DNA of 64,000 bases from assembly GCA_046563655.1 (NCBI GenBank), contig CM102290.1, positions 8,060,001 to 8,124,000 on the forward strand, in the 5' to 3' direction. A model generated the notes under the pieces. It worked only from the letters and a program-made list of their open reading frames with translations. It did no database searches and was not told the DNA's origin. Shown here piece by piece: positions 1 to 64,000 of the stretch (the stretch's first letter is position 1; every line of letters begins with the position of its first letter). The DNA comes from Yuukianura sp. NJ FZ-2021. Taxonomy: Eukaryota. The position numbers and the translations under genes are program-made.

Positions 1-983
1 ACAAGAAAGTCCAACATGCCACAAAATTAATTGAATCCAATCAATAATTCAAACTTTTCCGATTTTGGTTCGAAGGAAGAAAGTTTGAAAGTGATTGAAG
101 CTAGGCTAGCGGAAACTCTATTTCATTGCTCCAAGTAACTGTTGCTTGAACAAACAGTTTTTTACTATTAGTGTTTAATATGAGGGGTGGAAAAATGCTT
201 TAGGAACCCACATCGGATTACAAAACCTAACCGGTCCGTTATCAGTTTAAAGATAGCTTATGACAACAGAGAAAATCCGGAGAAAGCAAGAAGAAGTACA
301 TGCGTCATCCTCGTATTTATAACTGTCAAATTTTTTTAATTACCAATTTTTTGAAACTATTTTTAACTTTACACATCGCAAAAATTAACTAACATCAATG
401 TCTGAATAAAAAAAAACAACAACTTTTTTTTTGAAGAAAACAAGAGTGAAATTGTATAAGAGTAAGAACGGGTTCTAACGAAACCTTTTGTAATTTCTTT
501 GAATGGGAATCGTTGTACCAACTTTTGTAGAAATGTGGATATTACATACAAATGTGTTATGTTTTCGTGTAATTTAATATAAAATTGACGTGAAAAACTT
601 CACAATACGATTTGTTTCAAACTGATGAATTTTCCACCCTAGCCCACCCGTTCCTAAGAAAAACCAAAAACGCTTATGTAATTAATTCGGCACTCAACAT
701 GTCTTGATTTGTAACTTCATAAAATTCATCTGAAAAGTAAATATAGTTCTGACATGTGTCCGACAACTGTAACCCGCGTTGTCAAACTTGAAAAGCTACG
801 CGTAACTTGATACTGCTTGTGAAGAAAATTTTGACCACATTTTGTGAATTTAGGGAATGTACATAAGGAATATTGGTGTCAAAGTTTTTATTGCATCACC
901 GTGTTACTACTTCAAGTTTTTTACATTAATTGAAGCTGTCACTTTCATTTTTGGATGTTAATTGCTGTTTGTGCTTGTTTTAG

Positions 984-2284
984 TTTTGTGGAAAGGCTCC
1001 GAAGCTGTCACCCTGTGAGGCCCTAATGACCGCCTACACTAGCAAAACCATCTACTCCAAGTCTACTGAACAAAAGTTGGCACAGGTCGACCATATCCTA
1101 TGTACCTGTCCTGAAACACACAACTACGAATTGGCGGGCCAACCAAACTTTGCTGATGTGGACGCCGAGTCCGAACTGGTAGACGTTTCCTACGTCTGTG
1201 CTGCCGTAAGCCAACAAATTCAAATTTAATGTTGACTTGACTAACCTAACATATTACTAGCATAGCAGTAACATGTGCGCCAGGTACTCATTAAAGTAAA
1301 GTGGCATTTAATTGTAATGTTCCGCTCCTGTCGAAATCTCAAAATGTCAAAAAAATTGTGAGATGTGATTGGAACATCAATGCGCACATGCAACGAAACG
1401 GCGTCACTGTTCATAAGTAACCCATACTTGCTATGAGAAACTTTTCCAAAAAAAAATTGAAAACAGAAATTCAGAAGGAGAACAGGAATTTTTTTGAAGA
1501 ACATGAAGAATGTTTTAGCTACATTAGGAAAGTTTGAAAATTTTTTCCTACAGTGACATTGACTTGTTACTTCTCCCGCTTAGGTGTCATGGATCACGCA
1601 GTGTCATTTACGTTAATGGCCACTTGTTGTAGAACTCTAAGCAAAATTCTTTTAAACTATCTGAAAATAGAAGTTATTTGAGGAAACTTTGAAAATAGCC
1701 GAAAATAGCAATGAAATTGACACCGAAAAATTCCAGGGCTCAGTTTTCTTTGAGGAAAAAAAGAAAGTGGGAGAGAAAGTAACGTGGAATTTTTGAATGA
1801 CGGAGGTTGCGTTCGGTGTTTCGCAAACTATGATTTTTGAGTTAAAAAAATTCAAGGATATGAATGAAAACTCATTAGAAAGAAAGGAAGTATCGAGTGC
1901 ATTTCCGAAATCTGATGAAAACTTTGTTTTTACTATAAATAACTAAAAATGTGGCTGTTCCGATCCAATGAACTTCCCTCCATTTGAATGTTGTTTTTTT
2001 TTTTTGAATTTCTGAAATTCAAACCAACATACGAAACCGACTCAATTATTTTTCTGAAATTCTAACTTTCATTCATACTTTCTCTGTTTACTGATTTTCA
2101 GCTCTCTGTCTGTGGGCCAACTGACACTTGTAAATTCATCAGTGAAACAGCACGGAGTTTCATGGTACAACGGAAGTGTGACTGCCCCTCCAATCTTCGT
2201 TGTCCTACGCTCAGTGACAATGGAATTACTGAAACTGTTGCCATGGGCACTGGAGTCGTCCACTCGGTTCGTTGCCAGCGTTAA
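984..2284 (+). CDS. 3' part (last two exons, 984-1205 and 2102-2284) of a cysteine-rich Argos/giant-lens-like (scoloptoxin-11-like) protein; 5' exons not found in the window
   Basis: tttag|TTT at 984, GCC|gtaagc at 1205, tttcag|CTC at 2102, TAA at 2282-2284, both junctions phase 0. Joined peptide FCGKAPKLSPC..ILCTCPETH..SYVCAA|LSVCGPTDTCK..RKCDCPSNLRCP..VRCQR* has the Cys spacing (two CxCP motifs) I recall for the Argos C-terminal modules. Confidence 0.7.
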
Positions 2285-4281
2285 ATGATCCTCGCTGCCA
2301 GCGCTAAACGGCCCACAACTACCATTCTACTTCCCCTTATCGGAATCACAGCAGCAGCCGTAACTCTTCAAGAAAAAAAAATAACGTGGATATTGGCCCA
2401 TTTCAAATTTCATTGAAAATTTAGTTGAGTAGACTAAACATGACTGTTCGAACAGAACGAACAAGAGAGAGGTCGTATGAGCCAAGGCAGGATAATAATA
2501 AAATATGACATTTCCACCCCATTTCCCCTGAACAACTCCGCTACACAAGACTTTCAACTCATGTTATCCAGACTGTACATTTTTACATGCAGAAGGACGG
2601 GTTTCAACATGACACAAACCAAACAGCTTGGAAACAAAATGTCGTCCAACATGCTTACGTTTAAAACACTGTAAAGTTAGATTGTCCCTTGTCAAGAATG
2701 TGGAGTCTGGATAGGATATAAAAGTTTTCTTTTTGAAAGTTAAAACAGTTTGGGCGCTGTGCGACGAATACTGAAATACTAAAATGTTGAACCGAAAACA
2801 AAAATTTCAGGCATAAACATTACGTAGCTAACTTTACTTACTACGCTACTGCAGTTTTACTAGTCTAGTCGTTTAGAAATTTATTAAAACAATCATGTTC
2901 CCTTTCATCTCAAAATGCTTCTCTTAGATTCAAATAAAAATTGAGTTTTGATTTAAAAAAAAATGAGGAATTTTAACTACAACATGTTCCAAAAACTCAG
3001 AAATAAAACCGAACTGATGGCAAAGTTCTTACAATGTTGAATCAAATCGGATGGACTTTTTTTCTTGTTTTTGTCACAAATGTCTGCTGATTTTTTTAAA
3101 CTACTTTACCACTAGCGTTTGAACGCACGCGAATTCCTTTATCCGCTACCAACTTTATCCGCACAAGGCATAGTGCTGTCAACTTTTGAAAAAAAAAGTC
3201 AACAAGTTATAGCCCATGTTTTTTTTCAAATGCCATTATATGTTATCGACAACTATTAAATTCTGAAAACGAAAGGAATGATCATGACTTTCCCTAGGAG
3301 TGCAATTTACTAAATATTTATTATCAGGTAGTAATATATACTATCATGATTTATCAAATATGGAATGTTTATGTTCCAATTGGCTCGTATTCATGTTATC
3401 TTAACGTAACACTCAAAAGGAAGAGCTAAATATCGTGACCTGCAGTTTTCAAAGTTGGATCTGGCTTACAGAAGTTATTGCTTACAATTTTTTTCCTAAA
3501 ATTTTTATGATAATACAACATGGCTCAAATTCAACCTAGTTACACTACTTTTTAGTGCAATAAAATAACCTGAATTGTGCTAAAATAGTTTACATGATTT
3601 ATAATGATAAAATTGTGCGGAGTGTTTGATACTTTCGTTTGTTCATGATTGTTGTTAACAATTATGGAATTGTCGTTGGGAGAGTCACAGAGAGAGAGAG
3701 TCATTTTTGCAAGGAGAAAGCACGCGTAAAAGGCTTTGTGAGGATTCGTTTTGCCTGAATAGCCTAACATTCCGTTACCGTAATACATAATGTAATAGCG
3801 TATACATGGTGTAATAATAATGAAAGGCTGCTAATTCTCTAAGGCGAGCACATCACCCCAAAACCAATTTTGTCTAGTGACAAAAATTCAATTAAAGTTA
3901 CTTAACACCTAAGTTATATTAAACTACAGTTCCTTTTTTTTAAATATATAATTTAGCTGTACAGTTGCAGTGGCTAAAACTACTAACTTTCACTACAGAT
4001 AAAAATTTAAATTCACTCTAATAATTTAGTAACTAACACCATTGGTAACAGGATATGCGAGCCGCTCAAGTTAGTAGTATACTGGATGCTGCCGAGTACT
4101 AACTTATAAGAAAAAGTATCGGCACATTTTGATTATTGTAACTCGATAGACACGGGTCGGATTTTTGATACGAACAATTTCACATAAAATTATAAGTTGT
4201 GCATTTACACCTTATGACTAGAATAGTTGCTGCTTGCTAATAGCTTTGCCTATTAACTACACATAAAACATATTCAGTTAC

Positions 4282-7200
4282 TTACAGATCAACAATTAGA
4301 GATTTGCAATTCTGTTTTCTCTCTTCCAACAGTCTATTTTTTTCAGGATCTTCAGCATTCGACACATCAACATCCTTTCGTTGCAATTTGAAACTATCTT
4401 TGATTTTTTTAGGGTGAAAATAATTTGCTAATTTACCCAAGGGAGCAAGGACAGCTTCCTTCTTAAACTGCATGTTTCCCCTGGTATGAGCAAAACGTTG
4501 TGCTGGCTCGGCGCCCTTAATTGAACTTTCACTATGTGCACCTTTAAGACTATTCGCTAAGGACGCGGAAATGTCCTGGTCAGAAGTGGAGCGACCAGTT
4601 TCAGTACAAATTGGGCGAAGATTTGAGCCCATTAGGACAGGGCCATGAAGAAATGATGATGCGGATACAATGTCAGGATTCATTAACTTAACATCTTCAG
4701 TCGATTTGCACAAGCGCAGTGGGGCAGCGATAGGATTCAAATAGCCAGCTTCAAAACGACGCGGTTCTGTTAGTGTAATTTCCGGTGTAACCGGAGTTTG
4801 ACCTCCAACGCGTGGACTTAGCGTAGGTGTCAGGGACGAGGTGGGAAGAGAATACCTTGGCGCTTGCAGACTAGAGATGTAGGATAGTCGATCCGAACCT
4901 GGCAGATCGTTAGAGTCTTTTGGTTGTTGCCCTACTTTTAATGCTACAGGAAATACTGATGGTTCAGTACGATCGGTAAGACCAGTTGAATACTGACAAA
5001 GAAATGAAGGTGAAAATGGGTAGCCAGGCCTTTCTAGTGTGACTGCTGGAACAATTATTAGTCCACAGCTCGGCAGCACCAAGTCCATATTTCTAGTCGA
5101 CTGAAACCCTTGAGGTATTATTAGCTTCGGAACGATCAAGTCAAGTCTAATGCTGTCTTGGGGCATGCTGGAAATTGTGCTGGTGATGTTGGTGCTTCTG
5201 GCATCATCCTGCTCAACCTACAAATTGGGTCAAAGTTTACACGGTTCTGTATTAAGATCAGATCAATGTTTAGATGCAGAAGCAAGGAAGTACAGGAAGC
5301 AAGGATACAGGAAGGGGAGGATTTAGCAATTTAGTTTAATAAGTTCTAACTACACGAATAAAGCAGAGTAACTTGTTAGTAACGTTTGGAAAAGGTGAAG
5401 CCATTAGGCAATGGTACAGCAGAAACTGCAACGACTTTTTGGTTTAACTACCTTTATGTCAATTATGTTAGGGCCGTCACTGCTAGTCGCAGCTTCTTCA
5501 CGTCTAGCCTCATCCGCGGCTGCGGAACGGCGAAAGTAGCGTGGTGTAAACTTCTCAAAGGACCTTTCCATTTTCATATTTCCTATAAACATAAAACAAA
5601 ATCAGCAATCACGTGATATGTTAAAGCATAGATGACAATAAATTTGTACTAACTTTGTGAAGCTTTTTGGCTCAATTCCTCTGATTGGTTGAAATTCAAA
5701 TACCGCTGTGCCCAAGAAGTACTTCCAGTTCCCACCGAAGATGTGGAATCCCTGGACTCAGCTAGCGTTGGTAAGTTCACGATACGCCCAACACTCTTAA
5801 CCGCAACAGGATTCCCTTGCATCGTAGCTCCGATTTGAAAAGTATCACCAATCACAGACAAACAATCTACAAAAAACAGAAACAAGGTGATTTTGAAAAT
5901 ACTAGCCAGAACTAAATACTTACGCGACATCTCATCAGGTTGTTGAATTGGAACACAGACATTGTTGAAGAACCGCATGTTTGATGAACGAAATTGGTGA
6001 TAGCGTTTAGCTCCGGATGTCATGTAAGTAATTCGTAAGCTTGGAACTTGGTTGCTTGGTTTGATATGTGACGAACTTGTAAACATGCCCAGAAGTCCTG
6101 GAGATGGGTTCAATACCTCAAAGCCGAGCTCAATCGATATCACGGCAGTTAACTTCACCTTTTCTGTAGTTGCAATGCTGTCTAACATGCAGTCATACCT
6201 ACAATAACGTCGATTAACAAGTACTCAGTTGTAGGAATAAACCACACAGGAAATCGTTAGGTCCCTTACCCAGTGACATAATACGCGGTTTCTGTCAAGA
6301 TAACAATGGTGTCAACATCAACGGCACTGGTGTCATTCTCTCTGCAATCAGACACAAATATACTTTTTAGTCCATGAACGTGTCACTAATAAAGCACAAT
6401 GTTCAAATGTTCAATGTTACTTCGCGTTTATGAGTCCCCAAGAACCAAGAACGACATCGAATTTCGGGACGACACATTTTATAGTGTCTTCTATGACTGC
6501 TTTCAACTGCTCTGCAGTAGACTCCTTATCGTCAACCGACTTTTCGTTTTCGAATTCATCTTCAGACACGACGTACTTTTTTTTACCTACAATCAAAGGA
6601 AGATTTAGAATATTCTGAACTCATTGAAAACCATGCTGCTATAATTACCGAGAAGGATATCGATGACCACTTGACGTGTCGAGTCACGGAATCTGTTCAA
6701 GTAGTACCTAAACAACAATTGATTAAACATCCTTTTTAAAACAATTTTAATTATTTTCTAAAATTAAAAAATGTAAAGTTCGCAGCGCTTTACCTGTTAG
6801 CGGAGTTAACCCCGTCTTTTAATGCCCCAGCAATTCGTCTTTCTCCAGTTCTGGTATAGTCTCCCTAAATCAATATAATGCAACGTTAGATTAGATGAAT
6901 AATAACCAGTTTAATGCCTGTCACAAACCTTCAGGGCGCTGGTTCCTGCATACTGCTTGCTTATTGTATCTCCATTATTCGCCCAAAGATTTTGCAAACA
7001 CTTCCTCAGTACATTCGGAAGCCCGAATTCCGGAGACCTAAAAAACACCATAATGTTTTTCTTTACATTGAAAAAGTCGTTTTAATCTAAGTAGTAGTTG
7101 AAACAGGAGCATTCAGGCTTACACAAGACCAAGTTTGCACATCTGACCGCAAAGAACGTGTCTAGCAATAGCAGACTAAAACATTTTGAAGTTACGAAAA

Positions 7201-9325
7201 TTATAAACTGATGTAGCACCTTAAAATGAACATGAAATGAGCCTATAACTTGCCTGCACAACGTTCGTTCTGTCGAGGCAATCCACGCAGTTCACTCTAC
7301 AGACTCCAGTTTGAGTTTGAACAATCCCGTAAGAATCCACCCAGCAATAATTCATAGCTTTGACTTTGTCGTCTAACTTCTCAATCAGTATTTTGACATT
7401 TTCAAAGTGCATCCCACGACTGAAAAAAAAACAGAATAAACTAGCATTATTTCGGGAACTTGATCATGTTATTCTCATATTATTCTACTACACTCATATT
7501 ACTCTCTGTTCCTGTATTTTACTCACCAGTTCTCGTGAAAGTCGAACGTGTAATACGACAACTCCGGAGAGTTGTGCCGTAGAACATTTTCTAGAAATGC
7601 GTCGCCCAGTACTTTTTCCTTCCCTGATTTATCCATCAGGTTTATGATTACGATGGGACCATAGATTGTACCTGCAACATAACTGCAAAACGTCAATTCC
7701 ACCAAGTCATCCTTATGAATGATAATACAAGCCATAAGAATACACAGGCTTTTACCTAGGTCTTCGATATGATTTCGAAATGCAGCATAATTGTCTTCAT
7801 TGCCTGAAAAAAAAACCATCTCATTTCACCACGATTTCTTTTTATTGTATTGAAAGTGATTAAAATTGTGGGTGAATTTACTTCGTTCTAGACGGAGTGG
7901 TGGGCGATACCGTACGCCTGGTTGACTCCAGTATAATGGAACTGATCCCCTTATAAGAACAAACGAAATAATGTGCTTCTTGAAAACCATTATTTGTTCA
8001 GTTTCAACATAATTAGCAACGTTTCCGCTATCGTCAATTCCACGCTTCAGGTATCGAGTCCCAGCCCTGTAGCGGCTTCGTCTTGAGATTAGCCAAATAT
8101 CTAATGATCCGTGAATCTGAAAAAAAAAATCAAATAAACGAGGTGCAGCAATGCTATAAGGTTACAAAGCGTTGTAGCTGGTGTCCAGGGATACTAATTT
8201 TGAGAAAGTGAGAACTTTCGTAATAATCACTTACGTTTATGATACCCGGGCCCACCGGATCAAAGAGATGGTCCATAGTACAACGTTGATGCTGAACAAA
8301 GCCTTGGATGACAGGAATTATCCAACACGGTTCGATTGATTCCTAAAATGTGAGTACGAGTCATAGCAGAGTAAAAAAACATTAATAAATGCTACAGAAT
8401 TAGTCTTCTCTTCTTACTATAACTTTCCGTACCTTGTTTTGAATCAAGCCTGACAGCATATACTGATTCCAGAAGAATCGTGGATCCGCTCCATACCAAA
8501 GTGGCAATTTTTCTTGGTCTTTCAATTTGTCAGCTCTCAATGTTTGGCGTTGAATGGAATTCGTGAGATCGTAGTCATTAGAGTAATAGAAAGAGTCCGA
8601 CTCGCTAAACATTTTATAGAATTCTTCCAGCATCCGTCTTTCTACTTTGTCATCCCTAGTAAATGAAACAAAAGTTCGACTTTAAATCACTACCCACTCA
8701 CGATATCTCACAACTCTACTTACTTCTCATTTTTTTTCAGAGAGTTTTGATTGCTCTCTGGTTGCGATGTCAGGGTAGTCGGCCTAACTTTTACTGCGCC
8801 AGCTTTCCCTGTGACATTTTCATCACGTTTGGAAACATGGGAATTGCAATTGCAAGGTTCGAGCGCCAACTCTTCATCTCCTTCCATTGGAATGGCGACA
8901 ACTCCCTTAATTTTGTATACATCGTATCCCTTCAATTTCCCAACAACGTATCGTTCTCTGATGAAAACAAGCCTGGGCGAACAGTCTAAAATGTATATCA
9001 TCACAAATAATAATCAAATCTTCATACTTATAAGAAATTCAGGTGAAACAGAAACATACTTTTAGCAAATTGTACTTTCCCCATAAATCCGTGTACAATC
9101 CCTAAGCATGAGGCACGACTGCCCCGTTCTTCTTTAGCAGACCCTGAAATAAAGTTACAGAAATTCACAATAAACGGCAATTTATTGCTCATATTAGCAT
9201 AACGTAGTAGAAAGAAGTCGATTCTTACCAATTTTGGAATAGAACTGAGAAGTACGTCGATTTATGCACAGACTCTTGTTTCCATTGACGAGGATGAAAT
9301 GCGAATCGGTAGAAAAAAGTTCCAT
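4282..9325 (-). CDS. INPP5F: Phosphatidylinositide phosphatase SAC2 (Sac domain, hSac2 region, low-complexity C-terminus), multi-exon
   Basis: Start MELFSTDSHFILVNG at 9325 resembles human SAC2 MELFQAKDHYIL. Exons give SDSFYYSNDYDLTNSIQR, RFFWN, LISRRSRYRAGTRYLKRG, RGSVPLYWSQPG, the catalytic CX5RT motif RVNCVDCLDRTNVVQ and WANNGDTISKQYAGT. Stop at 4282-4284. Confidence 0.95.
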
Positions 9326-10337
9326 TTTCGAACGTTTTGTGTCCAATTAATTCTATCAGCTTTCCTGCTTTTCAGTCTGGAACAATCAAAATAGGAATGA
9401 GTTGAAGAGGAGTAGTTTAATTTGGTATGTATAAGAATCCAAATAAATATTTACCTTTCTCGACCTCGCAGTTTTAGACTAAAACTTTCAGTACCAAGCA
9501 ATGAACTGCGATATGACGAGTTACACTTAATGGTTAATCCCTTTTCCGTCTTATGAAATAATCGCGTCCATTATCGAAAATTTTGGCAGAGACATGCAAG
9601 AGCCAGTTGACATTTGAGTGGGTCAAGTCCAAGCGAAGTACAGGAAGTCGATTAATTGGACAAGTTGACAAGTATTTGCGTCACTCTTACTCTTCAATGT
9701 TCAGTCATGTCAGCTGAGGGAACGCCCTGTTAATTGATACGATAACTTGTAATATAAAGCGTTTAATTGAATAGCAACTTACGTAAGATCAAATCTACTT
9801 AAATTACTTGAAGATAACCTTACCGAACGCCGAGGGTTCAACTAACCCAAAAGAGGGTTCGGCACAAACCTAAAATTATCCAAAAAAAATAACGGGATCT
9901 TACATTTTGCGCGAATTCAAACTGTCACAAACAAACAACAGCAGAGGTAAGTGGGCGGAAACACGGAAACGCACATTTCTCATCTGACATTTACCAAAAA
10001 TTAAAAAAAGTGACTTTATTTTGAAATTTTGCACTTGCGATTTTGCAAAAATACCAAGAATCCTTTGTCAAATTTCATTTCGATAGAATGACACAACACA
10101 CTGGACACCCATCAAATAGTGGAAAAAGCTTTGATCACCCGTTTTAAAGTGAAATAATTTTAATTAGTAGTTCGTTTCATTTTCATTGCTCGCATTTTGA
10201 TTATATTATTTATATTTATTGTGTATATTATATATTATAGAAAAAGTCCCTAATGTGAGTGTTCTTAACACATTAAATTAACTATAGGTGCGCCCTCAAT
10301 TTAGTCAAATTACAGAAACAATATTATCAGAACTGTT

Positions 10338-10435
10338 GGGTTGAGGTAGCCACACAATGTTGCCACTCCGCCAGTTTTAGTGGCTACAATGGGTGGCTAC
10401 ACTGTGTAGCAACTTACGTTGCCACTTTACGTACC
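10338..10435. mobile_element. Short dispersed repeat/MITE-like element; related copy in opposite orientation at about 39138-39252
   Basis: GG...CC ends flanked by gaactgtt/gaactgtc (7/8 direct repeat), internal inverted gtagccac/gtggctac motifs. Its reverse complement gtggcaacgtaagttgctacacagtgtagc matches atggtaacataagttgccacacagtgtagc at 39141. Confidence 0.55.
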
Positions 10436-10857
10436 GAACTGTCGTAATTTATTGTTTTCATTGCCCATATGAGATACTCGTCAATTTTTTGAAGATGAGT
10501 GAGTTGTGTGTTTTAGTCAGACTCCAATATTTGTAAACATTGTGGAGTTTAGCAGTTATGATGATGATGCTTGTCATTTAGTGAGTGATCAGCTGGTACA
10601 TCAGTACCACAGAAGTCAATTAGAAATTGCAATTTCTAATTAGTATCTCCAAGCAACAAACCTGAGACTGGTAAGTGAAACCTAGTGTACTTCACCTTCT
10701 TAAATTCACTTACGGACCGTAAGTTACGGTAATGCACGACTATCACTCGATTCAAGTATTCTTAGTGTAATTTTTCTTCTTTTTCTGGTGTATTTTTTTT
10801 TATTTTAAATGTGTTTAAACAGGTTAGCTAATTTTTGTGTTTGTTGGAACAGCGGTG

Positions 10858-13782
10858 ATGCACCCCGAAGACCGTGTACGTATTCTTTTGCGGGATCTCG
10901 GACGACCCACCAGAAGAGGCGTTCGGAAATGTCACAAATGTGGAACTGTAACCGGAACCAGAGGGAGGTCTTGCAAAAACCCAGCATGTGATGTCGTATT
11001 CAAAGAAGGTGGATATCAAAAGAAAAGCATAACAGATGAAGGAGCTTGCAGAATTGCTCTTCAGTCCCAACACTGTCGGGTACTGCATATGATATAAACT
11101 TGTCATTCGTTTTTCAGTGATCAAATTGTAAGTTTGTTGTTATTCTTCAGGTGTATTCTGTCCGGTCGTATCATAGAGGCCCAGGTATTTCAAAATTGGA
11201 GTATAGCACGCTTGAATTCAAATTTTATGTCACGCTTAAATTCAAATTTTATGTCAGTAACCTTTTTTTTTTCTCTCAGACTATCGAACTTTTGTACAAC
11301 TACCGCTTCAGGAATCCAATATTTGCATTTCTTCGGCTACATCTCAATCAAATAAGTCGTTGAGTTTTGGATCAAGGTGTTATTTAGAGGCCTGTAGCGG
11401 AAATAAGGCCGTAAGCAAAATGACGATTAATAGTAATGTATTTTAGGAAATGTTTTCTATTTCGCATGATATTTTGGTGATGATTTGTTACTTTTTATTA
11501 TGCTTGTAGTTCCCGTGTTCTCACATAAAAGCTGCTGAAGAATGCAGACGAGATTCTGAAAGAATTTTTGTGAAGGAGTCCGTAATTTCCACAATAAGTG
11601 TTCCAAACGAAGCCAAGCAGGTAAACTTTTGGCCAAGTATTTAATTTGAATTAAAACAATCTGGGTTGAATTAGTGTTACTTGTGGATTACGACTTACAG
11701 GTTCTATCAGGTCTTGTCTGTCAAATGCCCGACTTGTTGGTACAGAGGTGTTCGTCGCAAACATTTGTGGTGAACTGCGGGATGACATCTAGGTATCCCT
11801 TTGGATGTTGCCATATGCTGTTCCTCAAAGTAAACAAAGACGACGGTATCAATGAGCAAAGGTTTCTCTGCTCCTGTCAACCAGTAAAATTGATTGTGCG
11901 TTTTACACAATTGTGATGCCTGGCAGCTAGCTCGCTGTTCTAAATTATTTTTTTATTTTGTAGCGCCGCTCGCATAATGGGTTCGGAGATGCGAGCGCTG
12001 ATTGTACGAACAAGTATTGCCTTCACTACTTCGCCTGTGTGTATGCCTTCGCCAGCGATGAGGAGCTTTCTGTAGAGTTTGGTTGTTTTCTTTCTCAAGC
12101 GTTTGAAGTATATCCAGGTAAGTACAAGCTTTGGTTTCATAATTAGTTTAATTGGTTTTGTTCTATAGCAACTATTTTAGGTAACCTACGTTCAGCGACC
12201 GTTGAGACGACGGGAAATGATTCTACGTCGCAAGAGGAAGAATCACCGGAACAGCACAGTCAAATATCTGTGGAGATAATGAGGGAAAACCTTTGCCTGC
12301 TGGAAAGCATTGCTGCAGTAGATGACTCGTCGCCAGAGGTTAACACTTTTCTTCTTTTTTCATTATGCTGTCGTAATACCAATTTCTGTTCGAAAATAGA
12401 TTCAAACTACACAGTGTTCACTTTCCGAACATACTCCAATTACAAACACGGAAGATGCTCTCAGTTTCGGGGAATCATCAACCCTGGATTCTCTTGACGA
12501 AGACGATCCAAATTGTGCCACTCATCTTACACATATTTCAGAAATTCTGGATTCATCTACTCAGAACTCACAAGCACGTGAAATCCATAATTTTCATTTG
12601 AAATAAAGTCCTTGGGAGTTAACGCCTGCTTTGTTTTTAAACAGGATTGTCAAATGATGAATTCTACAACAGCACTGTCTGGAACAGAAAGCGAACGGAA
12701 TGCGAAATCTCAACCAAAGCAGTATAAGGGAACTTTTTCTCAAAATTCTTCATCTCGGTCTAAGCGAACAAAGTCGAACGTGTCTTCAACGTATATTCGT
12801 CGGAAGAGAACAAACGTCGTTTTGAAAGGAACAAACGATCCTCAGCGTCAGCAGCATCCTGTAGATTTAGGCGAAGGTTCTCGCTGCGTAATTGATCAAG
12901 CTAGTCTTTTTACCAATGCCTCGGAACCAGAAGGTGTGAGCAACACTTTGCAGAAATTGATATTGCGTGGACAGTTTGAGGCATGGCTAGCAGGCCTCAA
13001 CGGAAGGTTAAACGCAGTAATGAACTACCAACTGCAAGAAGCATGTTCCGTTGTCGAGTATGTTTCTCATGTAAGTTGACAATTCACCAACTTTAAAAAA
13101 GAATAACTCCCAACTTTTTTTCATTGTAGGAAATTTTCCAATTCCTAAAGGAACGTATAATTGATGTATGTAAAAGGAAGTCCCACGGAGTACTGATTAC
13201 GCGCACAGACAAATCGCCTGTAGGTTCCTTCCGAAAGTTTACTTGGAAAATCACCAGCATTATCCAGCTACTGGGCATTTTTGAGTCGTCTCAGGTACGA
13301 ATTTGGATTTACATTTGCTGGAATGAATTTCTTCAGATGGATTTTTTAAACTTAGCTCCCGTTGAAGCTCCATCAGTTTTTTGTTCAAACTCCAGGAGGA
13401 ATGTTCAAGGAGTGGATTCCACCTAAAGATGAAAAGAAATCCCGTCGGAAACAAATTCTGCCTGTACTTCATTGCACAAAAATCAAAATTGGTATGTTTC
13501 ACATCTTCGCCTCAAACTGCGAGTATATTTCAGTGACCTCTTGAGGAAGTTTTATTGTATTTTTTCAATCGTTTAGGAAAACTCGACAGCAAAGACTGGG
13601 AAATGACACCGTTTTTAATCGAATGGATTCCGCATATTCTGCCTGGGACCTCCGTGGGTGAACTGTCGATTAACTTTTTCGTAACACATGCTGGACCAAT
13701 TCAGACTGAAGAGGAACGTAAAGCTTGTATTGCGCCAATTCAAAGAATTATTCAACAGAGTCAAACGTCATCCAATGCTTGA
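10858..13782 (+). CDS. C2orf42: C2orf42-like uncharacterised protein with N-terminal treble-clef zinc finger (zf-tcix), multi-exon
   Basis: LRDLGRPTRRGVRKCHKCGTVTGTRGRSCKNPAC, VYSVRSYHRGP|DYRTFV, SRCYLEAC..FPCSHIK, LVQRC..RFLCSC, CTNKYCLHYFACVYAFASDE and FLIEWIPHILPGTSVGELSINF follow the order of motifs in human C2orf42. Splice sites are canonical where checked. Confidence 0.9.
11207..11254. repeat. 24-bp tandem duplication in a C2orf42 intron
   Basis: cacgcttgaattcaaattttatgt followed by cacgcttaaattcaaattttatgt (1 mismatch). Confidence 0.9.
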
Positions 13783-15169
13783 CCTTGACGCCAAGTACAG
13801 TACAGCTGTACAGGGAAAAAGGAACCCAAAATCAGACAAGCAATTCCATTTAAACACATGTAAAATCTTGTCTCACTTTGAGCTCCTATTTCTCTGTGTA
13901 TACAGTGTGCGCACTCCTCGTCCTTACTATTCCTTTCTCGTACTTTCACTGATAGTAATTTGCCCTTGCCACTAAAAATTATTAGTTTTGTCAATTCTTT
14001 TTTTTCTTATTCATTTCCTATATGTGGCATAAGCAAAATTTTCTATCAGGAGAGTATTAGGGACGTGAAAGTGAGAAGCGAAATTTGAAAAAATAAGGCA
14101 TACGGGTAACTGGTTTCGTTTAGATTTCAAATGATAATTTATTATTTTCGTTTTGTACAAGTAACTCAAATAAATAAGGTGAGTTTGGACTTGAGGGTAT
14201 GGCCACAACAGTTATAGGCAACAATAAAAGTGAGGGAAAGATGATCGCCATTTAAGAATGGTACAGACTGGTAATGGCCAAATTCTTTTCAGTTTTTATG
14301 TTAAAAAGTCGAACAGAAGGGAAGGTTAATGAACTATTTTACGTACTTTTCAACTAGCAATAGTTATATTTACACTTTTTACTTTTTTTTCTAATTTACT
14401 TTACGCCACCAGGATATTTTCTTCTTAATTAGTCCACATGATATCTATACACCATTTTAGATAGATGGGAGAGAAGACGCTTAGATATGATTTCATTTCT
14501 ACTAGGATTTTTTAGTAACACAATTTTGAATTCACAAAGTTTCAAATGTGTGTTGATTCATGCCGGGGGTTGAACGAAAAGATTTTAAATTTCTGGAAAC
14601 AAAAAAGCAACCAAAATCTTTGCATTTTGATAGCTTTTTTTAGAATCTAGAATTTCAGATACCATTTCGTTCCTTTCTTAAGGTACAAAAATATATGTAA
14701 TGCTGAAACTTAAAAAAGTTTAGCAATACGTGTACTGGCATCTCTAGAAAAAAAAAATAAACTAGCAAATTTGCTAGTTGCAAGTTCACTCTTCCGTACT
14801 TTTTGACTTCCGTATTCAACTAATTGAAGGGAGAAGGGAGTATTTTTTGTCCCATCAGTCAACAGTTTTAAATTACATTCTAAGCAACAATCAAGAACAG
14901 TTTTTTAACATTATAAAATCATCTTTTTGAAACCTTGACACTGTGCCTGTGCATTTTAGGGGTATGGAGTTCCGAACGATTAGTTTTTTTTTCAAGGAGT
15001 TTACAGAGGGAAAGTTGGATTTTAGTTTTGGAACAGGCAAGGAACTTTTTGTGACAAGTTTCCTTTGTATATTAGCGTCATTTAATAAGTAATTCGTTAT
15101 AATTATAAACAATAGATTAAAGTTAAGCCTGATTATTGAAAATTAAGTTAACTTTTTTTTCTTTGTTTC

Positions 15170-18100
15170 TTATTTTGACCTACTGAACCGTGCAATCAAA
15201 ATGGCAAAAATCCAGAAGATGACGCTCCAAATGATGGAGGAGAGGAAGCCAGGATAAACTGAAGAATGGGTAATGCCCCACCCACGAGTTAAAATGGAGC
15301 GCATACTTTCACAAGCCAGTGTCTCCGGCAGAATGTAGCTAAGTTTGCGAAGAACGCTTGGCATACTCTCAATGGGCCATACCACTCCTGTTAAAAACGA
15401 ACATGAACGAGTAAAACTCGGAAATCGCTGAAAAATAGTCTAAGCGTTGAAATGTACCTGACAAGAGAAGATTTGGATAGAAGCTGCCAAGGGCCAGTTG
15501 GATAGAATTCCGTTCTTCGTGACACACCGTCGATATGAGGAAACCTACGGTAACGAGACGTAAAAAACGTAAAGAAATTTGGAAATTAAAGTTACAAATT
15601 GAAAAGTGCTGAAAATTGAGTTATTACCAAAGGCCATGCCACAAGTTCCTTGCAGAAGTGTCAAGATGACTGCCCAACCTAAAGGACCTCTTACGGGAAC
15701 TTCAAATACCACTACCATAAATATGAGGACAAGCGTCGTTTGCCCAACCATTATGACATATTGGGTTATCATGTGAGCAGTAATCACTTCTCCAGTCGTC
15801 ACTCCAGCCACAAGTGACCTCTCCAGCATTCCCTCCTTCCGTTCCGTAATGAAGGCGGATCCAGTCAAAGCCACCGCCATGAAGAAAATTATACTGGACA
15901 CGGAAAATTATAAACTTAAGGGGACATGTTCTGGAATTGTTCCTATGAAAACTGGTCACTTCTGTATTACCTAAGGACTATTCCAGGGGCCATAAACTCC
16001 ATGAAGCTTGGATGATCAAGACCGTATACAGGGGTGTCAAACTACAAGAAAATGGAAAAAGTTACTGACCTTTGTCCAGCCGCTTGGAATAAAGTGAAAT
16101 AGTAATAGAAAATAGAAAATGGCGAGAGACAGTAATACAAAGCCGGTCAAAGGTCGAAAGCCACAAGCTCATTCCACCACCACCGACTTCCTTTGCCCTT
16201 TCACCTAAACAAATCAAGGCGGATCTTAATGCTTGTCCTCTTACGAATAATGGAAGATCACCAGTAGTAGGATCATAATCACAGTCAGACAGAAGATTCC
16301 TTGAGAAAGTCCGAAACGTATCCAGCAGAAGCCTCTGAATGGAAAACGCAATCTGTTGATTCGACATGTCCATTTGAATCCGAATTCGGGAGCCATAGAT
16401 GGTGGCGTTCTCGGCCAAATTTCCAGCGATTCCTCTGTCTATCATGTACACAGAGAAGTTGGCTGGAAAGACCATGTAGCCCCAGATTCGGCCCTTGTGC
16501 ACATCACCTAGAGCTTCGTCAACCGTTTCATATGGCACCTATGTCCAACAGAGTACCGAATTTAGCTTTACCATGTTGAGGTCAATGCTCAACTTGACCT
16601 GAACAGATTCTTACCAAACTGATAGACTCTTTGGGGAGGTCTGCCATAAAGCGACAACTGAGATTCGTTGTCGTACAACCTTCAGGAGCATGACAAATGT
16701 CTATTCCTGGAAACTCATTGTTGATTACACCGAATTTCATGTCCAGTGGATCTCGACCGATGGCCAGACAGAAGAGGATGACTTGGAAGGCAGGCAGTAC
16801 AAAAATGAATAACATAAACCTAGGGAATACGGAACAAGTTAAGTCAGAATGCTAACGGAAGTCAGAAGACAGTAATTCGTTACCCGATATTTCGCCACAT
16901 GCAAATGAAATTCTTAATAATCATGGCTCTTAGACGATTAAGCGGTTGTCTAGGGTCAAATGAGCAACAGCGTTTGTTACAACAGTCTGAGCATTCTTCA
17001 GCAGCCACTTTCGTCACTCGAGTCAACGCATCAACCTTAGTCTCCGGAGAACTATCGTCAGATGGCGTCACCAGATAGTCTTTGGACTGATGAAAAGTGA
17101 GTCCTATGATTCCATTTTCCTCATCAACAACTCCACGGTCACCGTGATGGCGACTACGGTCATTGTAGACCGTGAGGGCTGACTTGAGCGTTGGATCCGG
17201 AACGGAGACGAAGTTATTTGAAATTGGCGGTTCCGTGGAATTGTTTGTAGTTTTATCTTTCATGCACAGCTTGAGAAAAACATCTTCGAGGTTAAGGCAT
17301 TGATGAACTTTGAGGAGGTTTGCAGGAGAGTCCTCAGCCAAAAGTCGACCACTTCTCATTAGTCCAATCTAAAAAATTTTAAAACAGTTTTAATTTTAAT
17401 GCCCTTCTTAACTAGGGAATGGTGTTGGATACTTCCGCATAGTTCATGCAAGAAGTAGCACGAACTATAGTAGCTTAAGCTACTAATACAAGACACTAAT
17501 AGCTTAAGACACAAATTTGTGTCTTGGATCAAGTAATGTGACCTTACCGTGTTGGCTTGTTTAGCTTCCTCGATGTAATGAGTCGTAATGATGACTGTTG
17601 TCTTTCCAGTGGAAACCAAACTGCACAAATGATTCCAGATGCTAAAGATGGGTAAACATCAAATTATTTCCTAACTTTCAAAATTTTAAGTTTTTTTTTG
17701 TTCAAAAAAGTTACTTTTGCCGAAGAAGGGGATCGACACCAACAGTAGCTGGAATGAAATCAAATTTTGAATTTACGGAATTTCACAAAAATCATTTACT
17801 CAAAATTTGAAACTTAGAAGAAAATTACGTTCGTCCAAAATCAAAATTTCAGGATCCGGTAGCAGTGCAATAGCAAACGAAACCTAAAAAAATATTGCTT
17901 GGATTAGAAAAATGTTTTGTGCCACACGTTGCATTCGGGTAAAATTTTTCTCGGACTTACGCGTCTCTGCTGACCACCACTAAAGAGGATTCAAAATTTA
18001 AAGAAAATTAATTAGCTGCTTTTACATTAAAGAAAAAAGGACTGAAAAAATTAAATGGAAATTCCAAATTTTACCTAAGAGTTCGAATTGATCTAGTATG

Positions 18101-20123
18101 AACTGGTAGGTCTAGAAACTTGATGAGGAACATCATTTTCTCATGAATTTTAGAAACTTTCATTCCATAGATCCGACCGAAGTATTCCATGGCTTCTTTG
18201 ATGGTAAATTCAGCGTAGAGGGCAATCTCCTACACATTTCAAAAAAAGTAAAGCATGATTTCACTATTTTGTGCAAGTTTTTTTTTTCAAAATTTCAGTT
18301 GAATTGTGTCCGTACTTGAGGCATGTAGCCAACTCGATTTCCGGGAACTCCACTTTCGATTGTACCGGGTCTTGCTCCGAAGATGAAAATATTCCCACGG
18401 TCCAATCGTCGCATTCCGACACAACAGGCAAGAAGCGTCGTCTTCCCACAACCACTCGCTCCAAGAAGGCTGTATCTGTAGTTAGTATCAAAATAACGTT
18501 CTCAAGTACTGGACAATGTATATTTAGGTATTCAGCTATAAAAAAAACTATTTAGTTACATGTTCGTACCTATGAGTAATTCCTAAGTAATCGCACAAAA
18601 GTGCAACATACAACAGAAATAGAATTGGATAAGATCTCTATTTTTTTTATCTTCAACTTCTATCCATTATTGTAAGAATATTTTTAGGATTGATCTCTCC
18701 TGAACGAAATGACGCTGAATTCGAATGGTCAAGGCAACTTTTCCAAATGAAAATGTTCAGCGGCCCTAATGTGTGAACACACAAAAACGAATTCTTTGAA
18801 GGCAACATTTTGGTTGAAGTAAACTTGAGCTCCACTCCTGCACCCACCCGTTCAAATTTTCGCGCTGCTCTAATTGTATTCTTTGGATGGGTTCATTTAG
18901 CGGCAGTTACGTAACCTCTGAATTCAAGTTGTATTTACTGCTTGATTCAGTAAATGCACTTTTAGCTTCCCGCGCCTCTAATAGTCTCGGGAACACTCAA
19001 TTGGATTAATTGCATCAAGCAGTAAAGCTTTCCAGCTTGAATTGAAAGAATACCTTTAGCCCGATAGGTAAACGTATTGATTTGGATTGTGGTGGGTACA
19101 AATGTACCCATTTGATGGGTACAATTGCTGGGTACAATTAAGGCAGCGTGAAAATTTGCACCGGTGGGTACAGGCGGAAAGCCAAAGTTTAGTTCAACCA
19201 CTTTTTTTTTTAAAAATGAAAATTGTTGTTTTGTGAATTGAGCATTGAAATGAAATGATATAAAATGACGCAATGGGTTAAAGTACCCACATTTGTTTTG
19301 TCACTGTTTCGATGATGCATTGGAGTTGAATGAGGCTTTATTGCATTGTTTTGGAGGGCTTAAAGGACTTAATCCCGTGGTGCGTCTGCGTGACTGCCAA
19401 AATTGCCAAAGAAATGCGCCGAGTCGTTTGGAAAGTAGGAACCTAATCTATTGTTTCCAACCAAGTTAATGGACTCAGGTGAAAGTAAAAGTATGGAATT
19501 TGAAATCCATTGAAAAGTGTCATTCCCTTCTGTTCCAAGCCTATTTTTAGCAGGATTGTTGTTCCCTCAAGGGACACCGTTTGTAGTAAGAACCCTTCGT
19601 AATGCTCCCTTGTGTTAAAGTATACGGTGTGTTGCACGGGCCAAGTCCATCATGTTTTTGTCTCAATTTTATCGTTTTACTAAACTATGCTTTCAATTTT
19701 CACAAGTCCCTTGGGTAAGGACCAGGTTGACTGACCTTGTCCACTCATTTTCCCCTCAAGCCAAAGTCTATTTTAAAGGCTTAAGACTGTTTCGTCTAAT
19801 ATTAAGTTCCGGTTCCAGGAACGACACGGTATAACGTAACTAACTTCCAGAAATGAAACGGTATAAAATACCGATTCATAGGAAACATGAATCTATGGAG
19901 ACATTTGCAACATTGGAAATCGACGATAGAAAAATGTTGGAGTAACTTACATAGTGCCCTCTGGAACAACCATGCTCAAATTCTCCAGTACCGGCGTTGC
20001 CTTGACTCCCGTTCCATACTGCTTCCAAGCATTTTGGACCGAAACGGCAATTCGACGCAATGGTGGCGGCGTCAACGTATTCGTAACTTTTGTGTCAGTA
20101 TTTGCTACTGCCGTTGGAGACAT
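15170..20123 (-). CDS. ABC transporter subfamily H (NBD-TMD half transporter, Snu/CG9990-like); start may extend to upstream exons at 21052-21113 or 24531-24559
   Basis: Walker A LLGASGCGKTTLL, Q-loop GYMPQ|EIALY, signature LS|GGQQRR, Walker B/D-loop LILDE|PTVGVDPLLR, H-loop IITTHYIEEA, then ABC2-type TMD (FCLAIGRDP, ERKEGMLERSLVAGV, LGSFYPNLLLSG, WPIESMP). GCC-ATG at 20123 in good context. Confidence 0.93.
18811..19200. mobile_element. Foldback/MITE-like element of about 390 bp with long imperfect inverted arms, in an ABCH intron
   Basis: tggttgaagtaaactt..cctgcacccacccgttcaaattttcgcgctgc pairs with gcagcgtgaaaatttgcaccggtgggtacagg..aagtttagttcaacca. Inner arms tttactgcttgat / atcaagcagtaaa also pair. 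No TSD seen. Confidence 0.7.
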
Positions 20124-23100
20124 GGCTGCTGCTGCTGCTTGGCTATGGTTTCCTTCCGCTCGAGTTTCACTGTCCTCCCCCAAATTGTTATTGACGTACC
20201 TGAAAATCATAGACAGTTATTAATTACTAATATTTATTCTTATCTTAATACTATTGATTATTACATTAAATTCAATATTTTACAAATTGATTCGATGATT
20301 TGTGAATTTTAAAGTGATTACAGTAGATTTGCTCCTAAATTTCTGTTCATGACTGCCACTGCATAGTCAACCAATTGTATTGAAAAAGTCCCGTTCAACA
20401 TTCTGAAACTGTCCTTTAAGTGTAAGTCAACGACCGATTTTGAATTTTTAGAACAACTTTTCCTTTTTTACACAAACAACAGTAAAAGTTCTAAAAATTC
20501 AAGGGCCACAATATCCTCCGTAGGTCAAACACAACAAAAACTGATTTCGTAGACAATCCAAGGGACAGAAACCTTCACTCTGACTCAGGTAAAGTGTCTT
20601 CACTTTTCAGAAAATCTTTGAAAACTTTTTTTTTTTCAAAAAAAAAAAAAAGATGAAGTTTTTCGTGTACTTGTGAAGCTGACGAGTAGTATGAGGCGAC
20701 TGTTCCTATATTTCTCAGTTATCAAAATACTAAGGTGTAGTACAATTTCCCTCCTTATGGTCACCCTGGACAGAGTAGTTGGTGGACATTGGACAAGAGG
20801 GGGGACTTCAAAATTTTAGCTTAGAAACCCCAACAACAGAACTATAGTGTATGTTTATAAACGTTTTAAGGAATGCTTGTCCTGCGCCTAACGTAGTCGA
20901 AGTTCTTAAGTCATTGTATCCTTCCGGGTCAATGTGAGCTAAGGGACTCAAGGGCCAGGAGCCACTTACTACTTGACACAGGCAAAGATAAAGTGTCTCG
21001 AGGTGACATTGAGTAATAACACACAAAAAAGATCCGATTAAGTCCACTTACTCGAGAACCTTGGTTAGGAAATTCCTTAGAGATTTAAAGTTCTTGGCCA
21101 ATCGAAATGACATCAACAAGGAATAGACGCCATCAGAAGAGACAAAGGAGAATTCAAACTGAACGCGTCGCTTTTCCCAAAGTGGACTTGCGTGTTGAGC
21201 TCAAAAACTTAAAATTTACCGCCTTCTTTGAATCGACTCTTGTTAAGGCTCACTTAAGTCTCTGGATTAGTGTTGTACTTCACTCGGGCTTGACACTTGA
21301 CTCTCACCGTTCCTAACTTGCAAAATTCGAATTTGAAAGATGACCTCGACACCAAAAAAGTTTGACAAATGACTTTTGGTACAACTTGTCTTTATAAGAA
21401 CTACAACTGAGTTTCCATGTTTGTCGAAATTTAGACGACAAATAACACTTAAACACTCAAAAAATTGGCGGGAAAAGTGAACTTTTAGTACTTTTAGACG
21501 CTGGACCGCTGCACACTGTTGTTGAAGGACTGAAACCTTTCAGTGGTATGAAACCATTTTATGGATTGGAGACGGTTTTTCACACGGCTTGTCCCGTCGG
21601 CTCCTACTACGACTGCTGACTATACGAATTAGGTCGTCCAAATTCTTTGTGTGGCTACTAAGTGCAAGTGGATTCAATTCAAATTTTGGCTCCCAAATGA
21701 CCATAGCTACCATGGGCTCCCCTTCTGATTCGTTCCTGACGAAGTCCAAGGTCTCCTCAGATTATTCACCAAAGAATAGGAAGTATCCTCCACAGATCTC
21801 ATGGAGGAGGTCATCCTTTGACCGGGACTTGAATCCCTGCAAGGGCAACCACTTCTCTCACACGTTACATAATTTTTACATAACTATATTTTGAAGGAGG
21901 AGAGGGGTACGGAGTTCTACTGACCCTGGATCACATTCTGCAAACCAATTTGTCATTTCTGCGAATACGAACCCCCTTGTGTACCCCCCAAGGTGGCGAA
22001 CCACCCCCTTTGACCAACAATGTGCACTGTATAATGTTCAATAGACGAAGATGATAGACCAAAATGTAGTCACAATGTAACATCCGCATAGTTCGTCAAA
22101 GGTGACTGGGAAGTGAGAATAAGTTGGAATCCCTGACACTGGTCAATGATTTTGTAATAAAAATGAACTGGCAAGAAGGAAGTTACGTCACGTTACCAAG
22201 TTTTACCAAGGGACGTCATCATGGCCTTTTCAAAAAAAATTTTTAAAACATTTTTTTTTATAAATTCAATTTCAAAAGATCAAATATAACGCTCATTTGT
22301 AGTTCTCTTAACGCTGGTCATGAAACTTTCAAAAACCGAAATCAGAACAGTTTCAGGGAAATTCAAAACCTTGTTGTCAAATCTGTTGTCGGAAATTGTG
22401 AACACTACCTTAAAAACTTTTGAAACCTAATGAAATTGTTTAAATTTTAGGCCATTTACCCCAAGAGCTTAGCAGAACAAACCGTCCAAAATTTCCTCTT
22501 AGCCAAAACGTTTTGCAATTCCAATGAAGCAAAGTTTGAGACTTACGCGAACTTAATCCTCAAGTGTCGAAACGGTAACAAGGACTCCCAAAGTGGTTAT
22601 TCTTTGTGCAAACGTCGTAACTTTTGTTCTTTTAAACTTAAGCTGACTGTACAACAGGAATCAATAAATAAAAATTTCAAATGTAAATTAACAATGGATT
22701 TGATTAATCGAATTCTGAGAATTTAGTTGTTAAGGTTAGCACTTGGGGCAAGGAGGGTTCAGCGACGGCATGGACGACAGCGTGGCTCCGTTGAAACACA
22801 TTTGCAAAAAAAAATCTACCAAGATGCACTTTGCATTGTTGCACACCTTCCTAAGGAAGCTCCTTTTCACATGTGGAAGTTAATGACCGTGAGATGATGC
22901 GAACGTCCTTGACAATTAGTCGTCTTACCTGTCAAGACAAGACTACTTTTTGCACCAATCAGTTGAAAACACTACAAACGTAATGGGCAGAGCAGAACAC
23001 TGCTACTTTCTTTTCCCCTTATGCTCTCACCTACTTTTTAACTTCGACAGTCTGAGAACAGTTTTGAAAAAAGTTTTTCAGAAATTTAAGTTTCTGTCCT

Positions 23101-26100
23101 ACACTGTTTGCTGTTAAGCAATTTCTAAAGGTCTAGAACTTTTTTTTCAAAACAACATCAGTTCAATACCTTGGAAAGAGTGATCATGTGCAGTTAGGCT
23201 TCAAAAAGTATTATGTTTGTTCAAAAAATTGTAAAGATGAGCAAAAGATGCCTTCAACTTGGTCCTCCAAACGACCTTGGCCACTTGACCCAACCTACTT
23301 TTTCACCTGAGGAAAATATTCTGTTTTCTCAAAGTTCCCAATTGATTCAATTGTTGAAAAGAGAGTTTGCTGTAGTATTCCCTAGTTTTCTCTTCGGAGT
23401 CAGGCACAATGGAGGACTTAAACAGAAACCTTAAGGGACGCCGTACTCAAGACGACATTTCGTTTCAAATTTGGTAAGAACTTCCAACCACCAACATAAA
23501 CTTCATCTCCAAACTCAAAATTCGTTTTGTATAACCCCAGATATCTCAGACATGACCTAGCTCTTACTTCTCATGAGGTCAATCAATAGTTGACTACAAG
23601 TTATATCTCGAGATAAACTGAGATATTTTCAGTGGAGATATAATGGTGTGCTGCGGAGTGTATGCATACTTTGGATAAGTTCATAAAAGACACACAAGGC
23701 TTAGGTGCATGCGCAGAGGTTACAAAGTCCGCGTCGGGTAGCCAGTTCTCGTAATTCTGAGTCTAAGTTTAACATTTAATTAAAAAAAATGAACCTGCTA
23801 ATTGATCCTGAGAAGTACACGTAATTTCCAGGTTCAAGTTCCCAATGTACTTCATACCCTAAAAGTCAGTTTCAAGAACACGCACCTCCATTCAAAAAAA
23901 TAATCAAAGTAGACAAACCTCCTAATTTTTAATTTGTTTGCGTCATTCTTTCAAAAAAAAAAGTAAGAAAACAAGATTTCAGAACATTATGTTATTGCTA
24001 ACATATTACATTCTAAACATGACATTTGAAATGGACCTATGATAAACAGGAAATCCTACGTCATGGAACCACCAATCCGTTAGGTAAGTACTGGAAATCA
24101 CATTTGTCCTAAGAATTACTCAAAATTCAATTGTGCGTCACCATCTTTAACTTTCGAATTATAAGACCTGTCCCTTTCATAACATGAAGTCACGTAAGCA
24201 CACGATGATTTGAAGGACTTCGAAAAAAAAAGTCTTCGCTAAACTGTTGTCCGGCAATGTAAACAAACATCACCAAAGATGCTTTTAAGATTCTTTAAGA
24301 TTAGCAGAAAACGTTGAATTTTTATTAATTTTTGTATCATTGGCAATGACAAGGGTTTTTATTGCGTAGATGTTGAAAGACAAATATTTCATAAATTAAA
24401 ATGTTTCGGAATGAAAAATTCTGCCGTAGTTTTAGTATTACTTCAAACTTTTTCAAAAATTGAAACCCGGCGAAAAACAATTTCATGCTAAAATTGAAAA
24501 GCAGATTTTTTTAGTGTCAAAGTCACTTACCGTGCTGTGAGGGGACTATCGGAAACCATGATCGGCTCAATTTTGAATTCGAAAAGATGTAACAAATTGT
24601 TGAAACTTTTCTGGAGTAGCTGCGATGTGAAGCAGAGTTTCGCTTGAACTGGAACAATCCAACGATGAAAGTTTCAGTTCCAGAGAAATGGTCGCTTTCC
24701 CATTCCGATTTCACCAATTAAATTTTTTAGAACAAAGTAACAATAGGGCATTAAAAGTTATAGGTAAGCAGTTCAATTTGAATTGGAACTTTAAAAAATG
24801 AGTTGCAGCGAATTAGTTTGGTCAAACAAATAACTTTAGGTCAGTTGAGCTCCTAACATCAAAAATTAGTTTTAGATTAATTGTTTTTAGACGTTGTAAC
24901 AAAGGCCTCACTCTCACTTCTAACCTATTGTTTTCGACAATGGTTTATCCACAACCCTTAACAACTTGTTCTTCCCTCTTCAACTATTCAATTTGCGTCA
25001 TTGATGCCTTATTACAACTTCACCTTATTACAATTCCTTGAAATAAGGACACTCTTTCTTCTTTTTCTTTTTTTTAAAACTACCCAAACAATTTTTTGTC
25101 CAAATTTTGAAAAGACCTGCTTATGACTTAGCGTCTTTTAGATGACACTTTCACAGAATCCGTTTTCACTTTATCGTTCCTTAGAAACAGGGGGAAAATT
25201 GACAGTTTTTAGCGTCACTTTCAGGGCACCCGACGAATAAGCTGAAAACTCAGATTTGTTGTTTGAGGGATCCTGGAATGTGTGGAAGACAAATTGAAGA
25301 CGCGGGATTGAATCTGATCTGAAGCAGGACTTTGGAGCTGAGCGTTACTTGGTATCTCCCAAGTCCTAACAATTGCCTTGGTCATTACTGACGTTGGGGG
25401 GTGAAAGAACAAGAGTAATTAAGAATCCTAAGGTGGACATGGACACAAAAGAGGAGGAGACATAATACCTAATGGACGACACAGATAAGTCTGGCTTAGG
25501 TTAGGTTTTTCTAGGGAGATTTAACAATCGAAACTTAGGTAGGGAGTACACTTGCACTCATCCCAATGGATCGCACAGGGGAGAAGATGTGATGTCCGGC
25601 ACAGCATCAGCATCTCTCAAATTACATCTCCCTTGCCCTGTCAAGAGGTACTTAAGTCAAGTTCGGCTGGTTGAAACAGCAGACAGACAGACTTTTTCAA
25701 AATTTCAATTGCTCCAACGACAAACAAAAAAGACAAGATGGAAACCCTGGGTCGAAGGCCCTGTTTCCCTGCAATGTAGAATTCAATGACCAAAGAGCAT
25801 CTTAGGCGAGAAAAAGTGACGATGACAAAAGCACCATTGTTTTAGTATGTAGTTCAAAAAGTTACGCAATGCGTGATTTCTACTACGGAAATTAGCGTTG
25901 AAGCCATGACGCCCATTTACCATCATAAATTTTCAGTTTTCAAAATATGAAGGAAAAAAATCAGTTTTTCAATTTTATGTAAGATTTCGTGACCTTGAAA
26001 AGCCCTGGTTTGCCAATATCCAACTAATGAATCGACTAGTTTATATTGGTTTGACAAAATTGTACAATGTACTAAGATGAGAGCATACGTTGGAAACTGA

Positions 26101-26601
26101 TGTGCTTGAAAATGGTTCGAAGGCAAAGTAATTGAGAGACACCAAATTGCAAATATTTTTTTGCCACAAATTAATGCAAATGGAACTTTAGTCAAACCTC
26201 CAAGGCTTCTTCAATACTTTAAAAATCCCCTTCCTGCAAAAATTACAATTTCAAAGCGGCTCTCATTTGGCGTATTTGGTGCAGATGAGGCTAAAAGCGC
26301 TAACTGTTGAAACCATTTTGAACTCATTTTTTGTTTATTATTGCTTCCTTAAAAAATTAGACGGTCCTCTTCATTAATTTTTTTTTGGATTTTTGAACAT
26401 TCAAATTCGAAATTTCACTTTTCAAAATCTACAATGGAATTAATCAAACAGCCCAAACTTTTCAAACTACAATGAAATCTAGCAGGATTTTGATTTTTTA
26501 AATGAATTTTTGCCCGCAGAAATTTTAATGCAACGTAGGCTGAACGTGAATCCAGTGACTAAAAAAATGAAATTTGAATTTCTGGAGTGATGTGTATGAT
26601 G

Positions 26602-26790
26602 CGAAGGACGTCATAATCTAACCAAGCCAAAATTTAAGCACGAGGATTTGGATTAGGTTTTTATAGTGATGTTAGTTGGATTAGGCTTTAATTAACGTTA
26701 GATTAGGTTATCATAATTGTAGTGCTAATTTAGCGTGCTTGGATTTTGGTCTGCTTAGATTTTTGGATGCTTAGATTATGGCATGGACTC
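26602..26790. mobile_element. Non-autonomous DNA-transposon relic with 8-bp TSD
   Basis: Direct repeat gtatgatg at 26594-26601 and 26791-26798. Inverted arms gtcataatctaa/ttagattatggc and ccaaaatttaagcacg/cgtgcttggattttgg. The core has gattagg repeats. Confidence 0.7.
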
Positions 26791-28549
26791 GTATGATGGA
26801 TGGTTAGGTTAGTTGATGGATCTCCCTAGGGTACTTGATGGATTATTGAAATTCGGACAGATCCTTTTGTCTGGAAGGGCTTAAGGGCCACTTTCCATTA
26901 TCTCTTCCCAAGGAATCTTCCATCTTGACACTACGTCCCCAGCATTTCAACTTGAACTGGACGTCCTGTGGAAAATGAAAAATTCATCCCCGGGCCTGTA
27001 AAATTACAATTAAAATTCAATCTAACAAAAACTACGCCGCCAGTGAATTTTTTGTTTTATGAAACAACGACAATCAATTTTACTTTCACTTTTATTCAAT
27101 TAGAAAAAAATTCCGTTTTTATAACATAGGAATTTCAAAACCAATAAAACTTTTTTAGAACGCGAGAAATTGTTCAATTGTTTTAGTATGCAAAGTAAAC
27201 AAGGAAGTTTTGAAAGTCGTAAATTATTTAATTACAAAAGCCATAAAGTACGACACTTTCAAAATCCAAAATAGTTCGTGTGTTGAAAAATAAGTCATAA
27301 TATTAATAGCTACATTTGCGGATTTGGCCTTCACAGGTTCAAATTTTTAACTCCAATTTCAACAATGCAGAAACGGATATAAAAATGGGCGGTTGATGTT
27401 GACATGCCACGATGAAATTCGGATTTGTAACAAAAGCATAAGGAGAAGCGCTACCAGCCAATGTGTTATGTTTCGTGTAAAAGATTCCATGAACCACGGA
27501 AGTACAAAAACGTAGTTGAAGGTCACAGGTACTTTAAAGCCAAGGTTACAAAAGGTCAATCAATAACGAAAAGTAAATATAAAGTCACAACTGGAAAAAA
27601 AAACTTTAGTCAAAATAGTGTTATGATATGTTGTATAACACATTAGGTGTAGTCTCGTGTAACAATGAAATCCAAGTCACGTAAATGAAATTACCTTGAA
27701 GGGATTCTTCTGTGTTGCATTTCGTATAAATGCTATGTACAGCAATACACATTCACAATACATTCAATGTTACATAATTACTTAAAACTGTATGTACTTC
27801 AGCCTCATCATTATTAAGGCATGTCCAGATCAAAAAATGTTATTTTATATAAGATTTTATTAGTACATTATGTAAATTGGTACTTGTTATGATTTTTAGG
27901 AGTAACAATAACAGTTTTGAAGGAATCAGAAGTTACTCTCATGGTCCTGACCTTAGCAATGTTACGAGGATGATGACCAAGGGCACACTTCAGTTGATTG
28001 TCAGTGAGAAGAAAGTTCTTTTCCGCATGCGAGTTAACTTTAGGTAGTTTTTGCGTCAAAATACAAGTTATTTAGTTGTGCTAAAGGTCACTTTGACCTT
28101 ACGTAAAAAATGACGCTTTGGAGTTATTGGAAACTTTAAATTGCATCGTCACAGTTGGAGTTTTTAGACCTTCAATGCAATTGGACATAAAGGCCTCTTC
28201 GTATTGGTTTTGATTAATTAAAATTCTGACACTTGAGTGTTTTATATAATGTTTTTTTTAATTAGATCCAAAAAGAAAAGAAAACTTTACTTGAAATTCA
28301 TTTTCTAAGCATTTGTTCAAAATTTACAAATTTTGTTTAATTTATTATAGGTGTGTTATTTAAATATACTTATGGACTATATTCTAAATTTAACAAAATT
28401 ACTGGATAGCCGTATTAGAAAAAACACTAAATAATTTCAAGAATGTGAAAAATTTTGGAGGAAAAGTCTTATGTTAACATTTTTTTAGGTTTTAATTTTA
28501 AATAATTTTTACTTAATCAATCTGATGTTGGGACCTTGGATTAAGTATA

Positions 28550-31500
28550 TCAATTTTCTTTTTCGACTTGGATCTGTTCAAGTTTTGTAAATTCAAAGGC
28601 AGATGACCTCTCCAGTTCGTTTTCCAATCCCATCGCTTTGAGTGGAAGGTCAATGTGCACAAATTTCTTTTTGTTTGGTCCAAAGTCGGAAACTGAATCT
28701 CCAGATCCATGCAGTATCCACTTGGTAGTTAACAGACCTTCGACTCCCACTGGACCACGAGCATGGATTCTGCCAGTACTAATTCCAACTTCGGCTCCAA
28801 GACCGAATCGATACCCGTCGGCAAAGCGTGTTGAAGCGTTATGGAATACGCATGCGGAGTCAACGCGTTTCAGGAACTCTCGAGCGGCTTTTTCTAAATA
28901 AGAAATCATATTCTTATACCTGCCAAGAAAGTTGAATTATGGCGATTTACCGTTTTCTGAGATTATGATGTCAGTATGTCCGGATCCGTAAGAGTTGATG
29001 TGTTCAATGGCTCCAAGCACGTCTGGCACAACTTCGATAGTAGCCGCTAGTCGTCCATATTCAACACGCAGGGATTTGGCTGGAGGTGGTCCAAACGTCA
29101 GTTCATTTGACAGCGTAGGACCCGCAAAAATTTCAACCTGTTCAAACCAAAGTTCAAATTTGGAATTCCCTAACACTTGAGGTGTTAATTGGTGTAATGT
29201 TAATATTGAACTTGAAAGCATAGGGAAACACGAGTCGAAAAATATTACATTGTTTGCTTTGAGCATGTCACAGAGTTTTCCAAAGAAGTTTCCTTTGCTC
29301 AACAGTTGACGATGAATGAGAATAGTTTCAACTGCGTTGCAGGCTGCGGGGTAGCCACATTTAGCATCTTTGACTGTAACAAAGACAGAACGTTAAAAAT
29401 GTAATGACAGTGAAGGAATTAATCATTCATCTTCAATAAATTCACGTCTGAAACAAACGTGTATAATTAGTAAAATCACGTAAGTGAACCACAACCTCAT
29501 CCAAGGTTAAACACTTTTGAAAATGTGCTAATACACTACTTAAGAACTTTTACATAAAAAACTCTCAGCAAATATTCTTCTGAAATGAAGTCCTCATGAT
29601 TCCATCACAAAAAGTTTCCGTTCCATTGCCACTTCCAAGAAGCTGTTAGCACTTGCAGCATGTTACTACACTAGTCATTGTGTCAATAGATGCTGAATTG
29701 TTTGACCTCTGCACAAGGTCAGGTCAACACCCTTTGCACAACGGAGGTTCCATTCTCCCGTTCAAAGTAAACTTACTAATGTGAAAAGCCTTGTCGACAT
29801 CAGCATCCGAGTCAATGTAAACGTGGCAAATGCCCTCAGCATGCCCAAGTACTGGAACGCCTTGTGCTTGACTCGTCACGGTTTTTACCAACGAAGACGA
29901 TCCACGTGGAATCACAAGGTCAACAATTCCAAGTGCAAGAATATCACTTACGTCTTCTCGAGAAGTCACCTTAAAAGTTTTTGTTCAACATTTTAAACTG
30001 TTTTTCGGGAAATAGATTTTGAAATTGAATTGGACCAACCATTTGAACAGCATTTTGAGCACCATGAATCAACAAAGCCTCAGAGACAATGGAAATCAAC
30101 GCATTGTTGGTATTGATTGCCTCAGTTCCACCTTTTAGTACAAGTCCATTCGCTGATGCTATTGCAAGAGCGGCAATCTGAAAATATGAGAAATAATTGC
30201 AATTAACAAAATTTCAACTAAATTGTTTTCTAAATTTGTCGGTTTTTCACAAACCTGCGGAAGGCAGTCTGGCCTGGCTTCGAAAATGACCATGAGCAAT
30301 CCAATCGGTACTGTAATTTGTTGCAATTCTAAGCAATCTGCCAGCAGCGTTCGTCGTACGGTTTTTCCAACTAGGTTTACGGACTGCGTGGCCATTTGCT
30401 TGAGTCCTTAAAATATATACTATATATTTATAATATGCATAAACATATTTATAATATATGTATTCATAATATAATATGTCATACAAATCATATGGTAACT
30501 ACTTTTGTTTCAATATCTAAATTTGAAAATTATAAAAAAGTTTGACCGACCTGTTGCTAAACTTTCAAGTTTAGCTTCGTCCAACTTGAGTCTGTCAATA
30601 AGTCCTGGTTCCAATTTGTCTTTCTCCGCATGTTCCAAGTCAATTTGATTTGCCATCAAAATGTCACTTTTTCGTGACATGAGGAGATCAGCAATTTGCA
30701 AAATAATTTCTGACCTCTGTGCTCCCGTCAAATTTAGCAAATGCCGACCACCTTCTTTGGCTAATTTTAAAAACATGGAATATACTAAGTTTTTTGAAAA
30801 AAAAAGTGGCAATTTCTTATGAAAGATTCAAATAGATTTTCCAAAAACTTGCCTAAATCTGCCAGTATTTCTGGCTGTTTGGTTCCATTGGCATAGTTTG
30901 TAAAGAGTGTGCCAACACGACGACCTGCCATAACCGAGGTCAATGCTCCCTCTCTGCCACCGTTGCAAATGACAACAGCAATTCCTTGTTTGAGAGCCCA
31001 CGTAGACGCAGAAACCTGGACATAGGGGAACTTCAATTCAAAAATGGAAACAGTTCTGAATGAAAACTAAACCTAATGAACATAACACTCGTACTTTAGA
31101 TTGCATTCCTCCCAAGCCGACACGGGAAGTTGCTCCGAATCGAACGTTTCCGGTAGAATTCGGACAATAGGTGTGCAGAAGCCGTGAACCATCAAAGCCA
31201 GCTAACAAATAAAAAAAAACCTCTAAACATATTTGAACTCTGTTTTTTTTTTTAATTTGAAAAAGAAATCGAAAAAATTGGAACTTACGCGGTGCAGTCA
31301 TAACACCGTCAACGTCAGACATCAAAACCAAGAGATCCGCTTTCACTTCCGCTGAAAGTAGAGCTGCTAAACTGTCATTGTCGTTTACTGTTATATCCTA
31401 GAATCGAAAATCAAAGTGTACAAAAACGAAAAATTTCAATCAAAATGGCACCCATATATACTTTTCAATTTCAAATTTTGAAACTTAAAATCTTACTCCT

Positions 31501-32891
31501 TCCAAAGCATCATACACTTGTGGTGGTGCAGCGACGGCGTCATTTGTGTTCACAATTGGAACGATATTGAGAGCCAGCAACTCTGTCATGGTTTGAAAAA
31601 GGTGTTTTCGGGTGTAGTCATCCGTAAAATCAGATTTTGTCACCAGGACCTGGAATTATTATAAAATTTTAATAAATTTTATGAAAAACATGTTTAATTT
31701 AAAGAATTATGTTGTTCGCTTTCGTCTTTCGCAAAATCATTTGATCTAACCAACTTTGAACTTCTACAACAAGTTTTAGAAGGTTTTTCATATTGATTGC
31801 CTCTCCTACCTTGACGTTGAACTTGACAGATCTCACTTTTGAATTGATATGACTTTGAGGCATGATAATTCAAAGGCGAAGGGTAACAATTCAACTGTTG
31901 CTTTCTGCGCATGCTTACCTGTGCAATTCGCACGCCGTACTGAGCAAACATGGCTTCGTAGAGGGACATCAAACCGGATTGGCCCACTGCTGCTGCTGCG
32001 CGTGGCTCCAGCAAATTTTTCTTTCGACCCTAACATAACAAAGCGTCACTTAACATTGGGAATTCGAAAAATAAAATAATTTGCGTCAAATTCAATCAAA
32101 CTTACACTGACTTGACGATCACTATGCAGCGTCTGTCTCATTGACATGGACATAACCAATTCCTGTGCCATCTTTTGCTTACCAAAAGCCACTGCACCAC
32201 TAGTCACCATGATCAATTCCCTTCCAGAATTTTGGAGTGTTGCTATCTGAAAAATTTTGCAAAAATTGAACCTTTTAGTAAGTATTAAAAACAATTCTTG
32301 GTACGCTATATATCGGCGTATAACGATGTTGTTTTTCGGTCCCAAGATGAAATGCCAAAAAAATGAGATTTATTTCTAATCTTGAAATTGGCTTTCTTTT
32401 AGAGATTGGAAATTAAATTTAAGTGCGCGTTACACGCGAGTGCGTGTTATACGCCGATAAATATGGTATTTCTTGATATCAGAATTTTTTCTGTTACTTG
32501 TTCGACTAGAGACGCCACTCTGCCGAGGGCCAACCCACAATTGTCCTCGCGGGTCAAAACGGCACTGCCCACCTTGACCACAATTCTGCGTGCATTGGGC
32601 AGTTGACCTCGAGAGTTCAATTGGAGCTTCATTTGCTTGTTCATATCCCCTGGACCTATCATTGTCTTCGGTGGAATATACTCCTCATAACGTGGAAACG
32701 TAGACGAAATGGATCTTCTAGCGACCTGTTCAAACAAAATTTAAAACATATTAAAACAAAGTCAACCAATATTTAATTCTAAATATTTGTACTCTTACGT
32801 TTGTCGTAATAACTGTAAGCTTCCGTGGATATCTGAGGAGTCCGAAATGGCACAAGTCCGAACTGAGTCCAGAAATTAACTTAGCGTACAT
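28550..32891 (-). CDS. ALDH18A1: Delta-1-pyrroline-5-carboxylate synthase (gamma-glutamyl kinase + gamma-glutamyl phosphate reductase), multi-exon, with a likely mitochondrial leader
   Basis: [145 protein letters not shown] at 32891 ([11 protein letters not shown]). Confidence 0.97.
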
Positions 32892-34075
32892 GTTGTTAGT
32901 TTAAGTAAATCCTGAATTCTAAAGTATCTAACAACTAAAACTAGCAGATTTTGAAATCTTATATAAAAATCCCAGTGACAGGAGTGGACAAAAGCCTTCA
33001 ATTTGAACCTACAAGTTACTTTCTATTTAAAATGGTGATAGCACAACTGGATACAATGAGATTCAAATGGAAAATGCCCAATGGTTCAAACCTTTATCAA
33101 TGATTCACAAGTTTTCTACGGTAACTGTAAATTTTGGGGTAAGGACCTGACTGGAGCGTGGTCTTTGTGTCACTCCAAAAAGTACTATACGTTGCCCCTT
33201 GATAATAAGGATACCTCATTTCAATTCTAAAGTCTTAGGCACTATGCTTCTCCACATGCTGACCGAAAAGATTAGGCGTGACCCTTGACCTCTCCACTCG
33301 CAAGTTTTGCCAAAGTGATAAATTTCAACTCCTAGACACGAATTTAAGACGCTGCACCCTCCTGTCCAGTTTTGCATGAGCATTACATGCAAAACTGGAA
33401 CACCGTACATCAGTAAGCGTGTAATCCCGGAAAATTAAGTTTTAACTGCATCCCTCCAAGGTTCTAAGTCCAATGACATAGGAACTGTCATTTGGGTAAA
33501 CCTAATTTTAACGAACCGTTACTTCCATGTGTCAAACGAGTAGCATTACGACTTCATTTGAGTCAACTTTGACCTCATATCTCCGCTTGTCAACTCTCCA
33601 CGTCCCCTTCCAAAAATACTAAATAAGTAAACAAAACGGCAACCAAAGAGAAAAGTTTCAAAAAGAAAATTAATTTCTACGCCATTTATTTCGTCACCAA
33701 CCACAAAAGCCTCTCCTAAACCCGGATAAATTTTTAAAATTAATTTTTTTTCTATCTTGGAAAATTCGAAATTTTAGATTGCAACAAAAGAGCACAGCTT
33801 TATTGTGAGTATAATCTGCATAATTGAAAATGAAAGGTTATCTGAGAAGCATACGGGTAGAACGTACGTCAAAAGTAATTCAACCAGTTTTTTTTTTCAG
33901 GAATAAAAGTTAAAGGTCACGATTCAGCAGATATTTTGCTAATTTGCTGAGTCAGTGTTGTTTCTGCAATTAATGCAATTAATTCAAGTGCGCCTTAAGG
34001 TTTTACAAAAAATTAAGAAAGATGCGCAAAAGTGTTTATAAAGAGAGTGTAGCGGCTACAAAGACACTGAAAAAT

Positions 34076-35503
34076 TTATGTCGTTGTCGTACTTCGATTC
34101 GGCAGTTTAAGTTCGTTGTATACGGAGACAGTTGCATAACTGTGTGTCATCCCTTCTGAATTTTTGGCCACGCAGTAGTAAGTCCCTTGATGCTTTGGAG
34201 ACGCAGAAACGACTTGAATCCAGCTAGTTGTCATCATTTCTTCTGGCCCACCACGATGGGTTTGTATTACAGAGGAATCGTCACCTTCAATTATTTGTCA
34301 ATCATAATCGAACACAATCATACGAACTTAATTATAATCTAAATATTTCAACTAATTTTTAATTATAGACAAAATATAATTAGTTATAGACAAAAGACAA
34401 ACTCTTACCTGGTAGAACAAGGCGCGCACTAGAGCCATCTCGTGAAAACTCCCAGTAAATGATAGGTGCAGGAAATGAGCGGAATTCACAGCTTACTGAT
34501 AAGTCAGTACCAATGGCTCCCGTAACGTTCTCCATTGGAGTGGTTACCCTAGGGGCTATGTATAGCCAATTTTTTTTAACATTTTAGTTTCAACATTTTA
34601 ACATTTAACAACAGAACTTTCCTGGAAGTCATCCTAATAACTGGAATGTACCTGAAATACAAGGTGTCCATGACGCTATGGTTAAATTCCGTTTCACATG
34701 AGCAGCTTCTCGGAGACTGCATTCGGAAGAGTAGGTGACATTGTCGCTGCCGCAAATGCTTTGTTTGTTTCTACATTCACATAATGCCTCTGCCGATTCC
34801 TGCAACAGCCAAAGTGTATTGAAAATTGCACTTTTCCACAAATTTTTTAATTGTTTTGAACTTTTCCAAAACTTGAAATTTTACTTCCGGTCCCAGGTCG
34901 AGCCTTGCAGAACATAGGAGCCCTGGTCCGCATATCCCTTCACCGGGTCCGACAGTAGCACTTGAAGAATTGTAGCATTGCGTTCCTTCTCCTACAGCGC
35001 AGACGTGACAACATGAACATCGGTCTTGCACCTAAAAGCGAATATTTATGAATGAAAGTGAAGACTAATGTAGAAAAAATATTAATTCAACTGATATTAA
35101 TTTAAAATAAAAGGCTTGTCACCATTCCCACGACGCAGGGTTCAGCGATGGCAGGACATTCTGAATGGTTGCACGGTGGACACTGAAATGGACCAACACT
35201 GCCCAAATTCACTACGGAACTATCTCCGTAGGGTACGCCACGTTCCGTTACAGGGTGCAAAACCAAGGGTAACTCCGAAGAACGATGAATTTGTGGTTGT
35301 ATGTCGTCGTCCAAACGTCGGAATGGCGGCGCAGTTGTTGTCGTCGTAGACGTTGGCGGTGGTGTTGTTACCGTTTTGCGTCTTTTGATGACAACTTTCG
35401 GCTTAAGTTTTTGCTGTGCACTGGTTAAAGATTCAGCCAAAATTGCTAGTACAATAATCAGCGTCACTGCCAAAACAATCCCAATGGACCAAATTTTAAC
35501 CAT
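34076..35503 (-). CDS. IGFBP-related protein (IB + Kazal + Ig domains; IGFBP7/KAZALD1-like), 5 exons; in-frame upstream ATG at 35668
   Basis: Hydrophobic N-terminus, Thr/Pro stalk, IB domain CPPCNHSECP..C..DRCSCCHVCA..GICGPGLLC, Kazal CECRNKQSICGSDNVTYSSECSL, Ig APRV..SCEFRSFPAPIIYW..HRGGP..SWIQV..GTYYCVAKN. TAA at 34076-34078. Confidence 0.9.
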
Positions 35504-36475
35504 TGTTCGGAAAGTACAAAATTTTCTTCTCAAATCTGCTGGTGCTGGAAACTGCGATGGTTCCGGTTCCGACTGTTGACCTCTACTAATTAGTACTACT
35601 CCAGAATTTTCTGCAACTTGTTGACTATGTTGACTCTCGCTCTGGTTCAGTGCAAACTGACCTCTCATTCCCCTCGAAATCAAAGGAGAAAAAAGTGTTA
35701 TCAAATGTTAGCCAAAAATTTACAAAGAAAAACTTACATCAAGTTGTCTTGAACAGATTCTGATACAAATTTATGTACACATTGCAGCAACTTCCTCTTT
35801 AGGACTCAAGATGCGCTGGAAATGTTCCTAGAAAGTAATTAGACGGTAAATTGGTTAAGGTTTTGGTCAACCAAACGCAGACTGGAGGCAAAAGAACTTC
35901 AACCTGGTTGTTTATGCAACCAAAAGTGGTGAACTCATTCAAACCGGAAGAAAGATGAAGTACCTTGTAGACGTCTGTTTATAAAATCTTCTTGTACAAA
36001 TAAATATTCCCAACCCAAAGTTATGTTAAACTGAAATGAAGCTGGACCAAATTGAGCAAAACGTTATGCAAAAAATTTGGAAGAAGCTACACCACTTTTC
36101 CTTAAAACCGCTTTTCCTCGTGTAGAGTTTAATAAATTAACTCACATTATGTAATTTATTATTATAATTTCTTATTGAGGTTTCAACAGAAAAAAAGTTT
36201 ACTTTTAAATTAAGATTACTAGGTTCGATCATATACTGTTAATTGCAGGGTAAGAAATGAGACAATTTCCAATTATTTCGAATAAAGCCACAGTTTCTGA
36301 TGAAGTTTCTGATAGAAAGAAAAGGAAAGTAAGATGTCGAGCTAAATTAAAAGGAAATTGGTCACTGTGCATAGGTTAGACATTAGATTCCAAAATTTTA
36401 GATGATTTTTAGGAGCCAAATACAATTTGTAGTAGCAGTATCTTACAAGAGACTCGAGTAAAATAATTCTCGTTC

Positions 36476-37589
36476 TTAAACTAATTTTTTTGCTTCAAAA
36501 AATGACTTGAGATGACGCATTTGCCAGTAACCCATGACGAGAAGTACACCAGTCTGGGCCAATGACCACCACAATACTCGTTGATTTGTGCTCTCACTGG
36601 TTTGCCGAAATCTTTCTTCTCGGTACTGTACAAAACAATAGATAAACATTGAGCTACAAATGATCAAAACTTAGTAATTGGTGTAAAACTTTTGGGTTGC
36701 AGTTTGCTCTTACTCTTTGATAGTTTTGTTCCTTGGTGATTTGATCTACTTGATCCAGCAACTGGCGAACACGGAGCTGCAGTTCTGTGAGTTTCTCCTT
36801 TTGAGCAACATTGGCGTAGTCAACAGCATGTTCTCCGACTTGAATATCCAAGTGAACTCTCTAAAAACCCAGTTAAATACAGCAATAAGTACTCTCACGA
36901 CGGCTAGATAAAACCTTGAATTGAATAGTTTTCAACTCACCAACTGCGAGCCAGCAAACCACTTTGTGGAATTGGAATAGAGGCAGATAATGTGTTCACC
37001 TATAGATTTCAATCAAGTAGAATTTGTTAGTCTTAATATTTTATTAATATTTAGTCTTACCTTTTAGCGTAAGACGTTTAATAATACTACCAGGTTTATA
37101 GTAACACTCTTACCAGGCGTATGGGAAGTGAACATGAAACGACCTTCGGAACTATACACTTTGGAAAGAACAGTTTTGTCTTCGGGATCTCGAATATCAA
37201 CATGCATACCAATACCAGGGCTGGACGGCATAAATCCTCCAGTGCGTGGATCAAAAAGCTCCACCTTGTAAGTACCTATTCAAAATCACATAACTTTAGA
37301 CAGTAAGCAATCAATCACTAGGTCTCCTTTAAATTTCCGCCTTATAAGTTTTCCCAAAAGCGAGCGGCACCGTTTTACAACCGGCATATTGGCCAGATTT
37401 CTTCAAAACAGCTGATTTGAGCGTATCAAAAAATCAAAAGGAAGTCAAGTTACCGATCACTGTTGTATCATCTGGAATTTCTTCCATAAAACATTTCCTT
37501 TCCGTTTCAGCAATATGAAAATACAACGAATGAACAGATGATAGTGTTGAGATTACAAAAAGGCAGAGGATGAGTTTTCGGGAGTCCAT
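36476..37589 (-). CDS. TMED9: p24-alpha / transmembrane emp24 domain protein (TMED9/TMED4, eclair-like)
   Basis: Signal peptide, then [75 protein letters not shown], and C-terminal FFEAKKLV dilysine motif. Confidence 0.95.
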
Positions 37590-38209
37590 GTTGGGATCCT
37601 GAAATGAGAGTAAGGTTAGTATCGTGTATTGTGGTACTCTTAATTCACCTTATGTAAGTTTTCCTCACCTTTTGATGGGTGTCCCAGGGGTAGCAATTAA
37701 TCAATTTATGTACCTAACTTCTAAATCACTGAAGAGAAGATGTACTGCCTTCTGAAGAACCTTATGACAGACAGACGGGGTTGAGTGTGTGACAAGTGAA
37801 AATAGCGCTATGAACAGTTGGGTAAAGTAAGGATTAACGAGTATAAGTGTATCCGTACATTGTATCTACTCCGCTAATTTAGTGGATGTAGTGAATGGCT
37901 GTACCTGAGCGGCAAGTTAATTAGCCACTTTAACATAACATAATCTACCGTAAAACTTCTATTTATGTTTCTCGGTTTTTATTTATTTTTCGGATTTTCA
38001 GACTCGACTTGTAGTGCAGACCGGCTTTTATTTCCAATTTCAATATTAAACAAAATTTTTTAAGCAAAAAATCTTAAATATTATCCAAATCTTGATTGTT
38101 CGTATTAGAGGGACATATTGATGGTTCAGATAAAAATTATTAATTTTTTATTGTGAAGTAACGTGTTATAGTGCGAAAGCATGGACTTTGACTTTGCAAA
38201 TACAGTATA

Positions 38210-39027
38210 CAGTGGATTCTCTAAATAAGGGAAAAAATCACGATTGGAGGATTGGTAGTAGGCGCCTCCCCCAGTACCGTAAGATTTCTGGTAAACGGTC
38301 AGTTATATGGAATTTAAGGCTAGGAACACCATTCTAATGAAAATTTCCTGTTTCGAAGTTCAGAGTATATAATTAATATTAATATACATAATATTCATAT
38401 ATTAATGCTAATTATATGTCATATCTATATACTAATCAATATTATATGGTATATTATATGCAAATTACGCTGTGAATGTCACCCTTATTAAACAGGTTAT
38501 ATAATATAATATATTATATACAGTGCGCTGTTGCGCAGATTGTGCGCTGTTGCGCAGGTTGTGCGCTGCTGCGCAGGTTGTGCGCTGTTGCGCAGGTTGT
38601 GCGCTGTTGCGCAGGTTGTGCGCTGTTGCGCAGGTTGTGCGCTGTTGCGCAGGTTGTGCGCTGTTGCGCAGGTTGTGCGCTGTTGCGCAGGTTGTGCGCT
38701 GTTGCGCAGATTGTGCGCTGTTGCGCAGGTTGAGCGCTGTTGCGCAGGTTGTGCGCTGTTGCGCAGATTGTGCGCTGTTGCGCAGTTTGTGCGCGGATAT
38801 ATATATATAATATATATATATATATTAATATTAGTTAATTCCATTTAATTATCTAATTACTTTTGTTTCGCACCAAAAAAAAATTAACCAAAAAAAAACA
38901 ATCGTAAAAAATAAGCCGATAAACTGAAACATACGTTCCCTCCAAAATTAAAACTTTACGGTACCGCGACTTCGAGTGAAAGTGAGAAAGAGGAGGAGCT
39001 CCTGTCCCTTATTTAGAGAATCCACTG
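38210..39027. mobile_element. Tc1/mariner-pogo-type non-autonomous element (818 bp)
   Basis: Perfect 23-bp TIRs cagtggattctctaaataaggga (38210-38232) and tcccttatttagagaatccactg (39005-39027), flanked by TA on both sides. No transposase ORF. Confidence 0.92.
38523..38794. repeat. 19-bp minisatellite (gtgcgctgttgcgcaggtt) x14 plus partial copy, flanked by TA-rich tracts, nested in the MITE
   Basis: Counted directly; units are near-identical with single substitutions and have no spacers. Confidence 0.97.
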
Positions 39028-39898
39028 TACTTTTAACATTCCTACACCAAGTTTATTTTGGAGTGGAGCAAGCGGCTTGTATTGGAGACCAGCTTATATT
39101 TGTGACCGAGTTTTATTAAAAGTTTTGAGCTAACTATGGTATGGTAACATAAGTTGCCACACAGTGTAGCTGTCTATTTCAGATCTGAAACTGACGGAAT
39201 GGCTACCTCCACTGTTCTAACGCAATGACAGTCGTTAAACCTTACCCCAACCGAACTGTTTTAACTGTTGTCCTTTCACTCCTGTGAGTACGTGGAAGAA
39301 AGCTCTCTCAGTTGCTTTCTCCAAATTCCTACAATTTATTTTTAAAAGTTACCAACGTGTCACCTGTCTCCTCTCATCTTAGTTGGGTACCCTTAAATGG
39401 CGAATTTATAGTAGATTGCAATTAGTTGAAAACCACTCTGACTAATGGGGTCATACTTTGTGCCAATAACTATATTTATCAAAATTACAATTATTCGTAA
39501 ATATATTATGTAAATCAAAAGAATTATGTTTGCAATATAAAATTGTAACTTTATTTTTCTGTTTTCTGATCTCTAGCTGGTTATGTTGAGCAACCCCCGC
39601 GAACCAAAATTTCAATTTCAAAAATTTTGAAAATCGCAGCTGTCATTTTTTGAATTCTTCCTCGATATTTTAATTGCATTGGTTTTGTCAATTTATAAGT
39701 CGTATTCGTGGAATTTTAATTTTAGTGTCCTACTCCATTAATTGGCGTGATTAATTGTTGTAATCACTTCACGGCATCGTACATTAACAGAAATATACTA
39801 GGTGAATGAGTTGACCAGTACTTTTATATGTGTTATGTCTGTTCATGTCTTTAAATACCGTCGTATACTAACCAATTTTCTGTTTTTTTTTAGACAGG

Positions 39899-41160
39899 AT
39901 GGAGGAATGGATACTATACTTTGTACTGGCTGGAATTGTTGCGTTGATTCTAATAGGAGTTAAATTCGTCAGCCGCACTGGAAAAGAAAAAGTAGAACCT
40001 GCTCCAATTGCTCCTCAGCGACCGCAGAACGCTCGAGGTCAAGGCAATAGAAGAGTTGCGGCAGTGAGAAATCGAAGAGTCCCAGGAAGAAGAGTTGGTT
40101 AGTCGCAAGTCACAAATGAGAATCACAAACCCATCAGTAAATTTTTAAACTTATAGAAGCAGATTCGGATTCGGGTGACGATGAAGGTGAAGATGGTCAC
40201 GGGGATGTACAAGGTGAACCTTCCGTGGAAGAAGAAGCATTGCTCAATGACCCCAAACTTGGTGCCAAGAAGAGGGCAAAGCTGGAAGCTAAGATAGAAA
40301 AACGAGCTCAACGTGAAGTAAGTGTAAATTTCAATTTTCAGGCGATTGTTCGAAGATTCCAAAGCAATGGTTATGTTGCTGTTTTAGGCTGAAGAGAGGC
40401 AGCGTGAAGAAAAGAAGAAGCGAGATGCGAAGCAAGATGAAGAAAACAAAAAGTAATTTAAGAAACTTGGCTTTTGAATTTATTGTATTGTTAATTCTCC
40501 ATTGATCTGTGTATGTTTCTCGTCAATAGGAAGGATCTTGAAGCCGAGGAGGAAGAGAAGCGAAAGGAAGCCGAAGAGATTCGCTTACGAGAAGAAGCGG
40601 CTCAACGTGAATTGGAAGAATACTTGAAGATGAAGGAGAGCTTTGTTGTTGAAGAAGAAGGTTGCGAGGTCAAGGACGAGAAGGAAGAAGAAGACTTATT
40701 GGAGAAATTTGTTACTCATATTCAGGTTAGCAAAATTCCCAAATTCTAACAATATTAATATTAGACTAACGTTAATTTTTGAAAATTCTTATTTGTAGAC
40801 TCAAAAAGTGATACTCTTCGAAGAACTAGCCACAAAATTTGGACTAAGAGTGCCTGAAGCTATTAATCGTCTCACATGCTTAGTCGAAAGTGGACGTCTC
40901 ACAGGTTAGCAGAAACTATGGTTTGCATTTTTATACATACAAAGTGCTTGACAATTAGAATCGCAGTTACAAACGTCGTAATTGTCTTACTACTAGGCGT
41001 TATGGATGATCGTGGAAAATTTGTTTACATCTCTGAAGATGAGCTAGCCAAATTTGCCAAGTTTATCAAACAGCGTGGACGTGTTTCTGTTGCGGAATTG
41101 GTAGAAAATTCTAATCAAATTATCAACGTTGCACCGGAGGTCATTGCTACCGAGTCGTGA
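39899..41160 (+). CDS. DDRGK1: DDRGK domain-containing protein 1 (UFBP1), 6 coding exons
   Basis: N-terminal TM anchor, [15 protein letters not shown]-rich coiled coil, [16 protein letters not shown], and [33 protein letters not shown]. Confidence 0.96.
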
Positions 41161-41407
41161 TGAAAGTATTCCCCGCTTGCGCTATTTAGTCTAACTATAA
41201 TCTTACTAATCCACTACTATGTACTTTCAACATTTTTTTTAATAATTTGAAATTATTAATTTCAAATCATGATTTTTCCGGTTTTAGAAATTTGTACTTC
41301 CCTACTTAATTCTCAGCGGATCATAAAACGAAAATAACAGGAAGAAAGTATTTTTTCAATACGCTTTGGAAATCAATGTGAATGTTAACTTATACTTTTA
41401 TCATTAC

Positions 41408-41594
41408 CAGGGATGTGAGAAATATGTGCTAAAAATGCCTAAAACATTAATAACAACTTGTTTTTAAATCGCCCTAATATACTTAATTTAACTTTAAATG
41501 CAAGGGTAGATAATTTTTATTTAGTAACTGAAAACCCGGAAATAGTTTTTATTGGCATTACGGACGTGGAGACTAAATATTTCTGACATCCCTG
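41408..41594. mobile_element. hAT-type MITE (187 bp)
   Basis: 18-bp TIR cagggatgtgagaaatat / atatttctgacatccctg (1 mismatch) and 8-bp TSD atcattac / atcattag. Confidence 0.85.
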
Positions 41595-42489
41595 ATCATT
41601 AGTCCTCACTATGAGGTTTAGGTTAGTTCTTTATGTGACAGATCAAGCCACACGCTTGATTCAAACGCTATTTCAGTGTTCATTGGAGAACAGATGAACT
41701 AGTTGTAAATATTTGTGCGCCTTATCCAATCGGATATTCATTTAAAAATTAAGTGAGTTGAAAATCGAAAAGTAAGAGTAGGGTTACATGGTTTCCTGAA
41801 GTTTCAACTTCAACTATACTCATTTTCAAAAATGGAATGTGAAATAACCAGGGTAGAATGATGCATGGAAAGCTTACAGTTATTTGAACTTTATTCTGAA
41901 TGGATTAGCGTTTTTAAGAAGCAATTTATACGGATGTTGTAGGTTGAAAAGTAATATATATTTCAATAAGAGTTGAGGCAAGTCATGGTTAACCACGTCC
42001 TTGTTAACTCAAAATTGAAACTTTTTGAAGTGTTTACTGCTAGCACTTTGAAGTTTTCATATTCTCATTAGGCGGCGTAAGCCCAATTTCTAAAGTTACT
42101 TAACGTTACTAAACTTCAGTAATTGCAAGTTTCCTATAGCAACGAAATCTTTGACAAGTTAGGCAATAACTTCCCTTTTCAAAAAATCTGGCCCCAAACT
42201 TTTCACCTGAAGTTGTTTATCGCTCGTTTTTGTGCAAAAATTTAAAAAGCTTCCACCAAACTGAACGTTCAAAATGAATAAACAAAATTCGTAGCGAAAA
42301 TTCTAACGAGCCTTTGCCTCCTTTTGCCTTACGTGTTTTAATTTTTGACGACGAAAAAAAAACACCGACTTTTCCCTAGCCTGTTATATTTTCTTGTTCT
42401 ACTATTTTCTTGTTCACAGACGTCGAGTAACTGTGTTGTGACAGTTATTGGCTCATGTGCTAAGTACTATTTTCAAAAATAAGCGTTCA

Positions 42490-43680
42490 ATGCAAAAAAA
42501 AAACACTAATACTAAAACTTGTTTTCTTTGAATAGATGGGATGACGGTAGAGAGGTTTTAAGGATAAAACTTTTCCGGACAAATGGAACCTTTCTCCATT
42601 CTGACGTGATCCCTTCAATCTGAAAAATGCTAGTGCAATTTTTCTCTATAAAATACGTTTTTTCGTTTTGCTTGCACATGAGAAGATGAATGGTATCAAA
42701 AGATCAAACGAAACGCAAAAGGCCTAGCAGCCTAGCTTACCGTTCAATGTCACCGCATCGTATATTGCCCAGCGGCTTCCAGTTTTTCAAAAACTTTGAA
42801 GAGCTGCTTCCTCGGTATTGAGGATCATCTCTTCCAATCAAAAAATCTATTGGATCACTTTGACATCAATCACAGAAGCTCGCCTTTTTTGCTTTTGTAC
42901 ACCACGGTCCCACATAATTCTCCAAAAGAAAAATACACAGAAAAAAAAATTTTTTTCGGAAAATTTCTGTAAAAAACAATACCTTTAGCCTTGCGTTGAA
43001 AGGTAGGATTGATCTCAAACAATTTTGAAGTTACGGATAATATAAAACAACATATCAGTGTTTCAACTAATCGATTTAGTGTTGCCGCGTTTCAAATATG
43101 TTAAACTTTTAATTACTACATAGTGTTAAAATTACGTAATGTAAGTCATACCAAATAACATAACTAAACCTGATACACAAACCAAATTTGGTGGTTCTGC
43201 GTCAAAGTTACATACTTTGTTTCACTGCTGCATGCTGTAGGTTCTTATTGGTCGTGATTGATGTATTGTAGAGATGAATTGACGTTCCTAAGGTACTTAA
43301 GATGCTCTTCAGATTCGATTTCCTTTCAATCAAACGGCAATGTAACCTAAGGTTCAAGTTCTACAAGGATCGAACAATTCATCACATCGGCATCATCTTC
43401 TGCAAGGTTTTGGGTTTCCTTATTTTCGGTTATATTTTTCAAGTTTTGCAGCGTAATTTGCAAAATTACATCACAAATAAGAAAGACTTTGAGTTTCGTA
43501 AAACAGTCCTCAATGTCTAGGATTTTGTGCATTAAAGTTTCTGTCAAATTCAGATCTTCCGTAATATCAAGTTCCCTGTGTATAAAGTGTGTCACGTACA
43601 ACCGTGGTTTTGTATTTATAGTTTCTTCCAGTACAATACCACCAAACGTGGTTTGAACAAGCTTTGTAACATGTTCAAGT
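42490..43680 (-). pseudogene. Probable decayed spliced gene of unknown identity
   Basis: Phase-compatible exon-like blocks (ending 42983; 42741-42921; starting 42619) with gtattg and gtaagc donors and a ttttcag acceptor. One acceptor reads GG instead of AG, and there is an in-frame TGA at 42866-42868. An upstream protein-like frame (about 43170-43680) has several stops. Confidence 0.4.
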
Positions 43681-43686
43681 GTTACA

Positions 43687-43992
43687 GGTTACAGCCCGCA
43701 ATTTAAAAGCCGACAACGTCAATAGCCCAGAATCCTAAAGCCGACAACGTCTAAAACCGACAAAATTAAAAACCAGTAATAAATTAGCCTAATCGAGACC
43801 CTATGCTGTAATTCACCTTAACCAAAACTAACGTAGGTTAAGCTTAATTCACCCTAAAATTGCTAACTAGAATATAGTAGGACGCGGTTTTAATTTTGGC
43901 GGCCAATAACGCTGTTGGCTGTTGAAGTTATCGCCTTTTGATTGTCGTCATTTGGATTGTCGCCTTTCGGGTTGTCGGCTAAGGCCTGCTCC
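43687..43992. mobile_element. Inverted-repeat element with subterminal tandem ccgacaa/ttgtcg motifs
   Basis: Left arm has repeated ccgacaa, right arm repeated ttgtcg, GG...CC ends and a central taggtta-like core. No clear TSD. Confidence 0.65.
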
Positions 43993-44659
43993 GTGCAAAC
44001 TATTTCAAATAATTGAAAACGTGTTAGTTTTATCCACAATGTAACAAAAGGTGAGAGCCGGGACTCGTTTCTGTCTTAATTGCATTACGTCCAACATTGC
44101 GTCGCACTTTAGAAATGTCGTATTAGACAAAGGTCAGTGTCCCGGATGAAGCCTTCCAGAACACATTTCCACTTGTCACATAAAAGACAGGCAGAGAACT
44201 GGTAGGACAATGACCGCGGGGTCTTTGTTAACTTCACTGATGGATTGTATTAGGTTTAACTACCTTTAGATTAACAACGAACGTTGGAATTTATTAAATT
44301 GACTTATTGTCTGCAATTCAGTTGAATGTTGTTTGGTTTCTGGAAAAAGCACAAAATAACAATTGAAACTAAGGCTTGCAGAGCATAAAATGTTGTTTTA
44401 GTACAGTTTCTTTCTTTCTTTGAACTTTCTCGTTTATTTTCTTTTCCTCTTCAACGGACATATTCAATGTCAGTTGAAAATTTTGATCGTACTACCTAGT
44501 TCTAGACAGTTGTGCCACAATTGTATTAAATTCAATGGCTCATTTTGTGTTCTGACCTCTTATGACCTTTGAGCCACTTGACTTGATTTGAAGAACAAAG
44601 AAAAAAAAAGAAGCACCAGAGCTAAGAACTTTCATTTCCGTCCATTGAACACGGCACTT

Positions 44660-45195
44660 TTTCTTTTCATCGGAATTGAAAGTGCACTTAAGTATCGTCA
44701 GATAATTGTAGGGATCGTCTTGTCCGTCCGTCTGTCTGTCCCTCCGTCTGTAGCGCTAATAAGTTGAGAACCACTACACTGATTGTTAAGCGGTTTTTTA
44801 ATTACTAGTAACTACTAACCAGATGACTAAAAATCAATTTTTTCATTCACCAAAGGTCATAGGTCAAGTTTATACTCCATTTACAATAGGGAAACGGATG
44901 GACAGACTCGGAAGCGGTTTGCGTTAATGGGCTTTTGATGACCTCAAGTGACCTTTAACAGGGTCAAGGCTCAAGGTCATCTTTTTTTTTTCTACAATTC
45001 GGAAACGGAATAACGACGCGAGGACTAAGATTCCGAATGCTGTTTGACTTCAAGTGACCTCTAACAATGTCAGAGGTCAACAATATCAACAATACCGAAA
45101 CTCTCTTATAACTGATCTGACGATACTTATTTATATCGTCTTTGCAAGAAAATTCGAGCATGAAAAGAGCCTTGCCTTTTTCTAGCTCCGAGCAA
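44660..45195. mobile_element. Helentron/DINE-1-like non-autonomous element
   Basis: gtccgtccgtctgtctgtcc microsatellite near the left end. Perfect 15-bp inverted repeat taagtatcgtcagat (44689-44703) / atctgacgatactta (45115-45129), outer tcttttcat/atgaaaaga inverted pair, and multiple aggtca/tgacct motifs. Boundaries approximate. Confidence 0.6.
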
Positions 45196-45730
45196 AGAAA
45201 ATGCATTACAGATGTATGAATTTTGGTTTCCTATTTTCAAAACACGTTAGCTTTAAAAGCTGTAATAACATTCACCACAAGTAGGAATCAAAAATTTGTT
45301 GGTCCAGATTCAGACTGAGAATCCTCGAAAGAAGCGCCTTTTGATTTAAAATTTTTAGCAAAGCGGAAATAAAAATATTTTTTTGGCTCGCTAGCAAGCA
45401 AGCTTAGTATTGTATGCTGTATCAAAATTCAAAACGCTTTTTTGCGATGACTAAATTTTTCAGTGGAACTAAAACTTTGGTCGGGAAAAATAGGGCCAAA
45501 CCACAACGAAAAAAAGTTGTTTTTTTCGTAAATTAGTCTGACGCATTTTGAAACAAAAAGTTCGCAGGCTCTTAATCTTGTGGTGCAAATTGGAGACGTG
45601 ACATGGGAGACGTCCATTAACTCTCAATTACTCAAAAAGCTTGAAATTGAAACAATTCATACCATTCAGTATATTCTTTACCGCAAGTTAACTATAAGGA
45701 GTAACGCTGTTGAACTTTGTGTTGTTGACA

Positions 45731-46509
45731 ATGAGTATTCCATTGGGCATATTAGTTTTGTTGATTTTTCTGTGGAATACTGCAGAGTCAATGGACTCAA
45801 TAGTTTTTCAAACTGCCGCCAGCTACAATCCCCAGCACTCTATTCCTCAGCTCCCTGAAGAATTTGTAACAAACTTCATGCAGCACAAGTGGGACTACAA
45901 TGGACACCGTGTGAGTCACGTAGCCACTGGAGCCATTTGGCACTCTTTTAGTAGGAAAATGATCAGAATTGACGAAGTCACGCATGACTGGAAGTCAAAC
46001 AACGCAATAATTGGTGGACCGCGGACAGGAATCATATTAATGTCGGTGTTTGATTTTAATCAAACAGCAACAACTGGCCAAGTTGTCAATACGGTGTTCA
46101 AAATAAAAAATATGACGCACTCGGAGTGCAAAACCGATCGACTTCCTCTGACACAATCCAGTGTTCAGCTTTATTCTGCTGACCACTTGAAGAAGTTCAA
46201 CGCAGGTTACACAAATTAAAGAATTCGAAAATTCGAAAACTCTATGATAGCTGTCTAAAAATTTTCTGCATTCAAGGTTTCACTGGTCAAGAGAACTTGA
46301 ACACTCATGGTCTGTCGAACAAATGGGTTGTGTTTTTTGGAACTACCGTTGCTACGTTCTACTTTGATGAGCATGGTAACCATGTTCGAATGGACTTTAT
46401 ACGTCCGCCACCAGACAAGGCGTCTGTTACGACACATTACTTCAATATGGATACTACTCCAGGAGTCATTCCAGACGATGTCTTCCAAGGACTTACTTGC
46501 AGAACCTAA
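45731..46509 (+). CDS. Secreted 235-aa protein of unknown function (2 exons: 45731-46205, 46277-46509), probable LolA/ependymin-like beta-sheet fold
   Basis: Signal peptide MSIPLGILVLLIFLWNTAES. A phase-1 71-bp intron (GCA G|gttaca..ttcaag|GT TTC) joins the two ORFs into 708 nt. PQLPEEF near the N-terminus, IPDDVF..C at the C-terminus, N-glycosylation sequons NQT and NMT. Confidence 0.85.
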
Positions 46510-48296
46510 TCTTCAAAATTTTGAACAACATTGAAAAAAAACTGAAATCACAAGTTAACTTGAAATGAAATACCCACTTCGGCGTGTTTTTTTTAATTTG
46601 CGTTTGTATTTTTGTGTTTGGAAGTTAATGAAAAGAAAGCATCCTAAAACAAGTTCCCACACGACAACTCATATTTAGTTTTATTGATTTTTAAAATTAG
46701 GACAATTTTTTGTGAAATTTTTGTTTTTGAAATTTTTTTTAGGTTTACGTTTCTAATTCTATGAGTACGTAACATTAAACCATTCAATTAAGGTAAATAT
46801 TGAGTTGATGAATCTTTCGTTTGAATTTGATTTTACAAATTTGTGATATCAATGTCCAAAAATTTTGATAATTGACATGTAAAGCATTACAAATGATTTG
46901 ATGTTATACATAATATAAATTTATTTTTAAGTAATTCATTCGCAATCGTTCTTCAAACCCATTCATGCTTTTGTTAGTAGTAGTTGCAATCCGAATTTCA
47001 ATAATCATATATACATATTCTATGAACGCATCCCTCTCGATCTAAAAGAACATCAGCAACAAAATTGAAAAAAAAAATCACTGTTAAGTTACAAAACATT
47101 TAGGATGGGACTACCCATCTAATTGCATCTAAGCTTATACGAATTGTGCTTGCCAGAAATATCAGTAGTACAAAATCTTAAACCTTAGCACCACTTTGCA
47201 AAATTTTGAATTTTCAATGTAGCTACTGACTACTAGCACCATTTTTTCACAGTTACAAGTATCGTTTGTGTCTTCGCCTCCCTCCGCAGTATACTAACAC
47301 TGTAATAATTTATTTTACTGTTCTATATTATTTATGATTATACTGGTAAGTGTAGTTTACTTAGTGTTGAGGTTAGGCCTACAATTACCAAACTTAGGGA
47401 ATGTTTTCAAAATCACGACACGACATTCATATAAGCCTTCCTACAAACTACAACGACATGACGCCCATGTGCCAAAAATATTCTGGGAACATGTACATGC
47501 TCCAGCGTGTAAATTTAGTAAAACAAATGTTTGCTTTCACTTAAGAGTCCATTTCCGAGACGTGGAAGGTCACTTTGTCCAAGTGATTACACTTACTCCT
47601 GACCTCATGACCTTTCTAAAACGGTACCCTAGTTTAATAAGTCTGATGACATGACACCAAAATTAACATCACATCAAATCTGGTTTAACCGACCTTTTGT
47701 TTCGTTACGGTCAAATGTTGCCTAATTCTGGAAGGAAAGTTCGCATTTCTGCCGCTTTTTTGGAGGGAAAAGAGAGGAAGATGATGTGCTTGCTCCCTTT
47801 GCTTTCTTTCCGAGTTAGTTTATACAACAAAAGCGGTGATGAATTGAACGGTGAAAGTTTTGTTTGCTGTTCCGGTGGGGTTTTGTGGCTGTTCCGCTAC
47901 CCGGGAACCTTGTGTAAGTGATTCCACAAAGTATTATTAAGTAGATGCTGGAAGATGTATTGCCTCTTCCGAATATGTAAACCTCTCTTACCGGTCGAAC
48001 TTTAACTTTTCCGGAAAACGAGAGCTTTCTCATCCATAATGTGATTTTGCCATGAAAAGAGAATTTTTTCTATAGAAAATATTAGTTTGCCTCCTGTAGA
48101 ATTTTTGGTTTGAAATAGTGTGGTTTTCCATTCGGAAGTAGGAGAAGTGTTCGCCTTGCGATATGCACTTTCTCTTTCCATTTCCTAACATGATTCACTA
48201 CCAATCACTACTACAACACAACTTACCATCGTAACGTAATAGTAAAAGATGATTGATGATTTTCAGCTGAAATAATGTGGTTCTAAATAACATTTT

Positions 48297-51200
48297 TTAG
48301 CTCCACTGATGCATGGGATGAAGGGGAATGGAAGTTCCGTTGCAGTTGTGATGATTTCTGTCCACTAGACGATTCTGCATATTTGTTCGGTAAATGGCTC
48401 TCGACATATGTGGACGTGGTGGTTTCCGGCGGCACAGAATCCGACGAAACGCGCGCTGAAACTCTTTGGAGGTACACCTAATGTTGTGACACAACAAAAG
48501 TAATAGAAAACAAAATTAAAGTAAAAATGAAACAGAATAAAGGGAGGAAGAATCGGTAAATTATGAATTTCGAAAGATTCAAAGTTACGGTCAAAGGTTA
48601 TAAAATGATTTTGTGTAACGTACGCGTAAATGAAAGGATTTAAGCAGCTATTCATGTAGCCCAGCCAGAAGAAGAGGTCAAACACTTCGTCAGGAACGTT
48701 ACACTCTTTGCAGAGCGCAGCTATAAAGAAAAAGATTATAAAAAATAATAGATTAACGAATGGTTTTCTTTTAATTACGTCATTTTAAAATTATTTGATA
48801 ATTTCGAATTGTATTTCCTACGTTAGTTTTGGAAGTGGGTCACAGGGAGGAGAAATCCCATTGAATTTAGCTACTTTGTTTGCATTGTTATTCAAAACCA
48901 AAAATAGAATGGCGCATCTCAGGTTTTAATCATGCTAATTCAGATTTCTGTTCGAGTCCTCTTCAGAAAAAAGTTTTGTTTCCAAATGCATTTTGAATAA
49001 TGAGGAAAGTCACGAGTCTTCATGACATGTTTTTGCGAGTGTGACATTTTTGGAGAAAGAAAGAAATTTAATGGAAAGATACTTAAGAAAGTAAAAAACT
49101 GAGAAATGCTTGGAAACATGAAATTTCACTCATTATTAAAAGATTTTTTGAATACTATTAAGATAGAAGGGAACGTCAAGACGTTAATAAATGACGCTCT
49201 GAAAAGCTCTTCTTTTCTTCCCATCTTTTGTTCCACGCAAAAAGTCAAAAAGAAAACGTTAAGGTTGTGAAAGAGAAAGATCCAGATTCAGTCGGTTTTC
49301 CTGAAGGTTCTAATGGAAGCACACCATTATGTCAATTGTATTGTATCAACTGCAATTATGTCAACTGTTTTGCGTCAGCTAGTATTGTCTCAACTGCTAC
49401 TTGTCTCACCGTGCGTAAAACTTAATTCAGCTTAACTTAGGTTTGATTAAGTTTTTTGATCCAATAGCCGCTGACTCAGTTGTGCATTGATGCAAATCCA
49501 ATTGACAAAATTCAGTTGATGGAATGATAGTTGATACAACGGCATCGGACCGTTCTAATCACCTACCTAATTCAACTTAATCTATTCAGCCGTTAATCGT
49601 AATTTACTATAAAATAAGCTTAGGGTTATGAATAACCTATGTTGAAATTTTTTGTTAAGCTAAATTACAATAACTTAACCTGACGTTAATAAAAATAGGT
49701 TAGGTTTAGAAAAAAAAGAGAAAGTCACTAGGTCAAGTCATGTCTCATTGATTTTCAGGAAACTGTGCACATAAACACATCAGCTTTGTATAGAAACAAA
49801 ACAGGATTGAACGTAATTTGAAAAACATTTTTGGAACTGGTTTTCACGTTTCATCAATTTGTGATGATAATGAGTTTGATGGTTTGAGGATGATGAAGAT
49901 GAAATTAAGAATTGACAGAACCGTAACCGAAGAAGAAGCTGTCAAACCAATTCCGCTCTATCTGCTACAAAAACTGTTTGAACAGCGTTCAACACCAACG
50001 GAGGGCACAGAAGAAGCATATTCAACATCAGCCTCGGTCAAAGATGATAGACAAAGTGCCCTCGAAGTGTTTTGTCCATGTTAGAAGTCATTAATCACAC
50101 CTCACTTCAAGTTATTAGAACGAACCCCAATGGAGAACGTTGGCTTAAATTTTTTAAAATCTTGGAACATCATGATGTTCCGAAACTTTCAACTTGGCAG
50201 TTTTTCCAAGAACGAATATGAATTTGTAATACCGAAAATATGTAATTTCGGCACGAAAACATACGAATATGAAAAGCCTTTAAGAGCACTCTACGTCTAA
50301 GTGTCATTTTGCATACATGAGTCAGGATTTTCAGACTCGAATCTGTAGAAACATTTTTTTTGAAAACCGTGTTCAACTTCTTTAAAAAATTGTTTAGAAA
50401 GCGAGTTCTTTTTTTTATATTACAAACAGAATGAAAGCAACGCATTTCAAAAACGACGTTAACTCTATCCGTCTTTCTTTTTTGTTTTTTTCTCTTTTCG
50501 TTTGTTTTTTGAATTTTGAAGGTTTAAGGCGGTTTCTGGAAACTCAATTTTTGTTTCAGTGTTGCGCAATTGTGGCAAATCTTAAAAAAATTTCCAGGAA
50601 AAACTTTACTCTGTAAGAACTTCATTATTTTCAAAACTATCGCTTTCTTTTCCTTTCTTTTTTTCTTTTTCTTTTTTTGCTTTTGCTTTTGTTTTTGTTT
50701 TTTGTTTTGTTTTGTTTTTTTTTCTTGAAAATGCTCCACTTATACTACAACAGGAAAAGTTTTCAGTTTTGTTAAGCGTCTTTTTTTTAACACCACACTT
50801 GAAAAGTTTTTAAATAAAGTCTTTCAGTTTCTTTTATCTTTAGCTTTGATGGTATTTCTTTCCAGCTTTTTCAGTTTCCGGGTTTTGGAATTTTATAAAA
50901 TACTTTAAATATAGTTTCTGAATTGTGAATTTATTCAGCTCAAAAAACTAAGCGCCGCGGAAAAATAACGGATGTTTTTAATATCTGTGACGCTTGACGA
51001 CAGACAGGCATTGTGCAGCTCTTTAAAAAATGAAATTTCAAAGAGAGGAAAATTTTAAACGTTGAGAAATATAAAATGGATGAAAATGACAAGAGAAGTC
51101 TACAAGTTCTCATCAAATGCAACCCCATGACCTCGTTGTTTGTTTTGAGGTTGAGGCTTTCACCCTGTGGTTTCAACCTAATGAAAATCCAGAAGAAAAT

Positions 51201-54200
51201 CAAAAGGAAATGAAGCCGTCCGCATAAACTAAACAGTTTTAATTAGTCACGGCTTGGAGCTCAAAGTAGCTTCTTCTAAAACTTCAAAACCGAAAGGACT
51301 GGTGTATACATTTGTTATTAAACTTTTTTTTTTCAAAAGTTAAAAATTAAAAACAATTTGTTTCCTCTTTGTTGAAAAAACTTTGTTGCGTTTTGAATAT
51401 TGTAACCACTGTTTTTCTCACAGCTCACCTGTAAAACCACGTTGTTTGAGGAACTATTTTCTGTAACATTGAAAACTTTTTGAGACCAAAATCCAAACAA
51501 TTGGCTTTGAAGCAAATAAGAAATGACCTTGAATTTGAAAACCACTGAAAGCTGAGAGAAGGATGAATTGTTCAAAAGCAGTAACTTTCCAATCGGCTAA
51601 TTTCCTGTTTAACCTTTCTTCTCTTTTGACAGCTTCACTTTCATAATTTTCAAAACAGAAAAGTTTTCCAACCGAAAACTTTGTTTTAAAGGAGGAAAAA
51701 AATTTTCAGCACTTACAGTAGAGGTTGTTTCAGTGCAATCCCAACTGAGGCCAAAGTGAAAATTGGCATTCCAATTTTTTTATAAATGCTTTTTAAAAAA
51801 CTTCTAAAAAATATGAGTCTCCAAACTTCTTTCCAAAATTTTTCAATAAAAACTGTACTTTACTGTTTTCATTCACAAAAAAACTTTTTAAACACGGAAG
51901 TGGTATGATTATTTTCAAAATTTGTGCAGCTCATGACACTCAACTTTGAGCCAGTCTAGGAAAAAAATGTCTTGTTAATTATTTTAAAAAAGTTTACATG
52001 GACTGGCAAAAGTTGAACTAAATTTTGAATGAATGCATGGATACACAACAGTCTAGAAAAATTAGTTTGGAAAATGGAACGTGCTGTAGAGAACATTTTT
52101 GAAAATGATTTTAAATTTATGTGATTTATGGAACGAGCAACATTTTCCGGTCTCCTTGTTTGAAACTTTGCGGGCACAGTTTGAAATGTTGGAAACAATG
52201 GGAGGTTAGTTAATGCGAATGTCACGAATTTGCATTAGGGAAAAACAACAAAATCTACTGGAATATCCGGTACACGACACTCCGCTGACCACAATGCACC
52301 GGAGGACATTGAATTTCCTGTTGTCGTGATCAAAAGAAACTGTCATTACGGGAGCGCTTTGAAGTTGGTAATGGAATTGGATTTGTACGGCAGAAAACAG
52401 AATTGGTGGATGCAGCGATGCATAGAGCTGTGTCAAAAGTTGTTTCCTCCAACCATGAAATATTCTAGTCTAACAACAAATTTGTTTTCCGTTTCAAGAA
52501 TAAAAAATAACACAGTAAAGAAAAGAGGAAGAAAGTTTCTCTTGAGGAACTTTTTCGTTTCCATCCATACCTTGGAAACGCTTTTCAGCGAAAATCCTTT
52601 AGAGCATTATTAGTGTAAAAAGGGAAGTGAAAGTGAAGGTGTTGGCTTGATGATGGATGAGTTCTACATGGCTCACTTTCGCTTTCACTTGAGTAATAAT
52701 TGGTTTGGACGTTCCAACAACATCAAATGTCTTTTTCGTGAATTAGAATAGGAAACTCGTGGTTCTGAAAGGAGTTCTATCGGCGGCATAAGTTTGACAT
52801 CTTGTTCATCTTCATACCGCCGACGATCATACAATGGCCACAGCCTGTGACACGCGTCATTGCAGAAGAAAACGGCGTCATTGAAGAAGCGTCATTAAAA
52901 CTGTCGCTGCCACTCAATACTTTTCCTAAATTCTCGTTAAATTTTTTACCTAAAAAAGCTAGTGACTTTGAGCAGCTGAGCCAATCTGAAGATGAGTGGA
53001 GTCTACTTCAACTTCATAGATTTTGATTTTAGTGAAATTTTTCAGAACAAAACGGGATTAGTAATTCAAAACATTTACGATAACACTTTTACTTATGCTC
53101 AAACAAAATTTTAATAACTTTTTTTTAGAAAAACTAAAAACGCCCTTTCAATTTTGAACATGCTGCTTCTACTATTTTTTTTTCAAACGCTTATGTGGAA
53201 CTACTAATTTTTTTAGAACCAGCTCTACTTTAAACGCTAATGAACAAGGAAGCGGAAAATTTAAAAAATTAAATTCGTAAAAGCAGAGTGCTTTAAGTAA
53301 ATTTGAAGTTCATTAAAATTGAAGCTGATAGATAGATAGGTCAAACATGAGACTAGAAGCTCCTTTTGACTATTACTTTTACTTCGTTAAATTTGCCACG
53401 AGTGAACATTTACGTTTCTCGTAAAACTAGATTGGAGTCACTAAATTGAATTATGCCGTTGCATTGGCTCCAAATTTTTGCCCTTCCTTTAGTTTCATCA
53501 TCTTAGCCTGAACTATGACCTAATGAGTTCTTTTGAAGTCATTATTACAAAGTCACTCCGGTTTCATCATAAAGTTTTGATTTTTTTCAAATGGGTTTTC
53601 TAGTACAGTACACTTCAAGCCTCTGATCAAATGTAAATAAAAATGACTGTACAAAAATTGAATTGATTTCCAGGGTATGAAGAAAGCGGGGCTATCAAAG
53701 TTCAAGTGAAGCCTAAAACTTTCTAAATATCTATTTGAACAGTTTATACTCGAAATTCAATCTGCAATTGAAACGCCTGAAAAGTTATCCTCTAAAAATG
53801 AGTTCAAAGAAAATGAAAAGTACACTATGTTCCACGTGTTCTAAGCACTTCTTCACATGCTTTCACCAATGTACCAAAACTAGTAACATTTTGAACCGAT
53901 ATAATATGCTCTAGCAATGGGTATATTGTCATCACAAACAAGTATGTAGAAAGCTCTATACAAAAGCTTAGGGTAGGCTAACCTAACCTAAGCTTAGATC
54001 TACGTTCTCGGAAATTCGGATATTGTATGGAAAAAATATTATGTTTAAGTTAAAAAATAAACTTCACAAATTTCAGATCAGGCAAATTCGAAACCTAGTT
54101 TTCCAACATGTGCCTTCGAGAACCTAGTTTTTTTTTTTCAGAAAGAAAATTCAACTGTAAATCCAGAACGTGTGCGTCCTTCGCGACGGTCTTTGGAAAA

Positions 54201-57200
54201 TCTATATTGTATCCCGTGTCACTTTAGGGAGTAAGTCGTTTCGTCCTTTTGGCTTTCTAAGACTTTGTATTGAAACTTAAATTAAGTTGGGGAAAAGGTA
54301 TACCAGCAACAACTTTGGCATGTACAACACTGAAATATGAAATATTTTTTTAAATGAAAGTTATAAAACTTTTGATTGGTTCGTGGAAGCGTTTCTGATT
54401 TCCCCGCTGAATCCTGAGATGTGATGGTAATTTGAGTAAAATAAACAAGAAAAATTTCAAACGCACTTTCACCAAAAAAAAAGTATTCAGAAAATACTTA
54501 AGATTTGTAAACAACAAATAAACTAAATTAGTCTTCAAAGGTTGACTTTGACACGTGTTTGACTACGCTAAACCATACTAACGTCATAGTTATTTTTAGC
54601 AAACAGGAAATTTATAACCATTTCTAAATATTTGAGGCAGGAAAAGTATTAAAACGTAATTAATTTTTTAATTGTCCCAATATTAAATAAAACGAATAAA
54701 AAGTCATGGGCAATTTTAATAAAATTACTTCATATGTTACTACAAATTAACTCAAAAAGTGATTTGCGCTATACAAGAAAAAGAGAATCCATTTCCATTT
54801 CCCACCTTCAAAAACAACTTTGTGGGAAATTTCAATTTTTGGTTGTTTTTGTTTCCAAAGTTGTCAAAAGCGGTTTCAAAACTCCACTTTCTTTTTCTGC
54901 CGAGATACAATTTGAGACTGGAGATTTTTCAAAGTTAAAAGAAACCCATGGAGTAAAGAAAGGTCTAGAAGTAAAATTTTTCTATAAATCATAAAAACAA
55001 AAGGAAGGAGAGAAAACCGTTGAAGATTTGAGCAGATTTCACGGCCCACGGAGCGTCAAGACAAGTTCAATCAATCATGTCTTTGCTTTCGGAAACCGAC
55101 CGAGGGAAAGGAGAAACCCTTGCGAATTTAGAAGTGATCTCTTTTGCAAAGTCTCTTCACTCGGCGGTTTCAAGATCTGCATCTCTAAGGAAACTGGTTA
55201 GTCGTTCGGAGGTTCAAGATCACTTGAGCACGGGTTCTCAAACCACCGTGTAGGGTACGTAATGTACTAAGCTGTAGTACTCCCTAAGACTTTTTTGAGA
55301 GGATTAAATTAAGTATGAAAGGGTTTGAAGTAGAAAATATTTACTTTCTCCTTGCTGCCTCGCGCCTCAATCCGCTTAAAATCTTTTCACTACCGGAATT
55401 TGGATTCTTGGAATTTTTTTTCAACAGGCATCTTTAGAACATGTTCCAATTTTCTTTGCAAATTACGATTCAGGAAAAAAACTCAGTTTTTTGGAATCTT
55501 AGCAACAAATATAAAAATGGAACTATGAGTCGACTCGACTAACCTTGCTATTAAATTGAAAACGTTAATTAGAATCTGATGTAGAAGATAAGCTACGAAA
55601 CAAGAAAGCACTTGTTGAAGCGATAGTTTGAACAACTTGGAAGCGGAAAAGTTTATAAGAGCGTGGCTTCAAGTGCTTGATTTTGGAAAACAAAAGTATC
55701 TGATCCAGAAAAGGGTAAAATAGGAACGATTGCTGAAAACAAAAGTGGGTTGTGAGAGTGCTAGCCTTGGGAATTCGTCAAGTGTGTGCGTAGTGCTACG
55801 AAACATTGGATAATAGTTATATAGTTATACCTTCAGATTCTTACACAAAAACTTACCAAGTGGAAGGACAAAGAAAAATGGAAACCAGCAAAGAAGAAAG
55901 GCTCCGACGACGATTGCCAACGTCTTTGCCGCCTTTTTCTGTCTCCTGAATTTTGCAATTTTTCCAAAACCAGCGTTGAGTTTTCGCTCGGGAGAGGATG
56001 ACGGTGGCGACGGAGTCAAAGAGTTCGGACGACTTCCATTCAGCCCCCCACCACCGCTGCCCCCGAAACCATTCCCCACCACTCCACCTCCGCCCTGGCG
56101 ACGCAAACTACTGACATTGTTTGGGTGCTGAAAGTGGTGCCCTCTGCAGCCGCGTGAAGGGCGTAGAGCCCTTGGAGTGAAACAAGTCCAATTCAGTTCA
56201 GGAATATGCTTGCCACTGTGCTGTTTCCCACCACCGCCGCCCCCTCCACGGTGAACCCTGAGAACAATTCCAGTTTCATGACCATAATCATCCACTACGC
56301 CAGCATGAGAATGTGACGAAGACGAAGAGAGTTCAGGTCGGGCCAGGGGGGCCAACTGTTTCGTGCCAACTTTTGACCCTGCATGTCCATTTCCTGGATG
56401 TGGATAGTCTGTCTTAGGAGATGTTCTTATCATGGCTAGGTCGGGCGTTGAATTGGCCCGCCCCGTGGCTCCACCAAGGTGGATCCGAAGAGTTACGTCC
56501 TGTTTCGTAGTTTTGATTCCACATTCCAGAAATTTCGTTTGTCGAATAGCAGCTTTGTAAATTTTCCAGTAAACAATCAAAATGATAAGCATCGGCAGGT
56601 AAAATGATCCAGTGGCTGAGAATAGAACATAGCCAAGCTCCTTGTTGATGGTACAATCGTAGGGCATACTGGGCGGACCTATTTTTTAAATTTAAATATC
56701 CAAACCTTAACATTTGCGGTTTAAATCTTCCAATAATAAAAGCATTAAATGCTGTCGACAATACATGGCAAATCAAATGCAGTTGGACTGAGAAAAACCA
56801 CACAAGTGCATGCTCACCTTTCCATCCAAAAAGTGGTCCAATGCTGATGGTGATTGAAATAGCCCATATAAGTACCATCAGAATTGACGTCCGCTTGCCC
56901 AGCATGATTGTGGAGTAGCTGAGTGGAAAATTGACGCCGATGTAACGATCGACGCTAATAGCACATAGAGAAAATATGGAGGCCTATGGAACAAATAGTG
57001 TTGGTTCACAATGTTAAACTTATTACAAACAAGTGTATTACAAAAAACTTTTGATCATATGGATGACCTTTGGCGAAGAAAACCTTCTCTTTTAGGAAGG
57101 CCACATAACCTCTTAACCTAATCTTCACTTAATATCATTCCATTTGTCTTACCGTGCAGTAGAGAACGTCAATTGCAGCCCAAATTCCACAAAAAGTTTC

Positions 57201-60200
57201 TCCGAAGTACCATCTAGTAAAGAAAAAAAAACACAAAAATGTAATTTTCTTAAAGAAAAAATGAGCTTCACAAGAATTCTTTTGGGATCGTCAGCAGAGA
57301 AAGTCGGTTGCATTTGTCTTGATGGAGAAGTCTATACAGTAGAAGAGGCAAAGGCAGTAGCCATAATCAAATTTAAACTACTAGAATGGAAGTGTTACAA
57401 AATGTACAAAATGAATCCAATTCCTGCTTTTTATTTTTTTGTAGTAAAATTGAGTTTTTTGTCCTTTGAACATTTAATTGTATTATTTTTTCTTACGAAA
57501 TCGAAAGAGTTTTGTTCAATTTCTTTTTTCAAAGGTCAGCTTTTCAGTAAAACGTCAAAAGTGAAACTGTTTGATTGTGCTACATCATTCCATACTTTGT
57601 CAAATGTGTCAAAGAGGTCTGACGCTTATTTTTCCAAGTTAAAACTGATCAACAAGTGACTATGTCAAGATTTCAAGATTTCTTGGTAGTGCCTAGTGTT
57701 TGCCCATATGTCATTGTAGTCCAATTTTGAATATACTGTTTTTTTAAAAAGAAGAACAAACCGAGTGTTACAAATCTAAAACCGAAAGTGTCACTTTTCT
57801 CCACAACCGAAAACATTTCGTGCAACGAGGGTAGAGACAAAACAATCTTCTTCTAACAAAAGAAAAAAGTAGACACGGTTCGGTATGATTTAAAATTATT
57901 CCCTCTGCTGCCATTACTCACAAAAATGAGAGGAGAATTTTATTTTATTTTTTAAAAAGTTGGTGTTTATGGAGACTGAGGCAGTATATTCTTGGAGCAA
58001 AACGTAACTTTTTTGTACTGGTGGTAGCAGTCTCGCTGTGAAAGTGAACTTTTGTGTGTCATTTTGAGATACAAAAGTCTCAATCCATTTCGTTTCTTTC
58101 GCGCTGTTGACAAATAGGAAGAATGTTTCCAAAGACTTTCTTTTCCAAATTCAATTCAGAATGGAAAGAGAGAGCCTTAAGGCACGTCCTACGTTTCTTT
58201 ACAGAATGAAATGAGGAAGTGGAAATTCGGTTAGCTCCGCTTCGAACTTTTTTTATAGAACAGTAAGTGTGGATTAGAAAAATTCGCACTTTTTGGAGCG
58301 TCAGTAAAAAAAAATTTCTTAGAAACTTCCATTTCATAATAAAAGACCTTGAAACTTGAACCGCATGTGAGGCATTTAGTTTTTGCAACACTGTCAGATC
58401 AACGAATCAGAACTCGATTTAGAAAAGTTTCCATTTCTTATTTTAAAAAGTTTAAGAATTCGAGATTTGCAAAATTTTGAAAAGAGAAACTGAAATGGTC
58501 ATTCTGTATTTATATCGGCCCGCCAACAGAAATTTTTTAATTTGTTTTTGTTTCCGATTTGTGGGGGGCATAACGCAATGGATTATTATTAGAACAAGAT
58601 ATTTTCAGTATTTCGAGTGACTCATTTCTTACTTTTCCGAATTGGTTTTCGAAAAGAAAATAAATAAGAACCGACAGAGAAATGGCCGCTTCAATAACTC
58701 TTCCAACTTGTCTGGGAAGCACGTGGAAATGGAACCTTTTTTTTAAATGAAGGTTGTGACCTTCACTGCTGAAAAACTGCGCAAAAAAACGGAACTGACA
58801 GAGAAAAAACATCCAAGAAAAAAATAGACCCTGAGCGAAGTCTATAATAAAATTTTAAAATATGAAGTTGAAGCTCCTTACTGCAAAATGAATTTAAACG
58901 TTGACTTTGTCAAATTCAGTTGAAGGCTAACAAAATTGTTTGATACAAAAAAAAAAAAACAACCAATTCAATTTGTATTCTTAGAAAAATAAATTCGTCG
59001 GATCGCTGAATGCAAGATTCAAAAAGAGTGAAAGCGACTTTTCACTGGTTTTAAATTATTCACAATCAAAAGCGCAGTAGTAATTCGACCATTTGTGCAG
59101 TTTCATATTTTTTCTGAGAATCATATTAACTTTGTCAAAGGATGAGAAGGAAATTTTGTGACTTTCAAATTTCATTAACAAAGAAGAACAAATCTGGAGC
59201 CCGAACAGACACAAAACGTAGCACAATTTTAGCAGTGGTTGGAAGAAAATGAGCGTCTTCGAGTGAATTTAATTCCACCATCGTTAGATTCTCTCGCACC
59301 GGGCCACCGCCGCCGTAAAGTGAGAACACTCTTCTTTGAAATAATAAAAAATTAAGACAAAACGAAACACCTTTACAGTTGTTCTCAATTAATTTAAATG
59401 TCAGAGAAATAAAACTCCGTGTTCATGTTCTTTATTAGTTTTTTTTATTGCATCTTTTCGAAAAAAAAAAAAGAGCTCAAATTTCTTGAAAAAAATACTT
59501 TTGTGGCTGTTTGCGCTTCAACCTTGCACTCGTTCAAGGTTTTTCGTTCAAGGGGATTAAAATTTTTGAAACAAACTCAGGTTCAAACCTTTAGGCGCCA
59601 GTATTTAAAAGAAATCTCCGCCGGTTTTAAAAAAAACTTCACGTTTACGTAGTCTTTCTTTAGAAAGTGATGGGAAATTAAACCTTGAAGCTCAATTAAC
59701 TCTGCATTTGAAAGGGAGAGTTTGTGCATTACAGGATTAAGTAGTTGTGTAAAGGCTCAACTCAAAGGACTTTAACTGAGCCCTTAATGCCTAACAAAGT
59801 GGAAAGTCCTACACATAAAAACGTGTGTCATGTGTCAAAGGAGTCATAAAAAACGTTTCGACTAAAAAGTAAGCTAGCGACTTTGCAGCAACACTTTTAG
59901 TTAGATATAGCTTGGAAAGGAGGGTAGGCAGGAAGTAAATCGCTAAGTACGTTCATTCAAAAGTAATGGAATGCGCTTATCTTTAGTTTCCAATCTGGAT
60001 TTGACATCGTTTGCGGCACAAGTGTACCAAAATATCAACAATCTAGAAACGAACCAGCTAAACATGGTAAACAGAAATACAAAATTTAACCAGTGCACAC
60101 AATCTACACCAAAATCGATCATTTTTGAATTTCATTAAGATCTACGTTCAAAAAAGTGAAGCAAGGTATACTCTCTGTGTATGAATTTTTTTTGTCAAAA

Positions 60201-60792
60201 AACGTTTGAATAGCTATATTGGATAACACCTTCAAAGGTAAATGGCATGAGCAAAATTTCAAAAAAATTCACCAAAAATATTGTTGGTGTTAAAAGATTT
60301 CAAAGGCGGTTTCTCCAGTGAAGATTTTTTTTTGTTTTTTTTTTCCAATTTGTCCCTAATTTTACCATATTTTTCTTGTATGTCGATCGCTTTGTGTTGA
60401 TAATTTGGTTGGGTTTGACCGAGTATGAAGGTAGCATTAAGCTTTGAGGTCAGGAGGAGAGTTCGACGGAATCAAGTTGCCAAGGGATATTAGCGAGGTA
60501 CTTACTTTCCCGTGATTTCAAAGACAGCCGAGAATGGCAAAACTGTCAAGCCCAATCCAAGGTCTGCAACGGCCAAGTTCACAATCAAGTAATGCGTCGA
60601 GCTGCGCAGATTTGGACTCAGCGCAACTGCAAAGAGAACGAGCACGTTTCCACCAATAGTCAATAGGATGATGACGGTAAGGGCCAGGGCTTTCAGCAGA
60701 CCAATCGTCAACGGAAGTGGAGCATTCACACAATTTTTTAAGTCATCCAGTTGTTCGTTCCACGCACAGGGCATGCCGGTCGAGTTCGCCAT
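48297..60792 (-). CDS. Class A aminergic GPCR, alpha-1 adrenergic receptor-like, 537 aa; exons 60506-60792, 57153-57213, 56818-56983, 55857-56678, 48624-48720, 48297-48477
   Basis: All six exons join in frame (1614 nt) with GT-AG sites. GGNVLV, NLAVADL, VLPFSA, WYFG..C.IWAAIDVLYCTAS, DRYIGV, ISIGPLFGW, GYVLFSATGSFYLP, KKAAKTLAIVVG, CWFPFFFVLPL, FWLGYMNSCLNPFIY. An acceptor just upstream of the ATG suggests a further 5' exon. Confidence 0.93.
49315..49551. mobile_element. Non-autonomous DNA-transposon relic with 8-bp TSD, in the large GPCR intron
   Basis: Direct repeat gttctaat at 49307-49314 and 49552-49559, GG...CC termini, left-arm tandem tcaact motifs versus right-arm agttga motifs. Confidence 0.75.
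50640..50725. repeat. T-rich low-complexity tract (tttc/tttg)
   Basis: Seen directly. Confidence 0.85.
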
Positions 60793-61847
60793 GAGAGTAT
60801 CGTTGAAATAAATCTGAAACAAATTGAACAAGAACAAACAAAAATTTGGTAAAACGTTAGGTCTACTTGAGCTCATTTCGTCTACTAAGTCTGCACCCAA
60901 CAAAATTATTGAAGTGCGGCGCCATTGCTGCAGGACTTTTTTAACTTTGACCTCCAAAGTTTACAACGACTTTGGATGGAAAGTAAAAATGTGAGAACAT
61001 TCTCACAAGGTCGTTGGACCAAAAACAAAAGTTTCCTGGAAATTGTCAACTAACTTGAGTAAAATATGTAACTATGTGTAAAACCCGGGAAAATGTTTCC
61101 CACAAACCTCTGTTCTGGAACGTCAAAATTAATTTTGTACTCCCTAAACCCAGGTTACACCAAAAAACCAAAACACTTTCCCTCTCCACTTTCCAAAATG
61201 AAAGTTAAAACTCATGGACCAGAAAATCAGTTGTATAGATGGAAAGTCTGCATCACCAACTACTACGATACAATTAATCAACCAAGCACTACATGCCAAC
61301 CCTCAACTCTGGTCTTGTGTAGCTTATTTTCAGACTGTTTCACAACTGTAACTCACAGATTGATTCAAATCTAAACACAAATGAGACTTTCGCAACGAAT
61401 ATAGCATTTCCGGTGAACTTGGAATTTGGCAATACCCGCCGGAAGTGATATTGAAATCAAATTTTCAAGAAATGGAAAAGTTTGTATTAGTTTTCATGCA
61501 TACTCTAAATTTGTAAAGATCTGGATTGAATTTTGGAACTTGTTTGCAGCATAAATACAAACCCTGTAGGTGTACATTTTCACATTTTCGGAATATATGC
61601 ATTTGCGTATATATTTTTTACAAACATGCCGAAGAACATTTTGGAAGCGAGACTTTGGCTTCAGTGGATATTCACACGTCTAAGTTGATTCAAAATTTGA
61701 AAAGTCTTATTCCTATTTAAATTTTCAATTTTTTTCCTTCAGATTTCTTTTTAGAATAAAAAATCTAGCCGAGTTTTAGTAAATTCTTTCATGCAGACTT
61801 TCACCTTCATCACTTTTTCGTATACTTTCTCACTTCGTAGGATAAAA

Positions 61848-62198
61848 AAAAATACCACGGTCGAATTTCTAATTTGTTGTTTCGGATGCATTAGTATTTT
61901 TTTTGTAAAGCACCACGCTCGAATTTCTAATTTGATGTTTTCGATGCAGTAGTTTTTTTTTAAAATACCACGGTCGAATTTCTAATTTGATGTTTTCGAT
62001 GCATTAGTTTTCTTCTTGTAAAATACCACGGTAGAATTTCTAATGTGTTGTCTTCGATGCATTATTTTTTTTTTTTGTAAAATACTACGGTAGAATTTCT
62101 AATTTGTTATCTTCGGTGCATTTTTTTTTTGTAAAATACGAAATATCACGGCAGAATTTCTAATTTGTTGTATTTGACGCAGTAGTCTTTTTTTTAAA
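61848..62198. repeat. Tandem repeat, 6 copies of an approximately 55-61-bp unit
   Basis: Consensus aaataccacggt(c/a)gaatttctaatttg(t/a)tgttttcgatgca(t/g)tag(t)n-gta recurring at about 61851, 61909, 61964, 62021, 62081 and 62141. Confidence 0.92.
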
Positions 62199-64000
62199 TA
62201 AGTTTTTTTTCTACTTCTTCACTTCTTCAATTCTTCACTAATTCCTACCACATGCATTGAAGTGCCAGAATTTGCGTATAATGATATCTATAATGCGTGT
62301 GATGTAATAATCTTTGCACTCGTTTTATGATATAAATGAGATAGAATAATTAATATGTTTTATGTACTGATAAATAACATATAATATTATAATATTCAAC
62401 ACAGCATTTAGGTTCCCTTTATTCGCGTGTTACTATACTGTAAAGCAATGAAAATACATTTTTGTTAAAAAACAAAATCCCCATCATGCCCCAAATCCCC
62501 ATCTCCGATCATGGGGAAAACCCCATTAATCCCCAATAGGGTGGGGGTCATACTAACACTGGTTTATGTATACTGCTGCTTTCAATAAAAATTAATTAAA
62601 ATGTAGAATCAATAAATGGATACACTTTATTTAGTCCAGCTGCTTTCTAAAAGATGGAATCTTGTCAAATGAAATAGTATTGTAACAACTTAACTGCTAA
62701 CTCACTTTCTCCAATGACATTGGACATAAAAATTAAATCTTCTGTTCAAGAATCAAGAATCCTTTTGTTTAGATAACCTCAACTGAACTACGTGCAGCAT
62801 TTATAGCCCTTTGGACTTTTGCAGCTCAAGTGCCAGTTAAAGTTGATAAAAGGTCACTTCCAGGAAAAACTTTTACTTCCGGATTTACGTCTCAGATAAA
62901 AAAATAGAACAGCAAATCTTCACAGCAAAGGTTTATGGGAGTTTTAGAGAATCTATGAAAGCCGCCCTCACAATAACTTGCTTATGCTCATTTGTTTGAA
63001 CAGTTCTTAAGCTTCAGGCAGGCATTCTCCAATATACCTTTCCACACTTTTCCCACAAACCAACTCTCTCTCAAAAAAATTTCAAGGAAAAAGTCATAAG
63101 TTTCACTGCCAAAAATATGGCACACTTTTCATAAAAAGCTTAATTTGAACTACACTCAACATTTACTTAAGAAAACACCTGGAAAACTTTTGTAACATAA
63201 AAGCTATCGTCAATTTATGTAGAAAAATGATGTTTCCATTAATATTTAGAACTCGTAAGTATGCGTGTATGAAAGAACTAATAAAAACAGGCAGTTATGT
63301 TTTTTCAAATGATGTTTCTCTTTTTATGCTTTGAAACCATCAAAACAACAGTTGTTGTGATACATCGTATAGTGAAGAAAGTGTGCTTTCTGTGGTATTG
63401 GCTCCTTTGTATTACTTTGTTTCGTCATTGTTGAGACCTGAAATCTCCCTTCTTTGAATTGTAAGCCAAAGGGAAGGTTGGGAAATGTTCCTTTAGATGG
63501 CTTCCATTTTCTACCCATAGTACAACTCTACTGAAAATCTACAGTAAAAGCAATTTCGGATTGTGTATTGACTCCCTTCAACAAATCCCTTTGTCCGAAA
63601 TCTTCCTTCTCACTTTCTCCCAATGGACCAATCTTTGTAATTCTCCAAGAATCTATTTTATACAATTCCCAAATCAAACTTTCTCTTCAGCTTCAAACTT
63701 GCATTTTTCCTTGCCAACTCCAATCTAGCCTAAACCATTGGCCTCTGCCAGGGAACTACAGTCAAATTCCAGTAAAATGAGAATTGTAACCAGAGATAAC
63801 CTAACCACAGTTAGGCTGAACGTCAGCAACTCTATAGAGAAATGAGTTTAAATTTTTGTTTCAAATATTTGACCTTGGCCTCTTTCCTGGCCTAAGAATT
63901 CCAATTAGTTAGAAGGTCAAAGGCTATTTTCGTTTTAAACAAAAACTTGTTGAATTTAAATTTACTGTATGTTAGAATGACTGTGTTGAACAGAAAAAGT

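What the first reader, a model, noticed from the sequence alone, without database searches (positions are those of the whole stretch)
45731..46509. Candidate horizontally acquired (fungal-like) secreted protein gene
Seen: signal peptide, one short host-type intron, and flanking animal genes, which argues against contamination. The motif series F..NFMQHKWD...SHVATG.I..S.S...RIDE...SVFDF...GQVVNT...AGFTG...W...T.Y.D......DF......V.T.YFN....IP..VF matches my recollection of an uncharacterised secreted fungal family (QHKW[DN]..SHI..G). I do not recall it from insects. The layout suggests a LolA/ependymin-like lipid-binding fold. Inference: domesticated HGT gene in a soil or fungus-feeding arthropod.
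Basis: inference. Interest (0 to 1): 0.75.

Follow-up and report, generated by a model that had tools for sequence, protein, structure and literature searches.

The report
Fungal-type lipid-carrier-fold gene in arthropod
An arthropod chromosome carries an intact gene for a small secreted protein whose close relatives fold like bacterial lipid carriers and whose nearest named relatives are in early-diverging fungi, so it was probably taken from a fungus; its family seems not to have been described.

Summary
The gene is real: two exons (45731-46205, 46277-46509), a 71-nt intron, 235 aa, signal peptide, single copy, between host genes and a host repeat. The host is an arthropod; 'springtail' comes only from earlier scan notes. 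A model of a 53%-identical full-length relative has the LolA/EPDR beta-clam fold (VioE Z 17.6, sponge ependymin-related protein 15.1, human EPDR1 14.6). The protein is not an ependymin by Pfam or by the three-cysteine rule. It belongs to an apparently undescribed, patchy eukaryotic family: fungi, a sponge, choanoflagellates, Amoeba, Bigelowiella. The nearest named relative is the fungus Calcarisporiella (42%). In trees it sits among fungi (98/96), and grouping it with the sponge genes is rejected (AU p 1.7e-7). Strict nesting inside fungi rests on Calcarisporiella alone (p 0.17 without it). A second, intronless copy lies on an animal-like metagenome contig. Best reading: an old fungus-to-arthropod transfer, kept under purifying selection (about 0.7), most likely a secreted carrier of a lipid or small hydrophobic molecule. 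No RNA data were available. The scan had not noted this family before. Fungal transfers are routine in springtails, so interest is moderate.

The parts
45731..46205 (+). Exon 1: ATG, signal peptide, strands of the first shelf, L7-like lid (residues 1-158 plus first base of G159)
   Evidence: beta-strand series in model
45731..45790 (+). Predicted signal peptide, about residues 1-20 (cleavage site inferred by eye)
   Evidence: hydropathy; helix 5-21 in model
46206..46276 (+). 71-nt GT-AG phase-1 intron, weak donor GTTACA, 28% GC, unique in the genome; absent from relatives L002, L003, L004
46277..46509 (+). Exon 2: residues 159-235 and TAA
   Evidence: 52% identity to P0003 152-229
46127..46129 (+). 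Cys133, conserved in 31 of 32 family rows; inferred partner of Cys233, matching EPDR1 C113
   Evidence: correspondence inferred from spacing
46498..46500 (+). Cys233, conserved in 28 of 32 rows; inferred match to EPDR1 C210
   Evidence: the structural alignment to 6e7o ends at model 229 (Cys) against chain 210
45693..45698 (+). TATA-like TATAAG 38 nt upstream of ATG (consensus match only)
46774..46779 (+). Candidate poly(A) signal ATTAAA (consensus match only)
44688..45150 (.). Host interspersed repeat (MITE-like, 15-nt inverted arms 44689-44703 / 45115-45129) about 580 nt upstream; ties the gene to host DNA
   Evidence: 99 further matched pieces from 40 scored candidates, on contigs C1-C8, C10, C11, 66-94% identity
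39899..41160 (+). Upstream host gene DDRGK1, six exons, 296 aa (context)
48297..60960 (-). Downstream convergent host GPCR gene, rhodopsin family (context; limits approximate)

Best explanation
An intact, single-copy host gene acquired long ago from an early-diverging terrestrial fungus, of a lineage near Calcarisporiella or Mucoromycota. It encodes a secreted, probably N-glycosylated, one-disulfide protein with the LolA/VioE/EPDR beta-clam fold. It most likely binds a specific lipid or small amphipathic molecule in the groove under its lid and carries or sequesters it outside the cell, for example a dietary fungal lipid or metabolite. Shown: gene structure, host embedding, family, fold of a close relative, tree position, purifying selection. 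Inferred: splicing and expression, direction and donor of transfer, intron gain after transfer, ligand binding and tissue.
For: Named relatives by BLASTP bits against the spliced protein: Calcarisporiella 171 (42%), Apophysomyces 135, Umbelopsis 130, Absidia 118, Parajaminaea 98. Sponge-group rows reach at most 97, named Geodia 81. Tree of 32 rows: window + L002 + L003 at 96/89; with Calcarisporiella and the AT-rich unnamed pair at 95/94; inside a 16-row branch holding all 8 named fungi at 98/96. AU tests reject window+sponge against fungi (p 0.0008). With Calcarisporiella and the AT-rich pair removed they still reject Metazoa (p 1.7e-7) and Holozoa (p 3e-7). Diagnostic columns: 23 shared with five other fungi only, 8 with the sponge group only. 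No named arthropod or other bilaterian appeared among 25 HMMER hits (cluster look-ups covered 20 of these 25, and five named no organism or were not looked up) or among the 13 and 13 profile hits. dN 0.35-0.44 with saturated dS in both exons; L002 against L003 dN 0.127, dS 0.94. Fold: pLDDT 87.7, VioE Z 17.6, EPD-BCP1 15.1, LolA 14.5. L003 shows an intronless copy beside an animal-type Hint gene and an intron-bearing gastric-lipase-like gene. Base rate: 809 foreign genes in Folsomia candida, 32.8% fungal (PMC5490193, passages).
Against: Without Calcarisporiella and the AT-rich pair, fungal monophyly excluding the window is not rejected (p 0.167) and the window clade sits in an open fork with two fungal branches (93/87). 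The tree has no true root. The family also occurs in a sponge and choanoflagellates, so an ancient origin with many losses is possible. The hosts of the closest rows (L002, L003, P0043, P0044) are unnamed. The ESM Atlas's nearest cluster (59 members) is 'commonest Arthropoda' on 8 recorded members and could hold arthropod relatives that my searches missed. The fold was shown on P0003, not on the window's full protein; the exon-1-only model gave no clear fold match (best Z 8.2, VioE 6.8). The donor site is weak. A shared fold shows no function.
Confidence: 0.68

Rival explanations
1. Vertical descent with massive loss: an ancient eukaryotic LolA-fold family with two paralogous branches. One was kept in fungi and this arthropod lineage, the other in sponges and choanoflagellates.
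For: Patchy presence in Geodia, Choanoeca, Mylnosiga, Amoeba and Bigelowiella. Fungal monophyly is not rejected once Calcarisporiella is removed (p 0.167). The Atlas cluster is commonest in Arthropoda.
Against: It needs loss in nearly all animals. 42% identity to one fungus exceeds the 27-38% to the other fungi. With all rows, fungal monophyly is rejected (p 0.0008, in effect one test). The three relatives with DNA are intronless.
Confidence: 0.17
2. Transfer from a non-fungal soil or water microbe, or via another animal. The AT-rich unnamed clade (P0043/P0044, L004, 29% GC) is the donor's kin, and Calcarisporiella is a co-recipient.
For: P0043/P0044 are closer to the window protein (47-48%, 178-183 bits) than any named fungus, and their host is unknown. 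The fork among window clade, AT-rich pair and Calcarisporiella is open (76/23).
Against: The next branches out are fungal (98/96). No relative was found in viral contigs (77 stretches, none confirmed) or prokaryote genomes (91 stretches, none confirmed); both scans are pattern-limited.
Confidence: 0.1
3. Function rival, independent of origin: a secreted VioE-like catalyst or catalytic chaperone acting on a small aromatic molecule, rather than a passive carrier.
For: VioE is the top fold match by 2.5 Z. P0043 passes the Pfam VioE cut-off (25.4 against 25 bits, E 1.9e-5). The family keeps polar residues Q51, K53, H63, R79, D81, R196, D198 and N215 in 27-31 of 32 rows.
Against: VioE is cytosolic and lacks a signal peptide and disulfides (PMC6363788, passages). 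Identity is only 15%. Most characterised fold members bind lipids. No VioE alignment could be obtained to check catalytic residues.
Confidence: 0.2
4. Recent pseudogene: the 71-nt stretch is an unspliced insertion that truncates the protein.
For: Weak donor GTTACA; relatives lack the intron; the window branch is longer (0.58) than its sisters.
Against: Exact GT-AG ends restore the homologous N-A-G-F junction. Length and GC match host introns. No stops or frameshifts in either exon, and similar dN on both sides.
Confidence: 0.05
5. Fungal contamination or chimeric assembly.
For: Fungal best named hits.
Against: Mid-contig position on C8 of a 22-contig assembly, host repeat 580 nt upstream, host-like GC and intron, and an independent animal-like contig with a 52%-identical copy (L003).
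Confidence: 0.02

Closest known systems
VioE, violacein biosynthetic protein (PDB 3bmz, 2zf3, 2zf4; Pfam PF18234)
   Same: Best fold match: Z 17.6, rmsd 3.2, 171 aligned. A close relative, P0043, just passes the Pfam cut-off.
   Different: VioE is bacterial, cytosolic and has no disulfide. This protein is secreted with a Cys pair; identity 15%; the window's exons give no PF18234 hit.
Ependymin-related proteins: human EPDR1 (6e7o, 6e8n) and sponge carotenoprotein EPD-BCP1 (8i34); Pfam PF00811
   Same: Same fold (Z 14.6 and 15.1), signal peptide, about 210-235 aa, N-glycosylation sequons (N110, N127), and a Cys pair placed like C113/C210.
   Different: No PF00811 hit in any of 22 family members. 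Only two cysteines; the N-terminal core cysteine is missing. Family-specific QxKW..GxxVxH motif. Present in fungi, where two surveys found no EPDRs (PMC6280359, PMC6363788).
Bacterial LolA lipoprotein chaperones (8orn, 8v1k, 2w7q)
   Same: Beta-clam fold with lid, Z 13.6-14.6; exported protein.
   Different: Eukaryotic, disulfide-bearing, 8-15% identity, no Lol pathway context.
Uncharacterised fungal proteins: Calcarisporiella thermophila XP_069246267, Umbelopsis nana GAB5589424, Bifiguratus OZJ06449, Parajaminaea CAO1636002
   Same: 36-42% identity over most of the domain, shared W.S.NA...GP insert and QHKW motif.
   Different: No function assigned by the sources; fungal hosts.
Fungus-derived genes of springtails (Folsomia candida, PMC5490193)
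   Same: Same presumed route, fungus to soil arthropod, followed by domestication.
   Different: Most described cases are carbohydrate-active or metabolic enzymes. No LolA-fold case turned up in my searches; the supplementary gene lists were not read.

Membership tests
Ependymin-related proteins (EPDR) | Match to Pfam PF00811 Ependymin | tested here: not met
   0 families for either exon; 0 of 22 family members match PF00811 at E<=1
Ependymin-related proteins (EPDR) | Three core cysteines (alignment positions 23, 94, 186 of PMC6280359) | tested here: not met
   Only C133 and C233 in the whole protein; no N-terminal cysteine column in the family
Ependymin-related proteins (EPDR) | C113/C210-type disulfide pair | tested here: met
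   C133 in 31 of 32 rows and C233 in 28 of 32; alignment to 6e7o ends model 229 against chain 210. The bond itself was not measured.
Ependymin-related proteins (EPDR) | Signal peptide, about 210 aa single domain | tested here: met
   Hydropathy and length
LolA/EPDR/VioE beta-clam fold superfamily | Curved 11-stranded antiparallel sheet with lid | tested here: met
   On relative P0003 (53% identical over 225 aa): 11 strands in model, Z 13.5-17.6 to VioE, EPDR and LolA. The exon-1-only model was inconclusive.
LolA/EPDR/VioE beta-clam fold superfamily | Hydrophobic ligand bound in the groove | not testable with these tools
VioE (PF18234) | Pfam gathering score | tested here: inconclusive
   Window exons: no hit; P0003 15.4 bits, below 25; P0043 25.4, just above
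VioE (PF18234) | Cytosolic, no signal peptide | tested here: not met
   N-terminal hydrophobic signal
VioE (PF18234) | Catalytic residues and activity on the indole-pyruvate imine dimer | not testable with these tools
   No sequence alignment to VioE was returned
Domesticated horizontal transfer | Physical linkage to host genes | tested here: met
   (assembly level; no reads)
Domesticated horizontal transfer | Best non-metazoan score far above best other-metazoan score | tested here: met
   171 against 97 bits among 35 chosen rows; unnamed close rows set aside
Domesticated horizontal transfer | Nested within the donor clade in a tree | tested here: inconclusive
   Nested with all rows; not significant without Calcarisporiella and the AT-rich pair
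Domesticated horizontal transfer | Expression and splicing | not testable with these tools
   No RNA run listed

The most novel reading that the evidence does not exclude
The family is a secreted eukaryotic counterpart of VioE: a cofactor-free catalyst or ligand-steering chaperone with an invariant polar site (Q51, K53, H63, R79, D81, R196, D198). It has moved from fungi into animals more than once (this arthropod clade, possibly the AT-rich unnamed clade) and lets fungus-feeding animals handle reactive fungal metabolites. It would also be the fungal branch of the LolA/EPDR superfamily that two surveys reported as absent.
Probability: 0.12. Interest if true: 0.75.

Novelty: new variant of a known kind. 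Interest (0 to 1): 0.45.

Why it matters
Two surveys reported no ependymin-related proteins in fungi (PMC6280359; PMC6363788), and one reported none in ecdysozoans. This gene points to a Pfam-less family with the same fold that does occur in fungi and, apparently by transfer, in an arthropod. It gives a small, tractable protein for asking what secreted LolA-fold proteins do in fungi and why a fungus-exposed arthropod kept one. The transfer alone is ordinary if the host is a springtail.

Tried and rejected
RNA evidence: no RNA holder listed, which is no evidence either way. Pfam: no family for either exon. PDB by sequence: only a chance methylase hit at E about 0.5 and nothing for P0043 or A6. 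Viral contigs, prokaryote genomes and predicted viral structures (best E 2e-4, TM 0.44 or less) gave no credible donor. Paralogues in the own genome: none with P0001 or P0003. PF00811 in the own genome: no match, but no control rang, so this is uninformative. The intron as a repeated element: only itself found. The AGGTT repeat at both intron ends was considered as a target-site duplication and dropped, because AG|GT is expected at splice sites. Synteny of L003 with the window: only the gene itself matches. The exon-1-only model gave no clear fold. Searches returned identical numbers and are counted as one test. Rows left out of trees: P0009, P0024, P0028, P0047, P0015, P0074, P0012, P0013, P0023 (fragments or mis-spliced); P0048-P0057, P0029-P0033, P0035-P0039, P0059-P0070 and P0011 (cluster mates of rows used); L006 (intron-broken). 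P0004 was replaced by its full ORF in L003. Earlier scan notes held no look-alike. Literature: 8 searches; none of the listings described this family, but subscription journals are not covered and supplements were not read.

Full report
Observation. The window holds an ATG at 45731 and an open frame running to a stop at 46217-46219. A second frame ends in TAA at 46509. Of 9 frame-compatible splice pairs, 46206-46276 gives a 235-aa protein. It restores the N-A-G-F junction seen in the intronless relatives P0003 and L003. The intron is 71 nt and 28% GC, with a weak GTTACA donor. The neighbouring DDRGK1 gene has five introns of 59-92 nt, three with GTTAG donors, so the style fits the host. The protein has a hydrophobic N-terminus (KD 3.06, against at most 1.85 later), two cysteines (133, 233) and two N-glycosylation sequons (110, 127). 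Coding GC is 43% and GC3 45%, within the range of three host coding stretches (GC3 36-45%).

Context. The gene lies mid-contig on C8 of a 98.7-Mb, 22-contig assembly and is single copy. DDRGK1 lies upstream and a convergent rhodopsin-family GPCR downstream. A MITE-like repeat at 44688-45150 has copies on at least ten contigs. The genome has 41 matches to the arthropod cuticle domain PF00379 over its cut-off, against 0 of 14 control genomes, so the host is an arthropod. That it is a springtail comes only from earlier scan notes and was not tested here. Contamination is very unlikely.

Family. Neither exon hits Pfam. HMMER over 1.84 billion representatives gave 25 relatives of exon 1; word-seeded searches gave 2, 13 and 13. 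Named members are the fungi Calcarisporiella, Umbelopsis, Apophysomyces, Absidia, Bifiguratus, Parajaminaea, Basidiobolus and Neoconidiobolus; the sponge Geodia barretti; the choanoflagellates Choanoeca and Mylnosiga; Bigelowiella; and Amoeba proteus. No named arthropod or other bilaterian appeared, but many rows have no name. The closest rows are unnamed: L002/P0003 and L003/P0004 (52-53%, two copies from one metagenome assembly) and an AT-rich pair, P0043/P0044 (47-48%). L003 is a 9.5-kb, 38%-GC contig with a Hint-domain gene (46% to a gene of G000) and an intron-bearing gastric-lipase-like gene. I read it as animal, probably arthropod; this is an inference. L002, L003 and L004 are intronless. 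The ESM Atlas returned a 59-member cluster commonest in Arthropoda (phylum known for 8), an Ascomycota cluster, plant DUF8395 and mollusc ependymins. I could not see its members, so unsampled arthropod relatives may exist.

Origin. Against the spliced protein the best named hit is Calcarisporiella thermophila (171 bits, 42%); the best sponge-group row scores 97. In a 32-row tree (LG+C20+F+G4, 213 columns) the window groups with L002 and L003 (96/89), then with Calcarisporiella and the AT-rich pair (95/94), inside a branch with all 8 named fungi (98/96). Holding the window with the sponge rows against fungi is rejected (AU p 0.0008; two searches gave identical values and count once). After removing Calcarisporiella and the AT-rich pair, Metazoa (p 1.7e-7) and Holozoa (p 3e-7) are still rejected. 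These two tests also reflect the sponge gene's own grouping with Bigelowiella and Choanoeca. Fungal monophyly excluding the window is then not rejected (p 0.167). So the gene is fungal-allied and not a simple orthologue of the sponge gene, but strict nesting hangs on one fungal sequence and the tree is unrooted. Diagnostic columns favour five other fungi over the sponge group by 23 to 8. Synonymous sites are saturated against all three relatives with DNA, while dN is 0.35-0.44 in both exons; L002 against L003 gives dN 0.127 and dS 0.94. This indicates an old gene under purifying selection. The intron was probably gained in the window's lineage.

Fold and function. The spliced protein could not be handed to the folding tool, so I folded P0003 (53% identical over 225 aa) with 33 sequences: pLDDT 87.7, eleven strands. 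Foldseek ranks VioE first (E 1.4e-9), then the sponge carotenoprotein EPD-BCP1, EPDR1 and LolA. The wide search gives VioE Z 17.6 (rmsd 3.2, 171 aligned), EPD-BCP1 15.1 and LolA 14.5; human EPDR1 scores 14.6. P0043 just passes the Pfam VioE cut-off. A model of exon 1 alone has the matching strand series but no clear fold hit. By spacing, S72, R79, C133, W175, F228 and C233 correspond to EPDR1 D70, R77, C113, W151, F204 and C210, which PMC6363788 (passages and section 12 read) lists as conserved; this mapping is my inference. That paper reports lipid binding by EPDR1 and ligand binding as the unifying feature of the fold. PMC10470211 (abstract) reports carotenoid binding by the sponge protein. 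I therefore favour a secreted carrier of a specific lipid or small amphipathic molecule (about 0.6 for function alone). The conserved polar set and closeness to VioE leave a catalytic role open (about 0.2).

Comparison with what is known. It works like a LolA/EPDR-type ligand carrier but is not filed as an EPDR: PF00811 fails and the N-terminal core cysteine required in PMC6280359 (abstract and passages) is absent. It is not filed as VioE, being secreted. Both surveys found no EPDRs in fungi. Arthropods do have the fold in the 26/29-kDa peptidases (PMC6363788; PMC10380794, passages), so the fold is not new to arthropods, but this family is not described in the listings of my 8 searches. Fungal transfer into springtails is common: 809 foreign genes in Folsomia, 32.8% fungal (PMC5490193, passages). 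Earlier scan notes list several other fungal-type genes in this genome (unchecked). Supplementary gene lists were not read and may contain relatives.

Verdict. A domesticated fungal gene is the best reading (about 0.7). The more notable point is the undescribed secreted LolA/VioE-fold family that includes fungi. New variant of a known kind; interest 0.45.

Noticed in passing
window 44688-45150: MITE-like interspersed repeat with 15-nt inverted arms and a (GTCC/GTCT) microsatellite; copies on contigs C1-C8, C10 and C11 at 66-94% identity.
   Followed up: partly
window 43693-43970: Short element with a 31-nt direct repeat and a 33-nt imperfect inverted repeat; no other copy appeared in the genome search.
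   Followed up: partly
window 43350-43688, minus strand: 113-aa open frame, single copy, no Pfam family; may be an exon of an orphan gene.
   Followed up: partly
window 38468-38845: Tandem repeat giving open frames on both strands (unit reads as CAGCALLRRLCAVAQVVR on +), just upstream of DDRGK1.
   Followed up: no
L003 6862-7572; G000 C3 13958492-13960834: Hint-domain gene without a recognised Hedge domain beside the family gene in L003; G000 has a tandem pair at 41-46% identity.
   Followed up: partly
L003 665-886, minus strand: 73-aa hydrophilic ORF that looks LEA-like by eye (label recalled; no Pfam support).
   Followed up: no
P0058 / P0040-P0042 / P0010: The sponge (Geodia) members group with Bigelowiella and Choanoeca rows rather than by species tree, so the sponge gene may have its own transfer or paralogy history.
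   Followed up: partly
L006 1114-1756: Intron-bearing member of the shorter-loop branch beside a Zn2Cys6-like transcription factor ORF, which suggests an ascomycete contig (labels by eye).
   Followed up: no
P0043 cluster, L004: AT-rich (29% GC), intronless, 11-member cluster of unknown host that is closer to the window protein than any named fungus and passes the Pfam VioE cut-off.
   Followed up: partly

Follow-up and report, generated by a model that had tools for sequence, protein, structure and literature searches.

Does a springtail carry a genuine alpha-1 adrenergic receptor, or an octopamine or dopamine receptor that looks like one in a few motifs only, and what would such a receptor bind? 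The question is raised by a locus lying within a 64,000-nucleotide stretch of the genome of Yuukianura sp. NJ FZ-2021 (contig CM102290.1, positions 8,060,001 to 8,124,000; the whole stretch is called the window hereafter). An initial annotation, made from the sequence alone, had assigned the encoded protein to the alpha-1 family rather than to the insect OAMB or Dop2/DAMB receptors. Springtails (Collembola) are hexapods that stand outside the insects proper.

Gene Structure and Receptor Hallmarks

The locus holds an intact six-exon gene encoding a class A amine receptor of 537 aa. Its coding sequence lies on the minus strand, from an ATG at 60792 to a stop codon at 48297, which are exactly the ends given in the initial annotation; the translated splice model comprises 1614 nt (537 aa plus stop) and is free of internal stops, and each of the five introns is of the GT...AG type. 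The coding exons and intron 4 are the following, in window coordinates:

60506..60792, minus strand, coding exon 1: ATG, N-terminus with an N-S-T glycosylation site, TM1 (GNxLV) and TM2 (NLAVADL)
57153..57213, minus strand, coding exon 2 (61 nt): ECL1 and first half of TM3, with C3.25, WAAIDVL and D3.32; acceptor AG, donor GT
56818..56983, minus strand, coding exon 3 (166 nt): second half of TM3, DRYIGV, ICL2 and TM4 (ISIGPLFGW)
55857..56678, minus strand, coding exon 4 (822 nt): ECL2 cysteine, TM5 (S5.42, S5.46), third intracellular loop and TM6 (CWFPFF, L6.55)
48721..55856, minus strand, intron 4 (7,136 bp): phase 1, donor G/GTAAGT, directly after TM6 (...VLPL)
48624..48720, minus strand, coding exon 5 (97 nt): ECL3 and TM7 (F7.39, Y7.43, NPFIY)
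48297..48477, minus strand, coding exon 6 (181 nt): helix 8 (SKEFQRAFRRIL), C-terminal tail and stop TAA

Exon 1 ends in phase 2 with the donor GTAAGT. Its ATG at 60792 was preferred over an in-frame ATG located about 28 codons upstream because the Orchesella orthologs start to align at window residues 3-13; at the other end, the alignment of the Orchesella proteins reaches residue 536 of 537, which backs the C-terminus. The third intracellular loop, encoded in exon 4, is about 200 aa long and rich in Gly, Ser and Pro, and exon 6 encodes a cysteine which, by its position, falls where palmitoylation is usual.

All the hallmarks of class A aminergic GPCRs (C3.25, D3.32, DRY, P5.50, CWxP and NPxxY) are intact in the protein. 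The five motifs on which the initial annotation relied are found in the spliced product, namely WAAIDVL at residue 107, DRYIGV at 128, ISIGPLFGW at 162, GYVLFSATGSFYLP at 187 and KKAAKTLAIVVG at 419, together with CWFPFF at 435 and NPFIY at 473. With the numbering anchored on R3.50, P5.50, P6.50 and P7.50, the nine pocket residues it had named are present at the positions it gave: D111 (3.32) and C115 (3.36) in TM3, S192 (5.42) and S196 (5.46) in TM5, F439/F440 (6.51/6.52) and L443 (6.55) in TM6, F463 (7.39) and Y467 (7.43) in TM7.

The resemblance to known receptors lies far beyond chance. In a search of solved structures with exon 4 alone as the query, ADRA1A chains were matched at E = 9e-28, ADRA1B at 6e-18 and 5-HT1A at 7e-17. 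Mammalian ADRA1D sequences matched the same exon with 80% identity over 13% of the query; the TM6 stretch shares 26 of 30 aligned residues with rat alpha-1D, in agreement with the near-identity to ADRA1D that had been announced. The insect motifs cited for comparison are real as well, as mosquito OAMB does contain WLAVDVW, DRYVAV and ICFPPLVGW, and DRYWAI occurs in Musca dopamine receptor 2.

Phylogenetic Placement

The main maximum-likelihood tree was built from 80 receptor sequences and 392 columns under LG+C20+F+G4, with UFBoot and SH-aLRT supports; clade labels follow the names given in the sources, which are mostly automatic annotations. For the deorphanized alpha-1 receptors, annelid, hemichordate and other relatives stand in, and the sampling holds no priapulid alpha-1 sequence. 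The window protein falls inside an alpha-1 clade of 47 sequences (100/100), which also includes 13 vertebrate-type sequences (themselves 100/100), nine of them unnamed and so labelled only by their clustering with the alpha-1D of rat and newt and with sequences matching solved ADRA1A/B at 1e-133 or below. Within this clade, it is nested in a group of four springtail sequences (100/100), itself part of a pancrustacean clade of 16 (100/99), and a broader arthropod clade of 23 (96/94) unites it with spider, tick, mite, decapod, branchiopod and barnacle sequences. The OAMB clade (16 sequences, 100/99) and the Dop1R2 clade (six sequences, 100/99) are separate from it. A control tree, from which three long rows were dropped (77 sequences; 332 columns, each occupied in no fewer than 92% of rows), gave the same clades, with an SH-aLRT of 99.

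We then forced the springtail sequences into the competing clades in AU tests, the groups being named after the tree had already been seen: joining them to OAMB was 103 log-likelihood units worse (p = 4e-74), and joining them to Dop1R2 was 93.5 units worse (p = 2e-6). Over the kept columns, the mean identity to the window protein decreases from vertebrate alpha-1 (45.5%) to OAMB (40.0%), Dop1R2 (38.2%) and alpha-2/5-HT receptors (36.4%). Another potential home, a group of three tree rows, one relative of which is the nemertean "GPCR No9", was rejected; it carries Y6.55 and A3.53 and joins OAMB weakly (81/77).

Clade-Specific Residues

Three positions discriminate between the clades, and one has to keep in mind that these discriminators (A3.29, G3.53 and L/M6.55) were derived from the same 80-sequence alignment and do not constitute an independent definition. 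The window protein carries all three, as A108, G132 (within DRY-x-G) and L443. At position 3.29, alanine is found in 41 of the 46 other alpha-1 sequences (T or I in four, a gap in one), leucine in all 16 OAMB sequences, and H or R in the six Dop1R2 ones. The glycine at 3.53 is replaced by alanine throughout OAMB (16/16), Dop1R2 (6/6) and the rejected three-row group (3/3). As for position 6.55, L or M occupies it in 46/46 other alpha-1 sequences, Y in 16/16 OAMB sequences, and N or H in Dop1R2; it is thus the only one of the nine listed pocket residues that discriminates from OAMB, the other eight being equally present in that clade and, therefore, providing no argument for a catecholamine over octopamine. 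We regard position 6.55, occupied by L in the window protein and by Y in OAMB, as a candidate determinant of ligand choice.

The core of the amine pocket (D3.32, S5.42, S5.46, F6.51 and F6.52) is indeed common to the window protein, OAMB/Oct-alpha1R and Dop1R2/DAMB. In TM5, the S5.42, A5.43 and S5.46 of the window protein recur in most OAMB sequences (13, 15 and 15 of 16, respectively). C3.36 and F7.39 set it apart from Dop1R2, which has instead S3.36 in five of six sequences and T7.39 in all six; W3.52 and N/H6.55, also characteristic of Dop1R2, are likewise lacking in the window protein. With vertebrate ADRA1A, ADRA1B and ADRA1D, it shares A3.29, DRY-I/V-G, S5.42, S5.46, L/M6.55 and F7.39, but the identity over conserved columns is only 42-49%, and neither the third loop nor the tails are related. 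At position 5.43, serine is found in 9 of 13 vertebrate-type sequences in place of the alanine of the window protein, and the window gene has six coding exons versus two in vertebrate ADRA1 genes.

Could the protein nevertheless belong to the octopamine receptors of the OAMB type or to the dopamine receptors of the Dop1R2/DAMB type, and resemble ADRA1 in a few motifs only? The three clades are neighbours, both in our tree and according to PMC7762591, and the E-values obtained with exon 4 overlap (8e-19 for mosquito OAMB versus 1e-21 to 1e-17 for mammalian ADRA1D). This reading is, however, highly improbable, as the fully supported alpha-1 clade excludes both groups, the AU tests reject both joins, and the residues expected from OAMB (L3.29, A3.53, Y6.55) or Dop1R2 (S3.36, W3.52, N6.55, T7.39) are not there. 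Loss of the family from most insects, as stated in the text of PMC5282848, could suggest in turn that the springtail gene is a decaying or unexpressed relic, in a lineage on its way to losing alpha-1. We consider this very doubtful: the frame is open across six exons with canonical splice sites, every hallmark position is intact, the terminal branch of the window protein (0.28) is shorter than the median end branch of the tree (0.49), and its identity to the three other springtail orthologs is 74-80% over the kept columns. Judging from these comparisons, the window receptor is almost certainly an ortholog of the bilaterian alpha-1 adrenergic family, which comprises vertebrate ADRA1A/B/D together with the alpha-1 receptors of invertebrates, and the initial assignment is borne out by both trees, the AU tests and the clade-specific residues.

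Springtail Relatives and the Intron after TM6

In blastp searches with the spliced protein, the closest sequence comes from Allacma fusca (P0082; 65% over 442 aa), followed by those of Orchesella dallaii (P0003; 57% over 562 aa) and Orchesella cincta (P0004, 593 aa; 56% over 589 aa). All three represent the same orthologous gene, and even the long third loop can be aligned. The O. cincta protein is called "Alpha-1A adrenergic receptor" by automatic annotation, and the other two are unnamed products. The exact protein of the window was absent from the matches in the protein collection searched, and our literature search found no paper discussing the Orchesella or Allacma alpha-1 genes. The P5CS gene adjoining the locus has its best matches in springtails as well and, with the relatives of the receptor itself, points to a host that is probably collembolan and not an insect in the narrow sense.

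Vertebrate ADRA1 genes have a single coding intron, a phase-1 intron located right after TM6. Among alpha-1 protein pieces, 12 partial gene calls (five arthropod-type and seven vertebrate-type) stop or diverge right after LPLG, and eight further arthropod-type pieces behave likewise after LPLG, VGK/VGQ or LSK; four full-length alpha-1D proteins continue past LPLG. The exon end at the codon position of intron 4 seems, thus, to be common to vertebrate ADRA1D and other arthropod alpha-1 gene calls, in a comparison that rests on protein ends and not on a genomic alignment. None of the motif-bearing sequences of the OAMB (0/40) and Dop1R2 (0/8) clades is truncated after TM6, a count of little weight as these sequences were picked for being long.

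Distribution in Arthropods

The initial annotation had presented an alpha-1 receptor in an arthropod as novel, while allowing that a prior description would remove this novelty, and had recommended checking whether orthologs were already known from non-insect arthropods. Such orthologs have already been described, so that the novelty falls away: members of the same clade are reported from other arthropod lineages, namely Daphnia (PMC5282848), the spider Cupiennius salei (Cs-alpha1; PMC6052906) and the lobster Homarus americanus (alpha1AdrR, present in the brain; PMC8177520), and alpha adrenergic receptors are described as common in arachnids in PMC6052906. Many crustacean and chelicerate proteins also bear the name in their sources. 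Arthropod proteins named alpha-1A or alpha-1B adrenergic receptor(-like) made up 8 of 77 rows in one of our searches and 23 of the 120 listed in another. Among the species whose proteins bear such names are Orchesella cincta, ticks, mites, barnacles and shrimps, as well as a cockroach, a termite and a sawfly. The window gene is, thus, one more alpha-1 ortholog of an already annotated arthropod kind.

PMC5282848 describes alpha receptors as missing from "most" insects and as occurring in "a few arthropods", Daphnia among them; annotated alpha-1 copies exist in four insects from three orders. Together with the springtail copy, these four suggest a patchy loss that took place within the insects. 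Our literature search, whose scope ended before the arthropod lists in the additional files of PMC5282848 (which may include hexapods), found no paper explicitly stating a patchy loss of alpha-1 in hexapods. A study of the planthopper GPCR A35 (PMC12689387), considered as a possible report on an insect ortholog, makes no mention of "adrenergic", and section 2.2 of PMC8835733, on cockroach amine receptors, does not mention a cockroach alpha-1 adrenergic receptor.

Predicted Ligand and Coupling

Vertebrate ADRA1 receptors couple to Gq/11 and mobilize calcium. By orthology, the springtail receptor would bind its amine via D3.32, S5.42/S5.46 and the aromatic cluster of TM6, it would, like the deorphanized alpha-1 receptors of an annelid, a priapulid and a hemichordate, respond best in vitro to noradrenaline or adrenaline, and signalling would run from Gq/11 through phospholipase C to calcium. 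Taken as a whole, with the gene structure and the clade as observed and the ligand and Gq/11 coupling predicted from descent, the explanation by alpha-1 orthology appears likely to us.

The annelid, priapulid and hemichordate receptors belong to the same bilaterian family in the phylogeny of PMC5282848 and are, going by the main account given there, its only non-vertebrate members with measured ligands; noradrenaline and adrenaline are the most potent agonists, with octopamine, tyramine and dopamine being inactive or about 100-fold weaker (Table 1 of PMC5282848). Our literature search found no pharmacologically tested or deorphanized alpha-1 receptor from an arthropod. In the part of PMC6052906 dealing with arachnids, their alpha receptors, alpha-1 as well as alpha-2, are said to be without pharmacological data and are called "likely OA receptors". 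The same paper points out that the alpha-2 adrenergic orthologs of Chilo and Drosophila owe their name, octopamine receptor (OAR3), to a high octopamine sensitivity. Arthropod orthologs of one clade can, therefore, come to differ in the ligand they prefer. The springtail protein might, thus, be an alpha-1 receptor by descent whose function in the animal is that of a receptor for octopamine (or for tyramine or dopamine), in which case springtails would be devoid of noradrenergic transmission. The TM5 residues it has in common with most OAMB sequences speak for this possibility, which we take seriously while considering it less than even. Against it, each of the three non-vertebrate alpha-1 receptors that have been deorphanized shows a preference of about two orders of magnitude for noradrenaline and adrenaline (PMC5282848), and the window protein has the L6.55 and A3.29 of the alpha-1 clade in place of the Y6.55 and L3.29 of every OAMB sequence. 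By analogy with these three receptors, we slightly favour noradrenaline or adrenaline as its most potent agonist in vitro; that noradrenaline is also the ligand used by the animal itself is, in our estimate, less likely than not.

The window gene adds a well-supported data point to the established view that alpha-1 receptors go back to the bilaterian ancestor and persist in many arthropods. The main question it raises is what arthropod alpha-1 receptors bind and whether these animals make noradrenaline, and the gene offers a clean template for a ligand assay. It is rather unlikely, in our opinion, that the springtail receptor functions as a noradrenaline receptor along with the orthologs scattered over cockroach, termite, planthopper and sawfly; if so, adrenergic transmission would have persisted into hexapods beside octopamine signalling and would have been lost several times independently inside insects, not once at their base.

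Gene model of the receptor

Between 48.3 and 60.8 kb, the stop-to-stop frames of the minus strand encode pieces of a seven-helix amine receptor. We set the exon limits from the nucleotides at the ends of each frame piece and joined the exons by coordinates with a script:

60792-60506, minus strand, coding exon 1
57213-57153, minus strand, coding exon 2
56983-56818, minus strand, coding exon 3
56678-55857, minus strand, coding exon 4
48720-48624, minus strand, coding exon 5
48477-48297, minus strand, coding exon 6

All five introns are GT...AG, and the spliced frame of 1614 nt (537 codons plus stop) contains no internal stop. Its stop and ATG coincide exactly with the limits 48297-60792 of the initial annotation, whose five quoted motifs are all found in the protein (residues 107, 128, 162, 187, and 419), as are CWFPFF (435) and NPFIY (473). 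A second in-frame ATG is located some 28 codons farther upstream; the ATG at 60792 is favored because alignments with the Orchesella orthologs start at window residues 3-13, which correspond to residues 8-16 of those proteins.

Other features of the window

28550-32029, minus strand, gene for delta-1-pyrroline-5-carboxylate synthase (P5CS; glutamate 5-kinase and gamma-glutamyl phosphate reductase), represented by several exons; frame 31038-31397 has a Pfam AA_kinase match
15545-17368, minus strand, ABC-2 type transporter-like frames; 15545-15907 matches Pfam ABC2_membrane (3e-7), and no Pfam match was obtained for the adjoining frames 16062-16538 and 16880-17368
7826-8161, minus strand, exon whose product matches Pfam Syja_N (SacI homology domain) at 1.4e-34, indicating a phosphoinositide phosphatase gene
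38523-38794, probable minisatellite in which a 19-bp unit recurs in tandem (14.3 copies, 96% matches); several of its frames are open and would give a repetitive peptide
61849-62198, 58/113-bp units repeated in tandem (3-6 copies with 80% matches), some 1 kb 5' of the receptor start codon

Family placement

Against solved structures, exon 4 matched ADRA1A (9e-28), ADRA1B (6e-18), and then 5-HT1A (7e-17), and its E-values for mammalian ADRA1D (1e-21 to 1e-17) overlapped that for mosquito OAMB, an alpha-adrenergic-like octopamine receptor (8e-19). As exon-level E-values alone do not separate ADRA1D from OAMB, we turned to trees. As a source of outgroups, 1.84 billion cluster representatives were scanned in full by HMMER with the Orchesella dallaii ortholog as query, giving a list of the best 150 of 34,401 matches at E <= 0.001. 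Clades were labeled from the source names of selected rows: Dop1R2 (invertebrate-type dopamine receptors) from “dopamine receptor 2” of Musca and Halotydeus, octopamine from a barnacle “alpha-like octopamine receptor”, and “alpha-1 adrenergic receptor(-like)” from a sawfly, a tardigrade, an acorn worm, a sea star, an oyster, a sea slug, and an octopus; other outgroup names were “alpha-2C-like” (chiton) and “5-HT1D-like” (Priapulus). An initial FastTree of 162 rows gave four groups, and a more careful IQ-TREE analysis used 80 chosen rows and 392 columns (LG+C20+F+G4 by PMSF).

Table. Clades of the careful tree (rows; ultrafast bootstrap/SH-aLRT).
Alpha-1 (whole): 47; 100/100
Vertebrate-type alpha-1: 13; 100/100
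Ambulacrarian alpha-1: 3; 100/98
Arthropod alpha-1: 23; 96/94
Pancrustacean alpha-1: 16; 100/99
OAMB: 16; 100/99
Dop1R2: 6; 100/99

Lophotrochozoan rows also fall inside the alpha-1 clade, and its pancrustacean part comprises springtails, four insects, branchiopods, a barnacle, and malacostracans. Nine of the 13 vertebrate-type rows are unnamed and called vertebrate from clustering; two others match solved ADRA1A/B at 1e-133 or better. An excerpt of PMC7762591 describes the same arrangement in published trees, with alpha-1 adjoining OAMB and Dop1R2 close by. A control tree, restricted to columns filled in >=92% of rows and leaving out the three longest rows, recovered the same clades (SH-aLRT 99). 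In AU tests, with both groups defined after tree inspection, forcing the four springtail rows with OAMB was 103 log-likelihood units worse (p-AU 4e-74), and forcing them with Dop1R2 was 93.5 units worse (p-AU 2e-6). The proposed membership of the alpha-1 clade, apart from OAMB and Dop1R2, is thus upheld by the tree, the control, and the AU tests alike. The initial observation is confirmed, and its assignment to a family is correct and holds up robustly.

With numbering anchored on the conserved R3.50, P5.50, P6.50, and P7.50, all the pocket residues put forward for this assignment (D3.32, C3.36, S5.42, S5.46, F6.51, F6.52, L6.55, F7.39, and Y7.43) are present, but across the 80 rows most of them are shared between alpha-1 and OAMB, and in many cases with Dop1R2 as well. 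The six positions below tell the clades apart, and at each of them the window protein agrees with alpha-1.

Table. Residues by clade (window; alpha-1; OAMB; Dop1R2; group A, a small clade beside OAMB).
3.29: A; mostly A; L 16/16; H or R 6/6; mixed
3.53: G; mostly G; A 16/16; A 6/6; A 3/3
6.55: L; L or M in all; Y 16/16; N 5/6, H 1/6; Y 3/3
3.36: C; C; mostly C; S 5/6; C
3.52: I; I or V, one W; I, L or V; W 6/6; mixed
7.39: F; mostly F; F; T 6/6; F

Over the kept columns, mean identity to the window protein was 75.8% for springtails, 56.9% for crustaceans, 52.8% for chelicerates plus a centipede, 50.1% for insects, 47.7% for other invertebrate alpha-1, 45.5% for vertebrate alpha-1, 40.0% for OAMB, 38.2% for Dop1R2, and 36.4% for alpha-2/5-HT.

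Group A is a separate clade (P0251, P0252, P0255, P0257, and P0278), one member of which is named “GPCR No9” (nemertean Lineus); its three careful-tree members have Y6.55 and A3.53, as in OAMB, and the best solved match of P0252 is ADRA1A.

Intron after TM6

The last complete codons of exon 4 read ...VLPL, and the intron that follows is in phase 1. Of the partial gene calls, seven that are vertebrate-type and alpha-1D-like break off one residue beyond ...FVLPLG, and five of arthropod type stop or diverge directly past LPLG. The same holds for eight further arthropod-type pieces, at LPLG, VGK/VGQ, or LSK, whereas four alpha-1D proteins of full length run on beyond this point. The extra E or K at partial-call ends is expected from read-through into a GTGAG or GTAAG donor. 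As judged from protein ends rather than genomic alignments, this fits an intron position common to vertebrate and arthropod alpha-1; in vertebrate ADRA1 genes, the coding sequence has one intron only, at this position. Among motif-bearing rows, all selected for their length, 0 of 40 in the OAMB clade and 0 of 8 in the Dop1R2 clade broke off there, a comparison of little weight.

Springtail relatives and described arthropod orthologs

Among the matches listed, springtail proteins were closest to both exon 4 and the spliced protein: Allacma fusca (65% identity over 442 aa), Orchesella dallaii (57% over 562 aa), and Orchesella cincta (56% over 589 aa), with two unnamed pieces at 67-71% to exon 4. 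In the careful tree, the window protein is sister to Allacma (100/90) within a four-row springtail clade (100/100). The neighboring P5CS, unrelated to the receptor, points by protein similarity to the same springtail affinity: the top rows for its exon 28550-28936, leaving aside an unnamed piece and a flatworm protein that is doubled, are Allacma (82%) and Folsomia candida (80%), followed by a second Allacma protein (69%) and, lower down, Orchesella dallaii (81%). The host is therefore most probably a collembolan, a member of the hexapods but not of the insects proper.

Sources use the name alpha-1A/1B adrenergic receptor(-like) for 8 of 77 rows in one protein search and 23 of 120 listed rows in another, covering crustaceans (crabs, shrimps, crayfish, lobsters, barnacles, Artemia, Daphnia), chelicerates (spiders, ticks, mites, a pseudoscorpion), and hexapods (Orchesella cincta, Periplaneta, Cryptotermes); the sawfly Cephus cinctus and a tardigrade also carry alpha-1 adrenergic names. 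Kozma et al. (PMC8177520) report that the lobster brain expresses a homolog of the alpha-1 adrenergic receptor. The surprise voiced in the initial annotation, whose novelty was to lapse upon prior description, falls because arthropod orthologs are already described in papers and source annotations. Four true insects (cockroach, termite, planthopper, and sawfly; proteins P0118, P0119, P0138, and P0207) form a long-branched 100/100 group within pancrustacean alpha-1, where the planthopper protein, named only “hypothetical”, joins the three named ones; this hints that retention, or loss, of alpha-1 in insects is patchy. Our searches found no literature linking Collembola with adrenergic receptors or addressing alpha-1 retention in particular insect orders.

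Ligand and function

The gene encodes an aminergic GPCR that is intact and belongs to the alpha-1 clade. The amine would be held by D3.32, S5.42/S5.46, and the TM6 aromatic residues, coupling would be through Gq/11 as for vertebrate ADRA1, and noradrenaline and adrenaline would be the preferred agonists. The only non-vertebrate functional precedent is that of the Platynereis, Priapulus, and Saccoglossus receptors, which, according to portions of PMC5282848, are activated by both amines at high nanomolar concentrations or lower (EC50 for Platynereis, Table 1: noradrenaline 2.1e-7 M, adrenaline 3.7e-7 M), whereas octopamine, tyramine, and dopamine either had no activity or were weaker by some two orders of magnitude. 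Simple transfer of this pharmacology is argued against by Sukumar et al., who, in passages of PMC6052906, regard arachnid alpha-1/alpha-2 receptors, which lack pharmacological data, as likely octopamine receptors, and note that insect alpha-2 orthologs got their names from octopamine sensitivity. We therefore lean only slightly towards noradrenaline or adrenaline as the best in vitro agonist of the window receptor, and regard noradrenaline as the animal's own transmitter there as rather doubtful. The remaining interest is modest: the window holds a clean hexapod member of a clade without arthropod pharmacology, in which position 6.55 is a candidate determinant of ligand choice.
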